Source: Candidatus Thorarchaeota archaeon (GTDB lineage: Archaea > Asgardarchaeota > Thorarchaeia > Thorarchaeales > Thorarchaeaceae). From it: a stretch of 64,000 nt of DNA. The translations under genes were made by a program, and so were the position numbers. Below the pieces are notes generated by a model that did no database searches, was not told where the DNA came from, and was given only the letters and a program-made list of their open reading frames with translations. Where the stretch lies: positions 24,129 to 88,128 of the forward strand of contig PRDH01000019.1 in the NCBI GenBank assembly GCA_003345545.1, given 5' to 3'. Positions 1 to 64,000 of the stretch are shown here, piece after piece (the stretch's first letter is position 1; each line of letters starts with the position of its first letter).

Positions 1-1138
1 CATAGACCTGAAGCAGTATGATCATTGCACCCTCAAATAGGTCCAGCTTTTGGTCGTCGGTAATCGCCCGTTTTAGAAACCACAGACTTCCTGCTATGAC
101 AATGATTTGAAAGAGCACATACCTGTCCAAGGGGATGAGGACAAACATCCCAATTCCGCCCATGACCAGCAAGACAATCTGAAGAACACCTCCAATGAGG
201 TTTCCAATTGCCAGACCTACTTTCCCTTTCGCCGCTGCAATTAATGCAATCCCATGTTCTGGCAATGCTCCAGCAGCGCCTAATATGAGGGCAGCAATTG
301 CCACGTGATTGATTCCTAGAGCTGAAACGGACTCGCTGAAGCGATCAAGAAACAACTCGACAGAATCTGTCAGAATCTCGCCAGCAAGGAATATGCCTAT
401 GAATCCCATCAGTGCCAAGACCAGAGCACTCCTCTTCCTATGAGAAGGCTGTGCCTTCCCAGTGGTATCAGTCACACCACCCTTAGCTAATGCTCCCGTG
501 TAAATGATGTATGATAGGAATAACGTAAACGAAGCGACCGCTGGGAATTTTGGATTCAGAGGAGAGTCTGGACCGACCATGTCCAGGATTCCCAAGGCGA
601 ACATGCTGATTAGAGCAACGATAGTCCACCTGATTAGCACAGAGTCTTTCCTGATTGCCTCCTCTGGCACTTTCAAGGGCCCTGATTTTCGAGTGGATAT
701 GATTATTGTCACTCCTAGGAGCAGCATGTTGAATCCTGCTGCAATTAGAACAGACAAGACAGCAATATCCTGCAAATCGGGTTGATTGTTCGTCCAACCT
801 GTATACGCAGCTATTCCGCTAATGACTGCCTCAGGCATGTTGCTTGCGAGGCTTGAAAGTATTCCTGCCATGTAGGCAGTGTAACCCAGATATCCTGCGG
901 CACTCTCAATGCCCTCAACAGCCCATTCTGAGGGTCTGAACGCCAGCCAAATCCCAACAAGAAATCCAAGAGAGAGAACCAATACCGGTTCAATCCCTGC
1001 CAGTCTCAAGTAGAAGTAGACAACCAGTAGACCAATAACCACAGCAAATTCTTTCTTTCCTGCAACGAGCGAATCTCTGACTCCATGCAGGTGAGGCTGA
1101 TCGTTGTCTGCAGACTCGATGATTGATGGTTCCCCCAT
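1..1138 (-). CDS. Ca2+/cation antiporter (CaCA family), truncated by window edge
   Basis: Read manually (absent from the ORF track because it runs off the edge): ATG at 1138, MGEPSIIES..., hydrophobic, with alpha-1-like 'AGILSSLASNMPEA' and alpha-2-like 'GAAGALPEHGIALIAAAKGKVGLAIGNLIG' repeats. Confidence 0.8.
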   Translation of the reverse strand, partial: MGEPSIIESADNDQPHLHGVRDSLVAGKKEFAVVIGLLVVYFYLRLAGIEPVLVLSLGFLVGIWLAFRPSEWAVEGIESAAGYLGYTAYMAGILSSLASNMPEAVISGIAAYTGWTNNQPDLQDIAVLSVLIAAGFNMLLLGVTIIISTRKSGPLKVPEEAIRKDSVLIRWTIVALISMFALGILDMVGPDSPLNPKFPAVASFTLFLSYIIYTGALAKGGVTDTTGKAQPSHRKRSALVLALMGFIGIFLAGEILTDSVELFLDRFSESVSALGINHVAIAALILGAAGALPEHGIALIAAAKGKVGLAIGNLIGGVLQIVLLVMGGIGMFVLIPLDRYVLFQIIVIAGSLWFLKRAITDDQKLDLFEGAMIILLQVY

Positions 1139-1210
1139 GAATCTTCGTTGAGGACTTTCTCTCCACAGATTCACACGGGTTTTTAATGATGGCGATTATT
1201 CATAGCGCTC

Positions 1211-2377
1211 TCATTTGAGATTCGTATATCGGGCTCCGCTCCCAGTATTGAGAAGAATGACATCTTCGTCAAAATCAATCGTACCTGCATCGATGAGATT
1301 CCTCAGGCCTGCAATCCCGACTGCACTCTCAGGACAGATATCCAATCCCTCCAACCTCGCAACCATGCGTCGGATTGGTTCGATGTCATGTTCCGCTACT
1401 GCTACAGCTCCGCCGCCTGAGTTTCTTATGGCGTTGAGAATCTGCCTTCCAGCGAAAGGACTGGGCACACGAAGACCGAGTGCCATGGTCTTTCCGTTCA
1501 CCCAGGGCTCCAGATTGTCTGTTCCCTTCTCTATCGCTCGCACAACGGGAGCACATCCACCACTCTGGGCAGCATATATTCTTGGACGTTCACTTCCTAC
1601 AAGGCCCAGAGTTTCAAGCTCCTCAAATGCTTTCCAAATGCCGATGATTGCTGTTCCACCACCAGTAGGACAGACTATTGCATCGGGGACCGACCAACCC
1701 ATCTGCTCAGAGATTTCAAAACCAAGAGTCTTTTTTCCTTCTACTCTGTAGGGCTCCTTTGTTGTTGAAAGGTCTGTCCAATCACCGTTTCTTTTCCTCA
1801 TTTCTTGTCCTGCGTCTGATATTGTACCGCGCACTCGAACTGTTTCGGCACCGAACAGCTCGCACTGTGTAAAGAAAGGTTCAGGAGTATCATCCGGCAT
1901 GAAGATGTGCGCTGACACTCCAGCAGCCGCGCTATATGCGCTCGCAGACACAGCGGCATTGCCAGCTGAAGGCAGGGCGAAGCTCTTCGCTCCGAGTTCA
2001 AGGCTCTTGGATATAGCTGCGCTGAGTCCCCTATCCTTGAAACTCCCTGTTGGATTTTGGGCTTCATCCTTGATTCTCAGCATCCTGAGACCCAAGTGCT
2101 TTCCCAGCTGTCTTGATAGCAGAAGTGGTGTCCATCCTTCACCAAGACTAATGACGTAAGATGGGGACTTCACAGGCAGAAGTTGTGAATATCTCCACAT
2201 CGAGTTAAGGTCTGAAGGGAACTCTCCGGAATCAATCTCCTCTTGGACGCTGCCCGTGTCATATACTGCAAACAGGGGTGATCCACAGACGCAATATGTG
2301 CTGAGGTGGTCAGCAGAGTGCTCTCTTCTGCATTGCGGACATTTAAGGTGCGATATATGAGAGATCAATGAGTTCAC
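1211..2377 (-). CDS. thrC: Threonine synthase (PLP fold type II)
   Basis: N-terminal CPQC..CVCG, SLGEGWTPL, NPTGSFKDRG (PLP Lys), SAGNAA, EGKKT, PTGGGT. Confidence 0.88.
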   Translation of the reverse strand: MNSLISHISHLKCPQCRREHSADHLSTYCVCGSPLFAVYDTGSVQEEIDSGEFPSDLNSMWRYSQLLPVKSPSYVISLGEGWTPLLLSRQLGKHLGLRMLRIKDEAQNPTGSFKDRGLSAAISKSLELGAKSFALPSAGNAAVSASAYSAAAGVSAHIFMPDDTPEPFFTQCELFGAETVRVRGTISDAGQEMRKRNGDWTDLSTTKEPYRVEGKKTLGFEISEQMGWSVPDAIVCPTGGGTAIIGIWKAFEELETLGLVGSERPRIYAAQSGGCAPVVRAIEKGTDNLEPWVNGKTMALGLRVPSPFAGRQILNAIRNSGGGAVAVAEHDIEPIRRMVARLEGLDICPESAVGIAGLRNLIDAGTIDFDEDVILLNTGSGARYTNLK

Positions 2378-2493
2378 CTGAACTTAGATTACATGATATT
2401 CCGTGCAGTTGTACATAAGCATGTAGGATTGATTGAATGAACACCCTTATTTGTTGTATAGGCGTTCTTCTGCTCTGAGAGTATTCGGACGGG

Positions 2494-3699
2494 ATGTATC
2501 TGGGCGAGCTCAAGCGGATAACGTTGCCCTTCACAGCCATCGTCGGCCTAGAAAAGCTAAAGCTAGCCCTACTTCTAAACGGTGTGAATCCTTCTATCGG
2601 AGGCGTGCTCATCTCAGGTCCGAAAGGTACAGGGAAGACGACTGTTGTTCGAGCACTTGCTGATCTGCTCCCTGAAGTCGATGTGGTGAAAGACTGTCGT
2701 TTTGGCTGCAATCCGAGTACTCCGGATTTCTTCTGCGAAGAATGCAAGTCTCGTGTGTCAGGTGGTGCAGCGCTTGAATCTACCAGACGGAAGATGCGGG
2801 TTGTGAATCTGCCTCTATCGACCACTGAGGATCGCCTTATTGGTGCATTAGACATCGAGCAAGTCCTTCAGGAGGGGATTCGTGCACTCAAACCAGGGAT
2901 ACTTGCCGATGCGCATCGAAATGTTCTGTATGTTGATGAAGTGAACCTATTGCCAGATCACCTCGTTGATGACTTCCTCGATGCCGCTGCGACAAAGGTC
3001 AACACGATTGAACGCGAAGGAATCTCTATTTCGCATCCCTCGGACTTTGTCCTTATAGGCACAATGAACCCAGAAGAAGGCGAGCTCCGACCGCAGCTAT
3101 TAGATCGATTCGCTCTCCATGTTGCAATTGGCTCGAATCACTCAATCGAAGAACGGATGGAGCTTGTAAGAAGGAATCTTGAGTTTGAGAGAGACCCAGA
3201 TGGATTTCGTGCACGCTGGTCGGATGCTCAGCAAGAGATGCGAGAAAGGGTCGTTCGTGCCAAAGAATCACTGGAAAGCGTAGAGCTAGACGATACGAAC
3301 CTACGCGCCATAGCAATGGCCTGTGATGCATTAGAAGTCGATGGTGTTCGACCGGACATTGTGATTAGCAAGACAGCAATTACACATGCCGCATTTCAAG
3401 GCCGCGCACAGGTCACTCTTGAAGACATGAAGCTTGCTTCGCAACTCGCCTTAAGTCATAGAACTCGTAGAGGTGGTCTCTTGGAGCCTCCCTCTTCTGA
3501 CGATATTGATCGGGCAATAACAAAAGCGGTAGAAATTGCAAAGAAGAATGACCGCAGGAAATCACCCACTGAAGTTCCGAAGGAGGATGAAGAGCCCGCT
3601 GAGCAAGGAGAGCGGCGAAGCGGAGGTCGCTTTGGCCGGCAATCAAGCTTTGCTCAATTCGAAAGACAGGAGGGCAAAAAAAAACTCCCGGAAAAATAA
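2494..3699 (+). CDS. Mg/Co-chelatase ChlI/BchI-like AAA+ ATPase (N-terminal part of a frameshifted chlD-like gene)
   Basis: PFTAIVG, Walker [20 protein letters not shown], Walker [30 protein letters not shown]. Confidence 0.92.
3675..3684 (+). promoter_or_regulatory. Putative -1 frameshift / transcriptional slippage site C AAA AAA AAA
   Basis: Nine A's (3676-3684) four codons before the TAA of the AAA ORF; the -1 frame is continuous into the VWA ORF. Confidence 0.7.
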
Positions 3700-3740
3700 G
3701 AAATCCAGAGGGGAATCCCATCAAGGGCACAATATGTGCG

Positions 3741-5174
3741 GTGATGATGGTCGTTGTCTTCAGCTATTTTCTCTGGATTTTTGTAAGTCCGTTGAATTGG
3801 CTGTTTGGTTCCTGGATTCTTGAGTTTCCTCCTCTCCATGTCATCATTATTGACACCATCGTCTATATCCCTCTTATCTGGCGACTCGTTAGGAAATGGC
3901 TTGAAGTCATGACCCGGCGAAAGGGCGGACCTACAGCTGGAATCGACACAGTGGAACCAGGTCGCGCCTTGCCTGAATCTGGTGATGAGTGGGGACTTGC
4001 GACAAGACCCTATGTTCCAGAAAAGCCGAGTCTGATTACAGGACCAAAATCCGACATTAGAGAGTCTCCTTTTGGGCTGAACGATGATTTCTTTGTCAAA
4101 ATGCCCGATATCGACACGGGAGAGGAGATCTTCGATAATGAAAAGCTCCGGATGAGAGCCATGATTCGTTCTAGAGTCACAACTGGGAACTGGATCAACA
4201 AACGAGTAGGTTCACGAGCAATGGGGTCTTTGAAGTCCTCAGGTGCAGTGAAACACGGACGGCCTATCCGCTCCCGAATGCCTAACCGAGAAATCGAGAG
4301 CATACATGTTACTTCAACAGTACTTGCAGCAATTGCTAGAACCGGCGATGCACAGCATTTGCCAATTCGAATCACGCGTGGTGACCTTCGTGAGAACATG
4401 TTCGCTGGCAGGTGCCCTCTAACGATTATTCTTGTCATCGACGTAAGCCTATCAATGAAGGGCAGCATGGAGGAAGTCAGGCAGCTTCTCGAACGCATTG
4501 AAGGCGAAACACGTGGTTCCAAGGACCGGACCGGAATCATAGCCTTCAAGGATAGCGGAGCCGTGGAAGTTCAGGCTCCTACAACCAATTGGAATAAGAT
4601 CTACAGAGCTCTGGGCCGACTGAGGATATCTGGTCTGACACCGCTTGCAGACGCTCTCCGAAAGGCGTTTGAAACTATCCAGAGAGAGCGAATGAGGAAT
4701 CCTGATATCGAGCCTTTTGTCATGATTATCTCAGATTTCTCACCAAATATCCCGCTAGCTCAGTCCGTCGGACCCGGTGACAGTCAGTATACACCCGTGC
4801 AAGATCTCATCAGGACTTCTAGAATGATGCGCAAGGCGAAGATTCGCTTCGCCGCTATCAATGTTGACCCGGAGCAGAGTAGATGGCCAAGATTCCTTAA
4901 GCGTCCTTATCATGAAGCGCTCGAACTAGCAGCAATGCTTAGAGCCAGGAAGGACGGTCTTGATGATCCAATCGAAGCAGTTCTTGCAGTGGACGAGTTT
5001 AGGAGGTCTTTCGGTGCCTATCTCGTAGCTAGGGCCGGTGGCGGTCGAGCACACCTTTCACGAGAGCTCATGAAGGAGAAATCGATACTTCGGACTCTCT
5101 TGCATACTGGTAGAACTAGAACACGACTTCGTGAGGAAGACCTGAGTGAGATTGAAGCATATCTTCCAAAATGA
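3741..5174 (+). CDS. ChlD-like VWA-domain protein with N-terminal TM hairpin; probably reached by -1 frameshift from the upstream AAA ORF
   Basis: MIDAS DVSLSM, G-L-T-P-L-A, IISD; the reading frame is -1 relative to 2494 and is open back to 3603, spanning the A9 run. Confidence 0.85.
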   Translation: MMMVVVFSYFLWIFVSPLNWLFGSWILEFPPLHVIIIDTIVYIPLIWRLVRKWLEVMTRRKGGPTAGIDTVEPGRALPESGDEWGLATRPYVPEKPSLITGPKSDIRESPFGLNDDFFVKMPDIDTGEEIFDNEKLRMRAMIRSRVTTGNWINKRVGSRAMGSLKSSGAVKHGRPIRSRMPNREIESIHVTSTVLAAIARTGDAQHLPIRITRGDLRENMFAGRCPLTIILVIDVSLSMKGSMEEVRQLLERIEGETRGSKDRTGIIAFKDSGAVEVQAPTTNWNKIYRALGRLRISGLTPLADALRKAFETIQRERMRNPDIEPFVMIISDFSPNIPLAQSVGPGDSQYTPVQDLIRTSRMMRKAKIRFAAINVDPEQSRWPRFLKRPYHEALELAAMLRARKDGLDDPIEAVLAVDEFRRSFGAYLVARAGGGRAHLSRELMKEKSILRTLLHTGRTRTRLREEDLSEIEAYLPK

Positions 5175-5357
5175 TTGCACGGTTTTGCACTCGCGATTAG
5201 ATTATTAACGGGGGCAGTGTTCTTGACATATGCGCATGGCTGATAGATGTCTTCTGTCATAGTGAGCGAGGAGAGCCCCGTACGGGTTTCTGTGAATTTG
5301 CTTTTCATGCACCAGACACAAGTCGTGCGCACCCTTCAAAACAGAGGAGTTCAATGA

Positions 5358-6368
5358 ATGCTTCCGGGTAAAGTTCCACCAGATATTCTCAAGAAGATAG
5401 TGTTCTCTCACCTCGGTGTTCTGGACCCCAGTGTTCTACTCGGGCCGCGTCTTGGAGAGGATGCATCTCTCATTCAGATTGGGGACAAGGTGATTGTCGT
5501 GTCAACTGATCCTATCACTGGGTCAGTAGAGGATATTGGATGGCTGGTGGTTCATGTCAACGCGAATGATATCGCCACCTTTGGCGTGGCTCCGAGATGG
5601 TTGTTGGTTTCAATCATGCTACCCAGCGGCTACAAACCGCTGGAGTTAGCGAAAATAATGAAGCAAATAGATGAAGCCTCGAGGGAGCTAGGTATTGCCG
5701 TCGTAGGCGGTCACTCAGAAGTAACAGAGCGAATAGACCAGCCCATCATCGTTGGTTTCATGATGGGTGCCACTGAGAAGGATAATTATGTCACAGCTAG
5801 TGGTGCGCGAACTGGGGATGCAATACTCCTGACCAAGACTGTGGCCATTGAAGGTACTGCTATTCTTGCAACTGATGGATATGCAACACTCTCTAAGAGC
5901 ATCAGCGTTGACGTCATAAGAAAAGGTCGCAAACTCAGAGAGCAAATCAGTGTAGTCAAAGATGGCGTTGTCGCTTTTGCGACTGGGCATGTTCATGCAA
6001 TGCACGATCCCACTGAGGGGGGTCTCGCAGGCGGAATTCATGAACTGTGTGATGCCAGCCATGTTGGTTTCGAGATTAGAAGCGATGACATTCCCATCGG
6101 CAGTCCGACAAAACGAATCTGCGAAACTCTCGAGATCAATCCCCTTGAGTTGATAAGTAGTGGTTCCATGATTGTGAGCTGTGCTGCTGAGAATGCGAAT
6201 GAAGTAATACGTGCGCTTGAATCGGAAGGAATAGCAGCGACACGCATAGGAACAATAGTGAGCGACCCAGATCATCGCAAGATTCTGATTAGTGGTTCAT
6301 TAGTTGATATGCCTCGACCCAAGAGCGATGCGCTATGGACGGCGCTCAAGAAAGTTACTCCTTCATGA
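5358..6368 (+). CDS. AIR synthase-related / HypE-like protein (PurM superfamily)
   Basis: PGKVPP, GEDAS, STDPIT, NANDIA, VGGHSE, MHDPTEGGL, ISSGSM. Confidence 0.85.
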   Translation: MLPGKVPPDILKKIVFSHLGVLDPSVLLGPRLGEDASLIQIGDKVIVVSTDPITGSVEDIGWLVVHVNANDIATFGVAPRWLLVSIMLPSGYKPLELAKIMKQIDEASRELGIAVVGGHSEVTERIDQPIIVGFMMGATEKDNYVTASGARTGDAILLTKTVAIEGTAILATDGYATLSKSISVDVIRKGRKLREQISVVKDGVVAFATGHVHAMHDPTEGGLAGGIHELCDASHVGFEIRSDDIPIGSPTKRICETLEINPLELISSGSMIVSCAAENANEVIRALESEGIAATRIGTIVSDPDHRKILISGSLVDMPRPKSDALWTALKKVTPS

Positions 6369-7134
6369 ATCTCTTTAATCGGTCAATCTCCTCATCATGG
6401 ATGAACTCAATTTTCACCGGCGAAAGTGCGATATTGTTGTTGACCGAAACTTCGTAGGCATCAGTTCCTCTAGGCGCCTCCTGTTCAATGCCTAGATACC
6501 AATAGTACGGCCGGCCATTTGGATCAAGCCTGCGTTCCACCTCGTTATGCATCCGAACCTTTGTCGGTTTTGTGATTACTACCTTGCTCTTTTCTGACAA
6601 TTCGCCGGGAAAGTTCAGATTCAGAAGATCAACACCTTGGGGCATTCCTCTGTCCAATACTCTCATCACAAGGTCTCGCGTGATTTCGCAGATCTTGCTG
6701 CAGTCCTGCGTTGTCCCTGTTGAGTCAAACCACTCTTCGGGTATTGCTTGGCGTGATACTGCAATGGCTGGTATTCCGCGCAGTGCAGCCTCGAAGGCGG
6801 CTCCCACCGTTCCACTTGTTAGCATACTCTGATACCCGACATTCGCGCCTGTGTTTATTCCTGATACAAGCAGACCTATGTCTTTGTAGAATGACGCTGC
6901 AAGTATGATGGAGTCTGCGGGCATTCCATCGTGAGTCACAAAACTGTATCCATTTATGGTATGCTGCTCGGTGATTCGAATCGGCCTTGTCAATGTGAGG
7001 GCCTTTCCAGAAGCACTCTTCTGGACATCCGGAACCATGACAAAGAGTTCGACCTCTCTACTCAGTACTTCAGCGAGTTTTAGTAGTCCCTCACTGCGGG
7101 GTCCATCATCGTTAGTCAGACACACTCTCGGCAA
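6355..7134 (-). CDS. surE: 5'/3'-nucleotidase SurE
   Basis: LTNDDG, SASG, GMPADS, VSGINTGANVG, SGTVGAAFEA; TTG start. Confidence 0.93.
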   Translation of the reverse strand: MPRVCLTNDDGPRSEGLLKLAEVLSREVELFVMVPDVQKSASGKALTLTRPIRITEQHTINGYSFVTHDGMPADSIILAASFYKDIGLLVSGINTGANVGYQSMLTSGTVGAAFEAALRGIPAIAVSRQAIPEEWFDSTGTTQDCSKICEITRDLVMRVLDRGMPQGVDLLNLNFPGELSEKSKVVITKPTKVRMHNEVERRLDPNGRPYYWYLGIEQEAPRGTDAYEVSVNNNIALSPVKIEFIHDEEIDRLKRFMKE

Positions 7135-7259
7135 TCAGCATTACTCCAGTTTTGGAATCAACTGATTGTACTATGACTTCTTGATAAGAATAATGATATG
7201 AAAAAGAGAGGGCTGTGAGAGCACAACTGCTCTCACTCCCGGCATCAGAGTGCTTCCCT

Positions 7260-7430
7260 CTACAAGTCGTAGGGCTTGAGCGTCTTACGCTTGTTTTCAT
7301 TTGTTCTGACAGCGGCGGCACCAAGGATCTCACCGATTTTCTTATCGAGAGCCCCGTAGAAATCACCGCTCACTTGAAGGTTCTTTTTCTTAGCAAAGTC
7401 TTGAATTGCTTTCTTAACGACAAAACTCAT
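7260..7430 (-). CDS. Short histone-fold protein, face-to-face (HTkC-like) type, 56 aa
   Basis: MSFVVKKAIQDFAKKKNLQVSGDFYGALDKKIGEILGAAAVRTNENKRKTLKPYDL; RKTxxxxD with truncated alpha3; SD GGAGGT upstream of ATG 7430 (the ORF-track 125-aa version is over-extended). Confidence 0.85.
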   Translation of the reverse strand: MSFVVKKAIQDFAKKKNLQVSGDFYGALDKKIGEILGAAAVRTNENKRKTLKPYDL

Positions 7431-7475
7431 CTTCTGTGTTACCTCCGTAGAGTGCCCTAGATGGCCCCTAAGTCG

Positions 7476-7482
7476 TATATAA
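7476..7482 (-). promoter_or_regulatory. Putative TATA box of the short histone gene
   Basis: TTATATA on the minus strand about 46 nt upstream of ATG 7430. Confidence 0.5.
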
Positions 7483-7777
7483 GGCTTTACAGAAAAGTCA
7501 CTTCTTGGGCGCCTTTTGCCTGTTTTGATGGATTTGCGCATTTTCAGCAATTGGGTCGATGAATATACAGCGAGATGCTTCAGCATCACTCGCTCGGCCC
7601 CTAGGACAATGATAGCATCCCACTGATTCCTCCGCAATAATCTCTTTTGAAGACCGTTGAAATACAGTGGTTCGAGTTTCGCTTCTAAGAGAGCCTGATA
7701 ATGGGTTTCTCAAAACATCTAAAAGACACAGTCGTCAAATCAACTCTAGAGCATTAATGTCAAGGTGAGATCGAAGC

Positions 7778-8560
7778 ATGAGGTATGCGCATGGAATCAT
7801 CTTTGGTGCGATTATTCCGGGCATCATTTTCTTGGGAGCCGCCGTTATCAAAATCGCTGGCATCGGTGCTGACGCACTCACTGTGGATGCTCTCTGGGAT
7901 ACCTATGTAGTGTGGTTCCTCATAAGCATCATTTTTCCGATTAGTCTCCTCCTTATGATACGCTTCGCAAGAAGAGATCTCTTCAGGGAGGTCCTGATCT
8001 TTATGGCCGGAGGCTTCTTCTTCTTCTCCCCTCTCTGGCTGTTTTTTGCTACAGAGATTTCAGGTGACTCTTGGACGGATCTATTGCTGAAAGGAGTCAC
8101 TCGCGGACTGATAGGCCCCGGGCCGGGCACCACGATTATCGGGATTGATATTAGCAATGTGTTTCTAGTGCCCTTTCTGATTCTGTCGATGATTCTTGGA
8201 GTGGTCTTTCTTAATCCCTCCTTCGTTGCAAAGCACACTGGTCCTATGGAACTGCCAGAGCTTACTGCATTGAAAGAAACAGCCCTGGGATCGGAGGAGG
8301 ACTCGTTTGAAGCCGAGATGCCAGATGTAACTCCCCCAACGACGACTGTCGACAGTGTAGCAGCCCTCAGAGATGTCTTGATTGAGTTGGGCACGACGGA
8401 TCCCGTGATCAATCTCATTCTCAACTCGGGGATTGGAACCATTACTGACCTTGTTGCTACAGGCCCGGACCAACTCTCGAATATCTCTGGACTTGACAGA
8501 CACGCAGCTGAGAACCTTCTGATCTCGGTGCAGAAGCGACTCTGGTTCAGTGATATTTAG
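7778..8560 (+). CDS. Multi-pass membrane protein with acidic linker and C-terminal helix-hairpin-helix domain
   Basis: About 4 hydrophobic segments, then GIGTITDLV...LSNISGLDRHAAENL (HhH-like). Confidence 0.7.
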   Translation: MRYAHGIIFGAIIPGIIFLGAAVIKIAGIGADALTVDALWDTYVVWFLISIIFPISLLLMIRFARRDLFREVLIFMAGGFFFFSPLWLFFATEISGDSWTDLLLKGVTRGLIGPGPGTTIIGIDISNVFLVPFLILSMILGVVFLNPSFVAKHTGPMELPELTALKETALGSEEDSFEAEMPDVTPPTTTVDSVAALRDVLIELGTTDPVINLILNSGIGTITDLVATGPDQLSNISGLDRHAAENLLISVQKRLWFSDI

Positions 8561-9309
8561 TTACGCGATGGTTCCAGAGATACTAGCGCATCAAGCGCAA
8601 TTATTACAAGGTCATCGATGGGCGGTTTTCCCACAATCTTCGCTTCCTTGGCTACATTCTCGCCGATTACAACACAAGCACAGCCTACTCTGACTCCCCG
8701 AAGATGACCAATCACGAACAGGGCTGCTGACTCCATTTCTGTCGCCAAGACTCCGGCCTTTCTCAATGTAGACCATCTCTGACGCATCTTATCATCTTCC
8801 GCGACATAAGATGGATGCTCGCTATAGAACGCGTCCTTGCTGTGTCCGATACCGACATGGTATCTCACATGTCTCTTCTCGGCTGCACGGTCGAGCGCTC
8901 TCACTACTTCTGGATGAGCAATTGCAGGGAATTCGATCGGTGCATATTGACGCGAGGTTCCGTCATCCCGGACAGAGCCACTGAAGATGACTATGTCTCC
9001 TGTCGTGACTTTATTGCTGATTGCTCCGGAGGTACCAACTCGAATGAAGGTCTTGCAGCCGACTTTGACTAGCTCCTCAAGAGCTATGGCCGCAGAAGGA
9101 CAGCCTATGCCCGTTGAGCAGACTCCAATAGGAATGCCTTTCCACGTTCCACTAAAACTCCAGTATTCACGTCGCTTGGCAATCTGAGATGGAGTATCAA
9201 GGAATTCTTCGGCTATCTTCTTTGCACGATCAGGGTCTCCAGGTAGCAAGACTAGTTCTGGAATCTCTCCTCGGGCAATCCCAATGTGATATTCCTTCTC
9301 AGATTCCAT
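8557..9309 (-). CDS. udp: Uridine/nucleoside phosphorylase (NP-I family)
   Basis: YHIG, LPGDPDRA, RREY, STGIGCPS, IRVGTSG, ATEMESA; likely start MESEKEY at 9309. Confidence 0.9.
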   Translation of the reverse strand: MESEKEYHIGIARGEIPELVLLPGDPDRAKKIAEEFLDTPSQIAKRREYWSFSGTWKGIPIGVCSTGIGCPSAAIALEELVKVGCKTFIRVGTSGAISNKVTTGDIVIFSGSVRDDGTSRQYAPIEFPAIAHPEVVRALDRAAEKRHVRYHVGIGHSKDAFYSEHPSYVAEDDKMRQRWSTLRKAGVLATEMESAALFVIGHLRGVRVGCACVVIGENVAKEAKIVGKPPIDDLVIIALDALVSLEPSRN

Positions 9310-9426
9310 GACAAGACCACAAGCGAGGGATACTGAGCGTGAGAAAAGGATTTCGTAATATACCCCAAGTACATTGCACTCGAAAAGGGCCACTTCCGCG
9401 ATTCCCGACGATATTGATGGGAATCA

Positions 9427-10413
9427 TCAGATTGAATGCACAAGTGTATCCACGATGTTATAGCAGAGGTTTGGATGCTCCTTGGAGAAGGCCTCTGTGA
9501 ATACGGTGTTAGATGTTACGATTTTTCCGTTGCACATCTCAATCAGCCTCTCAAGGAGTTCCTCTCCCCTCTCCATGAGGGGAAGCACATGGGCGACTGC
9601 CAAGACCACCTCCTTTGCGCCCTGGTCAAGTAGGCGGTCTCTGGCCTTCAGAAGTGTGCTGCCGCTTTTTGTGAGATCATCTATGACAACGACGTTCAGA
9701 CCCTTGACATCAAGGTCTCCATGCAATTCGACTCTGAAGGAGTTCGTTCTACTCTTTCCAAAACCCTCGATTTTGTATCGCTCTTGTGCTCCTTCATCAG
9801 GCGCGACAACGATGCATTTTCCAAGTTTGAACTCCTTCTCTGCAAACTTGACAAGGTCCGGTACTACGTCGATTATTCTGTAGAGCCCCTTCTCCTTGAG
9901 ACTCCGGACCCAATCCAGACTGTCTGGTGCATGAGGGCTCACGACATGAACCTTGTTGCATGCCTTTGCAATCGTTTCGATGGCCCATCTCGCCGAGGAG
10001 ATCTCGCCTGTTTCAAAGCACTTGTCCTGCAGTGCAAAGGGCTGGAAAGTGAGCACGACTTCGACTGTTTTCGGGGGTTCAACTGGTGTACAGAGATACT
10101 GCTTGTGGCCGCTCTTCTCCACTTCGAGAGGCCTTGAGAACATCTCCAGCAATAGAAGAACTTCAACAACGCGGTCTGATGTACTGTATTGCTCATTTTC
10201 AGCTGGACCTGAGCCGGTACAGCTCTGAATCACGATGACTCTCCTCCCGGAGAGCTGAGTGATTTTCCCTATCTTGACATAGATGTCCGCATTCGGAAAC
10301 ATACGTTTGTTGTCGTAATTGAGGTCCGACGTATAGACTCGGTATCCCAGCTCTTCAAATCGGTTTCGAAGGTGCTCAGCTCCACTGGCTAGGACGACAT
10401 CATAGTCTTTCAT
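9427..10413 (-). CDS. Divergent ribose-phosphate pyrophosphokinase-like (type I PRTase) protein
   Basis: FPNADIYVKI, PFALQDKCFETGE, APDEGA, PRPP-loop VIDDLTKSGSTL; likely start MKDYDVV at 10413. Confidence 0.78.
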   Translation of the reverse strand: MKDYDVVLASGAEHLRNRFEELGYRVYTSDLNYDNKRMFPNADIYVKIGKITQLSGRRVIVIQSCTGSGPAENEQYSTSDRVVEVLLLLEMFSRPLEVEKSGHKQYLCTPVEPPKTVEVVLTFQPFALQDKCFETGEISSARWAIETIAKACNKVHVVSPHAPDSLDWVRSLKEKGLYRIIDVVPDLVKFAEKEFKLGKCIVVAPDEGAQERYKIEGFGKSRTNSFRVELHGDLDVKGLNVVVIDDLTKSGSTLLKARDRLLDQGAKEVVLAVAHVLPLMERGEELLERLIEMCNGKIVTSNTVFTEAFSKEHPNLCYNIVDTLVHSI

Positions 10414-10592
10414 ACTGTCGACCACCGAATGTGGCCGAAGTTCACGCCCTAAAGAGGTTTGCCCCTTAGAGGGAAACAAGTGATTGGGCAGCCTGTATCC
10501 AGTTCGTCCGAATCTGTTCCGTGTACGATGAAGGAATAACCTAAAATGATGGTCTTGCAGAGTTATTCTGCCACTACAGGTCTGTGCTTTGA

Positions 10593-11297
10593 TTGAGTCT
10601 GACTGCGAGAGAACTCCTACAGAGGCTTGCAGATGACACGGGTCTCCCTTATGATACCGTAGCAAAACGTGTCAATCGCAGGATGGAGAAAGGCAAGGGT
10701 TTCCTTGAGGCTGTCACAGAGATTGCAGAAGAGAACAGACTTGATCCTGGGAAGTACAGCATTGATCCTGTGAAGATAGTCGCCGAGGTTGAGAAGATAC
10801 TTCGTGAGGATTATACTCAGACTCTGATGATATCCGCTGTTCTTGGGCAAATGGTTGAAGCCCGAGGAAAGAAGCGTTTTCCTCCTCCTGCATTCTTCGC
10901 CTTCATTGAGATGCTCTCGACGGTAGTCGATGCCCCACATGACACACGCTCCGAGACGTCAACAGAGATTGAAGAACAAGCAACTCGCATAATCGAACTG
11001 ATGACAACTCTCGTATCTTTACTCTGTGAGTGGTCTGAACAGGGGATAATTGGAATCTCTGATGATTGCCCTGAGGCGCTTCGAGAGATTGCCCGTGCAG
11101 TCTTCAGAAAGACAAAACTTCTCCAGGGTGGGCTATGGACATGCATCTCGTGTGGCAATATCGTTGAGGCAAAAGAAACCCACGCTCTCATGTGTCTAGA
11201 ATGCGATAAGAAAATATCCTCGGCCCATAGCATCGAAGCGCGGTTTGGAAGACTGGGTGAGAGAGACCGCAACGGGTATGGATTCACATCTGAATAG
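10593..11297 (+). CDS. Hypothetical helical protein with C-terminal zinc ribbon
   Basis: 234-aa ORF; WTCISCG...CLECD. Confidence 0.7.
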   Translation: MSLTARELLQRLADDTGLPYDTVAKRVNRRMEKGKGFLEAVTEIAEENRLDPGKYSIDPVKIVAEVEKILREDYTQTLMISAVLGQMVEARGKKRFPPPAFFAFIEMLSTVVDAPHDTRSETSTEIEEQATRIIELMTTLVSLLCEWSEQGIIGISDDCPEALREIARAVFRKTKLLQGGLWTCISCGNIVEAKETHALMCLECDKKISSAHSIEARFGRLGERDRNGYGFTSE

Positions 11298-11307
11298 CGT
11301 TTCTGTA

Positions 11308-11949
11308 CTAGAGAGATAGATTCAGATTGAGTCCTCTCTGAAGAAGTTCGAGAGCAACGTCAATCTCAGATTGGAAAACAGATACGTCATCTACTTGGAG
11401 TACTAGCTCTTGGTCACTCGACTCTTCCAAGAACAGAATGACTGGATCAAGACCAGCCACAGGACCTGCGCTAATCAGTGGTGCCGTGATTCCGTCATAG
11501 AAATCAGCTCGCCCGAGAGGAACATCCATTCTCTTCAACAACCGGTCCCCCTTGGAAGAGAGCACCTGTCCGCATGTAGGTCCATCATGAGTCATCACGG
11601 ACACGACAAACCGTGTGGGAACATTGCCTCTAAGATAGAAGAGCATGTCCGTCATCCAATCGTATTCCTTGAAAACAACATCTCCAAAAACAATCATCAA
11701 GTCATCGGCTACCATTCCATGGACTGGTACGACCGGGGCTTTGACATCCACGGGGTATCGATTCCAGGGCGAGAACGCTGGGGAATTGAAAATTAACAAG
11801 GTATCAAAGCCATTCTTTTCGTACAGCTGCCTGCACAATGCTTGCCCCATCGGATTGAGACCCAAGATGACCGAGTACGTTTCAGTTATCTTCTGCTTCT
11901 TGTACACCTCAAGGACTGGTGAAATCCATTCCTGTTCGAATATTGGCAT
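11308..11949 (-). CDS. Hypothetical protein, possible proteasome assembly chaperone (PAC2-like) fold
   Basis: N-terminal VILGLNPMGQ and C-terminal DGITAPLISAG..AGLDPVILF resemble PAC-family motifs; weak. Confidence 0.45.
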   Translation of the reverse strand: MPIFEQEWISPVLEVYKKQKITETYSVILGLNPMGQALCRQLYEKNGFDTLLIFNSPAFSPWNRYPVDVKAPVVPVHGMVADDLMIVFGDVVFKEYDWMTDMLFYLRGNVPTRFVVSVMTHDGPTCGQVLSSKGDRLLKRMDVPLGRADFYDGITAPLISAGPVAGLDPVILFLEESSDQELVLQVDDVSVFQSEIDVALELLQRGLNLNLSL

Positions 11950-12118
11950 AGCAGTTGCTCCGATCTCCTGAATAGTGAGCTCTTTAATGACTGTTCGTGT
12001 TACGAACTCATTACAGTCATAGCATCGCTATTGGTTCATTAGAGGATTATCAATCGATTCATTTATACGGGCACCTCGTTTGAGGCGTTCTCGTCTAACA
12101 TTACCGGTGAGTGCGAGT

Positions 12119-13465
12119 ATGAACAAATACATAGAGACTGTCTACAACAAGCTTGTCGAAAAAGACCCCGATCAAAAGGTCTTTCATCAGGCTGCATTGG
12201 AAGTACTCGAATCCTTGGAGCCTGCTATCAAGAAGTATCCCAAGTACCAAGAATTCTCGATTCTTGAGAGGATTACTGAACCAGAACGTTCTGTTCAGTT
12301 CCGCGTGCCTTGGAAGGATGACAAAGGCAAGATTCAGGTGAACCGAGGGTATAGAATACAATTCAACTCGGCGATTGGACCTTACAAGGGTGGTCTTCGA
12401 CTTCATCCTACTGTCAATCTGGGAGTTCTCAAGTTCCTAGGATTTGAGCAGGTATTCAAGAATAGCCTGACAACGCTGCCAATGGGTGGTGCCAAGGGAG
12501 GTTCCGATTTTGACCCAAAGGGTAAGTCGGATGCTGAAGTAGAGAGATTCTGCGAGAGTTTCATGTTCGAGCTCTACAGGCATATTGGTCAATTCATCGA
12601 TATCCCTGCTGGAGACATCGGTGTTGGTGGACGCGAAATTGGCTATTTCTATGGAGCCTACAGAAAAATCACTAACAATCATGGTACAGGCGTACTGACG
12701 GGCAAAGGCGGCGGATGGGGTGGCTCGCTGATTCGGCCTGAAGCTACAGGTTACGGTGTCGTCTATTTTGTCGAAGAGATGCTCAAGACCAAGAAACATG
12801 ATATAAAGGGAAAAACAGTATGTATCTCTGGCTCCGGCAATGTAGCTCAATATGCAGCCGAGAAGTGTATCCAGCTTGGTGCCAAGGTCGTCACATTAAG
12901 TGACTCAAATGGATGGATCCATGATCCTACCGGCATTACAAAGGAAAAGCTTGCTTGGGTCATGGACCTTAAGAACAATCGCAGGGGGAGGATTGAGGAA
13001 TACGGTGAGCAATTCAAAGTAGACTACTCAACGCAGGGTAGTCCCTGGAGTGTCAAGTGTGATATTGCCCTCCCATGTGCAACCCAAAACGAGGTCGATG
13101 GAAAAGAAGCAAAGACGCTTGTTGATAATGGCACAACTGCTGTTTGTGAGGGTGCAAACATGCCCACGGTGCCGGAGGGGGTCGAGATATTCATTGAGAA
13201 CAAGATTCTTTATGGCCCCGGCAAAGCCGCGAATGCGGGAGGAGTTTCTGTGTCTGGCCTTGAAATGGCACAGAATAGTCAGCGCATCTTTTGGAATCGT
13301 GAAGAGGTGGATGCTAAGCTGCAAGAGATCATGAAGAGTATTCACGCTAACGCATACAAGACCTCAGAGCTCTTTGGGGCAAAGGGCAATTATGTCATTG
13401 GTGCAAACATTGCCGGATTCCTGAAAGTGGCTGATGCGATGATCGATCAAGGTCAATACGCTTGA
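12119..13465 (+). CDS. gdhA: NADP-specific glutamate dehydrogenase
   Basis: GPYKGGLR, MGGAKGGSDFDPKGKS, PAGDIGVG, RPEATGYG, SGSGNVA, PGKAANAGGV; TTTATA at 12062 and GGTGA SD at 12106 before ATG 12119. Confidence 0.96.
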   Translation: MNKYIETVYNKLVEKDPDQKVFHQAALEVLESLEPAIKKYPKYQEFSILERITEPERSVQFRVPWKDDKGKIQVNRGYRIQFNSAIGPYKGGLRLHPTVNLGVLKFLGFEQVFKNSLTTLPMGGAKGGSDFDPKGKSDAEVERFCESFMFELYRHIGQFIDIPAGDIGVGGREIGYFYGAYRKITNNHGTGVLTGKGGGWGGSLIRPEATGYGVVYFVEEMLKTKKHDIKGKTVCISGSGNVAQYAAEKCIQLGAKVVTLSDSNGWIHDPTGITKEKLAWVMDLKNNRRGRIEEYGEQFKVDYSTQGSPWSVKCDIALPCATQNEVDGKEAKTLVDNGTTAVCEGANMPTVPEGVEIFIENKILYGPGKAANAGGVSVSGLEMAQNSQRIFWNREEVDAKLQEIMKSIHANAYKTSELFGAKGNYVIGANIAGFLKVADAMIDQGQYA

Positions 13466-13478
13466 GCAATCAATCCAC

Positions 13479-13520
13479 GCAGGACTTCCTCAGAGTCCTG
13501 CACTTTCCTTTTTCTTGTTT
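13479..13520 (+). terminator. Hairpin plus T-rich tract after gdhA
   Basis: GCAGGACT-tcctcag-AGTCCTGC (8-bp stem) followed by actttcctttttcttgttt, between convergent genes. Confidence 0.65.
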
Positions 13521-13533
13521 CAGGCTCAGAGAA

Positions 13534-14139
13534 TCAACTTCGTATGATTTCGAGTAGCTCCGCCAATCTACGTTTTATGTCAGATTCCACAGTGCGCAAC
13601 TCCGCTAGCTGCCGAATCTGGTCAATCCTTCTCTTTCTGTATTCTGCTTCTGAGACCTTTCCACTTCTTCTCTCACGTTCTATTCTATCAGATTCTGCAT
13701 TTATCTCGTTTCTTCTGGCTTCGGTCAACTCAAAACCTTGTTTCAGGCTCATCCATTCAATCATCGCATGGCTCCTTTCTTCTTCCATTCTCTCCCGGCG
13801 CTGTCTTTCAATCTCCATCTGTTTGAGTTGGTTGTTTGCTGCTCTGATCTCCTTTTGAATCTCGTAGAGTCGAGCTTCAACTTCTCTCTTCACCTGAATC
13901 ATCTGAGTAGACATCGCCCACTTCTCGCGGTACTGCACGATGTGTTCTGATTCCGTAATTCTCCCGGCCTTGAGTTTCATGTCCAATTCGTTCAGTTCCC
14001 TCTGAACATCGCTGAGTTGTTGCTGCAGCTCGTCGTAGGACTTCTTGAGGGAAACCCATTCGACACTGTACTGGCTCAAAACCTCTCTCGGATCCATGAA
14101 AACAGAATCTTCAGGTGACGCGCCTTCACGATGGCTCAT
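13534..14139 (-). CDS. Coiled-coil protein with an internal two-fold repeat (CdvA-like helical motifs)
   Basis: EWVSLKKSYDEL...LKAGRITESEH versus EWMSLKQGFEL...RRSGKVSEAEY. Confidence 0.7.
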   Translation of the reverse strand: MSHREGASPEDSVFMDPREVLSQYSVEWVSLKKSYDELQQQLSDVQRELNELDMKLKAGRITESEHIVQYREKWAMSTQMIQVKREVEARLYEIQKEIRAANNQLKQMEIERQRRERMEEERSHAMIEWMSLKQGFELTEARRNEINAESDRIERERRSGKVSEAEYRKRRIDQIRQLAELRTVESDIKRRLAELLEIIRS

Positions 14140-14290
14140 GCTGGAACTGACTCCATTCCTTCGTTGGAGTTTCAAGAACAAGTAGTCACTTAAGGCATTT
14201 CCTTGAGCCTCCTTCTACGAGTTTTTTCCCGATAATTGGAGGAGCGTTAACCCGTCATCTTAAGAGGCGGCGCTGTCCATCGAATTTGCT

Positions 14291-15370
14291 GTGAGCGGAA
14301 TGGAGATTGAGATGGATCTTGCCCCTTCCGAGGAGATGAAAGAAAAACCATCTGACGTTCTGAAAGTGCCCTTTGGAACCGTGTTTACGGACCATATGTT
14401 TTCCATGCGATTCTCAGCGAAGAAGTGGCATGATGCTCGAATCCATCGCTATGCTCCACTGTCACTTAGTCCAGCAGCACTCTGTCTGCACTATGGGCAG
14501 GGCATTTTTGAAGGCATGAAAGCACACAGACGTGGGCAACGCATACTTCTGTTTCGTCCAGAGAAGAACTTCTCGCGACTGAATCAGTCTGCGATTCGAA
14601 TGGTGATGCCAGAGGTGAATATTGATTTCGCCCTCGAAGTACTGAAAGAGCTGCTACGCGTTGAACGTTCTTGGATACCTGAAGTCTCAGGAAGCTCTCT
14701 CTATATTCGCCCAACAATGATAGGCACTCAGGAGAAGCTTGGTGTGAAACCCTCTGATGAGTACCTCTTCTATATCATATTGAGCCCGGTCGGGCCGTAC
14801 TTCAAAGAAGGATTCAGTCCGGTCCACATCTATCTGAGCACTGACTATGTACGTGCTGCTCGTGGTGGAACTGGTGCCGCCAAGACTATGGCCAACTATG
14901 CTGCTAGTCTGCTAGCCGGAACAAAAGCCGCAGAGCTAGGTTATTCTCAGGTCCTATGGCTGGATGCACTGGAGCGGAAGTATCTCGAGGAAGTAGGCAC
15001 GATGAACATCTTCGTCAAATTCGATGACGAACTCGTTACCCCTCCTCTGACGGGCTCGATTCTTGCAGGAATAACCCGTGATTCCGTTCTAACTCTCACA
15101 AAGGATATGGGGCTGAAAGTCAGTGAGCGCCAGATCTCTATTGGCGAGGTGATTGATGGAATCAATTCAGGAAAAGTGACTGAGATGTTTGGCTGTGGCA
15201 CGGCAGCAATCATTGCTCCGGTCGGATCTCTCTGGTATAAGGGCAGACCGTACACAATAGCTGATGGCAAGATTGGCAGATTGACTCGCCACCTCTTTGA
15301 TGAGCTGACTGGTATTCAGTCCGGGGAACTAGAGGATCCCTATGGCTGGGTTGTGGAAGTAGAGCATTAG
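14291..15370 (+). CDS. ilvE: Branched-chain amino acid aminotransferase
   Basis: FTDHM, LHYGQGIFEGMKA, LYIRP, GGTGAAKT..NYA, EEVGTMN, ILAGITR, GCGTAA. Confidence 0.95.
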   Translation: MSGMEIEMDLAPSEEMKEKPSDVLKVPFGTVFTDHMFSMRFSAKKWHDARIHRYAPLSLSPAALCLHYGQGIFEGMKAHRRGQRILLFRPEKNFSRLNQSAIRMVMPEVNIDFALEVLKELLRVERSWIPEVSGSSLYIRPTMIGTQEKLGVKPSDEYLFYIILSPVGPYFKEGFSPVHIYLSTDYVRAARGGTGAAKTMANYAASLLAGTKAAELGYSQVLWLDALERKYLEEVGTMNIFVKFDDELVTPPLTGSILAGITRDSVLTLTKDMGLKVSERQISIGEVIDGINSGKVTEMFGCGTAAIIAPVGSLWYKGRPYTIADGKIGRLTRHLFDELTGIQSGELEDPYGWVVEVEH

Positions 15371-15380
15371 CTATCTGCAT

Positions 15381-15731
15381 CTATAGCTTTTTTCTCTCAG
15401 CGTCTGAAACCTCTGGCTCTTCTGACTCAAGCCTGTCCCAATCAGGAGGAGGCTCCAATGAAGTATCTACCTCTTCAGTAGGTCTTTTGTATTGCTCTAC
15501 AATCTTGGGGGGCTGCTCCACTTCTTCTCCCCCCTCTTCCTCCTCTGGTTCTTCTAGCCTGAACTCCTTGACGAGTTTGCCTTCTTCGATTCTCTCGAGG
15601 AGCAATCGAAAGAGTTTCTCAACAACCAAACTACGACCTTTGGCTTCGAACTCGATATTTCCTATTCCGAATTCAACTTCAGCATAGTCCGATTTCTTGC
15701 CTTTCTTGTCCTTTGAATCGTCCTCCGACAT
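15381..15731 (-). CDS. Small acidic hypothetical protein
   Basis: 116-aa ORF with a compact beta-beta-alpha N-terminal segment and a Glu/Pro-rich tail. Confidence 0.65.
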   Translation of the reverse strand: MSEDDSKDKKGKKSDYAEVEFGIGNIEFEAKGRSLVVEKLFRLLLERIEEGKLVKEFRLEEPEEEEGGEEVEQPPKIVEQYKRPTEEVDTSLEPPPDWDRLESEEPEVSDAERKKL

Positions 15732-15847
15732 CTTTTCGACCCAAAATGCGTTATACCTTCAGCCTTAATAAATCGTGTAGGCATCCTTGAAATATTGGAC
15801 CTGCCGAAGCATTTTAGAGAGATTGACGCTCATCAACTACTCTCGAG

Positions 15848-16363
15848 GTGGTTCATCTGCCATCGCAACTGGTTGTCGATATGAATCGATGCACTGGGTG
15901 CCGTCTATGCGAGCTTGCCTGCTCTGCAAAGCATGAGGGCAAGTTTCAGCCTAATCTTGCTCGACTGAAGATTGTGCGCTATGACGATTTGGGCCTAGAT
16001 ATTCCTAATGTCTGTGGTCCCTGTGAAACTGCGCCCTGCGTCGACATCTGTCCGGTGTATGCCATGCGTCGAGATCCTATCACCAAGATGACCTTTCTTG
16101 ATGAGGATAAATGTATTCTATGTAAGTCATGTGTTGGCGCTTGTGTCAACGGGGTTATCCTGCTTGATACCGTCAGAATGAGAATAATCAAGTGCAACCA
16201 CTGTGATGGCGCACCTGAGTGTGCAAAAATCTGCCCAACTGGTGCTATTACCTACAGCACTATAACATCTCTAGCTCCTGCTGATCGCCACGGTAAGATT
16301 GTGAGTTACTTGAAAGAGATTGATCGCGTGAGTGCCCCACAAGAAGCAAGTGGAGCTGATTGA
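15848..16363 (+). CDS. 4Fe-4S multicluster ferredoxin-like subunit (DmsB/HydN type)
   Basis: CTGCRLCELAC, CGPCETAPCVDICP, CILCKSCVGAC, KCNHCDGAPECAKICP; overlaps the AOR start. Confidence 0.92.
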   Translation: MVHLPSQLVVDMNRCTGCRLCELACSAKHEGKFQPNLARLKIVRYDDLGLDIPNVCGPCETAPCVDICPVYAMRRDPITKMTFLDEDKCILCKSCVGACVNGVILLDTVRMRIIKCNHCDGAPECAKICPTGAITYSTITSLAPADRHGKIVSYLKEIDRVSAPQEASGAD

Positions 16364-18255
16364 CGATGGCAAGTGGCCATATGGGAATGATACTACGTGT
16401 CAATCTGACGGAAGGAGAGTTCACCACAGATCCCTTACCCAAGCGGTGGAAGAAGGAGTTCATCGGAGGAGACGGTTTCGGGGCAAAGATACTCTTCGAA
16501 GAAGTACCCGCACGAATCGATCCACTGAGTGAGAAGAACAAGCTCATTATCGCTACCGGGCCCATCACAGGGACTCTATGGCCGATGAGCGGCAGAACCG
16601 TATTCATCTCGAAGTCACCGCTAACGGGAATCTGGGGCGAAAGTCATGTGGGGGGATTCCTAGGCCCCGAGCTCAAGTATGCGGGGTATGATGTGCTTGT
16701 CATAGAGGGAATGTCTGAAAAACCGGTCTACATCAGTATTGATGATTCAGACTTGCAGATCAAGGATGCACGACAGCTTTGGGGACTGACGACGGACAGA
16801 CTTACCAGCGCTATCAAAAAGGCACACAATGATCCTGATATTCAAGTTGCAGCAATAGGTCCTGCAGGGGAGCGACTTGTTCGGTATGCGTCAGTGTTGG
16901 TTAACCATGCACGAGCTGCTGGCAGAACAGGCATGGGTGCTGTTCTCGGCAGCAAGAAGGTCAAGGCAATCGCGATCAGGGGGCATGGTGCTGTCGAAGT
17001 CCACGACCATGCCGCATTTGTAGACCTAGCCAAGGAAGCTCACACTAGAGTACGAAGCAATCCTCAAGCCCGAGAAATGGGCAAGTATGGAACTTGGATA
17101 CTGACTGCGGTGAAACAAGAGATTGGTGAGTTGCCAACCTATAACCATCAGACTGGGGTCTTTGATGGCTGGGAGAAGTTAAGCGGTGACTACATTCGCC
17201 CCAAGTACACCGTCAGAGACAGGGCCTGTTTCGGCTGCAGTCTTGGCTGCAAGAAGCTCAACTATGTCCGTGAGGGCCCATTCGCGGGAACTCTCGAGGA
17301 GGGTCCTGAATACGAAGGTCTCATGGCATTTGGAAGCTCTCTGGGCGTAGATGATTACGCCACGGCCCTGAGAGCCAATCAGATTTGCAATAGATATGGA
17401 CTGGACATAATCTCTGCAGGCGCTTCGATAGGCTTCGCGATAGAGTCGTTTGTCAAGGGCGCAATCACAGCAAAGGACACAGGTGGTCTTACGCTTCAAT
17501 GGGGTGACAGGGAACAGATAATCAAACTGCTTCAGATGATTGCTGACAGAGATGGCTTTGGAGACCTCCTTGCAGAAGGAAGTAAGAGGGCTGCAGAAAC
17601 CATCGGCCGTGGTACGAATAAGTATGCTATTCATGTAAAAGGTATGGAAGTGTCCGGGCAAGACGGGCGTACCCATCGGAGTATCGCCCTAGGACATGCA
17701 ACGGGTGCCCGCGGTGCGGATCATCTAAGAAGTCTGGTTGTGGTTGATCAATTGGGCTACAAAGACGTAGCGGCAAGAAGATGGGGAGCTGATAAGCTTC
17801 CAGAGATTATCGATCCCTATAATGAGAAGTACAAGGCCAATGCCGTATTCGAATCTGAGAATGCGTACTGCATTCGTGACACTTTGATAGTGTGCTGGTA
17901 CTCAGTTTCATGGCCTCCAATCTTCTGGATGGAGGACTTTGCCAAGATGCTTCCTTTGGCAACTGGTGAGACGTACCTCGGCCAAGTGAGAAACCTGACA
18001 ACGATTGCGGAACGTCAGGTTACCCTAAAGCGCTTATTCAATGCCAGAGAAGGAATCACAAGAAAGGATGACCGGCTTCCAGATAGGTTTACCAAAGAAC
18101 CCATGCCAGATGGTCCCGGGAAGGGGCAGATAGTAAATCTCGATCCTATGCTTGATGACTACTACACTCTCAGAGGATGGGACGTGGAAACAGGTCTACC
18201 AACAGATGAAACGATAAGACGACTATCATTGGAGTGGACAAGAGCCCACTCCTAG
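16360..18255 (+). CDS. Tungsten-dependent aldehyde:ferredoxin oxidoreductase family protein
   Basis: KSPLTG, AGRTGMGAVLGSK, CFGCSLGC, GPEYE, GLDIIS, DDRLP.RF, YY.LRGWD. Confidence 0.93.
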   Translation: MTMASGHMGMILRVNLTEGEFTTDPLPKRWKKEFIGGDGFGAKILFEEVPARIDPLSEKNKLIIATGPITGTLWPMSGRTVFISKSPLTGIWGESHVGGFLGPELKYAGYDVLVIEGMSEKPVYISIDDSDLQIKDARQLWGLTTDRLTSAIKKAHNDPDIQVAAIGPAGERLVRYASVLVNHARAAGRTGMGAVLGSKKVKAIAIRGHGAVEVHDHAAFVDLAKEAHTRVRSNPQAREMGKYGTWILTAVKQEIGELPTYNHQTGVFDGWEKLSGDYIRPKYTVRDRACFGCSLGCKKLNYVREGPFAGTLEEGPEYEGLMAFGSSLGVDDYATALRANQICNRYGLDIISAGASIGFAIESFVKGAITAKDTGGLTLQWGDREQIIKLLQMIADRDGFGDLLAEGSKRAAETIGRGTNKYAIHVKGMEVSGQDGRTHRSIALGHATGARGADHLRSLVVVDQLGYKDVAARRWGADKLPEIIDPYNEKYKANAVFESENAYCIRDTLIVCWYSVSWPPIFWMEDFAKMLPLATGETYLGQVRNLTTIAERQVTLKRLFNAREGITRKDDRLPDRFTKEPMPDGPGKGQIVNLDPMLDDYYTLRGWDVETGLPTDETIRRLSLEWTRAHS

Positions 18256-18268
18256 TTGGCCCTCACGG

Positions 18269-19228
18269 TCACATTCTGACGTAGTCCACTCGATGTGTTG
18301 CTCCGCAGCTTGGACATGCGTATTGGTCTGGCCCCGTCCAATTAATCTTCTCCCAGGACATCGGAGCGTTGCAGTTCGTACAGTTGTCTTTGATTACAGG
18401 CCTAACAAAGACCGTATTAGCTGCTGCACTAGCCGAGCTCGCTTCCATTTCCTGAGTCGTTTCAGTCGCTGTGTAAGTGGGTCTGACACTGGCGGAGTCA
18501 CTAGTTTCATACTGACTGAGTGGATGATGGGGCACTATGTAGCTGAAAGGTCTAATCAACCAGTCAAGCTTTTCCGCTGGAGTGTTACTCCACGCACGAG
18601 TCTGCCAAACTCTTACCATATGGTCTTGTCTTGGTACGCGCCCTCTCAATTCGAACTTGCCATTTGTGGCCTTTATCTTGATCTTGTCTCCTCTGGACTC
18701 AAAGGTTTCGACCATGTGGAGTGGGAAGATGAACAACTTCCTGCTCTTTGCATCACTCTGATAGAGTCTGTAAGTCGTGAGAATGAAGCCCCCCGGATAG
18801 TATGTGAACACCTCTTCGCCCTTCAGCCAAGCGAAGGTCTGGTAGAAATGCATCGAGAATGGCTCATGATATCCAACGGATATCCATCGATTGTATGGAT
18901 GGTCGGGATGTACGAAGGGCACACCGCTTACTTCGCATATCTTCCTCTGACCTCCCACATTGAGCCGCTCAAACTCCCTTAGACCAAGGGCAGCCCGCAT
19001 TTCCTCTTTCTTCGGCATAGCTCCAACAAGGTTTACAATTCCATTGGTTACCTTGAACATGGCTGAGTTTGGAGTGAGCTTGTACTCTTTGATAATATGA
19101 AGAGGAAGAGTGACGCATGTCTTTGAGCCGCGACAGAACTGAATCAGTCTATAGTTCGTCACGATATACTCCTGATGTTGAGCAAGAACTCGCTCATTCT
19201 CGACTGGGATGTAGGTCACAAGTGACAT
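18269..19228 (-). CDS. Tandem PH-like (bPH/GRAM-type) domain protein with C-terminal zinc ribbon
   Basis: Repeats EYIVTNYRLIQ..LPLHII..FKVTNG and GFILTTYRLYQ..FPLHMV..IKATNG; CTNC-x17-CPSC. Confidence 0.65.
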   Translation of the reverse strand: MSLVTYIPVENERVLAQHQEYIVTNYRLIQFCRGSKTCVTLPLHIIKEYKLTPNSAMFKVTNGIVNLVGAMPKKEEMRAALGLREFERLNVGGQRKICEVSGVPFVHPDHPYNRWISVGYHEPFSMHFYQTFAWLKGEEVFTYYPGGFILTTYRLYQSDAKSRKLFIFPLHMVETFESRGDKIKIKATNGKFELRGRVPRQDHMVRVWQTRAWSNTPAEKLDWLIRPFSYIVPHHPLSQYETSDSASVRPTYTATETTQEMEASSASAAANTVFVRPVIKDNCTNCNAPMSWEKINWTGPDQYACPSCGATHRVDYVRM

Positions 19229-19321
19229 TGTAGATTACACCTACTACATTGAACTATCTATGAAGGCCACTTATCAGAATTAAAACATTGGTTGTACGTG
19301 GCCAGAACGTGCAAGGATGCT

Positions 19322-19543
19322 CTATTGTTGTGTTGCACTAGGTATTGATATGTACAAGACATCTTCGAAGCCCAAAATGCCATGCCCCATTGGGTTCACA
19401 AGTCTGACATAGTCATCGTAGACTTCCTCGACTCTTACATTTGGGATTTTTGCGAGCGTATCCTTCTGCATATATCTCAAATAGACTGTAAAAGTCTGTC
19501 CGGTTGTCTTCAGATCTTGGAATATGCTATGCCAATCCGGCAA
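19322..19543 (-). CDS. Small Sm/LSm-like beta-barrel protein
   Basis: Helix, then FTVYL...VEEVYDDYVRL...ILGFEDVLYISI; TTG start 2 nt after the upstream stop. Confidence 0.55.
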   Translation of the reverse strand: MPDWHSIFQDLKTTGQTFTVYLRYMQKDTLAKIPNVRVEEVYDDYVRLVNPMGHGILGFEDVLYISIPSATQQ

Positions 19544-19545
19544 GT

Positions 19546-20073
19546 TCAGATTTCCTCCTTATCTGCAACAACACAGTCTTTACCATTTAACACTTGCTGC
19601 TTAGGCGGTCGGAGTGGAATCGTACCATCGCATGTGATTTGTGGCTCGAATTCAAGTTCTTTTAAGACCTTCATCAGTGTTTCTTGAGGCCTCTCGATTT
19701 TCGGACATTGGAAAACATGGGATATGCAATGGTTTGTGCAGTCACTTGAGCCAAAACCCTTAGGGCCTGGAATGCACTCCATATTCTTTTCGAGAGCCTC
19801 TGCGATCTTGCACTCTGCTCGACTTGGGCTTTCAACGATGATGGCCGCCTGCAAGAACGCTGTTTCAGATAGCAGGTAATCAATGTGCCAGTGGATGTTC
19901 TTCCGCGATAGAAAGTGTCTTCTGACTCTTCTCTCCAGGCTTGTCGATCCGTTACCCATTGCCGAACCCACATACAGCCATGTTCCCTTTGATAATACAT
20001 GAGTTCCTAGCGACCCAATTGTGACTGATAGGTCAAGTGGGAGCTGCAGTATGAGAACGTATGCTCCCTTCAT
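19546..20073 (-). CDS. GIY-YIG nuclease family protein (DUF123 type)
   Basis: KGAYVL, YVGSA, RVRRH, HWHIDYL, GFGSSDC...C.SH. Confidence 0.88.
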   Translation of the reverse strand: MKGAYVLILQLPLDLSVTIGSLGTHVLSKGTWLYVGSAMGNGSTSLERRVRRHFLSRKNIHWHIDYLLSETAFLQAAIIVESPSRAECKIAEALEKNMECIPGPKGFGSSDCTNHCISHVFQCPKIERPQETLMKVLKELEFEPQITCDGTIPLRPPKQQVLNGKDCVVADKEEI

Positions 20074-21152
20074 TCTTCTGAGTCACTCTCCATATCTGGG
20101 ACACTTTTGACAATGGTCTTGATATACTCCAGAGCTTGACCTGTCGTCAGAATTCCTGCCTGCAACTCTCTGAGAACCCTATTGATTGACGGTCCCATAT
20201 TCATCCATCCATTTGCGTTAGTGTCAGCAACAAGACGACATCCAAACTGCTTCCGAGAGATACTTCTTCCGTAGGTTTTCGAAATATGTTCTGTCCTGTG
20301 CTTCGTCAGTGACAGTGCTGCAGGAAGATGAATTGTCAATAATCTGCCATTCTCAACGATGGCCTGCCTTCCTGCGGGTAGCAATTCCCCAGTTACAAGG
20401 ACTGAGTGATTGCTTTCTGTTGCGTATCTCAGGAAACAGGCAAGAATCAAAGCATGGCATTCTCCGCAGGGGTGAATCTTACATTCTCTTGCTCGCCGAA
20501 CTACCTCTGAAGTGGCTTCGTCTTGGGGGATGCGTGTGAGCTTGACGTTAAGATGAGAACACCATTCAACCATCTCAGCCATCTCTCTTTGGTCAAGGAA
20601 TACATGCTGAAGATCAACGACAATCGCCTCCGGCTCGAAGCCACATTCCTTGAGAATGACCAGTGCTGCACTACTGTCGATTCCGCCCGAGAATGCAACT
20701 GCCACTCTTTCTCCATGACCTATCGATTTTTCGAAGACACAACTCTCCTCTGGGAATTTGAGTTCTTGAGTAATCAGTTTTCGGAGTCCCTGCAAAACTG
20801 ACCAGTGTGCCTCGACACCAGTTGAAGATGTTAGTTCTTCGATACGACGGAGGGTCAATTCGAGTCTGTGCTTCTTTAGAAGAATTTCATCCGCTCCATA
20901 GATTGTGACAGGTTGCATGACACGTTTGGCCAACTCAGCTGCCACCCTTCCCCCGGGACCGAGCAGAAGGCTCTTTTCTGATCTATCCGACGTGACAATA
21001 TGGAGACTGCCGTCAGGATGAGCAAACACCTGCCCGATTATTGGACTCACTCCGCGGTCCAATCCAAGCTCATCTCTGATGTCTTGTACAAGGGCTAAAA
21101 TCAGTTCTGGCTTCATTGATTCACTCTTAGATATGTTCCTCATAAGCATCAC
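20070..21152 (-). CDS. PP-loop ATPase with N-terminal KH-like domain (COG1365-like)
   Basis: DRSEKSLLLGPGG, VAFSGGIDSS, HPCGECH, RVLRELQAGIL; start may be a few codons downstream. Confidence 0.8.
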   Translation of the reverse strand: MMLMRNISKSESMKPELILALVQDIRDELGLDRGVSPIIGQVFAHPDGSLHIVTSDRSEKSLLLGPGGRVAAELAKRVMQPVTIYGADEILLKKHRLELTLRRIEELTSSTGVEAHWSVLQGLRKLITQELKFPEESCVFEKSIGHGERVAVAFSGGIDSSAALVILKECGFEPEAIVVDLQHVFLDQREMAEMVEWCSHLNVKLTRIPQDEATSEVVRRARECKIHPCGECHALILACFLRYATESNHSVLVTGELLPAGRQAIVENGRLLTIHLPAALSLTKHRTEHISKTYGRSISRKQFGCRLVADTNANGWMNMGPSINRVLRELQAGILTTGQALEYIKTIVKSVPDMESDSEE

Positions 21153-21201
21153 CCATTGTCGATACGGTCATAAGGGCAAGAATGTTCACTCATGTGGGAA
21201 T

Positions 21202-22149
21202 ATGACTGCCGCAGAGATTATCCCTGGTGTTCATGCTATTCGAGGCAAGTTCGCTGGAGAGTTCGGATTCATCGCTAGTTATCTGATAGTTGATGAAGGG
21301 GAAGCTCTCGTCATTGATCCAGGCACAGCCGGAGACCCGGGCGAACGAATAGAGAAGGCTCTGAAATCGTTCGGTCTGAACCATAGAAGTGACCTTATCG
21401 GAATAGTCTGCACGCATGGGCATCCTGACCATGTTGGGGGTGCGAACAGACTGAGAAGAGCAACTGGTGCGCCGATTATGATTCATGAAAAGGATGCTGA
21501 GCTGCTTAGAAATCCCCAATCATTTTTCGAGGAGCGTTTGCTGATGGATCGTGCAACACGCCTTTCGATGAAGCTCGACAAGGGCCCTCTTCGTGTCAAT
21601 TATCGAGGGTGCGAACCTGACAGTCTACTCTCTGATGGTCAGAATATACAGATAGGGAGCACATCACTTCAAGTCATACTGACTGGAGGCCACTCAGCTG
21701 GACACTGCGTTTTGCATGATGGCAATAGAAAACTCCTCTTTGCAGGCGATGAGGTAAACAACTTCCCTAATGACCCCCGAAAATTCTACGTTGACTTGAC
21801 TGGAAGTCTCGTTTCCAGAATGGCTGCTCTTGAGAGGCTTTCAAAGATGGGCATAGAGCATCTCTTACCCTCTCATGATGTTCCGTACCTATTCGGTGAA
21901 GCTCGTCTGCAATTCGGAGCTGCCAAGGACGGCATTATGCATCTTCAGGATACAGTCCTAACGCACCTTGGAGATAGGGGTGAGGCAGATGTTGAGCAAC
22001 TTGTTTTTGATGTGAGGCAGTCCAGAAGTGTGCCTATTCCAGAGAGCCTTGATTCACTAATACAGACAACGATTCAAGTGACTCTCCAAGGGCTCGCAGA
22101 GGCTGGGCTGGTCAAGTCCCTTGGCAAGGGTGTTTGGACCAAGGTATAG
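21202..22149 (+). CDS. MBL-fold metallo-hydrolase with C-terminal winged helix
   Basis: THGHPDHVGG, GGHSAGH, FAGD, PSHD. Confidence 0.9.
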   Translation: MTAAEIIPGVHAIRGKFAGEFGFIASYLIVDEGEALVIDPGTAGDPGERIEKALKSFGLNHRSDLIGIVCTHGHPDHVGGANRLRRATGAPIMIHEKDAELLRNPQSFFEERLLMDRATRLSMKLDKGPLRVNYRGCEPDSLLSDGQNIQIGSTSLQVILTGGHSAGHCVLHDGNRKLLFAGDEVNNFPNDPRKFYVDLTGSLVSRMAALERLSKMGIEHLLPSHDVPYLFGEARLQFGAAKDGIMHLQDTVLTHLGDRGEADVEQLVFDVRQSRSVPIPESLDSLIQTTIQVTLQGLAEAGLVKSLGKGVWTKV

Positions 22150-22200
22150 CCGAGGAGCTACGCGCAAGCTAGATTCAAATGAAAGAACACCGGTTCTCAT

Positions 22201-24891
22201 ATGACAGCTAATCCTCAAGATTGTCCATACCTTGGCAGTATTCGGGAGATGGCAAATGTGAGCAGGAAGAGCAGAAAAGATGTACAAGCGCAGAGTACTG
22301 TTGAAGCCATAAGAATGGCCTCTGCTTCAGTGTTGAGCACGACGACTGGCTTAGGCTATCCAGTTGGAAGTGCAAGAGGCGCTGGAAGCATGCTTGAACA
22401 GCATTCCGAAACAGTGTCCATGAGTATTGCACCTCTAATCTTCAACGTGCGTGATACCTTGAACTCGTCTGAAGGGTTGGAACTGCTCTCTATTGAGTGG
22501 AATCTCGAGAGAACTCCCGGCCCCGGAGTCTTGCCGGAACAGCTCATTGTTGTAGGCGGTTCTGAAGGTGGCGTCGGTTCTCACGTCTGTGTCCTGTGCT
22601 GGGAAAGGGGTGTCGTAGACCCGTTCAGGATAGATCAGTATGTGAAGGTCATCGCCAAGAAACTTGGCGATATAGAGGCCGCTGTCATCAACAATGATCT
22701 CAACTACGACCTCGATGGCCTATCCGTTATCCGACGTTTTGCTGACCGCCTAAACAGCGTCTTGTTCGTAGACATGCTTGACAGGCGTTTTCAGGGTACA
22801 TGGGATTCACTTCAAGTCAAAGATGAACAGATGGCTGTCGAAGCCATCGCGAAAATGTCAACGTATGATGATTTTACGCTTGTTCCTCCAGGCCTAAAGA
22901 TCGCTCGGCGCAATAGCCTTGAATTCAGGCTGCCGTCGTCGTCTAAGGAAGATTTCTTGGATCAGTTTCAACATCGAGTATTGACTCCCAGCGCAATAGA
23001 GATGCTGACAAAGACAGTCCCTGAAACAGGACAAGCAATACTTAACGAGTTGAATACCTATGCATATGCGAGGGAGGAGGCTGATGTTGCCGAGGGGACA
23101 ATCTCAGTTCTGAAAGAATACCTCAAGAGAGACACCGTGAAGCTGTCAGACCTCCAGTCCATTAAGAAAGCAACAGGTGAGTTTGTCGGTCATCTCAATG
23201 ATACCGTCGACTCGCTTGAGTCAATTGTTGATCAACACTCGAACTCTGGGAAGGCTTTGACTATTGCAGGACATAGAGACGCTCTTCTTTCAGATATTGA
23301 TGCAAACCACGAACGATTCGATGGTATCAATGGCACACTTGCTCACATGCTAATTGTTCAAATCATGAAGTCTATTGGGCGCGAATCATTTGGAGTGGAG
23401 GATATTCGTGCATGGCAACTACGAAGCGCTCTAAGCTATGCCATTGCATATGCAAAGAGAGTTGCACAGTACTTTGCTGAGGAACTCGATCACTACCTGA
23501 TTGCTTCTGCCGCAAGAAAGGCATTCTTTGTCGCGCTCCGTGATTTTCGTCAAGAAACCGTACAGGTTGGAATGGATTCAACTGACCTGATGCTTTTCGA
23601 GAAGTTCTATGCTGAGGTTCAATCTCAGCTCAATGCATCCTTCTCGAGAAAATCGTACCAAGGTGTGCAGTATCATGATTTCATTCAGCTAATGGACACG
23701 ATTACGCGGGAAATAATCGAAACCTTCAGGCATATCGATGTATGGAATCTAATCAATTTCTCCGACGTTGCGGATATTGCTCGTTCTGAGATACAAAAGA
23801 GACATGCAGGCCAGTCAAGTGACGGAGCTCTAATGTCGGATGGCAATGCGCTCATGAGCCTACTGAACGCGTTTCAGAACACTGTTTCTGATATTATCCC
23901 TGATGTGGCCGACACTATTCTATCAAAATCTCTTATTCGAAAGATGATTGAGAAGATTAGGTCTGATGGCACAGGTCTGGGTAATGAATTGGCATCTGCG
24001 ATTGAAAGTGTCGGCGAGAAGTCCCAGGAGTGGAAAAGAGAGGCTGTGGCCTGGGTAGAAGGCTTTCGAGATAGTGTAGACCCCACACAATCCACCCCCG
24101 TGAGTCTGCTTGCGCTGTTGCAGTATATCCATGAGCTATTGGACCAAGTGGTATCACCAAGTGCAATGGCTGATCGAGTAAAGGCAGAGGCTGACGCGAA
24201 AGAAGCTGTCTACCAAGCCAAAGTCAATGATTGGCAATTCGCCTGTAAAGAAATCGAAAAGGAGAATGTGTCAATTCGACAACGAAACAACAGACGTGAG
24301 GAGCTCATTGCAGAAGCCACAAGGCAGTTTGAAATGGAGATGTCTGCATTTGAGCAGCAAGTCCGTGATTATCAAGAAAAGGTTGAGCAGAGAGAGTCTC
24401 TGGCAGCAAGTGCAGCTGGAGCGCAGGTTACATTACCAGCATTACCTCTGGAACCAGTTCGTCCTTCTCCTCTAGGGCCGCGAGTTGACAAAATAAGAGG
24501 AAACAATCCAACTGAGCTTGAGAAATCCTTCCCGCCTGAACCGCAACCTGAACCAACACTTCGTTACTACACTGAGTTGCGAGACCTTCTATACGATAAG
24601 CTGAGTGAGATGAAAGAACGTGAAAAGAGCATGGAAGAGACATTTGCTCGGAGAGTCTTACGGCTTCAGGCAGAAGGCATGGGCGCCATTGGAGAGATTG
24701 ACATCAATATCGGTGATGATTTTCTGCAGCATCTGATGGACTCGCGAATTCGTACTCTGGGCAGGCTACTTCCTCGTATCTCTCGCGTTTTCTTGAGGAA
24801 TCCGAAGATACCAGGCCTCCTCTATCTTGTATCATATGCGTACTATAAAGAGGGTTTGACTATGTCGATTGGGAGCACGTTTCTGAGGTGA
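22201..24891 (+). CDS. Large hypothetical helical/coiled-coil protein (possible longin-like N-terminus); true start may be 22315
   Basis: 896-aa ORF with long helical region, coiled coil and Pro-rich segment. Confidence 0.75.
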   Translation: MTANPQDCPYLGSIREMANVSRKSRKDVQAQSTVEAIRMASASVLSTTTGLGYPVGSARGAGSMLEQHSETVSMSIAPLIFNVRDTLNSSEGLELLSIEWNLERTPGPGVLPEQLIVVGGSEGGVGSHVCVLCWERGVVDPFRIDQYVKVIAKKLGDIEAAVINNDLNYDLDGLSVIRRFADRLNSVLFVDMLDRRFQGTWDSLQVKDEQMAVEAIAKMSTYDDFTLVPPGLKIARRNSLEFRLPSSSKEDFLDQFQHRVLTPSAIEMLTKTVPETGQAILNELNTYAYAREEADVAEGTISVLKEYLKRDTVKLSDLQSIKKATGEFVGHLNDTVDSLESIVDQHSNSGKALTIAGHRDALLSDIDANHERFDGINGTLAHMLIVQIMKSIGRESFGVEDIRAWQLRSALSYAIAYAKRVAQYFAEELDHYLIASAARKAFFVALRDFRQETVQVGMDSTDLMLFEKFYAEVQSQLNASFSRKSYQGVQYHDFIQLMDTITREIIETFRHIDVWNLINFSDVADIARSEIQKRHAGQSSDGALMSDGNALMSLLNAFQNTVSDIIPDVADTILSKSLIRKMIEKIRSDGTGLGNELASAIESVGEKSQEWKREAVAWVEGFRDSVDPTQSTPVSLLALLQYIHELLDQVVSPSAMADRVKAEADAKEAVYQAKVNDWQFACKEIEKENVSIRQRNNRREELIAEATRQFEMEMSAFEQQVRDYQEKVEQRESLAASAAGAQVTLPALPLEPVRPSPLGPRVDKIRGNNPTELEKSFPPEPQPEPTLRYYTELRDLLYDKLSEMKEREKSMEETFARRVLRLQAEGMGAIGEIDINIGDDFLQHLMDSRIRTLGRLLPRISRVFLRNPKIPGLLYLVSYAYYKEGLTMSIGSTFLR

Positions 24892-24892
24892 T

Positions 24893-27340
24893 TTGATGGC
24901 AAGTTCTTGGGTACTTAAGACACGACAGGCAAGCGAGGCTGGCAAAGAGATCCTGCTGCGGGAGGCTCTTGTTGCTCATATGCGAAGTACGAGAGACAGG
25001 CAGCTCTTCACTGGGATATTGACTGAAACTCGGCCGCTAAAGGACGTCTTTTCGTTTTTTGCATCTTTCTATCTGCACAGCTATCAGGGAATAAGATTGC
25101 TAGAGGCCGCAGAATCTCCTGAACTTACTGCTGATGGTAAAGATGACCTTGGTCAAGAGGAACGCCATCAATTGGAGCTAGAAGTGCGTAAGCTCTTTGG
25201 CGATAAGCAACGTGAGGAGATTCACACAACGCGTATCATGAGTGAACTCGCGATACGTTTCTGTGATGAATTGGGAGGCAAGCTGTCTTCCTCCCCAGAT
25301 CTGCGCGAGAAGGTGCTCTCTCTCCTAAATGAGTATCTTCAGAGAATTCCATCAGAGTACTCTCCTAATCACGACATTGACTTCGTTGTTGAAGTCACTG
25401 GCTGGGGTACACAATGGCGTGATGAGCTCTACACGAAGGCGTCAGGATTGAAAGAGAGTGCGCTCTCGTTGAGAGAGGAGTTATTGAGAGACCATCCTTC
25501 AGAAGTGCCTGAAACAACCGTCCTAAGAATGGGTCTTGAACGCATCCATGGTCGAGCTGAGTTTGCAAGGGGTCGGCTATCTGATGCTATTATTCCTTCT
25601 CGCAATTGGGATGGTATTGCAGATGCCATCATTGGACGTTTCTGCAGGGATGCGGACGAAGTCAAGTGTCTGAAGCAAGCACATGAAATCCGACTCGCCC
25701 TGCTGAAGGCAGTTGAAGAGAAGTACGATACGCCTACTACGATCGAGGACTATGAGCAAAGGCTAGGATCTGTTGTCGCCGGTCCAATCGCTGACATCCT
25801 GTCCTCTGATTCATCTCTGGTACTAGGCATATTATCCAGTCTTCTTGCTATTGATTCAGATGAACTGAAGGCGCAGCTTCGTCGGAAGGGTATTGACGAT
25901 TTGTCCATCATTGGAGAAGGCCTAAGAGCGCTCGCAGATGTTGTTGAAGACGCCCCATCAGGTCCACAGATCAGCAAGCAAGAGATGGAGCTCCTTGAGC
26001 GTTCTCTGAAGACTCTAGAGAAGCTTGAGCACACTCTCGAACATCCGGTGAAAGGACTGTTGAAGGCTCGGGGCCTTCGAGCCTCAGAACTTGACAAGAT
26101 TTCCGTGGATCTCCTTGTTAAGGATCGGAAAAGCTTGGTGGGGATTGAAGTTGAGGTTCTTGATGAGTTGGCTAAGAAGATGCGAGTTCCGCCTCCGGAA
26201 GAGGTCAAGAGGCTTGTTGAAATACGGGGCCAAGTAAAAAGTGGCGCCTTAAGTACGCTGGGCATATCTTCAGCCCGTGATTTTAGCAGACAACGCGTCG
26301 AGGAAGAAACAGTCAGGTCAATCAAACTTGACATAATCTGGCACCTCACGACTAGCATTCTAACAAACCTCACTAGGATAGTTGAGTCCTATATTCGGTC
26401 GAAGCAAGACCTGCTTCGTGTCAAGGCACTATTGAAGAGTATATACGAAGACACAGACCCAAGTCTGCAGTTTCTAAGAGAAGAGATTCTGGTTGATTTG
26501 GCTGCCATGCGTATCCATGAGTTTAAGGTAGTACACCCTGAACTTGATACAGCAAATATCTGCACATGGATGCATGCACGTCTCTCGAGTAAGGATATGA
26601 CGGCTGCACGAAAGGATCTTGATGCTACTCCGAGTCCTGCTTTCGAGGGTATTATCGACAAGCCGCTTGAGATGAGTGGTCTAGAGTATGATAACTATGC
26701 TATTGCCTTTGATATAATGCAGCGTTTCTTGAAACAGGAGCGCCTCGAAAAGCTTGCCAAAGATGAGTACGCGTTTGAAACCAAGCAAAAAGAGCAAATC
26801 CTCCTCGAGTCAAAACGGGAGTCTCTCGATGTTCTGACGTACTTGCATAACAAGGCTCAGACCGTGTTTCGTGCCATAGGCCGTGTAGGAACCAAGGGTC
26901 TGGAATGGTCTCAGAGCGATACCTCAAAGTGTTCTAACCTACTGGCATACTACATCAAAACTGGTCGTGGAAGGCTCATCTGTTCTGCATGTGGCACTGT
27001 TTCAAAGGAGAAGAAATGCCCACAACATGGCACATCCTTCATCAAGGAAGCAAATGACATGGATAATCTAGCGATATTCATGATGAGAGCGAACTATGAA
27101 ATTAAAGATGGTCTTGTTGGGAGGAGTGCTGAACAGATGCCTTGGGACAAGGCAAAATCGAGCATCGAGCGCGAAATAGGCATCCTGAAGCGAAAGGGCA
27201 AATTGACCTCAAAGGCCAATCTAAAGGAACTTCTCCCTGGAGAGATCAACTATGTGATTGGTCCTGTTATTTGCGAAATCATTGGCAAGTACTTCAACGA
27301 GTCACTAGTCTATGCAGCTCGTAGAGCCGAAGTGGCTTAA
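24893..27340 (+). CDS. Large hypothetical helical protein with CxxC...CxxH zinc knuckle
   Basis: 815-aa ORF 1 nt after the upstream stop; CSACG...KCPQHG. Confidence 0.75.
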   Translation: MMASSWVLKTRQASEAGKEILLREALVAHMRSTRDRQLFTGILTETRPLKDVFSFFASFYLHSYQGIRLLEAAESPELTADGKDDLGQEERHQLELEVRKLFGDKQREEIHTTRIMSELAIRFCDELGGKLSSSPDLREKVLSLLNEYLQRIPSEYSPNHDIDFVVEVTGWGTQWRDELYTKASGLKESALSLREELLRDHPSEVPETTVLRMGLERIHGRAEFARGRLSDAIIPSRNWDGIADAIIGRFCRDADEVKCLKQAHEIRLALLKAVEEKYDTPTTIEDYEQRLGSVVAGPIADILSSDSSLVLGILSSLLAIDSDELKAQLRRKGIDDLSIIGEGLRALADVVEDAPSGPQISKQEMELLERSLKTLEKLEHTLEHPVKGLLKARGLRASELDKISVDLLVKDRKSLVGIEVEVLDELAKKMRVPPPEEVKRLVEIRGQVKSGALSTLGISSARDFSRQRVEEETVRSIKLDIIWHLTTSILTNLTRIVESYIRSKQDLLRVKALLKSIYEDTDPSLQFLREEILVDLAAMRIHEFKVVHPELDTANICTWMHARLSSKDMTAARKDLDATPSPAFEGIIDKPLEMSGLEYDNYAIAFDIMQRFLKQERLEKLAKDEYAFETKQKEQILLESKRESLDVLTYLHNKAQTVFRAIGRVGTKGLEWSQSDTSKCSNLLAYYIKTGRGRLICSACGTVSKEKKCPQHGTSFIKEANDMDNLAIFMMRANYEIKDGLVGRSAEQMPWDKAKSSIEREIGILKRKGKLTSKANLKELLPGEINYVIGPVICEIIGKYFNESLVYAARRAEVA

Positions 27341-27446
27341 ATCTTGGCTCTGTACACAAGATTCTGAGTGCATCATGTCCCAGGCAAAATAGTGCAGTAG
27401 CGAAGCCCATTTATACCAACCTGCTCGGACTGGCATTGGTGATTTC

Positions 27447-28844
27447 ATGAGTAGATTCGTCCCAAAAGGAGTCATGCCGGCCCTCGTAACACCATTCACC
27501 AGAGATGGCGACATCAACGAAGAAGGCTTCAGACAGGTTATCGACTACACTATCAGTAAAGGTGCAACTGGAGTCGTACCAGCTGGAACGACCGGGGAAT
27601 TCTCGTATATGCGTACTGAGGAGCGTAAGAAACTACTGAAGCTCACTGTGGAGTATGTTGACGGTCGCGTTCCCATTATTGCTGGCACCGGCCAAAACAG
27701 CACCAGAGCGACTGTACTCTTGACCAAGTACGCTGCAGACATCGGATGCGATGCAGCCCTCGTGATTTCACCCTACTATCTCCGGCCTGGTGACAAGGGA
27801 TACTATGAGCACTATGCAACAGTGGCACGTCAAGCTGACCTGCCAGTGATTCTGTACAATCTCCCCCAATGCACTCTCGGAGTTCTCAATTCCAATGTAG
27901 TAGAAGATCTCTCTGAGATAGACAATGTTGTTGGCATAAAGGATAGCAGCGGTAATATGCCATATCTTCTAGAATTGCTCGAGAAAGTGCACGGCAGGAT
28001 AGAAGTCATAATCGGAGCTGACGAGTGCTTCCTTTCTGCAGTAGCTGCTGGAGTGAAGGCGGCGATTCTTGCTACAGCAAATCTCATTCCCCATATTTGG
28101 CTTGAAATCATGCACAAGGTCCAGAAGGGAAAGATCGAAGAGGCTGCGAAGCTGCAGAACTCTGTGCAGACATTAGCACGTCTTATACTGAAGAACGGTG
28201 CTGCGCCTCCTATTAAGGCAGGTCTACGCATGCTGGGCATCAATGCAGGCAAGAGTAGGATGCCACTTGATACTGGAGGCACGCTCACTCCTGAAACCAA
28301 AGAAGAAATCCGGCTTGAGCTCCAGAAACTTGGAGTCCTAGAAGAACTCAAGCATCCTTCAATCCAGCGAAGCATCCAGATATTTGAGGCATTGCTGCAG
28401 CAAGGTTTCACTATAGATGAGACGTCGAATGTCAAACAGAGCTCCGGTTCGAATAATACTGTTTCTGTGGCCATCGCCACAGGAAGCAAGAATAGCCCTC
28501 TGGGCGGAACCTTCGTCAAGCTTCTCACAATGCCAAAAATAGGTCACGAAGCCCTCATGGTTATTCTGGAGCCCAACCTGGCTGTCCGTCCCAGTAGCAT
28601 CATGTTTCCAATGAGGAGAATCGAATCGATGCGACAGGCATCCCTATTCTATGGTCCAGTTCAGTCTGGAGCTGCGCGAGCTATTGCTTCCTATCTTGAG
28701 AAAGGCAAGATTCCAAATCAGTCAATAGAAGATGATGTGATGGTCATGGCATTGGACGTTGATTTGAATTCGAAGGACCGCCGACAAGTCGTTGCAGCGA
28801 CACAAGAGGCTGTTGAAAAGGCCCTAGCTGGCATATGGAGGTAG
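27447..28844 (+). CDS. DHDPS/NAL-family aldolase fused to C-terminal Fae-like domain (paralog 1)
   Basis: ALVTPF, GTTGEF, ILYNLP, GIKDS; C-terminal GSKNSPLG...GHEALMVILEPNLAVRP...FYGPVQSGAARA..GKIP. Confidence 0.88.
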   Translation: MSRFVPKGVMPALVTPFTRDGDINEEGFRQVIDYTISKGATGVVPAGTTGEFSYMRTEERKKLLKLTVEYVDGRVPIIAGTGQNSTRATVLLTKYAADIGCDAALVISPYYLRPGDKGYYEHYATVARQADLPVILYNLPQCTLGVLNSNVVEDLSEIDNVVGIKDSSGNMPYLLELLEKVHGRIEVIIGADECFLSAVAAGVKAAILATANLIPHIWLEIMHKVQKGKIEEAAKLQNSVQTLARLILKNGAAPPIKAGLRMLGINAGKSRMPLDTGGTLTPETKEEIRLELQKLGVLEELKHPSIQRSIQIFEALLQQGFTIDETSNVKQSSGSNNTVSVAIATGSKNSPLGGTFVKLLTMPKIGHEALMVILEPNLAVRPSSIMFPMRRIESMRQASLFYGPVQSGAARAIASYLEKGKIPNQSIEDDVMVMALDVDLNSKDRRQVVAATQEAVEKALAGIWR

Positions 28845-28849
28845 GCATC

Positions 28850-30328
28850 ATGTACAGTGGTAGCTATCGTTTTCAAGGCGTCTATCCAGCGTTAGTCACA
28901 CCGTTTGACGAGAACGGTGTAAATGAAAAGCAGTACAGAAACCTCATTGAGTATACGATCAAGGCCGGCGCCACGGGTATTGTTCCCTGCGGGACAACCG
29001 GAGAATTCACCAGCATGAGGTTTGATGAAAAAGTTGAAGCCATCAGAATTGCCTGTGAAGTGGCAAAGGACCGTGTTCCCGTTCTTGCAGGGACTGGGGC
29101 TGCCTACACAGGCGATGCAATCAAGCTGACACGACGAGCTTCCGAGCTAGGAGCTTCAGGAGCTCTGGTGGTTTCTCCATACTTCTTGAGACCTTCAGAC
29201 AAGGAGATATTCGAGCATTTTGAGAAGATTGCGAATAACAGCGACATTCCCATCTTCATTTATAATATCCCTCAGGTAACTGGTGTTCCCATCCATTGGA
29301 CGCTTGTCGATGGTCTGCGGGAGATTGATGGAATTGCAGGACTGAAGGATTCAAGTGGTGACCTGATTAATCTGACGACAATCCTTGTTCGCAAACCCGA
29401 GAGCTTCCAAGTAGTTGTCGGTCACGATGAGGTAGCACTTCCTGCTCTCGCATCAGGTTGTGATGGGGCTATACTCGCAAGTGCCAACGTTTTTCCCGAT
29501 AGGTACATCAAGATGCAGACTGCCTTGGCGAGTGGCTATCTCAAGGAAGCCATGATTATCCAGCGAAGCATCCAGAAGACAGTCCGCATCTTTGTGAACA
29601 GTGGTGGAGGAATGGCAATAAAGGCGGCCCTGAATATGATGGGTATCCCTGTCGGAAAGGCGAGGCCCCCTCTCCAGATTGGTGATTCTCTCAGCTATGC
29701 TGACCTTGATGAACTGAGGGCTTGCCTTGAGGATCTGCAAATGATTCCAAGAGGGCCAGTCACATTCAAGATGAGGGGCAACTCAGTAGTTGCAGAGAAC
29801 TACCCCAAGGCAGTGGGGCAAGTACCCGACACTGTGGCAGACTTGACTCTCCTTCATGGAGAGTCGTTATTCGGTTCAAATACTGAAGTGGCTCATGTCG
29901 ACCTTCTCCTTGGAATAAGAGATGGCCCAATAAAGGAGGCTCTTGCCAATGCAGGAAAGATTGCTGATGACCGGCATCCGTCCAATGTGATAAAGGATCT
30001 TGAGCTCACAACTGTATTTGCTCCGACAGTGACCATCACATCTGAGAAGCACAAGAAGCTGGTCTACGATGTCGCCCAGAAGGCGGTCAAAGATGCAGTC
30101 AAGCGTACCATTACAGATATGATTATCCCAGAAGAGCTAATCCCTGACCTTGTGATTGCTGTGAATGTCTTTGTTCACCCGAGCGCAGCGAATCCAAGGC
30201 GAGTGCACATCAATAATTTCATTGCTGTTCGCCATGCCATCCGACGTGCAATTGAAGGTCGTCAGAGTGTTGATGAGATAATCGCGCGTAAGGATTCTGC
30301 CAGGCATCCATTTGCCTATAACCCATAA
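28850..30328 (+). CDS. DHDPS/NAL-family aldolase fused to C-terminal Fae domain (paralog 2)
   Basis: GTTGEF, IYNIP, GLKDS; C-terminal GESLFG.NTEVAHVDLLLG.RDGP...PTVTI...AQKAV...VFVHPSA...NNF.AVRHAIRRA...ARHPF; GGAGGT SD (28837-28842) favours ATG 28850. Confidence 0.9.
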   Translation: MYSGSYRFQGVYPALVTPFDENGVNEKQYRNLIEYTIKAGATGIVPCGTTGEFTSMRFDEKVEAIRIACEVAKDRVPVLAGTGAAYTGDAIKLTRRASELGASGALVVSPYFLRPSDKEIFEHFEKIANNSDIPIFIYNIPQVTGVPIHWTLVDGLREIDGIAGLKDSSGDLINLTTILVRKPESFQVVVGHDEVALPALASGCDGAILASANVFPDRYIKMQTALASGYLKEAMIIQRSIQKTVRIFVNSGGGMAIKAALNMMGIPVGKARPPLQIGDSLSYADLDELRACLEDLQMIPRGPVTFKMRGNSVVAENYPKAVGQVPDTVADLTLLHGESLFGSNTEVAHVDLLLGIRDGPIKEALANAGKIADDRHPSNVIKDLELTTVFAPTVTITSEKHKKLVYDVAQKAVKDAVKRTITDMIIPEELIPDLVIAVNVFVHPSAANPRRVHINNFIAVRHAIRRAIEGRQSVDEIIARKDSARHPFAYNP

Positions 30329-30440
30329 GCCTGCTCTCAGTGTAATGTGAGGTGGTCATACGCTTGACCGTAGCATCAGTCTCTGCCAAAACATCATTGG
30401 CCATTTGTTAAGTCCACAAAAACTGGCATTACACTAATCA

Positions 30441-30467
30441 GAACTTCTAGGTACATCCTAGGAGTTC
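30441..30467. promoter_or_regulatory. Intergenic inverted repeat
   Basis: GAACTTCTAGG-tacat-CCTAGGAGTTC, 11-bp stem with one G:U pair. Confidence 0.4.
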
Positions 30468-30634
30468 CAAGAAGAGTGCGCCTTCAGAATAGCCCCTACC
30501 CCCTGTTTGGGCGCATTCCACGGTGCATTTCTGTCTGGTTCCTCTATATATACTTCAGTGTACATGTGTTGTACAAGTCTTGCATCCCTCTTAGACTGCC
30601 GCGTCATCACCACATCCGTCGGAGTAAAACAGGA

Positions 30635-30820
30635 ATGGCTGAGAACTACATCATTCGCATTGGCGATATTCCTTCTCGGAAAATCCGCAAGAGTGTTCGC
30701 GGATTCTTGGAGGATGAAGATGTCGCTGTTGTGGTCAATGATGGACAGATATTCGACGTAGTGCTCGAAAAGAATCGGCTTGTCATGAAGTCTGACGAAC
30801 TCTGGTCAGTTCAGAAATAG
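30635..30820 (+). CDS. Small hypothetical protein (61 aa)
   Basis: MAENYIIRIGDIPSRKIRKSVRGFLEDEDVAVVV...; GGAG upstream; protein-like amphipathic pattern. Confidence 0.55.
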   Translation: MAENYIIRIGDIPSRKIRKSVRGFLEDEDVAVVVNDGQIFDVVLEKNRLVMKSDELWSVQK

Positions 30821-31085
30821 TCGCGATTTGCTCTCGAATCTCTCCCCTAAATATCTGTCCAGTCGTTGAAGTGTGGATCTCAGCCCAATTCCTACCTCAT
30901 TCTTTCAAAGAAAAAGTGGCAAATCTCAGCCTGCTCTTGGCTCGTCATCGCTAATGCTCAGACAGGGGTAACTGCCTCATCGATTGCCATCTCTACTAGC
31001 AACATCTAGCCTTATGAAAGTGTTCAAAGCTGAATCAGAATCTTCTTAGCGATAAAGCTACTCAGCCCATCTCGGTGTTGAATCC

Positions 31086-32213
31086 GTGCTAGAGTCTAGA
31101 GTGCTCTCACTTCTGAGGGATTTGGTGGCAACGAGCTCAGAAAATCCTCCTGGCCGTGAAGACAAAGTCGCCAAGGTGCTTCGCGAGCATATGGAATCGC
31201 ATGGAATCGGCTGTGTGTCAGTTGGTCCAAGCAGGCGCCCAAATCTGATATTCTCAAGTCATGATGGTCGCCACGCCGACTTGGTCATGCATGGTCATAT
31301 GGATACTGTGCCTGTTGGCAGGCCAGAGAGTTGGTCTCACGATCCCTTCGGGTCGGAGATTGTTGATGGGGCGTTCTATGGAAGAGGAGCCTGTGATATG
31401 AAAGGTCCACTCGCGGCACTCGCAGAGACCCTTATCATCTATGCTGAGGAACATCATCATCAGCCTCTTCTTGTGCTCAACACGTCAGATGAGGAGAGAG
31501 TCTTTTCAGGCGCAGAAAATGTGGTCAAGAGTGGGGAACTTGCTGGGGTACGATACGGAGTCTGTGCAGAACCCACCAATTTGCAGGTCCTTGCTGGGGA
31601 GAAGGGCCTATTCTGGTCAAGGATTGTGGCGACTGGAAAATCCGCCCATGGTTCGCGTCCGGAGCTGGGAGTGAATGCAATCAGCGCCTGCATTGACGCA
31701 ATTGATGTTCTACTTTCTGATGAATACCCATATGAAAAAGACCGACTGCTAGGCAAACCCACAGTAAACGTTGGATTAATCCGAGGCGGTATCATGGTCA
31801 ATGTTGTTCCAGATAGCTGCGAAGCGCAGCTGGATTTTCGGACTGCCAAAGGGCAGAGTCCCGAATCTCTCATGAAGTTGATGAACGAACGGCTGAACTC
31901 AGCAGGCCTATCTAATCGAGTAAAAGTTGAGTATATGCATGGAAAGCCAGCGGTCTTGACACCCCATGATTCAGTCATAGTCCAAGTCGCAGTTGAGGAA
32001 GTAGAGAGAGCGACCGGAGTTCATTCCGCACTGGGAGCTGCAACATATGGCACAGACTGCTCCGTCCTGCAGACGAAGGCTGGAATCCTCAATGTCATCT
32101 GTGGCCCCGGGATGATAGAGCATGCTCACCAGCCTGATGAGCATATCAGTCTGAATCAGTTGTACAAGGCTGTTGACGTCTTTCTAGGAATAGCTCGGAG
32201 ATTCGATCAATGA
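31086..32213 (+). CDS. M20 family metallopeptidase / ArgE-DapE-like deacylase
   Basis: HGHMDTVP, GRGACDMKG, SDEE, AEPT, GKSAHGS.PE.G.NA, AHQPDE. Confidence 0.92.
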   Translation: MLESRVLSLLRDLVATSSENPPGREDKVAKVLREHMESHGIGCVSVGPSRRPNLIFSSHDGRHADLVMHGHMDTVPVGRPESWSHDPFGSEIVDGAFYGRGACDMKGPLAALAETLIIYAEEHHHQPLLVLNTSDEERVFSGAENVVKSGELAGVRYGVCAEPTNLQVLAGEKGLFWSRIVATGKSAHGSRPELGVNAISACIDAIDVLLSDEYPYEKDRLLGKPTVNVGLIRGGIMVNVVPDSCEAQLDFRTAKGQSPESLMKLMNERLNSAGLSNRVKVEYMHGKPAVLTPHDSVIVQVAVEEVERATGVHSALGAATYGTDCSVLQTKAGILNVICGPGMIEHAHQPDEHISLNQLYKAVDVFLGIARRFDQ

Positions 32214-32447
32214 ATTAATTCCCTACGCAATTCATCTTGGCGATAAGCAGACTATCGATGTAGCTCCGAGTCCATAAATGGCACTCACGACATCTCCCCA
32301 TAGTCAGTATTCCTATTGGTTCCTTTATATCCGTCAAGAAACGTCGTAGCTATGAAACCGCAGTCTCCATCAGGGGAAGCTTTAAAGTTGGCGTTGTGTT
32401 GAAGGAGCCTGCTGCGTTGTTGTAACAGAGCAGTGGGGCAACCTTTG

Positions 32448-32963
32448 ATGCAAATCACCGTACTCTTTACAGATCCGCTATTCCTGATTGTTTTGGTTTG
32501 GATACTCGCAGCTATTGCTGCAGCAATCTGGGCGCGCCGACCAAGAACCAAAGTGGCCAAGGTCAAAGGGCCTCTGATGAAACAGATCGGGAAGATGATA
32601 GGTGAAACAGAGAAGGGTGGCAAATTATCCGTGCCTGCTGTGAGAACGAGGCAAGAGATAATCACACGCATGTTTGAATCAAAGATGGATGCAATCGGTC
32701 TAGAACCATCCAAGGATGGCGGCTATATTCCTGTATCCACAACACCTCTAGCAAGATTCCTGAAGGACCGCGGTGTGCCAGATGATACTATCGATGCGAT
32801 TCTCGCCGGTCTAATGGAAGAGAAACAAGAAACCGAAGTGCGAGCCATCATTGACGCCGCAGCCGATTCGCCAGAGATTAATCTCGTTGGTAATGAATTG
32901 GACAAGGCAAAGGATCTTGCTGTGGAAGAATGGAAGAATCTCCGTGCGTCTGGGAAAGCCTAG
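32448..32963 (+). CDS. Single-pass membrane protein whose cytoplasmic part resembles the tail of the giant surface protein
   Basis: TM PLFLIVLVWILAAIAAAIW then RR; motifs MKQIGKMI..EKG, VRTRQEII..MF and LKDRGVP...IDAIL. Confidence 0.75.
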   Translation: MQITVLFTDPLFLIVLVWILAAIAAAIWARRPRTKVAKVKGPLMKQIGKMIGETEKGGKLSVPAVRTRQEIITRMFESKMDAIGLEPSKDGGYIPVSTTPLARFLKDRGVPDDTIDAILAGLMEEKQETEVRAIIDAAADSPEINLVGNELDKAKDLAVEEWKNLRASGKA

Positions 32964-32978
32964 GAGGGCAATCGCAGA

Positions 32979-33704
32979 TTGACTGAGCTTTTGCATATGA
33001 GAGACAATTATCAAAAATCATTTGATGCTAAAGTAGTTGCATCGGGGGCAGACTATGTCACTCTCGATCGTACTGCATTCTATCCGGAGGGTGGCGGTCA
33101 GTCCAGCGATGTTGGTGAACTCTCGGATGGTTCGCGTACCGTTCACGTAAAAGAAGTACGGAAAGTTGAGGGGGAAGTCCTCCATAAAATAGACGGACCT
33201 CCCTTTGCAAAAGGCACATCCTTGCATGGCGAAATCGACTGGAACGCTCGATACAAGTGTATGCGTTTTCACACTGCTCAACATATTCTCTCTCGCTATC
33301 TTCAACTGAATTACGGAGTCGAAACGGTCGGTAACAGTATCTCGTCTAACGAGAGTAGAGCCGACTATTCGCCCCTAGATTCATTTGAAGACGAGATGAA
33401 GAGAAACGTTGAAGCTGGTGTGAACGGCCTCATTCGGCGGAATATGGATGTCGAGGTTAGGTTCATGCCACGCAGTGAAGCTATCTCCTACTTGGAGCAG
33501 AGAGGATATCAAGCCCGATATCTGGAAATGGTGCCCAAGTCCGTGAAAGAGTTTCGTATACTACTCATTGGGGACTATGATGCCGCATCATGTGCTGGGA
33601 CTCATGTTGCCAATACAAAAGAGATTGGCGGAATCCAAATTGGCAAGTCCAAGAATGTGGGAGCCGGCAAGCGACGCATATATTTCCAGTTGCATTCTCC
33701 CTAA
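32979..33704 (+). CDS. alaX: AlaX trans-editing protein (AlaX-M type)
   Basis: LDRTAFYPEGGGQ..D.G, HTAQH, CAGTH. Confidence 0.92.
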   Translation: MTELLHMRDNYQKSFDAKVVASGADYVTLDRTAFYPEGGGQSSDVGELSDGSRTVHVKEVRKVEGEVLHKIDGPPFAKGTSLHGEIDWNARYKCMRFHTAQHILSRYLQLNYGVETVGNSISSNESRADYSPLDSFEDEMKRNVEAGVNGLIRRNMDVEVRFMPRSEAISYLEQRGYQARYLEMVPKSVKEFRILLIGDYDAASCAGTHVANTKEIGGIQIGKSKNVGAGKRRIYFQLHSP

Positions 33705-33774
33705 TTGGTACAAATTCATTACAGGACTAACAGTTTTATGCATCAAAAGACTGAGCATAAGTAGTGTGAGCATA

Positions 33775-35070
33775 ATGAAGGCGCTCGTGCTTACTGCCGG
33801 AGAAGGACAACGGTTGAGACCCCTAACATCCAACCGTTCAAAATCAATGTTGATGATCGCAGGAAGACCGGTCCTGCAATACATCATTGACAGTCTTGTC
33901 GCAAATGACATCCATGATATTGTCATGGTTGTTGGACACGGACGTGAGGAATTAATCGACCATTTCCAAATGGGTGACGGTGAAGATATCAGGATTTCAT
34001 ATGTCATTCAGCATAAACAGGAAGGCGCTGAGAACGCCATTCTGACTGCAAAGGAAGAACTCAAGTCCGAAGAGGAATTCTTGCTGATAAATGGTGATGT
34101 TCTCGTTGAGCCCGAAATGGTAACTAGAACTCTCTCCAATCACGAAACGACAGGCTCGAATGTGACAATGTTGGTCACACTAGTATCTAATCCTGAGCAA
34201 TTCGGGACAGTCAAGATAGGCTCCGATGGTATTGTTCAGAAATTGGTTGAGAAGGGCGGTCCAGATCGCTACCTCAGTAATTACGCAGTAGCAGGAGTAT
34301 CTGTCTTCAGCAAGGAGATCCTCGGGCTTCTAGAGAAACATGGCAAGATGGAAACGGCCTTTGAAGAGCTGATTGGCAAGGGGGAGAAGGTCTCTGCTGC
34401 GGTGTGGGAAAAGGAATGGGCTGAATTCACGTGGCCTTGGGACATACTGAATGCAAACAGAGTCGTAATGGACCGCCAACTTCGAGGGAAGGGGAGCTTC
34501 ATCGCAGAGTCAGCAGAGATTCATCCGAGTGTTGTGATTGAAGGCTCGGTCTTTATTGATGAGGGTGTAATCGTCAGGCCTAACACAACTCTGGTTGGTC
34601 CCATTTATTTGGGGAAGAGAGTCTATATTGGAAACAACTCATTGATTCGTGACTATTGTAGCCTCTGTGATGGCGTACGAATCGGCTATGCTGTCGAGGT
34701 GCGAAATAGCATGGTCTTTGAGCGCGTCAATGTTGGCCGGATGACCTATCTTGCAGATTCAATAGTCGGTGCTGACACCTGCATCGAGGCTGGAGCGCAA
34801 CTCTGGAATTGGAGACCCGGAGGCGAACCGCTCTTCCTAGAGAGCGGAGACGAGCGCGTTCAAGTGCCTTCAAGGAAGTTCGGAGCGATTATTGGCGACA
34901 ATGTTGTCATCGGAGTAAATGCATCTATATATCCTGCCACTCGAATTGGTGAGAATAGCATTATCTCTGCTGGATGTGTAATCGAAGATGATATTCCCCC
35001 CAACAGCGAAGTCACGATGCAACAGAAGTTGAAAATCTCAGGCCGTAAGAATGTCAAAGGTTGCGATTAG
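33775..35070 (+). CDS. Bifunctional sugar-1-phosphate nucleotidyltransferase / acetyltransferase (archaeal GlmU-like)
   Basis: MKALVLTAGEGQRLRPLT, NGD, C-terminal hexapeptide repeats, RKFGAIIGD. Confidence 0.88.
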   Translation: MKALVLTAGEGQRLRPLTSNRSKSMLMIAGRPVLQYIIDSLVANDIHDIVMVVGHGREELIDHFQMGDGEDIRISYVIQHKQEGAENAILTAKEELKSEEEFLLINGDVLVEPEMVTRTLSNHETTGSNVTMLVTLVSNPEQFGTVKIGSDGIVQKLVEKGGPDRYLSNYAVAGVSVFSKEILGLLEKHGKMETAFEELIGKGEKVSAAVWEKEWAEFTWPWDILNANRVVMDRQLRGKGSFIAESAEIHPSVVIEGSVFIDEGVIVRPNTTLVGPIYLGKRVYIGNNSLIRDYCSLCDGVRIGYAVEVRNSMVFERVNVGRMTYLADSIVGADTCIEAGAQLWNWRPGGEPLFLESGDERVQVPSRKFGAIIGDNVVIGVNASIYPATRIGENSIISAGCVIEDDIPPNSEVTMQQKLKISGRKNVKGCD

Positions 35071-35732
35071 ATCTTCGAGTTGCTGTAGCTTCCGATTTCC
35101 TGACCATCTGCGTAAACACGGGTGATTCCTTCTCGAGCAATCAGCTCTATCTTGGAATCTTTGGTATCACCAGTCACAGTGAAGACGTTTCCATCGACAG
35201 CTATGTCGATTTGCTTGTTTGAATGGCGAATGCTTACCTCATGACTCAGCAGTTCACGCCCTCCCTTCTTGCTAGGGACAAGTTGCATCTCACGTAGGAG
35301 TGCATCCAACTGGGTCAATTCAAGTCCAAGGAGATGCCCCCGAATCGTCCTATAGCCTAGATACCTATCCCTTCCGCGACTGATGATGTAGTCCTCATAT
35401 TTCCCAGTAGTCGCGCGTTCAGCAGCAAGGTAAGGTCCTAGACCTCGTTCAATGACATCGATATCCGTGCTTCTCTCTGTCGTGGAATGATTATCTTGCG
35501 CTGGATGGCTAAGTTCATGAGAAAGCAATCCTAGAAGAGCTGCTTCATGCCACTTCTTGGTCTGAGTATTGCATGTGATTCTAATACTCCCCGGAAGTGA
35601 AGTCCAGCTCACTGTGCCGAAGAATGATGTTCTCTTCCATCCGACATCAATATCACTAGGTCTTAGTTCTGGGTACGCTTCTTCTACAAGCAGGCGGATT
35701 AGCTCCTGCAAATCTCGATGTCTGTCCACCAT
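35067..35732 (-). CDS. Hypothetical zincin-like protein
   Basis: GLLSHELSH (HExxH), downstream ERSTD. Confidence 0.65.
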   Translation of the reverse strand: MVDRHRDLQELIRLLVEEAYPELRPSDIDVGWKRTSFFGTVSWTSLPGSIRITCNTQTKKWHEAALLGLLSHELSHPAQDNHSTTERSTDIDVIERGLGPYLAAERATTGKYEDYIISRGRDRYLGYRTIRGHLLGLELTQLDALLREMQLVPSKKGGRELLSHEVSIRHSNKQIDIAVDGNVFTVTGDTKDSKIELIAREGITRVYADGQEIGSYSNSKI

Positions 35733-35838
35733 ATCTTCGTCATTCTGATGCTGAAAGACTGACTAATGAGCATATTTAAAAGTCAGACTCCGGTTTTTCG
35801 CGCCGACCTAGTCAGCGTTATCTAGGAGAGTAATCATC

Positions 35839-36672
35839 ATTAGCAGAAAGAAGTGGGGCAAATCAACCGTCAAGACTGAGAAGACAATACGTGATGCAAT
35901 TCCTAGGCCCGAGGCTCTAACTGGAATCAACGAGTACTTGGCCAAGGCTAGGTCTGTCACCCCCTACGATCTTGCCAATCGTTTCAACATCAGGATGAGT
36001 GTCGCTCGGCGAATCCTCAGAGAGAAGGAGGCTAAGGGCGATGTCATTCCTTATGTGCGGGAGAGCGGTTTTGTTGTTTACACGACGCCGGCGGAAATCC
36101 AGAAGAGAGAGGGCGGCGTCCCGATCATGATTTCTGATGCACTCGCAGAAGTTGCATCTTCAGTGAGTGCAGAACCAGTGATTACTGAGGAAATGGAACT
36201 GGCTCTCTTGGCTGCAGGTACTCCTGGAGCTGTCAAACCTAGTATGCTAGCCAGAAAAAGAAGAGAGGCTGGCGAGAAGAAAGCTCGCAAAGACACCAGA
36301 CCTGAAGTGATTGTAGAACCTCTCGATATTGCTCTTGTGCGCGGCCCTGAACATGCATTCGAGGCCACCAAGAGTACTGCGGCAGGCGAAGCGGCTCCTG
36401 TAGAGGAAGTTCCAAAGAAGGCTGCTGAGAAGAAGGAAGAGAGGCCCAAGAAGGAAGTTCCGAAGAAGGCAGTTGCAAAGAAGGAAGAGAGGCCCAAGAA
36501 GGAAGTTCCAAAGAAGGCAGCTGCAAAGAAGGAAGAGAGGCCCAAGAAGGAAGTTCCAAAGAAGGCAGCTGCAAAGAAGGAAGAGAAGCCCAAGAAGGAA
36601 GTTCCAAAGAAGGCAGCTGCAAAGAAGGAAGAGAAGCCCAAGAAGGCTACATCAAAGAAGAAGTCTGAGTAA
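35839..36672 (+). CDS. rps25e: Ribosomal protein eS25 with long C-terminal extension; probable non-AUG start
   Basis: SRKKWGKS..., VTPYDLANRFNIRMSVARRILRE, VYT; in-frame TAG at 35809 and no ATG/GTG/TTG before 35938; AGGAG at 35824. Confidence 0.85.
   Translation: MSRKKWGKSTVKTEKTIRDAIPRPEALTGINEYLAKARSVTPYDLANRFNIRMSVARRILREKEAKGDVIPYVRESGFVVYTTPAEIQKREGGVPIMISDALAEVASSVSAEPVITEEMELALLAAGTPGAVKPSMLARKRREAGEKKARKDTRPEVIVEPLDIALVRGPEHAFEATKSTAAGEAAPVEEVPKKAAEKKEERPKKEVPKKAVAKKEERPKKEVPKKAAAKKEERPKKEVPKKAAAKKEEKPKKEVPKKAAAKKEEKPKKATSKKKSE
36406..36645 (+). repeat. Five tandem 48-bp coding repeats (EVPKKAAAKKEE[R/K]PKK)
   Basis: Near-identical direct repeats within the eS25 tail. Confidence 0.95.
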
Positions 36673-36676
36673 TCAC

Positions 36677-36692
36677 AGTGCACTAGTGCACT
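36677..36692. other. Perfect 16-bp palindrome AGTGCACTAGTGCACT just after the eS25 stop
   Basis: Seen directly; lies between convergent genes. Confidence 0.5.
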
Positions 36693-36832
36693 CATAGTGA
36701 CACTGGATGCTCATCTATCTACATGGCGCTGCAAAAGATAGTCTGTGGCTCATGCCTTAATTTCTGGATATGACCAGGAATGTGCCAAGTATGAGCCGTT
36801 ACTTCGGTCTTTGCCTAACACAACAGCTTCAA

Positions 36833-37423
36833 CTACTTGAGCGCAGTGATTTGCTTATCCAGGCCTTCGAGTTGAGCATCAAGATCTGCTTCTTTTGACT
36901 TGTACTCGTCCTCTGGAATGTACCCACGCATGTAGTCGAATCGAAGGTCCGTCAATTGAGCCTTAAGGCGGTCCTTCTGTTGGAGGAGAAAATCAAGTTG
37001 GTCGCTGCCTTCTGCGGCTGGAGCTAATTCCACTTCTGGTTCGTAGGCTGGCTCGGGTTTTGGAGCCGCTTTTGGTGTTGGTTTCTGAACAGCTTGAGGC
37101 GCTGGTTGAGGCTTAGGAGCTGGAGTTGGCTTAACCTCCGGCGCAGGTTCCGGTCTGGATCTAGGTGCCGGAGTTTCAAGTTTTGGGGCTTCTGTCTTGA
37201 CACTCTCCATCTTTTCCATATTCTGCCTCAGAGCTTCAATCTGATCGGCTATCTCTGCGAAGCTATCATTAATCGTCTGATTAATGTTCATCTTCATCCT
37301 TGCGAAGTTCTCAGCCAACGTATCCGCGAGCTTCTTTGTTTCAGCCACGTTCTCGGCAAAGTCTTCGATTTCCTTCAACTTCTCCATGATGGCGGATAAG
37401 TCAAATGACATTTTCTTGCTCAC
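36833..37423 (-). CDS. Coiled-coil + Pro/Ala/Glu linker + C-terminal helical hairpin (SHOCT/CdvA-like motif) protein
   Basis: LTDLRFDYMRGYIPEDEYKSKEADL; GTG start. Confidence 0.7.
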   Translation of the reverse strand: MSKKMSFDLSAIMEKLKEIEDFAENVAETKKLADTLAENFARMKMNINQTINDSFAEIADQIEALRQNMEKMESVKTEAPKLETPAPRSRPEPAPEVKPTPAPKPQPAPQAVQKPTPKAAPKPEPAYEPEVELAPAAEGSDQLDFLLQQKDRLKAQLTDLRFDYMRGYIPEDEYKSKEADLDAQLEGLDKQITALK

Positions 37424-37511
37424 CTATGGTCGCCTGTTATCGATAATTCGTTTGTTTGATTCTTAACCTTTGCCTTGATGCATCTATACCGAAAAACGGG
37501 CAGTCTACCTG

Positions 37512-47107: not shown

Positions 47108-47125
47108 TATAAGTTCTACCTGTCA

Positions 47126-47148
47126 GGCGGAGGCATGCCCCATCCGCC
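47126..47148 (+). terminator. GC-rich hairpin after the 46346 gene
   Basis: GGCGGA...TCCGCC stem with a T-rich stretch further downstream. Confidence 0.4.
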
Positions 47149-47321
47149 CCTGCCTAGGTCTCTGTTTTCATAATTGCGCCCATGGGAACTCTGACAGTGG
47201 ACTCTGACTGAAGATGCAGGGAGGTTTGCGACACTTCCGATTTGAAGCCCTGGCTAAACATGAGGTGTTGATTCCTTAATGCTTATATTAGCTGGCTGTT
47301 CTCGAATCGGGGAACCATCTC

Positions 47322-48725
47322 ATGACAGACACCACCTCACTAACACGAGTCTTGCTTGTATCATCACTTCTCATGGTCTTCTTGCTCCCGACCGCCGCCT
47401 TGATTGGCAATGAACCGACGAGCCAAACGATACTTGCGAATCAAGAGCCTCTCAGCATTATCCTGATGATCGGCGACGGGATGGGCTTTGAACACGTCAA
47501 ATTGGCCCAATTGGTCGAAGTAGGCGAGAACGGTTCTCTGGCTATGCAGCAACTGACATGGAATGCTTCAGTAACGACACATAGCGCTAATGCTGCAATC
47601 ACAGATTCTGCGGCTGGCGGCACCGCAATTGCGACTGGATACAAGACGAACAACGACATGGTTGGGATGCTTCCAAATGGAACTTCTGTAGAGAACATAC
47701 TTGAGTTCGCACAGAGCCTCAACAAATCCTCAGGTGTTGTATCTACCTGTCGTATTGTCGATGCAACCCCGGCTGCTTTCACAACCCATGTTCCTGATAG
47801 GAATGACAGAGATGAGATGGTGCTTCAATTGGTTGAGGATGCTAATGTCGATGTACTTCTCGGAGGAGGTTCAACGTACTTCTCAACAGAACAAATCAAT
47901 GCAATGGTATCAAATGATTATTCCGTCGTCTATGATCGTTCATCAATGATGGGTGTCACAACAGGTAAAATCTTGGGCTTCTTCGGAACCGGTGTCGATC
48001 CTGACCATATGGAATATGAGATTGACCGCAATTATGCAACGACGCCCTCGATTGCTGAGATGACGAACAAGTCCATCGAGCTGCTATCGCAAGATCCTGA
48101 CGGATTCTTCTTGATGGTTGAAGGAGGTCAGATTGACCTTGCAGCGCATGCTGAAAACAAAGTGAACAACGCTTTGGAAACAATTGAGTTCGACAATGCC
48201 GTGAAAGTTGCTTTGGACTATGCCAAAGCTCATTCAAATGTGATTCTCATTGTGACTGCTGATCATGAAACTGAGGGTCTAGTGGTTGTCAGCGACAATC
48301 TTGGCAGTGAGCTTCCTTCAAGTCTTCTCACACAAAATGAGAACGAAACTCTGAGAATAGCACGGGCTAACAATGTCACCGTTGATTGGACAGCAGCGTA
48401 TCACACTGCTTCGCAAGTACCGCTCTTCTGTTATGGGTCTGCCTTCTCTGAACTTCCACTAAACGTGACGATTGACAACACACACACCTTCACTCTCATG
48501 AAAGACTACTTCTTGGGGAATCCACTCAATGTGACTCCTGTTGAGATACCGACGACTACAACGACGACTACTACCACTACAACAACGGGTTCTACGAATA
48601 CTACTACCACTCTGGCGTCCACGACACCAACCGGAACGCCGTTTGATACCAACATACTTCTTATCGCGGCAGTTGGCGCAGCAGTGGTAGTTGTGGTTGT
48701 ACTGATCATCATCCGACGTAGATAA
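47322..48725 (+). CDS. phoA: Secreted alkaline phosphatase with Thr-rich linker and C-terminal membrane anchor
   Basis: Signal peptide; IGDGMG, TDSAAGGTA, DATPAAF, MVEGGQID.AAH, TADHE; poly-T linker, TM, RRR. Confidence 0.92.
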   Translation: MTDTTSLTRVLLVSSLLMVFLLPTAALIGNEPTSQTILANQEPLSIILMIGDGMGFEHVKLAQLVEVGENGSLAMQQLTWNASVTTHSANAAITDSAAGGTAIATGYKTNNDMVGMLPNGTSVENILEFAQSLNKSSGVVSTCRIVDATPAAFTTHVPDRNDRDEMVLQLVEDANVDVLLGGGSTYFSTEQINAMVSNDYSVVYDRSSMMGVTTGKILGFFGTGVDPDHMEYEIDRNYATTPSIAEMTNKSIELLSQDPDGFFLMVEGGQIDLAAHAENKVNNALETIEFDNAVKVALDYAKAHSNVILIVTADHETEGLVVVSDNLGSELPSSLLTQNENETLRIARANNVTVDWTAAYHTASQVPLFCYGSAFSELPLNVTIDNTHTFTLMKDYFLGNPLNVTPVEIPTTTTTTTTTTTTGSTNTTTTLASTTPTGTPFDTNILLIAAVGAAVVVVVVLIIIRRR

Positions 48726-48871
48726 TCAGTTGCGGTCCTCAGGTGCTCCACGAGTCCCTACAGCTATTGAGATCTGTTTACCTAGAACCTACAATCGACC
48801 ATTTGGATAGGCCACTTGGCTAAGTTCATAAGACATCCTACACGCGTTGATTTCTATCAGGTGTTCATCTT

Positions 48872-50056
48872 TTGCCAATCGAGTACTCGTCTGTGCTTGT
48901 CCGTTTCGGAGAGATAGGAATCAAGTCAAAACAGACTCGTCGCCGGATGACGAGAATGCTAGCAGACCACATACGCTCAGCACTCGATGAGAAGGGAGTC
49001 CCCTATTCTGCTGTCCGCGATGAATTCAGTCGTATCTTTGTCGATACCAATGAAGCGATAAGAGCAGCAGAGATTGCGGCCGGAATCTTCGGCGTCGTTT
49101 CTACATCTCCTGTAGTGGTCACCTCTTCAAGCCTGCATGATATACTGGAAACAGCCGAGACCCTTGCTCGCGCCAATTTCAGGAGAGGCCTTTCGTTTGC
49201 AGTCGGCGCCCGCAGAATTGGCGATCATGCGTATTCAAGTCAAGAATTGAGAAACCGCTTGGGTGAGCGTCTGCTTGAAGGCAACCCCGACTTACAGCTC
49301 AAAGTGGACCTGGAGAATCCAGAGCAATCAATCTACGTTGAGGTGCGGGACACAACCTCTCACATCTTCACCGAAACCCTGAAGGGCGTGGGAGGTATGC
49401 CGACCGGATCACAAGGCAAAGTCGTGTGCACGATATCCACAGGACTAGATTCTCCGATAGCTGCTTTCAAAGTCATCAAGCGAGGAGCCATTCCCATCTT
49501 TGTGTACTTTGACAATTCTCCCCACTGCGATGAGAACTGCACCGAGCTTGCGATACGACAAGCACAGCTGCTGGCAAATTATGTCTATGGTCACACAGTC
49601 AAGATGTACATAGTCCCTCACTGGCCTGACCTTGAGGATGCGATAAGACATGGTCCTGAAAAGATGACATGTCTCTTCTGTAAGAGGAATATGATGCGTA
49701 TAGCCCGTGAGATTGCTCTTGTCGAGGGCGCAGACGCGATTGTGACCGGAGAGATTATCGGTGAACAGGCATCGCAGACCACAGCGAATCTCAGGGTCAT
49801 CGATGAAGCAGTAGTGGACTTTCCGATTCTGAGGCCTCTTGCGGGTGATGACAAGGTTGACATCGAAAGAATTGCTCAGGAAATAGGAACCTATACCTTT
49901 GCTGAGGCGGGACTCCAGTGTTGCGATCTTGCTCCCAAGTACCCTGCTGTTTCCTCAACGGTTCAGAAAGCCATTGAAGGCGAGAGAACCATGGATTCAA
50001 GTGTATTGAAATCGGAGCTCGAAAAAGCAAGGGTGCTGATTCTCAGGAAGAAGTGA
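48872..50056 (+). CDS. thiI: tRNA 4-thiouridine synthase ThiI (THUMP + PP-loop)
   Basis: VRFGEIGIKS, GVGGMP.G, STGLDSP, C..CKR, TGE..G..ASQT..NL, LRPL...DK. Confidence 0.93.
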   Translation: MPIEYSSVLVRFGEIGIKSKQTRRRMTRMLADHIRSALDEKGVPYSAVRDEFSRIFVDTNEAIRAAEIAAGIFGVVSTSPVVVTSSSLHDILETAETLARANFRRGLSFAVGARRIGDHAYSSQELRNRLGERLLEGNPDLQLKVDLENPEQSIYVEVRDTTSHIFTETLKGVGGMPTGSQGKVVCTISTGLDSPIAAFKVIKRGAIPIFVYFDNSPHCDENCTELAIRQAQLLANYVYGHTVKMYIVPHWPDLEDAIRHGPEKMTCLFCKRNMMRIAREIALVEGADAIVTGEIIGEQASQTTANLRVIDEAVVDFPILRPLAGDDKVDIERIAQEIGTYTFAEAGLQCCDLAPKYPAVSSTVQKAIEGERTMDSSVLKSELEKARVLILRKK

Positions 50057-50228
50057 TAGCGAAAACTCCCCTATCATGCCTCTTCTTGCCCATTTGAACT
50101 GATAGCGCCCTTCAAGTCAAGCTAAAAGGTGTTGCACCAACTCTTTCCGGTAATACAAAGTTCTTAAACTAATTTGCGTGAGGAACGCGTGTATAAGACC
50201 TGTTTATCCCAGAGGAGTGAGAGAGGTC

Positions 50229-50465
50229 TTGCCCAGATCAAAGAAAGACAGAATCATCCCAGTAGCACCAATCGATAAGCTCATCCGTAGAGCGGGGGCG
50301 GGACGCGTGAGTGACAAAGGAGCTGAGAGGTTAGCTCATATTCTTGAGGACGTCGGCGAATACCTAGCAGCAAGAGCCTTCCAGATAACTACCCACACAG
50401 GACGGAAGACAATCACTGATAAAGACATAGAGCTTGCCTACAAGCAATGGGGCAAGCCGACCTGA
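50229..50465 (+). CDS. Archaeal nucleosomal histone with short basic N-terminal tail
   Basis: TTG start: (M)PRSKKDRIIPVAPIDKLIRRAGAGRVSDKG...HTGRKTITDKDIELA. Confidence 0.92.
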   Translation: MPRSKKDRIIPVAPIDKLIRRAGAGRVSDKGAERLAHILEDVGEYLAARAFQITTHTGRKTITDKDIELAYKQWGKPT

Positions 50466-50542
50466 GAATAGGCTTCTTCCGTGATGGTTTTCAAGGGTAT
50501 TGCTCCATAGGATCATGGAGATTCCAATTCTGGTGATGTAGT

Positions 50543-51235
50543 GTGAGAGAGGTAGTCGAACCCGTGGCGGACACCATAGCACTCCTCTCCCTGCATGATA
50601 TCACACCTGCATATGAGGATGACATTATCCATACCTATGACCTTCTTGCTGGGCTCGGCATGGAGAGCATGACTTTGCTAGTCACACCATTCTATGGAAT
50701 GAAGAAGAGCAATTGCTTCGTCAAGGGTTCGCCCTTCACTGAATTCCTGCTATCGCTTGACCTTGAGATCTCACTCCACGGATATTCTCACATTACCAAG
50801 TCTGGAGCACCATGTGAGTTCTGCAATCTGACAAAAGAAAGAGCGGTGGCGCGCCTGAAGGATGGAATCAGCCTCATTAAACAGGGATTCGGGAAGAGAC
50901 CTGTGGGATTCATTCCTCCAATGTGGGATGCGCCTCCACGTATTGCGAAGGCAGTTCGCGAAGTCGGACTTGATTATTGTGTTATTGGGGATAACCTATA
51001 CAGCTCTGCGGGCTCCAAAATCCATGGTACCGGAGCACGGATAATCAGCCAGGGTCAGAGGACTGTTAATACAGAGGCCGCCATGTTTGAGATTGAGCTG
51101 GGGGGTGCCCTGCAGGTAGCGGTACACCCCTTTGATTATAGGATGAATAATCTCTTTGAATTGCTGGCTGACCTGAGGGACCGCCAAGGCTATCGTTTTC
51201 TTGGCTACCGCGACTTCATGAAGTCTATTCACTGA
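50543..51235 (+). CDS. Polysaccharide deacetylase-like protein (DUF2334 / CE4)
   Basis: SLHDITP, LHGYSH, GFIPPMW, AVHP. Confidence 0.8.
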   Translation: MREVVEPVADTIALLSLHDITPAYEDDIIHTYDLLAGLGMESMTLLVTPFYGMKKSNCFVKGSPFTEFLLSLDLEISLHGYSHITKSGAPCEFCNLTKERAVARLKDGISLIKQGFGKRPVGFIPPMWDAPPRIAKAVREVGLDYCVIGDNLYSSAGSKIHGTGARIISQGQRTVNTEAAMFEIELGGALQVAVHPFDYRMNNLFELLADLRDRQGYRFLGYRDFMKSIH

Positions 51236-51414
51236 TATCCAGTTGCATTGTGTCGATAAATGGTCGAGTCTAATCTGAAACGGAATCTATTTACAGAAGA
51301 TTTCTTCTTATACACGTGATTCAATGCAATAATCGGTACGAGCGGGTGTTCCGTAAGCACGACGGATGAATGCTCGCTCAAGTACTGTACCATTCGAGAG
51401 GAGAAAGTCACCTC

Positions 51415-54400
51415 ATGAGGAGATGCGGTCTAATCTGTATTCTGTTGATAGTAGTCTTTCTAATTCCCGTAACAAGCCCATTTGCTGGGTCTGATACTAA
51501 TCTGAATAGACTCCCAGAGCTGAGCCCACTAGATGGAGGATCGACCGTATCCCAGAGTGGGGACTTGAACTCAGGCACCGGCGCATCTCTGCCTGTTTTG
51601 ATGAATGGCATTGTGTCCAGCGTAGGCGCTGGTTCCATGCAAATCACCTCTGCGAGCCCAGGCACAAGCTCTGTCACACTTACAGATGGTTGGTCTGGCA
51701 CTAACCTCGCCGCTCAGATTGATGCCCTGTCCTTTACCACCAGCAATGTTCTTAGAAACGGCAACTTGAACAACTACCATACAGAGAGGTTCATTGTAAG
51801 TTCGACCCCCACTTACAACGATGATGCAGTCTACGTGCCTGATGGTTGGACTCTGGTCAAGAGTGTCGCATCTGACGACCCTCACCCACTGTACAATGTG
51901 TATGGAATCCGGTCAGATGCAGGCGGATATGGCGGGACTTACGGCGTTTCTCTAGGGTCCCAATACTTGGCTAGCTTTGTCCACAATCCGAACGATGAGG
52001 TATTCGTTAGCCAGATGGTACCTACCCCGTGGAGGCAGGTCTATTCTGCCACGATTTCGTTCAGGTATTATGTTCATTCCAGTTCGACCATGACTGACAC
52101 ACTCCATCTATTCACTAGGCTCGGAGGCTATGTCACCAAGTACCACGTATTCGAATCTAGCGACGCCAAAACCACTTGGCTGACTGCATCCGTGACAGTT
52201 CAGGCTGCCTCTTTGCAGGGTCTTGCGAATCGTGTCTTGAAGCTTGATGTTGGTCTGGCATCTGACCTCACCGGTACTCAGACGTCGGCAGCTACTGCCA
52301 TAGCCTACATTGATGACCTGCAGTTGATGTTTCTAGCTCGACCGTTCCCTGAGCAGGTTGACCTCAAGGCAAACGGAACCATCGTCTGGGGTTCTACCTC
52401 GGGGAGCGACTATCCGTATGTCCCTGACGATGCCAATCGTGATTGCTGGGACTACTCAAACGAAATCGATCTTGATGGTTACAATAATGATGGCAATATT
52501 GAGTTCGGTATTTGGGGCAGCGATTGGACTGTAGACGCCGATTTCCAGATTGGCATTCAGTTTCCTGTGGCTGTTCCACAGGGCGCGATAGTTACCTCTG
52601 CATGGGTGGAGGTTGAAGCAATCGCCTCTTCAAGCCCCTTCATGTATGGTGCCCGAGTCTATGTTGCAGATGCTGATAATGTGGCTGCTTTCACAGCAGG
52701 ACCTCCCTCTCTCGAGAATCGATATAGTTGGGTGCCAACCAGTATAGATTGGACTTTCAACTCATGGGTCACGTCTCCTGACACCCGATACAAGTCTCCT
52801 GAGATAGGATCACTTGTTCAGAAGGTTGTCAGCCGATCTGGATGGTCCCAGGGCAACTACATATGCCTAATGATTGACTACATGAACTCTGACTATTTCC
52901 AGAGATACAGCAACATTAAGGGAAGTACGGGCTGGGGCCAGGAGGACCTTGCAAGACTCTATGTTGAGTATGTCATTCCAGAGACTGAAGACCATGTTGT
53001 CATGTACGACTATCAAAAAACCATCACGATTGATCATACGCGCGTAGCTTCCACACTAGCCAACTTCCCAGTCTTAATCGATCTCGTTGATACCGATTTA
53101 AAGAATCGTGTCCTCGCAGGTGGCAATGACATTGCTTTCACTCTGAATGGCCAACCTCTTGACTATGAGATTGAGCTTTTTGATCAGAACTATAATGCCA
53201 CGCATGCTCATCTCGTGGCATGGGTCAAAGTTCCTAGTTTGTCTAGCACTATTGATACGGCGATTACCATGCACTATGGATGTGAAGATGTACCATCGAG
53301 CTACTCCACTGGTGTGTGGGACAGCTACGAGATAGTCCAGCACCTCAATGACAACCCTGCGGGTATACAATATGACAGTGCAGCCAACAATCACCATGGA
53401 ACATCTTACGGTAGCATGGTGAGCGAGAATCTGGTAGCTGGCATGATTGGTAATGCCATCGAATTTGATGGCGCTGATGACGCCATCTCTGTTGGTCAGA
53501 TTTACACTGATCAATGGTCACAGCTTACTATGAGTGCATGGATCTATCATGACCTTACTTCGGATGACCGAATCTTCTCGAAGGCCCCTAGCACTGTCAC
53601 AGCTGATTGCATTATGCATTTGGCTGTGAATTCAGCTGGCAGAATGCGGGTCAGGCTTAGTACGAATACTGGATCTACTATATACCCTTCAGCAAACAAC
53701 GATAGCATATCAATACCAACAAACACAGCTTGGCATTACTTGTCCTGGACTTGGAGTGCAGCATCGCAGACAGTGCTTCTATATATTGATGGTGTACTTG
53801 ATAGAACTTGCTTAAAGTATGGACAAACAGTAAAAGATTCTGACCTTATGTTCATCATAGCTAATTGGGAAACTGGTACGAGCGATTCAAGGCATTGGGA
53901 TGGCAAGATTGACGAAATCAGAATGCTGCCCACGCTTCTCTCAGGCAATTGGATTCTCACAGAATGGAGAAATCAGAATAGTCCATCAACATTCTACTCT
54001 GTAGGAACAGAGTCAAAGAATCCTGATGTCTGGACCGATGCCGGAGAAACGAGTGTGCTCTTCACGACAGATTCTACGGCACCAGTCACATTGGATGTCA
54101 ACCTCACATTCGATATCGGCGGGAATGGTCAGACCCTCGATGAGGACCTTGACCCCGGTACAAGTTTCTTCATCGAGAGTGGAAGCAGCATTGTCAATTG
54201 GACCGCAAAGGTCATGGTGTCACCCCCTGCTGGCGCGACCTCGTTTGGTTTCAGTGTGGAGTATCCTATGGCTGAGTGGAAACCAACAGCAGTGCTGAAT
54301 CCATTCAGCAATATCAAGAGTTACCCGCAGGACTGGTGGTATCAGGCAGGAACTCTGTCCATCAATTCCTCGGCTATCGATTTCTGGGGTATCTGGACGC

Positions 54401-57400
54401 TCAAATTCATCAGCTGGAACTTTGCCCAAGACCTGACCTTAGGAAGAACTGGTGAAGCGCTCTCGACCACAGCGACTTTCAACATTGGCGACTCCATGAA
54501 GTACTTGGCAACCACTCCCACCGTCCAGGGAGCAACTGTCGGGCTTGTGCTGACTGATCCCAGTGGCTCCGTACGGTATTCTCTCTCTAATTCGACAATC
54601 ACTAATCCATCGCACAAGTTCCCATCATTCCAATATAGGAAGGACTTCACGATTGTCCCAACCAACAACGTGTATGAAGATGTGATCAACTTCCCAATAG
54701 CTCTCGATTTCACTGATACTGACCTTCACAGCACAAGCAAGGTTCGAGCTGATGGTTCAGACATCATGTTTGCCATGGGCAGCGCGATTCTCCCTCACCA
54801 GATAGAGTACTTCAAGCAGGACTACACTGTGACTGACGCTCGTCTGGTAGTGTGGGTCTGTGCCAATCTCTCCTCTACTGTTACGAACACATTCTCAATG
54901 TATTATGGAAGTCCAATTGTCGATAACCTCGAGGATCCTGAAGGTGTCTGGGGTCCGAATATGGAAGCAGTCTGGCATCTTGGTGAGGATGTAGTTGACG
55001 AGGCCTCGACAGGCACACATTACGATGCGACAGGTCATGGATATGATGGCATTCAACATGGGAATGTCGAGACTCTGACAACGCGAGTGGGCTATGCTCA
55101 GAGCTTTGACGGTAATGATTACATATCACTCTCCGAGTCTCTTGCCCCTGCTGATGATGTGATGATTACGGGCTGGTTCCGCCTCACCTCAATACATAGC
55201 CCCACATCACCGACCACCAAGGTAATCATGGAAAAATACCTCGATATCAATCATGATATGGTTATTGCGCTCGTAGGCCAAGACTACGGGCAGAGTCAGG
55301 TCCCGAATGGCTCACTTGTATTCAAAGTGGAGAGCTCGACAAATGCGCCAATGTATTCATGGACCTTGGGCCCCTTAGGGACTGGCACATGGAATGCCGG
55401 ATGGTACTATATCGGCTGTTATTCTAACGAATCTGATCCTTCAAAGAATAAGATCTTTATTGGATATTCACAAGCATCGTATGATGTTACGGTCGGACAC
55501 TATGGTTCAACAACACAAGCTAATATGAGCTATATCGAAGAATGGCAACTTGGTGGAGGAAACTTTGAGACTAGCTATGAAGGAACCGGTTGGTTCACTG
55601 GCCAAATGGATGAGTTCCGTGTAGCTACAATATACCGTTCTGAGGGATGGCTCAAGACCGAGTGGGATAACCAGGCATCACCTACGACATTCGCGTCGAA
55701 GGGGACTGAACAGGCCCGGACGTCACCCAATCATACATTCACGCAGACTCTCCTTTCAACTGCTCAAGCAGGTATCTGGACAGCTTCTGTCTACTACAAT
55801 GATACTGGTGCATCAGTATCGACCCGAACCGGTCTAATCGAACGCACCTTCACAGTGAAACGCAATACATACCTCACGCTCACCAAACCAATCGATGCAG
55901 TCGGTGATCGCCTGTCCGTAAAGACCGCTGGCGATGCAGTGATTGTCGAGTTCGAACTGAAGGACACTCTAAACAGTACTCAACTAGTCAACGGTGCAAC
56001 TGTCACTATCAACTGGACTTCTCCGAGCACGGTGACTCTGGACTCCTATGGAGGAGGAAAGTACGGTAAGGTGCTTGATACAAATGACCTTGCCAGTGCG
56101 AAGAGATGGCGCATCAATGTGGCATCAACTCATCCGTACTACAATAATGCGAACGAGTATTTCGATATTGACCTCTATCACAACACAGGGCTTGACTCTT
56201 CAGGTGTATCGACAACTCCCGTTGGTGAGGACTTCACCGCCACGCTCACTTTCATAGATTCTTACACAGGTACTCCCATTCAGGGAGCTACTATTACCTT
56301 TGGAGACAACTCGCCTGTCCAATCCTATGTTGACGAGGGCAGTGGTGTCTATACTGTGACTGTTGATTCTGCTGCTCTGAGCCTTGGTGATCACATATAC
56401 ACTCTCAAAGCCACTTCCAGCAATACCTATCTGAAGACTGCCACCGTCACTGTGACATTCACCTTGAGGGCGCACTACACTTCAGTTTCAGTTCAAGGGG
56501 ATTTTGTTACACCGTATGGAAGTAACACACAGGTCACCGTGGTCTTGATTGACCTAGACACTGGATTGCCGGTAGCGATTGGTAGTGTTTCAACATTCTC
56601 GTTTACAACTGACTCCTATGCAGCCGATAACTTCGGTTCACTCTCCAGCTTCACACAGATTCTGACAACAAATGACTGGTTGATAGGCACAGAGACCGTG
56701 ACTCTTACGGTCACGATGTCCAGCGCAAATTCCTTGGCTCCTGACCAATTTCAATTTGATATAACAATCAGGCGCCACAGGACTTCACTGACCGTAGCTG
56801 GAGTCGTAACACAGCCCTATGGAAATCTGACTCCACTCACGGTAATCCTCACGGATCTTGATAATGGCACTCCTGTGCCTGTCGGTGCTGTGCAACAAAT
56901 GCTGTTCCAATGGATTGGCGGGTCCCAGACCCTAAGTGGGAGTTACACGGTGTCCTTGGGCACCAGTGCATGGCCGGTGGGGACAAGGATTGTCCAAGTG
57001 ATTACCACTATGTCTAGTAACAACTATGATGCGCCCCCCAACTATCAGTTCACGATAACTATCCGCAAGATGGCAACTGTACTGTACTACGATCCTGCGA
57101 GCTTCGTGTTCCCCAAAGGGTCCGATTTCCGAGTCGGCTTGCGGCTCAATGTGAGCGAACCTGGGCAGTACTATGGCAATCCCATCACAGGTCGAGCTGC
57201 TGGTGAGTTCTCGGTACCATCCTACGTGTTCTCGCTTGATACCACACAACACTCAATCGGTCGATACAATCTGACGATTAGTTCCTCCTACTTCCCAGGA
57301 GGCACGTATGAGATTCGAGTGTATTTCCACTCAGCTGATAGTCGCTATGCTGATGCGTCTATCCTGATTCGCTTTACTTATCGCGAAATCGTCAGCTCTC

Positions 57401-60400
57401 TCACTTCACCCAACTACCCACAAGTGACCACGCCATTCGGCATGAATGTTCAGATTACCCTGAACTATGTAGATGAGGACTTTGGCACTGGTATTGTAGG
57501 TGCAACAATCTCATCCGATCCGACCTGGGTCTACGGCAAAGTTGACTTGACTGGCGGAGCCTACACCGTCTGGATTAATGTGACAGGTCTTGCTCAGAGT
57601 ACATACTACATCAATATCACCGCTTACAAGGCGGGTTTTGTCGCGAGGACACTGCAGTTCAGGATTGTTATCAGAGCCGCCTACACATCAGTGATTCCAT
57701 CAGTTGGATCGCTGGTGATACCCCTTGGCAGTTCTGTGACTTTCTACGCAGATTACACGGATCTTGATAGGCTGTTGCCAATTGACAACAACACTGGAGA
57801 CACCGATGTTGTATCCACTTGGGGCAGGTTTACAGTTGAGTACGTAGTAGGGATACAGAGATACAGAATAGTATTCCAGACTATTGATTCGGATGGTATT
57901 TCGTCAAATGTGATACGCAGTTTCACCTTCTCAAAGGGAGCGAACTACCAGACTGCGAGTTTCAATATCACTGTCACGATTCGGACACACAATACTGACT
58001 TCCGACTTGTCAGTTCCATTGAGCCCACCAGCACTATTGGCATATTCAACATCTCAGTCTACTACGGAGACTTGGACAATGCTGTTGGTGTCAAATCTGC
58101 TCTTGTGATCTTCTCTGTCCAGAACGCATCTGGACTTGTTTCCTCAAGTTATGAATACGATTCGGTGCTTGGTGACGGATTCTACATTATTCGAGTGCCA
58201 GCTTCACAATTTGGTCTTGGCCTCCAGACCTTCACCGTGTACGCTGATTGGACAGGTCCGTATTCGAAGTTCCAGGACAAGTTTCTCGTTGCGACAGCGA
58301 ACGTTGTCGGTCGCGAGTCTGCTCTCACGCTCCTCCTTTCCTCTGAACCAACACCCTACCTTGGTACAATGAGTTACACCTTCTTCTTCAGTGATATCTT
58401 CAGCGGCATTGGAATTGATAATCTGACTGGTCATGTCTTCATCTTTGTCAGTTTCCAGGGTGAGTCCGTGAGTCCCTCGGGCATCACCATAATTGACTGG
58501 TCTGCATCACAGCCGGGCAACTACTCGATTCAGTTCAACACCTCTGTCTTCAGCAGGACTGGCCTAATCTACATGGACATCTCCATGGAGTGGGCGAAGG
58601 GTGTCTCACCTTACTATGCAAACCGCACTGATGTTGTATCTCTAAGGGTGCTACAACGGGACACCTTGCTGCAGACTACACCTCCCTCTCCCACGAGTTA
58701 TGGTGAAAATGCGACCTTCACGTTCACATTTGAGGATGTAACTGGAGGACTGAGCATCCCCATCAATGATGGTCCCTCATTGACAGTTCAATTGAGTCTT
58801 GCCGACTACTCAGTATCGTACAACAGTACATCACACATATTCACAGTGTCGTTCAACACCGACCAGTTCGGCACGACACTAGGTTCACATTCATTCACCC
58901 TCGGTGTCACTTGGAGTGGTGTACCGTTCTATGCGAGTCGTACTGGAAAACTCGTATCTGTAACAGTGATTGCTCGAGAAACATTTATGGAGTTTCTCAC
59001 ACCTGCTCCCACACAGTACATGGATGCAGTCGTGTTCAATGTCACATGGATAGATATCACTGGTGGGGCTTCAGACCCAATTTCCGGTGCAGCTCTAGTT
59101 CTCTACGATGGCTTGACTCCAATCAATGTCGGCAAGTACAGCTATGCCGAAATCGCATCCGGCATATACAGAGTCACTCTCAATACAACTTACGCCCCAT
59201 CTCCAGGAACGTATCAACTGCGCGTGGGACTCAACGCCGGAGTATCATACATCGCTCCCGCCTACATTATTCGCGAATTCAATATCAGATACAGAATCAC
59301 ACTGCTCTCTGCAGAACCAGTGGCAACAGTCCCCTACAACTCGCCGGTCCAGGTCATTCTGTACTACCAAGACTTGTACACTGCGGGCTTTATTGCGAAC
59401 ACGTCAGCTGGCTCATATCCCGTGGAACTGCAGTTTGTCACTGGCAGTAATTGGATCTATTCAATCGTCTGGAATCCTGTCTTCAAGCACTATGAGCTTT
59501 CTATTGAAACTTACAATCAAGGCTTTGTCATCGGTACCCCTGTGACCGTGACGCTTAGGATGAGTTATGCAAGTCAAGCTCCCTTTTATGCCTCAGATGA
59601 TCTTGTTGTGCAGTTTACGTTGCGGCTACGGTACTCTATCTTGACTCAGACCCTAGAGCCTGAAACAACTCCTTATGATGACAATGCTCAATTCAGAGTC
59701 TTCTTTGCTGACACTGATGCAGCAGGTGCCGGTATCGCGAATGCGCAGATTGTTGTTCTCAATAACTCTGTACCCTTGTTATTGAACACGCACTACACGC
59801 TCTCCCAGGGTGTATCCGGCGAGTACATTATTACGGTCGACTCTGAGTTCCTAGGTGGCCTGGGAACCCGTTCACTCACTATCAAAGCGAATTGGATTGC
59901 TGGTTCTCCCTATCATAGCAATGCGACCCGGGTTGTCAATATCCTTGTACGTCAGAGAGAAACGAGCGTTGCCGTGACTGTGCCTCCGTCTCAAGTGAAA
60001 TACCTTGATAATGTTGTATTCACTTTTGTCTACACGGACCTAGATGCTGGCATTCCTATTACATCAATCACGACATCGAATATTCATCTCAGGTTTGCCA
60101 ACGGCACGGAGATTACGAGCGGTTTCACAATAACCCCTGTCGGTTCATCTTTTGAAGTAGTGATTTCGTCGGTCACACTCTCGAAGATTCCAGTCACTGG
60201 TCTCTCCCTCATCGTTTCTGTTGATTGGCTAGGCTCTCTAGCACCATTCTATGCAGATGCTACGACAACGCTAAAGATCACGATAGTGGGACGTAGCATC
60301 CTTGTTGAAACAGGACAGCTAGACCGAACCCCAAAAGGTGATACACTCTCGATCATCCTGGACCTCACTGATCTTGATAGTGGAAATCCTGTTTCAGGGG

Positions 60401-63400
60401 CTATCATTCTCTTCGGTTGCCAGAATGAAAGTTTTGTGCAGGGTGTCAACTACGACATCTCTGAAGTGACTGGAAGATATACCATCAGTGTATACTCAGG
60501 CAGTTTTCCAGGTACAGGCGTATTCCTATTTGATGTGCAAGTTCGTTGGAATCCACTTCTGTCACCATTCTATGGGAACAAGACAACAATCACACTCAAT
60601 GGTCTTATTGATATCATGAGGGCATCGCTCCAAGCTGGATTTCCTGCTCCTCCCACAGTACAGATTACTGGAAGCGTATGGCTCATAGTGACCTATACTG
60701 ACCTTGACCATGCACAGCTCGAAATCGGCGGAGCAACAATCAGCGTCCAATACTATGGAAGTGCACTACCCGTTCAAGGATGGACTTGGAATCCTATTGC
60801 TGGACATCCAGGTCAGTATAACATCACCTTCAGCACCTCAAATCTGCCCAGTACGGGAAGTTACACCCTTCGAATATCAGCCGTAAAGACCTACTATGCT
60901 CAATCACAGGTCACTCCATCGTTCAGTGTCACTCTAATCAGCACAAGTCTCACACCGAATGAGTCTTCGATGCAGCTCAACTGGACCAGTTCTGCACATG
61001 TATTTGTTTTCTTCCAGAGTCTACTGACAGGCTCCGGGACAACTGGAGCAACGGTCACATACTCTGTCTATGGCCTCCCAGTAACTGGCATGACACCCAC
61101 TGGCACTCCAGGTCAGTATCAAGCCGATATTGATACAACACTTATAGGTGCTGGAACGAGAGTGGTCACCATCCAAGCAAGCAAAGACCAACATGTCACA
61201 GCCACGACAACGATAACCCTTGTCATCCTCACTCTGCCCAGCGGGATGAATATCATCGCGCCTACCGAAGAGGTATTGGTAGTTCCACGTGGTAACTCTG
61301 TCGCTGTCAACATCACACTGACTGATATTATTCGCGCTCAGCCCATTCAGAATGACTTGGTAATAGAAGTCTACATCACTTTCAGAGGTCAACAATACTA
61401 TCTCGAACCTATTAATTTCACTTCGATTTGGACGGGAACCATTCCGGAGGGAGGACCTACAATACTAGATCCTGCTTCGTACGATGTCAGAATTACTGCA
61501 GTCATCACTAACTACAACCCTGCTGTGAGCCAGTTCAAAATCCTTATTGAACAGACCACGACCAAAGTAAGTCCTCTATATCCAGCAGATCCATTATTCG
61601 ATCCCGAGAGCCCGCGTATAGAAGCTGTGTACTCAGAAATCATTACTTTCAGGCTCAACTTCACTGTTCCTGCGATAAACAACACTCCAATGACTGATGC
61701 CCTTGTCTATTGGACCGATCTCCGGTGGGGACTCAATCTGAATTTCACTCACATAGGGGGCGGAATCTGGGAGCTCACATTCGACACAACCCAGTGCGCA
61801 TTTGGTACTTGGGGCATCACCTTTGCAGGGATTCCCGATGATCCGATTTATGCGGCAGCACAGGTGAGTCTAACTCTCACCATCAAGAAGATAACTACTG
61901 AGGTTATCGGGCCATTGACCACAGAGTCCTATGCTTGGGGCTGGATTGGCAACATCAGTTTCTTCTATGATGATACGTGGTTCCATACAGGTATCGACAA
62001 TGCGTCTGTAACCTTCGAATATGGTCCGTTTCCAAGCTTGTCTGCATATGACCTCGGAAATGGTACCTATTTGCTCGAAATCGATACTACATACTTGGAG
62101 TCTGACACTCGATACAGGATCACTGTCAGCTTTGCGAAAGACAACTATGAGGAAAGAACTAGTGGCGCGAATATCTTTGTGGATCTCCGAACTACAGCAC
62201 TTTCAGTGATTGTTGGCGATGATCGGACCTATCAAGCGAGTGATGATCCAAAGTTCTTGCAAGTGCCTATGAATGATTACGTGAATATTACATTCTTCTA
62301 TAACGATACGAGTCATGTTGGTGGTCTATTCGGCGGCATAAACTACGCTTCAATTCAGGCAACACTGAGAGCACAGTCCTATTTCCCGGAGGTAAGAAAT
62401 ATCACATTGGTAAGACTCGGCAACGGATACTACTGCTATATCTTTGACACCAATGATCTATCGCTCTATTGGTATAACAATGCTGTGAAAGAAATCTACT
62501 CGGACTTTTTCTACCTGTCAATCCATATGAGCTATGAGAATCGCATATCCAGAGATGTCATCATTCGTATCGAGATTATTCCTGTGCCGACTGAGATGGT
62601 GTATGATGGTCCAACGGAATTCGATGCAATTCATGGCGATGAGATTGAAGTCTACTTCACATTGAGCGACACCTGGCATAATGAGGGTGTGCTAGGTGCC
62701 AATATATCGTATCCGACCATACTCTCTGCCTCAGCTAGGGCGACCGAATCCAGATCGCTTGGGAATGGTCAGTATTATGTCAAGATTCTTGTGGTCGGTA
62801 CCAGTGGAGATTCGCTTATTCGTTTGACTCTCCAGACTGAGTTCCATGTTGATGCTGAACTCCTGATTACAGTAACTGCCAGCCCCAACGACACAGACAT
62901 CTTGATTGGTCAAGTAACGGAGATTGGACTACCCATCAGCCTAGTGGTCATAACTCTCCTTGGACTCTACGTAAAAGTGTGGAGCGTGCCGAAGCGAATA
63001 CGCCAGATAAACAAGCAGATAAAGTCGATAAGGAAGAACAAGATACCCAAGCCAATCTCCGATGTGAAAGAGAGAACTCAACTCATCGCCAACCTGTTCA
63101 ATGACACATTCGCGGAACTCAAGATCACTCGCACTGCTGCAGATATGCCCGAGGAATCCATTCCGATTCAGGTGCCTGAGATGGGCGAACTGCTCATGCA
63201 GCTGGCTATCCTCACGAATCTCAATCCTGATGAACTAGAGGAGTTCAAGGCGGACATCTCGAAGATGAAGACGAGCGAGCAGGCTGCCTTCGTGAAAGAA
63301 GTCATCATGCAGGAGGCCATGAGGGCCGCTCGACGTGATGGCAAGACCATCGAGGAAACACTTCAGGCGATCCAAAAACAGGCAGGCAAGCGTCTGAGCG

Positions 63401-63729
63401 GCGAAGAAGCCGCCGAAGCAGCCGCCGAAGCAGCCGCTCCTGTCAAGAAGGCTGCAGAAGAGCCTAGGCTGTTGCCTCCAGAGGAAGAACCAGTAGAACC
63501 CATAGTCCCAGTCAAGAAGAAAGCAGTACTCAGAAAGGGTGCCGTCGAGGAAGAGGCAGAGGCGAAATTCGAGCGGATGAGTTCGAATGAAATCGAGGAG
63601 TTGCGCAAGGATCTTGAAAAACGAGGAGTTCCTCCATACGAGATTGACACCATCCTTGAGCAGGCCCGCCAACTTCCAAGAGAACTGGTGGAAGAGCTAG
63701 TAAAGAGCCTCGAAGAGAACAAGAAGTAG
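51415..63729 (+). CDS. Giant (about 4100 aa) single-pass surface protein: signal peptide, two DUF2341 + LamG-like modules, many Ig-like repeats, TM, about 250-aa cytoplasmic domain
   Basis: YQKTITID..NFPVLI..DIAF and YRKDFTI..NFPIAL..DGSDIMF; FDGADD...WDGKIDEIR...EWRNQ; repeated Y.D.D...I.GA units; many NxS/T sequons; TM IGLPISLVVITLLGLYVKVW. Confidence 0.9.
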   Translation: MRRCGLICILLIVVFLIPVTSPFAGSDTNLNRLPELSPLDGGSTVSQSGDLNSGTGASLPVLMNGIVSSVGAGSMQITSASPGTSSVTLTDGWSGTNLAAQIDALSFTTSNVLRNGNLNNYHTERFIVSSTPTYNDDAVYVPDGWTLVKSVASDDPHPLYNVYGIRSDAGGYGGTYGVSLGSQYLASFVHNPNDEVFVSQMVPTPWRQVYSATISFRYYVHSSSTMTDTLHLFTRLGGYVTKYHVFESSDAKTTWLTASVTVQAASLQGLANRVLKLDVGLASDLTGTQTSAATAIAYIDDLQLMFLARPFPEQVDLKANGTIVWGSTSGSDYPYVPDDANRDCWDYSNEIDLDGYNNDGNIEFGIWGSDWTVDADFQIGIQFPVAVPQGAIVTSAWVEVEAIASSSPFMYGARVYVADADNVAAFTAGPPSLENRYSWVPTSIDWTFNSWVTSPDTRYKSPEIGSLVQKVVSRSGWSQGNYICLMIDYMNSDYFQRYSNIKGSTGWGQEDLARLYVEYVIPETEDHVVMYDYQKTITIDHTRVASTLANFPVLIDLVDTDLKNRVLAGGNDIAFTLNGQPLDYEIELFDQNYNATHAHLVAWVKVPSLSSTIDTAITMHYGCEDVPSSYSTGVWDSYEIVQHLNDNPAGIQYDSAANNHHGTSYGSMVSENLVAGMIGNAIEFDGADDAISVGQIYTDQWSQLTMSAWIYHDLTSDDRIFSKAPSTVTADCIMHLAVNSAGRMRVRLSTNTGSTIYPSANNDSISIPTNTAWHYLSWTWSAASQTVLLYIDGVLDRTCLKYGQTVKDSDLMFIIANWETGTSDSRHWDGKIDEIRMLPTLLSGNWILTEWRNQNSPSTFYSVGTESKNPDVWTDAGETSVLFTTDSTAPVTLDVNLTFDIGGNGQTLDEDLDPGTSFFIESGSSIVNWTAKVMVSPPAGATSFGFSVEYPMAEWKPTAVLNPFSNIKSYPQDWWYQAGTLSINSSAIDFWGIWTLKFISWNFAQDLTLGRTGEALSTTATFNIGDSMKYLATTPTVQGATVGLVLTDPSGSVRYSLSNSTITNPSHKFPSFQYRKDFTIVPTNNVYEDVINFPIALDFTDTDLHSTSKVRADGSDIMFAMGSAILPHQIEYFKQDYTVTDARLVVWVCANLSSTVTNTFSMYYGSPIVDNLEDPEGVWGPNMEAVWHLGEDVVDEASTGTHYDATGHGYDGIQHGNVETLTTRVGYAQSFDGNDYISLSESLAPADDVMITGWFRLTSIHSPTSPTTKVIMEKYLDINHDMVIALVGQDYGQSQVPNGSLVFKVESSTNAPMYSWTLGPLGTGTWNAGWYYIGCYSNESDPSKNKIFIGYSQASYDVTVGHYGSTTQANMSYIEEWQLGGGNFETSYEGTGWFTGQMDEFRVATIYRSEGWLKTEWDNQASPTTFASKGTEQARTSPNHTFTQTLLSTAQAGIWTASVYYNDTGASVSTRTGLIERTFTVKRNTYLTLTKPIDAVGDRLSVKTAGDAVIVEFELKDTLNSTQLVNGATVTINWTSPSTVTLDSYGGGKYGKVLDTNDLASAKRWRINVASTHPYYNNANEYFDIDLYHNTGLDSSGVSTTPVGEDFTATLTFIDSYTGTPIQGATITFGDNSPVQSYVDEGSGVYTVTVDSAALSLGDHIYTLKATSSNTYLKTATVTVTFTLRAHYTSVSVQGDFVTPYGSNTQVTVVLIDLDTGLPVAIGSVSTFSFTTDSYAADNFGSLSSFTQILTTNDWLIGTETVTLTVTMSSANSLAPDQFQFDITIRRHRTSLTVAGVVTQPYGNLTPLTVILTDLDNGTPVPVGAVQQMLFQWIGGSQTLSGSYTVSLGTSAWPVGTRIVQVITTMSSNNYDAPPNYQFTITIRKMATVLYYDPASFVFPKGSDFRVGLRLNVSEPGQYYGNPITGRAAGEFSVPSYVFSLDTTQHSIGRYNLTISSSYFPGGTYEIRVYFHSADSRYADASILIRFTYREIVSSLTSPNYPQVTTPFGMNVQITLNYVDEDFGTGIVGATISSDPTWVYGKVDLTGGAYTVWINVTGLAQSTYYINITAYKAGFVARTLQFRIVIRAAYTSVIPSVGSLVIPLGSSVTFYADYTDLDRLLPIDNNTGDTDVVSTWGRFTVEYVVGIQRYRIVFQTIDSDGISSNVIRSFTFSKGANYQTASFNITVTIRTHNTDFRLVSSIEPTSTIGIFNISVYYGDLDNAVGVKSALVIFSVQNASGLVSSSYEYDSVLGDGFYIIRVPASQFGLGLQTFTVYADWTGPYSKFQDKFLVATANVVGRESALTLLLSSEPTPYLGTMSYTFFFSDIFSGIGIDNLTGHVFIFVSFQGESVSPSGITIIDWSASQPGNYSIQFNTSVFSRTGLIYMDISMEWAKGVSPYYANRTDVVSLRVLQRDTLLQTTPPSPTSYGENATFTFTFEDVTGGLSIPINDGPSLTVQLSLADYSVSYNSTSHIFTVSFNTDQFGTTLGSHSFTLGVTWSGVPFYASRTGKLVSVTVIARETFMEFLTPAPTQYMDAVVFNVTWIDITGGASDPISGAALVLYDGLTPINVGKYSYAEIASGIYRVTLNTTYAPSPGTYQLRVGLNAGVSYIAPAYIIREFNIRYRITLLSAEPVATVPYNSPVQVILYYQDLYTAGFIANTSAGSYPVELQFVTGSNWIYSIVWNPVFKHYELSIETYNQGFVIGTPVTVTLRMSYASQAPFYASDDLVVQFTLRLRYSILTQTLEPETTPYDDNAQFRVFFADTDAAGAGIANAQIVVLNNSVPLLLNTHYTLSQGVSGEYIITVDSEFLGGLGTRSLTIKANWIAGSPYHSNATRVVNILVRQRETSVAVTVPPSQVKYLDNVVFTFVYTDLDAGIPITSITTSNIHLRFANGTEITSGFTITPVGSSFEVVISSVTLSKIPVTGLSLIVSVDWLGSLAPFYADATTTLKITIVGRSILVETGQLDRTPKGDTLSIILDLTDLDSGNPVSGAIILFGCQNESFVQGVNYDISEVTGRYTISVYSGSFPGTGVFLFDVQVRWNPLLSPFYGNKTTITLNGLIDIMRASLQAGFPAPPTVQITGSVWLIVTYTDLDHAQLEIGGATISVQYYGSALPVQGWTWNPIAGHPGQYNITFSTSNLPSTGSYTLRISAVKTYYAQSQVTPSFSVTLISTSLTPNESSMQLNWTSSAHVFVFFQSLLTGSGTTGATVTYSVYGLPVTGMTPTGTPGQYQADIDTTLIGAGTRVVTIQASKDQHVTATTTITLVILTLPSGMNIIAPTEEVLVVPRGNSVAVNITLTDIIRAQPIQNDLVIEVYITFRGQQYYLEPINFTSIWTGTIPEGGPTILDPASYDVRITAVITNYNPAVSQFKILIEQTTTKVSPLYPADPLFDPESPRIEAVYSEIITFRLNFTVPAINNTPMTDALVYWTDLRWGLNLNFTHIGGGIWELTFDTTQCAFGTWGITFAGIPDDPIYAAAQVSLTLTIKKITTEVIGPLTTESYAWGWIGNISFFYDDTWFHTGIDNASVTFEYGPFPSLSAYDLGNGTYLLEIDTTYLESDTRYRITVSFAKDNYEERTSGANIFVDLRTTALSVIVGDDRTYQASDDPKFLQVPMNDYVNITFFYNDTSHVGGLFGGINYASIQATLRAQSYFPEVRNITLVRLGNGYYCYIFDTNDLSLYWYNNAVKEIYSDFFYLSIHMSYENRISRDVIIRIEIIPVPTEMVYDGPTEFDAIHGDEIEVYFTLSDTWHNEGVLGANISYPTILSASARATESRSLGNGQYYVKILVVGTSGDSLIRLTLQTEFHVDAELLITVTASPNDTDILIGQVTEIGLPISLVVITLLGLYVKVWSVPKRIRQINKQIKSIRKNKIPKPISDVKERTQLIANLFNDTFAELKITRTAADMPEESIPIQVPEMGELLMQLAILTNLNPDELEEFKADISKMKTSEQAAFVKEVIMQEAMRAARRDGKTIEETLQAIQKQAGKRLSGEEAAEAAAEAAAPVKKAAEEPRLLPPEEEPVEPIVPVKKKAVLRKGAVEEEAEAKFERMSSNEIEELRKDLEKRGVPPYEIDTILEQARQLPRELVEELVKSLEENKK

Positions 63730-63924
63730 CAGAGTTAACCTCTGCTTCCTCTTTCTTCGCCCACAAGTCAGTTGAAGACCGATTTATCGAAAAAACGGCG
63801 CCTTGGCGATTTTTGGTGGCGCAGTCTGAACGACATGAATTATTATACATCAGTTAGCAGAGCTACACATTGTTTCAGATTGTAAGTAAGAATGTGACAG
63901 GCAGTAAGATATGGTGATGCAACA

Positions 63925-64000
63925 ATGAGGACCGTTAGAACTCTCACTCTAGTATTGATTACGTTGTTCATTCTCTCACTTGCAGATGTCTCTGGAGATA
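63925..64000 (+). CDS. Start of a probable secreted protein (truncated by window edge)
   Basis: GGTGA SD then MRTVRTLTLVLITLFILSLADVSGD, signal-peptide-like. Confidence 0.5.
   Translation, partial: MRTVRTLTLVLITLFILSLADVSGD

What the first reader, a model, noticed from the sequence alone, without database searches (positions are those of the whole stretch)
27447..30328. Tandem aldolase-Fae fusions with complementary Fae halves: candidate formaldehyde-channelling enzyme
Seen: both adjacent genes encode a DHDPS/NAL TIM barrel with intact GTTGE, catalytic Tyr (YN) and Schiff-base Lys (KDS). Neither has the DHDPS Arg that binds aspartate semialdehyde (YNLPQCT and YNIPQVT instead of YNxPxRT). Each is fused to a Fae-like domain. 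Paralog 2 keeps the GE...EVAHVDL catalytic-His motif and the C-terminal HPF but lacks the central GHxxLLAVxxPNLxxKP segment. Paralog 1 keeps that segment (GHEALMVILEPNLAVRP) and FYGPVQ but lacks the catalytic His motif. Known: Fae condenses formaldehyde with H4MPT at inter-subunit sites, and the Fae-Hps fusion of methanogens couples a formaldehyde-releasing aldolase to it. Inference: a heteromeric pyruvate-dependent aldolase, for example 4-hydroxy-2-oxobutanoate to pyruvate + formaldehyde, with a composite Fae site feeding or drawing on H4MPT C1 metabolism. This would be an unusual amino-acid/C1 junction.
Basis: partly seen in the sequence, partly recalled or inferred. Interest (0 to 1): 0.85.

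Follow-up and report, generated by a model that had tools for sequence, protein, structure and literature searches.

The report
Paired aldolase-Fae fusion enzyme genes
Two coupled genes of this Thorarchaeota genome, labelled in databases as the lysine enzyme DapA, each fuse a pyruvate-type aldolase to a formaldehyde-activating (Fae) domain that keeps only the motifs the other has lost, so they probably form one unstudied two-subunit enzyme linking a 2-oxoacid to one-carbon metabolism.

Summary
Subunit A (27447-28844) and subunit B (most likely 28850-30328) each carry a DHDPS/NAL barrel plus a Fae-like domain. Both barrels keep GTTGE, the catalytic Tyr and the Schiff-base Lys. The DapA arginine is Cys in A and Val in B, and the genome lacks dapB and asd, so these are not DapA.

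New here:
- The fusion arose once. About half of 400 Asgard genomes have it.
- Lokiarchaeia and others carry a single gene with a complete Fae motif set.
- Thorarchaeota, two other Asgard families, Korarchaeota, another archaeon and more than 40 Chloroflexota species carry an A+B pair.
- In every pair, A has lost the His and the C-terminal arm, and B has lost the central loop. This pattern fits a composite site between subunits.

The link to H4MPT is weak. This genome has Mch and FolD but no Ftr, Mtd or RFAP synthase, and the Chloroflexota holders lack Mch. The carrier may be folate.

The reaction pyruvate + formaldehyde = 4-hydroxy-2-oxobutanoate is plausible but untested. The homoserine-supply idea gets only partial support.

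The scan has flagged this same pair at least eight times in other Thorarchaeota genomes. I found no paper on it.

The parts
27447..28844 (+). Subunit A (class A DHDPS-Fae fusion, 465 aa)
   Evidence: ORF. PF00701 covers aa 7-288 and PF08714 covers aa 337-461. It falls in the class A clade of the Fae-domain tree.
27465..28310 (+). A: DHDPS/NAL-type TIM barrel. GTTGE at aa 47-51, Y137, K165 (nt 27939-27941), and Cys142 (nt 27870-27872) where DapA has Arg138
28455..28829 (+). A: Fae-like domain. It keeps the central segment GHEALMVILEPNLAVRP (from nt 28542) and YGPVQ (Q406). Ser340 replaces the catalytic His. The VFVHP motif and the C-terminal arm are missing
28837..28852 (+). Gene junction: GGAGG (28837-28841) inside the end of A, stop TAG of A at 28842-28844, ATG of B at 28850
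   Evidence: Sequence read. Homologues of B are 491-492 aa long.
28850..30328 (+). Subunit B (class B DHDPS-Fae fusion, 492 aa from ATG 28850; an upstream ATG at 28835 is less likely)
   Evidence: AF2 model with alignment: pLDDT 93.2, pTM 0.90.
28871..29677 (+). B: DHDPS/NAL-type TIM barrel. GTTGE at aa 48-52, Y138, K166 (nt 29345-29347), Val143 (nt 29276-29278) where DapA has Arg138, and Phe112 at the second Tyr of the PYY motif
   Evidence: The closest solved folds are DHDPS (TMt 0.94-0.96).
29858..30313 (+). B: Fae-like domain. It keeps GE..EVAH349VDL, NVFVHP and the C-terminal arm ARH486PF. The central segment is shortened by 6 residues and diverged
   Evidence: The last ~20 residues have low model confidence.

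Best explanation
The two genes encode the two subunits of one heteromeric enzyme from an uncharacterised family in which a DHDPS/NAL-type class I (Schiff-base lysine) 2-oxoacid aldolase barrel is fused to a Fae-type domain. The enzyme is not DapA.

Shown here:
- The fusion arose once.
- Some lineages have a single gene with a complete Fae motif set.
- Other lineages have a translationally coupled A+B pair. A has lost the catalytic His, the VFVHP motif and the C-terminal arm. B has lost the central loop and, outside Thorarchaeota, the Gln of GPAQ.

Inferred:
- In Fae the coenzyme site lies in the cleft between neighbouring subunits. One face of the site would therefore come from B and the other from A. 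That gives one working Fae-type site per A/B interface and makes the pair obligate partners.
- By analogy with Fae-Hps, where a formaldehyde-handling aldolase carries its own Fae domain, the barrel most likely joins pyruvate to formaldehyde, or splits 4-hydroxy-2-oxobutanoate into them. The Fae-type site would pass the one-carbon unit to or from a tetrahydropterin carrier.
- The carrier would be H4MPT by homology. In this genome, and in the Chloroflexota that hold the pair, tetrahydrofolate is at least as likely.
For: Domain content. Catalytic residues and missing Arg.

Not in the lysine pathway: no DapB_N, no Asd/ArgC C-domain.

Coupling: SD-like GGAGG and ATG right after the stop of A. The same A-then-B order with 1-4 nt overlaps occurs in L008, L013 and L024, and adjacent A-then-B genes occur in L007, L012, G005, G299 and Chloroflexota loci.

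Complementary losses in all 11 pairs aligned (8, 4 more Chloroflexota pairs), against complete motifs in the Loki and f4 single genes and in canonical Fae-Hps.

One origin: the fusions form one clade against DHDPS-only proteins (SH-aLRT 100) and against canonical Fae (100). Class A has support 100 and class B 98 in the Fae-domain tree.

The Fae site is under selection in its own right. In the archaeal MAG GCA_003560875 both barrels have lost the Schiff-base Lys (ADS, LDA) and GTTGE, yet both complementary Fae motif sets are kept.

Each aldolase has its own Fae domain. Most Loki genomes have a canonical Fae-Hps as well as the DHDPS-Fae gene.

The model of B is confident as one rigid two-domain body (pTM 0.90) with a floppy C-terminal arm.

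Contigs at 99% identity or more from a wetland RNA library lie inside both genes.
Against: No activity has been measured for any member. No complex model could be run, and I could not map the motifs onto the Fae pentamer (PDB 1Y60). That the two motif sets sit on opposite faces of the cleft is therefore an inference.

H4MPT markers are poor in this genome: Ftr, Mtd and RFAP synthase were not found, and Mer-like hits are below cut-off. The genome is 93% complete.

RFAP synthase is present in only 1 of 40 good Thorarchaeota genomes. Ftr is absent from three Thorarchaeota genera that keep the pair.

Chloroflexota holders have no Mch (0 of 5) and no RFAP synthase above cut-off. Fae is not known to use folate.

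Gene neighbourhoods differ between lineages and name no substrate.

The second Tyr of the DHDPS PYY motif (E. coli Tyr107 of the proton relay; numbering from my own knowledge of the enzyme) is Phe in B, and it varies across the family.

The RNA evidence rests on a few short contigs, and DNA carry-over cannot be excluded.
Confidence: 0.45

Rival explanations
1. The Fae-like domains no longer catalyse anything. They serve as an assembly or ligand-sensing (for example pterin-sensing) module on an ordinary pyruvate aldolase. That aldolase would act on another aldehyde, such as glyceraldehyde, glycolaldehyde or glyoxylate, in sugar-acid or amino-acid breakdown.
For: Both Fae domains score below the NCBIfam Fae cut-off (86.7 and 114.8 against 118.05). 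Each lacks canonical motifs. H4MPT markers are scarce in this genome and absent in the Chloroflexota holders. Some relatives sit beside peptide or sugar transporters, another DHDPS-family gene, an aminotransferase and acyl-CoA enzymes. The G(H/W/Y)DE motif resembles the sugar-binding GYDE of N-acetylneuraminate lyase (the NAL motif is from my own knowledge).
Against: The losses are complementary in every pair, and single-gene forms keep every Fae motif, including the acid-catalyst His. That is not expected of a decayed domain. In GCA_003560875 the aldolase residues are lost in both subunits while the Fae motif sets are kept, so there the Fae part cannot merely be serving the aldolase.
Confidence: 0.25
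2. The selected activity is Fae alone: formaldehyde capture or detoxification on a pterin carrier. In Thorarchaeota, which lack Fae-Hps, the barrels would act mainly as a scaffold.
For: The only Fae domains in this genome are these two. In the Thorarchaeota family, 78 of 85 genomes have Fae hits, nearly always exactly two, at E around 1e-30 and never at the roughly 1e-70 typical of the canonical type. One archaeal lineage keeps the pair with aldolase-dead barrels.
Against: In this window, and in almost all members, both barrels keep GTTGE, Tyr and Lys. This argues for purifying selection on the aldolase chemistry. Loki genomes keep the fusion alongside a canonical Fae-Hps, so it is not simply a replacement Fae.
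Confidence: 0.12
3. They are what the databases say: 4-hydroxy-tetrahydrodipicolinate synthase (DapA) paralogues for lysine synthesis, with an accessory domain.
For: TIGR00674 dapA scores 222.3 and 229.7 bits, above its 206.15 cut-off. The closest solved sequences and folds are DHDPS. Public records name them DapA.
Against: The Arg that binds aspartate semialdehyde is Cys or Val here, and it is never Arg at that column in the family. DapB and Asd were not found in the genome, so neither the substrate nor the next step is available.
Confidence: 0.03

Closest known systems
Bifunctional Fae-Hps of methanogens and many Asgard archaea (5,6,7,8-tetrahydromethanopterin hydro-lyase / 3-hexulose-6-phosphate synthase; NCBIfam NF009833)
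   Same: A Fae-type domain is fused in one chain to an aldolase-type TIM barrel that makes or uses formaldehyde. Canonical copies occur in most non-Thor Asgard genomes.
   Different: The barrel here is a DHDPS/NAL class I lysine aldolase, not the OMP-decarboxylase-like Hps. The domain order is reversed, with Fae at the C-terminus. NF009833 scores 74.9 and 91.7 against a cut-off of 274. The Fae motifs are divided between two paralogous subunits. The fusion Fae domains form their own clade apart from canonical Fae.
Formaldehyde-activating enzyme Fae of Methylobacterium extorquens (PDB 1Y5Y/1Y60; PF08714)
   Same: Both C-terminal domains match it (E 3.7e-18 and 2.9e-11). B keeps the His-containing N-terminal motif and the C-terminal HPF arm. 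A keeps the central loop and the GPxQ motif.
   Different: Fae is a stand-alone homopentamer of about 170 residues with every motif in each chain (quaternary structure from my own knowledge of the published structure). Here no single chain has all the motifs, and the domain hangs on a barrel that normally forms dimers or tetramers. The use of H4MPT is unproven, and doubtful in folate-type hosts.
DapA / DHDPS (4-hydroxy-tetrahydrodipicolinate synthase, TIGR00674) and the wider DHDPS/NAL family (PF00701)
   Same: Barrel fold (TMt 0.94-0.96, rmsd about 1.6 A), GTTGE, catalytic Tyr, Schiff-base Lys.
   Different: The Arg138 equivalent is missing, no dapB or asd is present, and there is an extra Fae domain. 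The fusions form a clade separate from the nearest DHDPS-only proteins.
Ketopantoate hydroxymethyltransferase PanB (PF02548)
   Same: It transfers a formaldehyde-level one-carbon unit from a methylene-pterin to the carbon next to a 2-oxo group. This is the kind of net reaction proposed here.
   Different: PanB has an unrelated fold and is metal-dependent (class II). A normal PanB is present in this genome (338 bits), so the pair is not its replacement.

Membership tests
DapA (4-hydroxy-tetrahydrodipicolinate synthase, EC 4.3.3.7) | DHDPS/NAL TIM barrel with GTTGE, catalytic Tyr133 and Schiff-base Lys161 | tested here: met
   PF00701 E 1.6e-79 and 8.6e-70. A has Y137 and K165; B has Y138 and K166. 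Fold TMt 0.94-0.96 to DHDPS.
DapA (4-hydroxy-tetrahydrodipicolinate synthase, EC 4.3.3.7) | Arg138, which binds the carboxylate of aspartate semialdehyde | tested here: not met
   Aligned to the R of 'PGRS' in 1xky/3hij: Cys142 in A, Val143 in B. No Arg at this column in 24 family members.
DapA (4-hydroxy-tetrahydrodipicolinate synthase, EC 4.3.3.7) | Pathway partners in the genome (Asd for the substrate, DapB for the next step) | tested here: not met
   PF01113 DapB_N: no match. PF02774 Semialdhyde_dhC: no match. Genome 93% complete.
DapA (4-hydroxy-tetrahydrodipicolinate synthase, EC 4.3.3.7) | Score above the curated cut-off of the equivalog model TIGR00674 | tested here: met
   222.3 and 229.7 bits against 206.15. 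This explains the public annotation but conflicts with the two rows above.
Fae (formaldehyde-activating enzyme, PF08714 / TIGR03126) | Domain match above curated cut-offs | tested here: inconclusive
   Pfam: 94.4 and 101.3 bits against 27, met. NCBIfam TIGR03126: 86.7 and 114.8 bits against 118.05, not met.
Fae (formaldehyde-activating enzyme, PF08714 / TIGR03126) | Acid-catalyst His (His22 of M. extorquens Fae) in the AH(I/V)DL motif | tested here: inconclusive
   B has His349 in EVAHVDL. A has Ser340 in TVSVAI. The role of His22 is taken from my recollection of the published structure paper, which the library does not hold.
Fae (formaldehyde-activating enzyme, PF08714 / TIGR03126) | All site motifs in every chain (central loop, GPAQ, VFVHP, C-terminal HPF arm) | tested here: not met
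   A lacks His, VFVHP and the arm. B lacks the central loop. The full set exists only across A+B.
Fae (formaldehyde-activating enzyme, PF08714 / TIGR03126) | Homopentamer with the coenzyme bound between neighbouring subunits | not testable with these tools
   Only single chains can be modelled here. No coordinates are available for measuring interfaces.
Fae (formaldehyde-activating enzyme, PF08714 / TIGR03126) | Host makes and uses H4MPT | tested here: inconclusive
   Mch present at 371 bits. Ftr, Mtd and RFAP synthase not found. Mer-like hits below cut-off. FolD present. RFAP synthase in 1 of 40 Thorarchaeota genomes, Ftr in 30 of 39.
Fae-Hps bifunctional enzyme (NF009833) | Hps (3-hexulose-6-phosphate synthase) domain joined to Fae | tested here: not met
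   Only the Fae part of the NF009833 profile is matched (positions 15-141 and 4-161 of 392). Scores are 74.9 and 91.7 against 274.
N-acetylneuraminate lyase / KDG aldolase / KdgD / HpaI-type members of PF00701 | Score above the curated cut-off of the specific model | tested here: not met
   All are far below their cut-offs. For example nanA scores 156 and 148 against 382, Arch_KDGaldase 110 and 121 against 390, and TIGR02313 192 and 175 against 396.7.

The most novel reading that the evidence does not exclude
The DHDPS-Fae enzyme is a natural 'pyruvate hydroxymethyltransferase'. It would make 4-hydroxy-2-oxobutanoate from pyruvate and a methylene-pterin. After transamination, this would supply homoserine, and thus threonine, in archaea that have threonine synthase but neither aspartate-semialdehyde dehydrogenase nor homoserine dehydrogenase. 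That would be a previously unknown entry into the aspartate-family amino acids, mirroring the synthetic 'homoserine cycle'.

For:
- This genome has ThrC (483.7 bits) but no Hom or Asd.
- Asgard families f1, f4, f13, f14 and f28 have the fusion and almost never Hom. Eleven families without the fusion mostly have Hom.

Against:
- 34 of 80 fusion-bearing Loki genomes also have Hom, as do 4 of 5 Chloroflexota holders.
- Families f26 and f27 have a ThrC-like gene with neither Hom nor the fusion.
- No homoserine kinase was found here.
Probability: 0.2. Interest if true: 0.85.

Novelty: new variant of a known kind. Interest (0 to 1): 0.6.

Why it matters
Hundreds of Asgard and Chloroflexota genomes carry these genes under the name DapA. 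That name inflates lysine-pathway calls in metabolic reconstructions of the closest archaeal relatives of eukaryotes.

If the reading is right, this is a second natural example, after Fae-Hps, of an aldolase wired directly to a formaldehyde-activating site. It would be built on a different barrel, and its active site would be divided between two paralogous subunits.

It would also define a junction between pyruvate and one-carbon metabolism in abundant anaerobic sediment microbes, and it would offer a natural template for engineered formaldehyde assimilation. The single-gene and split forms make a clean natural experiment on how obligate heteromers arise by complementary loss.

Tried and rejected
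- **Ketopantoate synthesis (PanB analogue).** Rejected: a normal PanB is present.
- **Canonical DapA.** Rejected: no Arg138 equivalent, no DapB, no Asd.
- **Third DHDPS-family gene (contig C47, L005).** It is KdgD-like and below every cut-off, so it is not a spare DapA.
- **Homoserine kinase.**
  - TIGR00191 gives only weak GHMP hits. One is mevalonate kinase and one is an unassigned kinase.
  - The TIGR02535 hit is ApgM next to enolase.
- **Class A partner in Loki.** The 427-aa protein upstream of the Loki gene is unrelated to class A. Loki therefore has a single gene.
- **ORF after the G299 pair.** It has no family match and is not Fae-Hps.
- **Gene context.** No neighbour is conserved across lineages. 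AhcY lies near the pair in four related Anaerolineales loci only.
- **Literature.** Four searches for the fusion or for Fae structural details found nothing usable. The Fae structure paper is not held.
- **First AF2 run.** Run without an alignment, it was useless (pLDDT 37).
- **RNA.** Only short contigs from one metatranscriptome lie on the genes. This shows no operon transcript and no expression level.
- **Stretch at 30300-31100.** No tRNA or Rfam match.
Full report
**What is there**

The window holds two co-directional ORFs, 27447..28844 (465 aa, here A) and 28835..30328 (497 aa, here B). Both match PF00701 DHDPS (E 1.6e-79 and 8.6e-70) followed by PF08714 Fae (E 9.4e-27 and 7.2e-29).

Homologues of B are 491-492 aa long. 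The sequence at the junction reads GGAGG (28837-28841), then the TAG stop of A (28842-28844), then ATG at 28850. B therefore most likely starts at 28850, directly behind A, as in a translationally coupled pair.

More than 100 protein clusters at 66-93% identity come from Thorarchaeota/Promethearchaeota MAGs. They are annotated only as 4-hydroxy-tetrahydrodipicolinate synthase.

**The barrels**

Both barrels keep GTTGE, the catalytic Tyr (A Y137, B Y138) and the Schiff-base Lys in KDSSG (A K165, B K166).

Aligned to Bacillus anthracis DHDPS (1xky/3hij), the Arg of 'PGRS' falls on Cys142 in A and Val143 in B. This is the residue that binds aspartate semialdehyde (Arg138 in E. coli numbering, from established DHDPS enzymology). 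No member of the family has Arg in this column.

The NCBIfam dapA model still scores above its cut-off (222 and 230 bits against 206), which explains the public name.

The genome is 2.69 Mb in 82 contigs and 93% complete. It has no DapB_N match and no Asd/ArgC C-domain match. Its only other DHDPS-family gene is KdgD-like and below every cut-off. So these are class I 2-oxoacid aldolases, but not DapA.

An AlphaFold2 model of B built with a 90-sequence alignment is confident (pLDDT 93.2, pTM 0.90). The 40-residue 'linker' folds as a beta hairpin, and only the last ~20 residues are uncertain. The nearest solved folds are DHDPS (TMt 0.94-0.96). No solved structure covers both domains.

**The Fae domains**

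Against Methylobacterium Fae (1y5y), the two domains differ as follows.

| Feature | A | B |
|---|---|---|
| N-terminal His motif | Ser340 in place of the His (VSVAI) | Kept (GE..EVAHVDL, His349) |
| Central segment (GFTSLLAVIAPNLPCKP in Fae) | Kept (GHEALMVILEPNLAVRP) | 6-residue deletion, otherwise unrecognisable |
| GPAQ motif | Kept (FYGPVQ, Q406) | YDVAQ, Gln kept |
| NVFVHP | Lost | Kept |
| C-terminal arm (HPF) | Chain ends before it | Kept (ARHPF) |

One nuance applies: both chains have a whole Fae fold, and it is the motif set that is divided between them.

**Distribution and history**

An exhaustive profile-free search of 1.84 billion cluster representatives found only about 13 clusters (at 50% identity) with this architecture.

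In 400 Asgard genomes, a B-type protein (E below 1e-60) is present in 192:

| Asgard family | Genomes with a B-type protein |
|---|---|
| Thorarchaeota (f1) | 77 of 85 |
| Loki-type (f22) | 80 of 135 |
| f4 | 3 of 3 |
| f13 | 10 of 12 |
| f14 | 14 of 19 |
| f28 | 2 of 3 |
| f30 | 2 of 5 |
| f5 | 1 of 1 |

Thorarchaeota have no canonical Fae. Their only Fae hits are these two weak ones. Other Asgard families have a canonical Fae-Hps (E about 1e-70 in frames of about 400 aa).

Loki and f4 genomes carry a single DHDPS-Fae gene. It has every Fae motif: His, central loop, GPAQ, VFVHP and ARHPF. The protein upstream of it in Loki is unrelated to class A.

A+B pairs, always in that order and adjacent or overlapping, occur in:
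- Thorarchaeota (L007)
- f5 (G005, and the similar L008)
- f28 (G299)
- Korarchaeota/Thermoproteota (L024)
- an unclassified archaeal MAG (L013)
- more than 40 Chloroflexota species genomes, on contigs up to 1.08 Mb

In every pair, A lacks the His, VFVHP and the arm, and B lacks the central loop. Outside Thorarchaeota, B also lacks the Gln of GPAQ.

In the trees, all fusions form one clade against the nearest DHDPS-only proteins (support 100) and against canonical Fae (100). In the Fae-domain tree, class A (100) and class B (98) are each one group, and the single genes branch at the base or with B. That tree includes the columns that define the classes, so this grouping could partly reflect parallel loss. 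The barrel tree puts Korarchaeota B with Korarchaeota A.

**What this means for mechanism**

As I recall the published Fae structure, methylene-H4MPT lies in the cleft between two neighbouring subunits, His22 acts as acid catalyst, and Gln88 and the C-terminal arm move on binding. The paper is not in the library.

A single-gene form with all motifs, set against duplicated forms with reciprocal and recurrent loss, is the signature of a site built from two faces of identical subunits that was then partitioned between paralogues. I infer one competent site per A/B interface (His and arm from B, loop and Gln from A), and therefore an obligate heteromer.

The site also seems to matter in its own right. 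In GCA_003560875 both barrels have lost the Schiff-base Lys (ADS and LDA), GTTGE is degenerate, and B has HN in place of YN. The two complementary Fae motif sets are nevertheless kept.

**Chemistry**

The only precedent for an aldolase fused to Fae is Fae-Hps, where the aldolase releases or consumes formaldehyde.

Loki genomes keep both Fae-Hps and DHDPS-Fae. This fits the idea that each formaldehyde-handling aldolase carries its own Fae site.

For a pyruvate-type class I aldolase, the formaldehyde reaction is pyruvate + HCHO = 4-hydroxy-2-oxobutanoate. This is an inference. Nothing in the sequence fixes the acceptor aldehyde.

A PanB-like role is excluded, because a normal PanB is present.

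**Which carrier?**

- This genome has Mch (371 bits).
- It has no Ftr, Mtd or RFAP synthase.
- Its Mer-like paralogues are below the cut-off.
- It has FolD (179 bits).
- An earlier unverified note of this scan reports a metV-metF-mtrH-mtrA cluster elsewhere in the genome.
- Among Thorarchaeota genomes at least 90% complete, Ftr is present in 30 of 39. It is absent from the nearest relative G362 and from three genera that keep the pair.
- RFAP synthase is found in only 1 of 40.
- Five Chloroflexota genomes with the pair have no Mch and no RFAP synthase above cut-off.

Either the site can work with tetrahydrofolate, or these hosts obtain a methanopterin-like carrier in an unknown way, or the site handles formaldehyde without a pterin. 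I cannot decide between these.

**The homoserine idea**

Earlier follow-ups in this scan proposed that the product feeds homoserine and threonine. I tested this.

Support:
- This genome has a threonine synthase in the same window (1211..2377, minus strand; NF006050 at 483.7 bits against a cut-off of 303).
- It has no homoserine dehydrogenase and no Asd.
- At family level, the fusion and Hom tend to exclude each other. Families f1, f4, f13, f14 and f28 have the fusion and almost no Hom. Families f8, f10, f11, f15-f19, f23 and f29 show the reverse.

Against:
- Within the Loki family, 34 of 80 fusion-bearing genomes also have Hom, compared with 37 of 55 without the fusion.
- 4 of 5 Chloroflexota holders have Hom.
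- Families f26 and f27 keep a ThrC-like gene with neither Hom nor the fusion.
- No homoserine kinase was found here.

I keep this as the most novel reading, at about 0.2.

**Expression**

One wetland metatranscriptome holds short contigs at 99% identity or more inside A (28144-28305) and inside B (29506-29718 and 30110-30322). DNA runs from wetland metagenomes hold the whole stretch. This is a weak sign that both genes are transcribed. It does not show an operon transcript.

**Novelty and verdict**

I found no paper on a DHDPS-Fae fusion. The scan has reported the same pair at least eight times in other Thorarchaeota genomes, with similar conclusions.

It is a new variant of known kinds: Fae fusions and DHDPS-family aldolases. 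It is widespread, mis-annotated and experimentally tractable. The heteromer with a shared site is likely (about 0.7). The formaldehyde-coupled aldolase is plausible (about 0.45). The substrate and the carrier are open.

Noticed in passing
window 1211-2377 (-): A bona fide threonine synthase (NF006050, 483.7 bits against a cut-off of 303) in a genome where homoserine dehydrogenase, Asd and a recognisable homoserine kinase were not found. ThrC-like genes are nearly universal in Asgard genomes, even where Hom is absent.
   Followed up: partly
window 30630-30700 and beyond: A very abundant contig (word depth 226, 299 nt) from a wetland RNA library starts at 30630, just downstream of the pair. There is no tRNA and no Rfam family in 30300-31100. 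A small ORF (within 30476-30820, + strand) lies there.
   Followed up: partly
window 22201-24891 and 24893-27340 (+): Two large adjacent proteins (896 and 815 aa) with no Pfam match lie directly upstream of the pair. The same two (867 and 814 aa) precede the pair in the complete Thorarchaeota genome CP070761 (L007).
   Followed up: no
L020:7683-8966, L022:7086-8378, L023:47-1339, L031 (reverse strand, before the fusion gene): In Lokiarchaeia, a conserved 427-430 aa protein with no family match sits 35 nt upstream of the single DHDPS-Fae gene. It is unrelated to class A. It could be a different partner.
   Followed up: partly
L013:6544-9449 and L014 (GCA_003560875.1): An archaeal lineage keeps the A+B pair although both barrels have lost the Schiff-base Lys (ADS, LDA), GTTGE and, in B, the catalytic Tyr. 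The complementary Fae motifs are retained. The pair lies next to a RibD_C (DHFR-like) gene.
   Followed up: partly
Thorarchaeota family genomes (G313-G392): RFAP synthase (TIGR00144), the committed step of methanopterin synthesis, is found in only 1 of 40 genomes at least 90% complete, while Ftr is found in 30 of 39. How these archaea obtain an H4MPT-type carrier is unexplained.
   Followed up: partly
L024:7715-10398 (Korarchaeota/Thermoproteota): In the barrel tree, the Korarchaeota B subunit groups with the Korarchaeota A subunit (support 97). In the Fae-domain tree it groups with all other B subunits (98). This points to either an independent duplication with parallel loss, or gene conversion of the barrel.
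   Followed up: partly
L037:9211-10476, L045:8087-9346, L046:8170-9429, L050:8189-9448: Adenosylhomocysteinase (AhcY, 670 bits in L037) lies convergently 0.6-1.7 kb downstream of the pair in four Anaerolineales genomes. L045 also has a CysK/CBS-like PLP enzyme nearby. This may simply reflect relatedness.
   Followed up: partly
L008:1-6280 and 9554-13649: In an f5-like relative, the pair is flanked by another DHDPS-family gene, an Opp-type peptide ABC transporter, a split class III aminotransferase, a family III CoA-transferase and an acyl-CoA dehydrogenase. This looks like a catabolic neighbourhood and is not seen in Thorarchaeota.
   Followed up: no
window 2494-5174 (+): Two adjacent genes resemble the ATPase and D-type subunits of Mg-chelatase or cobaltochelatase (TIGR02442, 476.8 and 95.4 bits, both below cut-off).
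   Followed up: no

What the first reader, a model, noticed from the sequence alone, without database searches (positions are those of the whole stretch)
32448..32963. Ectodomain-less mini-version of the giant surface protein's TM and cytoplasmic module
Seen: after its single TM this protein reads PLMKQIGKMIGETEKGGKLSVP-AVRTRQEIITRMFESKM, which aligns by eye with the juxtamembrane tail of the 4100-aa protein (PKRIRQINKQIKSIRKNKIPKPISDVKERTQLIANLFNDTF). Further on, LARFLKDRGVPDDTIDAIL matches LRKDLEKRGVPPYEIDTIL near the giant protein's C-terminus. Two shared motifs occur in the same order in genes about 30 kb apart. Inference: a conserved cytoplasmic sorting/signalling module on Asgard surface proteins, with the short protein acting as adaptor, co-receptor or decoy. 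This would be a receptor-like system with no family name I recognise.
Basis: partly seen in the sequence, partly recalled or inferred. Interest (0 to 1): 0.8.

Follow-up and report, generated by a model that had tools for sequence, protein, structure and literature searches.

The report
Ectodomain-less paralogue of giant-protein tails
A small, conserved membrane protein of Thorarchaeota shares its membrane-proximal helix-loop-helix (clearly) and a short helical unit (more weakly) with the intracellular tails of the organism's giant surface proteins; this defines an unnamed, receptor-like cytoplasmic module whose function is still unknown.

Summary
The ORF at 32448-32963 is a real gene. Its 171-aa product has an N-terminal membrane anchor and a cytoplasmic body, and it was found in 80 of 85 genomes of its family, always just upstream of an AlaX-like gene.

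Pairwise BLASTP against the giant protein's tail shows nothing. Profiles of the two families align over the 46-residue juxtamembrane segment (hhalign probability 93%, E 4e-7; score 44 against 10±2 for shuffles). A second tail subfamily gives the same result.

A combined juxtamembrane profile finds exactly four ORFs in this genome: the three giants and the small protein. The small protein lacks the tail's middle domain and linker.

The shared segment is laid out as helix, 13-residue loop, helix directly after a membrane helix. This resembles a HAMP domain, but HAMP membership is not shown. No Pfam, NCBIfam or PDB family fits, and no paper describing the module was found.

Rare relatives carry the module without an anchor, fused to a Ras-like GTPase. 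The proposed roles (adaptor, co-receptor, decoy) remain untested. The scan had already noted the giant tails in other genomes, but never the small protein.

The parts
32448..32963 (+). Gene for the 171-aa small membrane protein (P0001). The ATG at 32448 is the start used by the homologues.
   Evidence: ORF and translation. 112 homologous clusters at 47-94% identity, the named ones all labelled Thorarchaeota. One full-length copy in 80 of 85 genomes of the family.
32475..32537 (+). N-terminal membrane helix (residues 10-30). It is preceded by about 9 residues with no positive charge and followed by a run of Arg/Lys, so the predicted topology is N-terminus outside, body in the cytoplasm.
   Evidence: AlphaFold2 helix 10-30 with pLDDT of about 90. 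Charge distribution read from the sequence. Relatives without an anchor that are fused to a GTPase place the domain in the cytoplasm.
32538..32570 (+). Basic linker of variable length (residues 31-41) between the membrane helix and the shared module.
   Evidence: pLDDT below 50. Insertions of up to about 30 residues in homologues (alignment).
32571..32711 (+). Juxtamembrane module (residues 42-88): helix 42-55, a loop with a KGK-like turn and a conserved Pro, then helix 68-82. This is the part shared with the giant tails.
   Evidence: hhalign probability 92.8%, E 3.9e-7. Score 43.9 against shuffles of 10.1±2.2. Nearly gapless joint alignment. Secondary structure.
32736..32948 (+). C-terminal four-helix domain (residues 97-167). 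It begins with the invariant loop at residues 91-100 (S91, G92, Y93, P95, S97, T99, P100) and the RGVP helix-turn-helix unit (101-124).
   Evidence: AlphaFold2 helices 100-107, 112-124, 128-139 and 149-167 at pLDDT 85-92. hhalign score 25.3 against the tail's terminal unit, E 1.6e-4, 0 of 70 shuffles. Sub-threshold RecX_HTH1 hit.
32979..33704 (+). AlaX-like tRNA-editing gene, probably co-transcribed. Its GGAGG overlaps the small gene's stop codon.
   Evidence: Sequence. The same pair 12-20 bp apart in three distant Thorarchaeota contigs.
51370..63729 (+). Gene for the 4119-aa giant surface protein (signal peptide, DUF2341/LamG head, Ig-like stalk, one membrane helix, 247-aa cytoplasmic tail).
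   Evidence: Precomputed Pfam PF10102 and PF13385 on orthologues.
62923..62985 (+). Membrane helix of the giant protein (residues 3852-3872).
   Evidence: AlphaFold2 models one continuous helix from the membrane span into the juxtamembrane segment.
62983..63135 (+). Juxtamembrane module of the giant (residues 3872-3922): helix, 13-residue KGK/Pro loop, helix.
   Evidence: Invariant S33, P35, K36, R39, N42, P54 and R63 in 54 tails. Helices 2-49 and 63-74 of the tail model. Matches the small protein.
63172..63432 (+). Middle helical domain of the tail (residues 3935-4021), the most conserved part of the tail. It has no counterpart in the small protein at profile level.
   Evidence: Run of invariant columns. 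pLDDT 93-98 over most of it. hhalign of the small protein's C-terminal half against it scores 14.3 and 7.4, not significant.
63583..63723 (+).
   Evidence: Helices 233-245, 250-262 and 265-279 of the tail model at pLDDT of about 95. Match to small-protein residues 101-121. Sub-threshold RecX_HTH1 hits in 9 of 54 tails.

Best explanation
The ORF encodes a real, strongly conserved, single-copy bitopic membrane protein of the Thorarchaeota family that holds this genome. Its N-terminus is outside with essentially no ectodomain, and about 140 residues lie in the cytoplasm.

Shown: its cytoplasmic part starts with a 45-residue helix-loop-helix that is homologous to the juxtamembrane segment of the conserved tails of the giant DUF2341/LamG/Ig-repeat surface proteins. 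It continues into a small helical domain whose first helix-turn-helix unit resembles the tails' terminal unit. It lacks the tails' middle domain and linker. It is therefore a stripped-down paralogue of part of the tail module, not a copy of the whole tail.

Inferred mechanism: the helix-loop-helix has heptad-spaced hydrophobic residues and the 16/13/16 layout of a HAMP domain. It is most likely an oligomerisation or docking element lying under the membrane. The giants use it to couple the membrane helix to their cytoplasmic domains. In the small protein it hangs on a floppy basic linker, so it cannot relay a signal from outside. Instead it offers the same surface constitutively, either pairing with the giants' hairpins or engaging the same cytoplasmic partner, while its own C-terminal domain provides a different output. 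A rare fusion of the module to a Ras-like GTPase hints that small GTPases belong to that output.
For: Real gene:
- 112 homologous clusters at 47-94% identity, with 10 invariant residues.
- Present in 80 of 85 genomes of the family.
- Conserved order of M20 peptidase, small gene, AlaX and a sugar nucleotidyltransferase. The next gene's Shine-Dalgarno sequence overlaps the stop codon.

Homology of the juxtamembrane module:
- hhalign probability 92.8%, E 3.9e-7.
- Scores 43.9 and 42.5 against two independent tail subfamilies, with shuffles at about 10±2 and 0 of 70 reaching the observed value.
- The tail HMM matches nearly all representatives of the small-protein family at the same positions, HMM 39-82 and, more weakly, 233-269.
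- The small-protein profile on its own picks up the juxtamembrane region of ORFs of 2500-6560 aa in related genomes at per-genome E-values of 1e-4 to 5e-6.
- A combined profile finds exactly the three giants and the small protein in this genome, with the next hit at E 0.5.

RGVP unit: score 25.3 (E 1.6e-4) and 19.2 (E 0.003), 0 of 70 shuffles. Both families give sub-threshold RecX_HTH1 hits.

Matching secondary structure in the two AlphaFold2 models.

Modularity:
- The same module sits behind a 540-aa Ig-repeat ectodomain (P0267).
- It occurs twice in a 1581-aa protein (P0266).
- It sits between membrane helices in a 358-aa protein.
- It occurs without any anchor, fused to a Ras-family GTPase (P0251 and a 313-aa ORF of G363, which is 55% identical to small-protein residues 40-137, E 2e-27).

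HAMP-like layout:
- Helix, 13-residue loop, helix directly after the membrane helix.
- hhalign of the tail's juxtamembrane segment against 24 Asgard HAMP domains scores 19.9 over the full length in the expected register, with 0 of 80 shuffles reaching it. The small protein's segment scores 14.1, with 1 of 80.
Against: - The two individual sequences are not significantly similar; the case rests on profiles of a 46-residue segment.
- The small protein has no counterpart of the tails' most conserved (middle) domain, so a shared partner is not guaranteed.
- HMMER aligns the small protein's RGVP unit contiguously onto the start of the middle domain in the 2585-aa subfamily, whereas hhalign prefers the terminal unit. 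Positional equivalence of the second motif is therefore ambiguous, and this kind of helix-turn-helix is common.
- HAMP membership fails Pfam's model, and hhalign gives only 23% probability. Column shuffles destroy helical periodicity, so any amphipathic hairpin could beat them.
- The small gene is never next to a giant gene, and its neighbours are housekeeping genes.
- The GTPase fusion was found in only 1 of 86 genomes of the family, plus one other assembly.
- No structural neighbour gives a functional hint: best Z 6.3 and 7.0, which is generic for helical bundles.
Confidence: 0.55

Rival explanations
1. Independent function. The juxtamembrane helix-loop-helix is only a reusable structural cassette, as HAMP is in unrelated receptors. 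On this reading the small protein has nothing to do with the giants: it neither binds them nor shares partners, and it works through its own C-terminal four-helix domain, perhaps in a housekeeping process linked to its conserved operon with AlaX and a sugar nucleotidyltransferase.
For: - The small protein lacks the tails' middle domain.
- Its synteny is conserved with housekeeping genes and it is never adjacent to a giant.
- The juxtamembrane segment alone occurs on many otherwise unrelated Asgard membrane proteins of 500-1350 aa in other families and on P0266 and P0267 with different downstream sequence.
- Its best-conserved residues (the loop at 91-100, E161, W162) lie outside the shared segment.
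Against: - The full tail and the small protein have the same narrow phyletic range, 80 of 85 genomes of the family each.
- A second, colinear motif is also shared.
- This genome has only four carriers of the module.
Confidence: 0.3
2. True HAMP-type signalling. The giants are transmembrane receptors whose juxtamembrane hairpin is a divergent HAMP domain forming a dimeric four-helix bundle. The small protein is a sensor-less transducer, comparable to the haloarchaeal HtrII transducer that works beside sensory rhodopsin. It pairs with a giant in the membrane and passes the signal to cytoplasmic effectors such as small GTPases.
For: - Position right after the membrane helix, and a continuous helix from the membrane span into the first helix of the giant's hairpin.
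- Helix, loop and helix lengths of 16, 13 and 16 residues. A conserved Pro at the start and a Gly at the helix-loop boundary.
- hhalign against Asgard HAMP domains scores 19.9 and 14.1 over the full length, above 79-80 of 80 shuffles.
- GTPase fusion of the module.
Against: - Pfam's HAMP model finds only one ORF in this genome and never a tail; there were no HAMP hits at E up to 1.
- hhalign probability is only 23%, and the second tail subfamily aligns in a different register.
- The second helix is not continued by an output helix as in classical HAMP receptors.
- In the small protein a disordered linker of variable length separates the membrane helix from the hairpin.
- Anchor-less relatives keep the hairpin.
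Confidence: 0.12
3. Chance or convergent similarity. Both are basic, amphipathic stretches that follow a membrane helix under the positive-inside rule, plus a common helix-turn-helix motif. On this reading the proteins are unrelated.
For: BLASTP of the pair is not significant. The segments are short. The RGVP-like motif resembles RecX-type and similar repeats found in many proteins.
Against: - Profile-level E-values of 4e-7 and 1e-8 with the membrane helices removed, about 14-15 SD above shuffles.
- The same register in two tail subfamilies and in short-tailed proteins. An identical six-residue string at the start of the second helix (residues 65-70 of the small protein) also occurs in the juxtamembrane segment of a 6555-aa protein.
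- Anchor-less relatives, which are not basic, keep the segment.
- Genome-wide rank of 1 and 2 for two independent tail HMMs.
Confidence: 0.05

Closest known systems
HAMP domain (Pfam PF00672) of bacterial and archaeal transmembrane receptors
   Same: It sits directly after a membrane helix. It has two amphipathic helices of about 16 residues joined by a loop of about 13 residues, a Pro at the start and a Gly at the helix-loop boundary. There is a weak full-length profile match (score 19.9).
   Different: It does not reach Pfam's model, and hhalign probability is only 23%. No output helix continues from the second helix. It occurs on single-pass type I giants, on a protein with a floppy linker, and on soluble proteins. 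Dimeric bundle formation was not tested.
Truncated or ectodomain-less receptor paralogues and transducers (for example haloarchaeal HtrII beside sensory rhodopsin; decoy or co-receptor isoforms of eukaryotic single-pass receptors)
   Same: A membrane anchor plus part of the intracellular module of larger receptors, encoded by a separate gene in the same genome.
   Different: This is an analogy only. No sequence relationship exists, no binding has been shown, and the small protein lacks the tails' main (middle) domain.
RecX three-helix repeat (Pfam PF21982 RecX_HTH1)
   Same: The RGVP unit of both families gives sub-threshold hits: 14.1 bits for the small protein, 6 of 50 small proteins and 9 of 54 tails. 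Anchor-less relatives carry extra repeats of this kind.
   Different: It is below the curated cut-off of 26 bits in the small protein. There is no RecA-related context. It is probably only a shared small helical motif.
Cytoplasmic tails of the Thorarchaeota giant DUF2341/LamG surface proteins (unnamed family)
   Same: Homologous juxtamembrane helix-loop-helix, and a related helix-turn-helix unit in the same order.
   Different: No ectodomain and the reverse membrane insertion type (N-terminal anchor). No middle domain and no acidic/Pro linker. Its own C-terminal helices and an invariant loop at residues 91-100.

Membership tests
Giant-protein cytoplasmic tail module (unnamed, Thorarchaeota) | Juxtamembrane helix-loop-helix with conserved Pro, a KGK-type turn, Pro, and an Arg-Gln at the start of the second helix | tested here: met
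   hhalign probability 92.8%, E 3.9e-7. Scores 43.9 and 42.5 against shuffles of about 10±2, 0 of 70. Joint alignment nearly gapless.
Giant-protein cytoplasmic tail module (unnamed, Thorarchaeota) | Module lies on the cytoplasmic side, after a membrane helix | tested here: met
   Charge distribution and AlphaFold2 helix 10-30. In the small protein a 10-residue linker of variable length intervenes.
Giant-protein cytoplasmic tail module (unnamed, Thorarchaeota) | Middle helical domain (the most conserved block of the tails) | tested here: not met
   hhalign of small-protein residues 88-171 against the middle domain scores 14.3 and 7.4, in the range of unrelated pairings.
Giant-protein cytoplasmic tail module (unnamed, Thorarchaeota) | Terminal three-helix unit with the G-V-P turn | tested here: met
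Support is modest, and HMMER offers an alternative placement.
HAMP (PF00672) | Score at or above Pfam's gathering cut-off (25 bits) | tested here: not met
   No HAMP hit at E up to 1 for the small protein or the tail, nor at E up to 0.1 in 50 + 54 family members. The genome search with PF00672 finds one other ORF in this genome and no tail.
HAMP (PF00672) | Helix, loop of about 14 residues, helix directly following a membrane helix | tested here: met
   Tail model: helix 2-49 (membrane span plus first helix), loop 50-62, helix 63-74. Small protein: helices 42-55 and 68-82.
HAMP (PF00672) | Profile-profile similarity to bona fide HAMP domains | tested here: inconclusive
   Against 24 Asgard HAMP domains: 19.9 (probability 23%, E 9e-4) and 14.1 (E 0.02) over the full length; shuffles reach these in 0 of 80 and 1 of 80 trials. 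The second tail subfamily aligns in another register.
HAMP (PF00672) | Parallel four-helix bundle in a dimer | not tested
RecX_HTH1 (PF21982) | Score at or above the gathering cut-off (26 bits) | tested here: not met
   14.1 bits, E 0.049, for residues 101-120. 6 of 50 members match at E up to 0.1.

The most novel reading that the evidence does not exclude
The giant lectin-headed proteins of Thorarchaeota are genuine transmembrane receptors. A divergent HAMP-like juxtamembrane hairpin relays events at the cell surface to a conserved cytoplasmic domain. The 171-aa protein is their sensor-less partner or transducer, pairing through the same hairpin and connecting the system to small Ras-like GTPases. 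This would be a prokaryotic forerunner of adhesion-receptor signalling in the lineage related to eukaryotes.
Probability: 0.12. Interest if true: 0.85.

Novelty: new variant of a known kind. Interest (0 to 1): 0.55.

Why it matters
Prokaryotic giant adhesins and S-layer proteins usually end a few residues after their anchor. Here several giant proteins per genome carry a folded, highly conserved tail of about 250 residues. A separate core gene supplies part of that tail without any ectodomain. That is the architecture expected of receptors and their accessory subunits.

Asgard archaea are the closest known relatives of eukaryotes and have an actin cytoskeleton, ESCRT proteins and many small GTPases. 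A defined, testable intracellular module on their surface proteins therefore gives a concrete handle on how these cells couple the outside to the inside.

Even on the modest reading, the result defines a new domain family. Its 45-residue core can now be searched for, expressed and used as bait.

Tried and rejected
- Pairwise BLASTP of the small protein against the tail: not significant.
- Pfam and NCBIfam on both: only sub-threshold noise.
- PDB sequence profiles: nothing below E 0.25.
- Foldseek against the PDB for both models: no hit below E 1.
- VIA-align wide search: best Z 6.3 for the small protein's C-terminal domain and 7.0 for the tail, both in the range of generic helical bundles.
- ESM Atlas feature search: best score 0.76, uninformative.
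- My first column-shuffle control gave one absurd outlier (133.5), caused by moving gap-rich columns. I repeated it on match columns only.
- I considered that the small protein's RGVP unit corresponds to the first helices of the tail's middle domain, as HMMER's contiguous alignments to the 2585-aa subfamily suggest. Profile-profile scores do not support this (7.4 and 14.3), so it stays an open alternative.
- Complex prediction of the small protein's cytoplasmic part with the giant tail's cytoplasmic part: no verdict (ipSAE 0.00). This is no evidence either way.
- Sequencing-run search: no RNA holder listed; the DNA is held by wetland metagenomes. This says nothing about expression.
- Neighbourhoods of the giant genes: only housekeeping genes, no candidate partner.
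- Literature searches for the tail, DUF2341 in Asgard archaea, or HAMP-like Asgard receptors: nothing relevant found.
- The GTPase fusion is not widespread: 1 of 86 genomes of the family.
I reran it from stored files.

Full report
**What is at the coordinates.** Window 32448-32963 (+) is an ORF of 171 codons. An in-frame GTG lies five codons upstream, but the homologues start at the ATG.

The product starts with about nine residues carrying no positive charge. A hydrophobic helix follows (residues 10-30; AlphaFold2 pLDDT about 90), then a run of Arg/Lys. This is the signature of an N-terminal anchor with the N-terminus outside and the body in the cytoplasm, so 'ectodomain-less' is correct.

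The giant protein is window 51370-63729 (+), 4119 aa. It has a signal peptide, one membrane helix at residues 3852-3872 and 247 residues behind it.

**Is the gene real?** Yes.
- A search of 5.8 billion proteins returned 112 clusters at 47-94% identity over the full length. Every named one is labelled Thorarchaeota.
- An alignment of 50 of them has 10 invariant and 31 nearly invariant columns.
- In 400 genomes of the phylum, a full-length copy was found in 80 of 85 genomes of this genome's family and in no other family. The five genomes of the family without a match are 52-84% complete.
- Three contigs whose small proteins are 50-67% identical to ours show the same gene order: M20 peptidase, sometimes a PurE gene on the other strand, the small gene, an AlaX-like editing gene 12-20 bp downstream, then a sugar nucleotidyltransferase.
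- In the window, a GGAGG overlapping the small gene's stop codon precedes the TTG start of the AlaX-like gene. The two are therefore probably co-transcribed.

**Is the similarity to the giant tail more than chance?** Not for the two sequences alone: the best BLASTP E-value is 1.7. At family level it is.

The tail is itself a conserved family. At least 125 proteins of 2300-6450 aa carry it behind very different ectodomains. An alignment of 54 tails has 41 invariant columns. Nearly every genome of the family shows several tail matches, 1-12 and commonly 3-8.

The evidence for the shared segment is as follows.
- Profile against profile, the small-protein family and the tail family align over 46 columns with hhalign probability 92.8% and E 3.9e-7. 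The match covers small-protein residues 43-88 against tail residues 37-83, that is, the segment just inside the membrane and not the membrane helix.
- I cut both alignments into pieces. The juxtamembrane pieces score 43.9 and the pieces holding the RGVP motif 25.3. All four off-diagonal pairings score 8-14.
- Shuffling the match columns of the small-protein pieces gives 10.1±2.2 (maximum 16.8) and 10.6±2.3 (maximum 15.6). None of 70 shuffles reaches the observed value.
- A second, independently built alignment of 34 tails from the 2585-aa giant subfamily gives 42.5 (E 1e-8) and 19.2 (E 0.003).
- The tail HMM matches nearly every representative of the small-protein family at the same two places, HMM 39-82 and 233-269.
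- Among the 13,057 ORFs of this genome, the tail's juxtamembrane HMM ranks the small protein first after the three giants. The HMM of the tail's last domain ranks it second after them.
- The small-protein profile, searched blind over related genomes, picks up the juxtamembrane region of ORFs of 2500-6560 aa.
- A joint alignment of the juxtamembrane segments is almost gapless. A profile built from it finds exactly four ORFs in this genome, the three giants and the small protein, with the next hit at E 0.5.

**What is shared and what is not.** The AlphaFold2 model of the tail (mean pLDDT 82.7) shows, in order:
- one long helix running from the membrane span through the first juxtamembrane helix (tail residues 2-49);
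- a 13-residue loop;
- a second helix (63-74);
- a very confident middle helical domain (99-182);
- a disordered acidic/Pro linker;
- a terminal three-helix unit (233-279).

The small protein (mean pLDDT 74.6) shows the membrane helix, a disordered basic linker (31-41), helix 42-55, a loop, helix 68-82, an invariant loop, and a confident four-helix domain (100-167).

The helix-loop-helix is the securely shared unit. HMMER places it instead on the first helices of the middle domain in one subfamily. Both families also give sub-threshold hits to the RecX three-helix repeat. I read the motif as the same kind of small unit, with uncertain positional equivalence.

The tails' most conserved block, the middle domain, has no counterpart in the small protein. 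The small protein is thus a paralogue of part of the tail, not a miniature of all of it.

**The module is mobile.** An exhaustive profile search of 1.84 billion representative proteins found only 33 hits. Besides orthologues they include:
- a 676-aa protein with Ig-like repeats, a membrane helix and a short tail that matches profile positions 30-127 of the small-protein model (P0267);
- a 1581-aa protein with two ectodomain-anchor-hairpin units (P0266);
- anchor-less proteins that keep the hairpin at their very N-terminus (P0249, P0257, P0113);
- an anchor-less copy fused to a Ras-family GTPase (P0251; Ras E 7.6e-21).

A 313-aa orthologue of that fusion occurs in a genome of the same genus. 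It is 78% identical to P0251 and 55% identical to small-protein residues 40-137, E 2e-27. It was found in only 1 of 86 genomes of the family. Another genome has the module between membrane helices in a 358-aa protein.

Outside the family, the small-protein profile matches only the anchor-plus-hairpin part of membrane proteins of 500-1350 aa in several other Asgard families. The complete tail is confined to this family and its sister family.

**How it may work.** The hairpin has hydrophobic residues at 3-4 spacing. Its helix, loop and helix lengths (16, 13, 16) match those of a HAMP domain, and it sits where HAMP sits.

I tested this idea. Pfam's HAMP model finds one ordinary HAMP protein in this genome and never a tail. 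An alignment of 24 Asgard HAMP domains gives 19.9 against the tail hairpin (probability 23%, E 9e-4, full length, expected register) and 14.1 against the small protein's hairpin. These are above 80 of 80 and 79 of 80 shuffles, but the second tail subfamily aligns differently. This supports a HAMP-like layout, not membership.

In the giants the hairpin is rigidly continuous with the membrane helix. In the small protein it hangs on a linker of variable length, and in soluble relatives it is free. The common denominator is therefore most likely an oligomerisation or docking surface rather than a mechanical relay.

My preferred reading is that the small protein presents this surface constitutively under the membrane. 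It would pair with the giants' hairpins or engage the same partner, and add its own output domain. The GTPase fusion is a weak pointer to that output. All of this is inference.

**Comparison with what is known, and novelty.** No Pfam, NCBIfam or PDB family covers the module. Fold searches return only generic helical bundles. Five literature searches found no description of it.

First-stage notes of this scan had repeatedly flagged the giant tails in other genomes, but never the small protein. The nearest known concepts are HAMP-type juxtamembrane converters and truncated receptor paralogues or transducers. I rate the finding as a new variant of a known kind, of moderate interest. The homology is solid, the architecture is unusual for prokaryotes, and the function is open.

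Noticed in passing
window 32961-32981: The stop codon of the small gene overlaps a GGAGG that sits 11 nt before the TTG start of the AlaX-like gene. This suggests translational coupling of a membrane protein with a tRNA-editing enzyme, and the pair is conserved across the family.
   Followed up: partly
own genome, contig C26 68045-84498 (outside the window): Two further giants (2899 and 2585 aa) with the same tail lie head to tail with overlapping stop and start. This tandem pair recurs at the same spacing in most genomes of the family, which hints at a two-subunit surface structure.
   Followed up: partly
L082:187-1128 (-) and P0251: An anchor-less copy of the small protein's module is fused to a Ras-family GTPase. 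In the P0251 contig it lies next to another anchor-less paralogue (P0113) and near a second Arf/Ras-like GTPase with an ARPP-1-family neighbour.
   Followed up: partly
L083:147-1223 (+): A 358-aa variant carries the small protein's anchor and module, followed by a second membrane helix, an extracytoplasmic domain of about 150 aa and a third membrane helix.
   Followed up: no
own genome, contig C37 2225-2410 (-): The only Pfam-detectable HAMP domain in this genome lies at the very C-terminus of a 494-aa protein that stops a few residues after the domain, so it is a receptor with a HAMP domain and no output domain. The same protein recurs in related genomes.
   Followed up: no
P0266 (1581 aa, from the representative library): One ORF contains two consecutive units, each an ectodomain, a membrane helix and a juxtamembrane hairpin, followed by a long run of about 20-residue repeats. 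It may be a fusion or a mis-joined pair of genes from a low-GC Asgard lineage.
   Followed up: no
window 32214-32447: In two of the three related contigs examined, a PurE (AIRC) gene on the minus strand lies between the M20 peptidase gene and the small gene (L001, L005). The window has only a 235-bp spacer there, as in L003.
   Followed up: no
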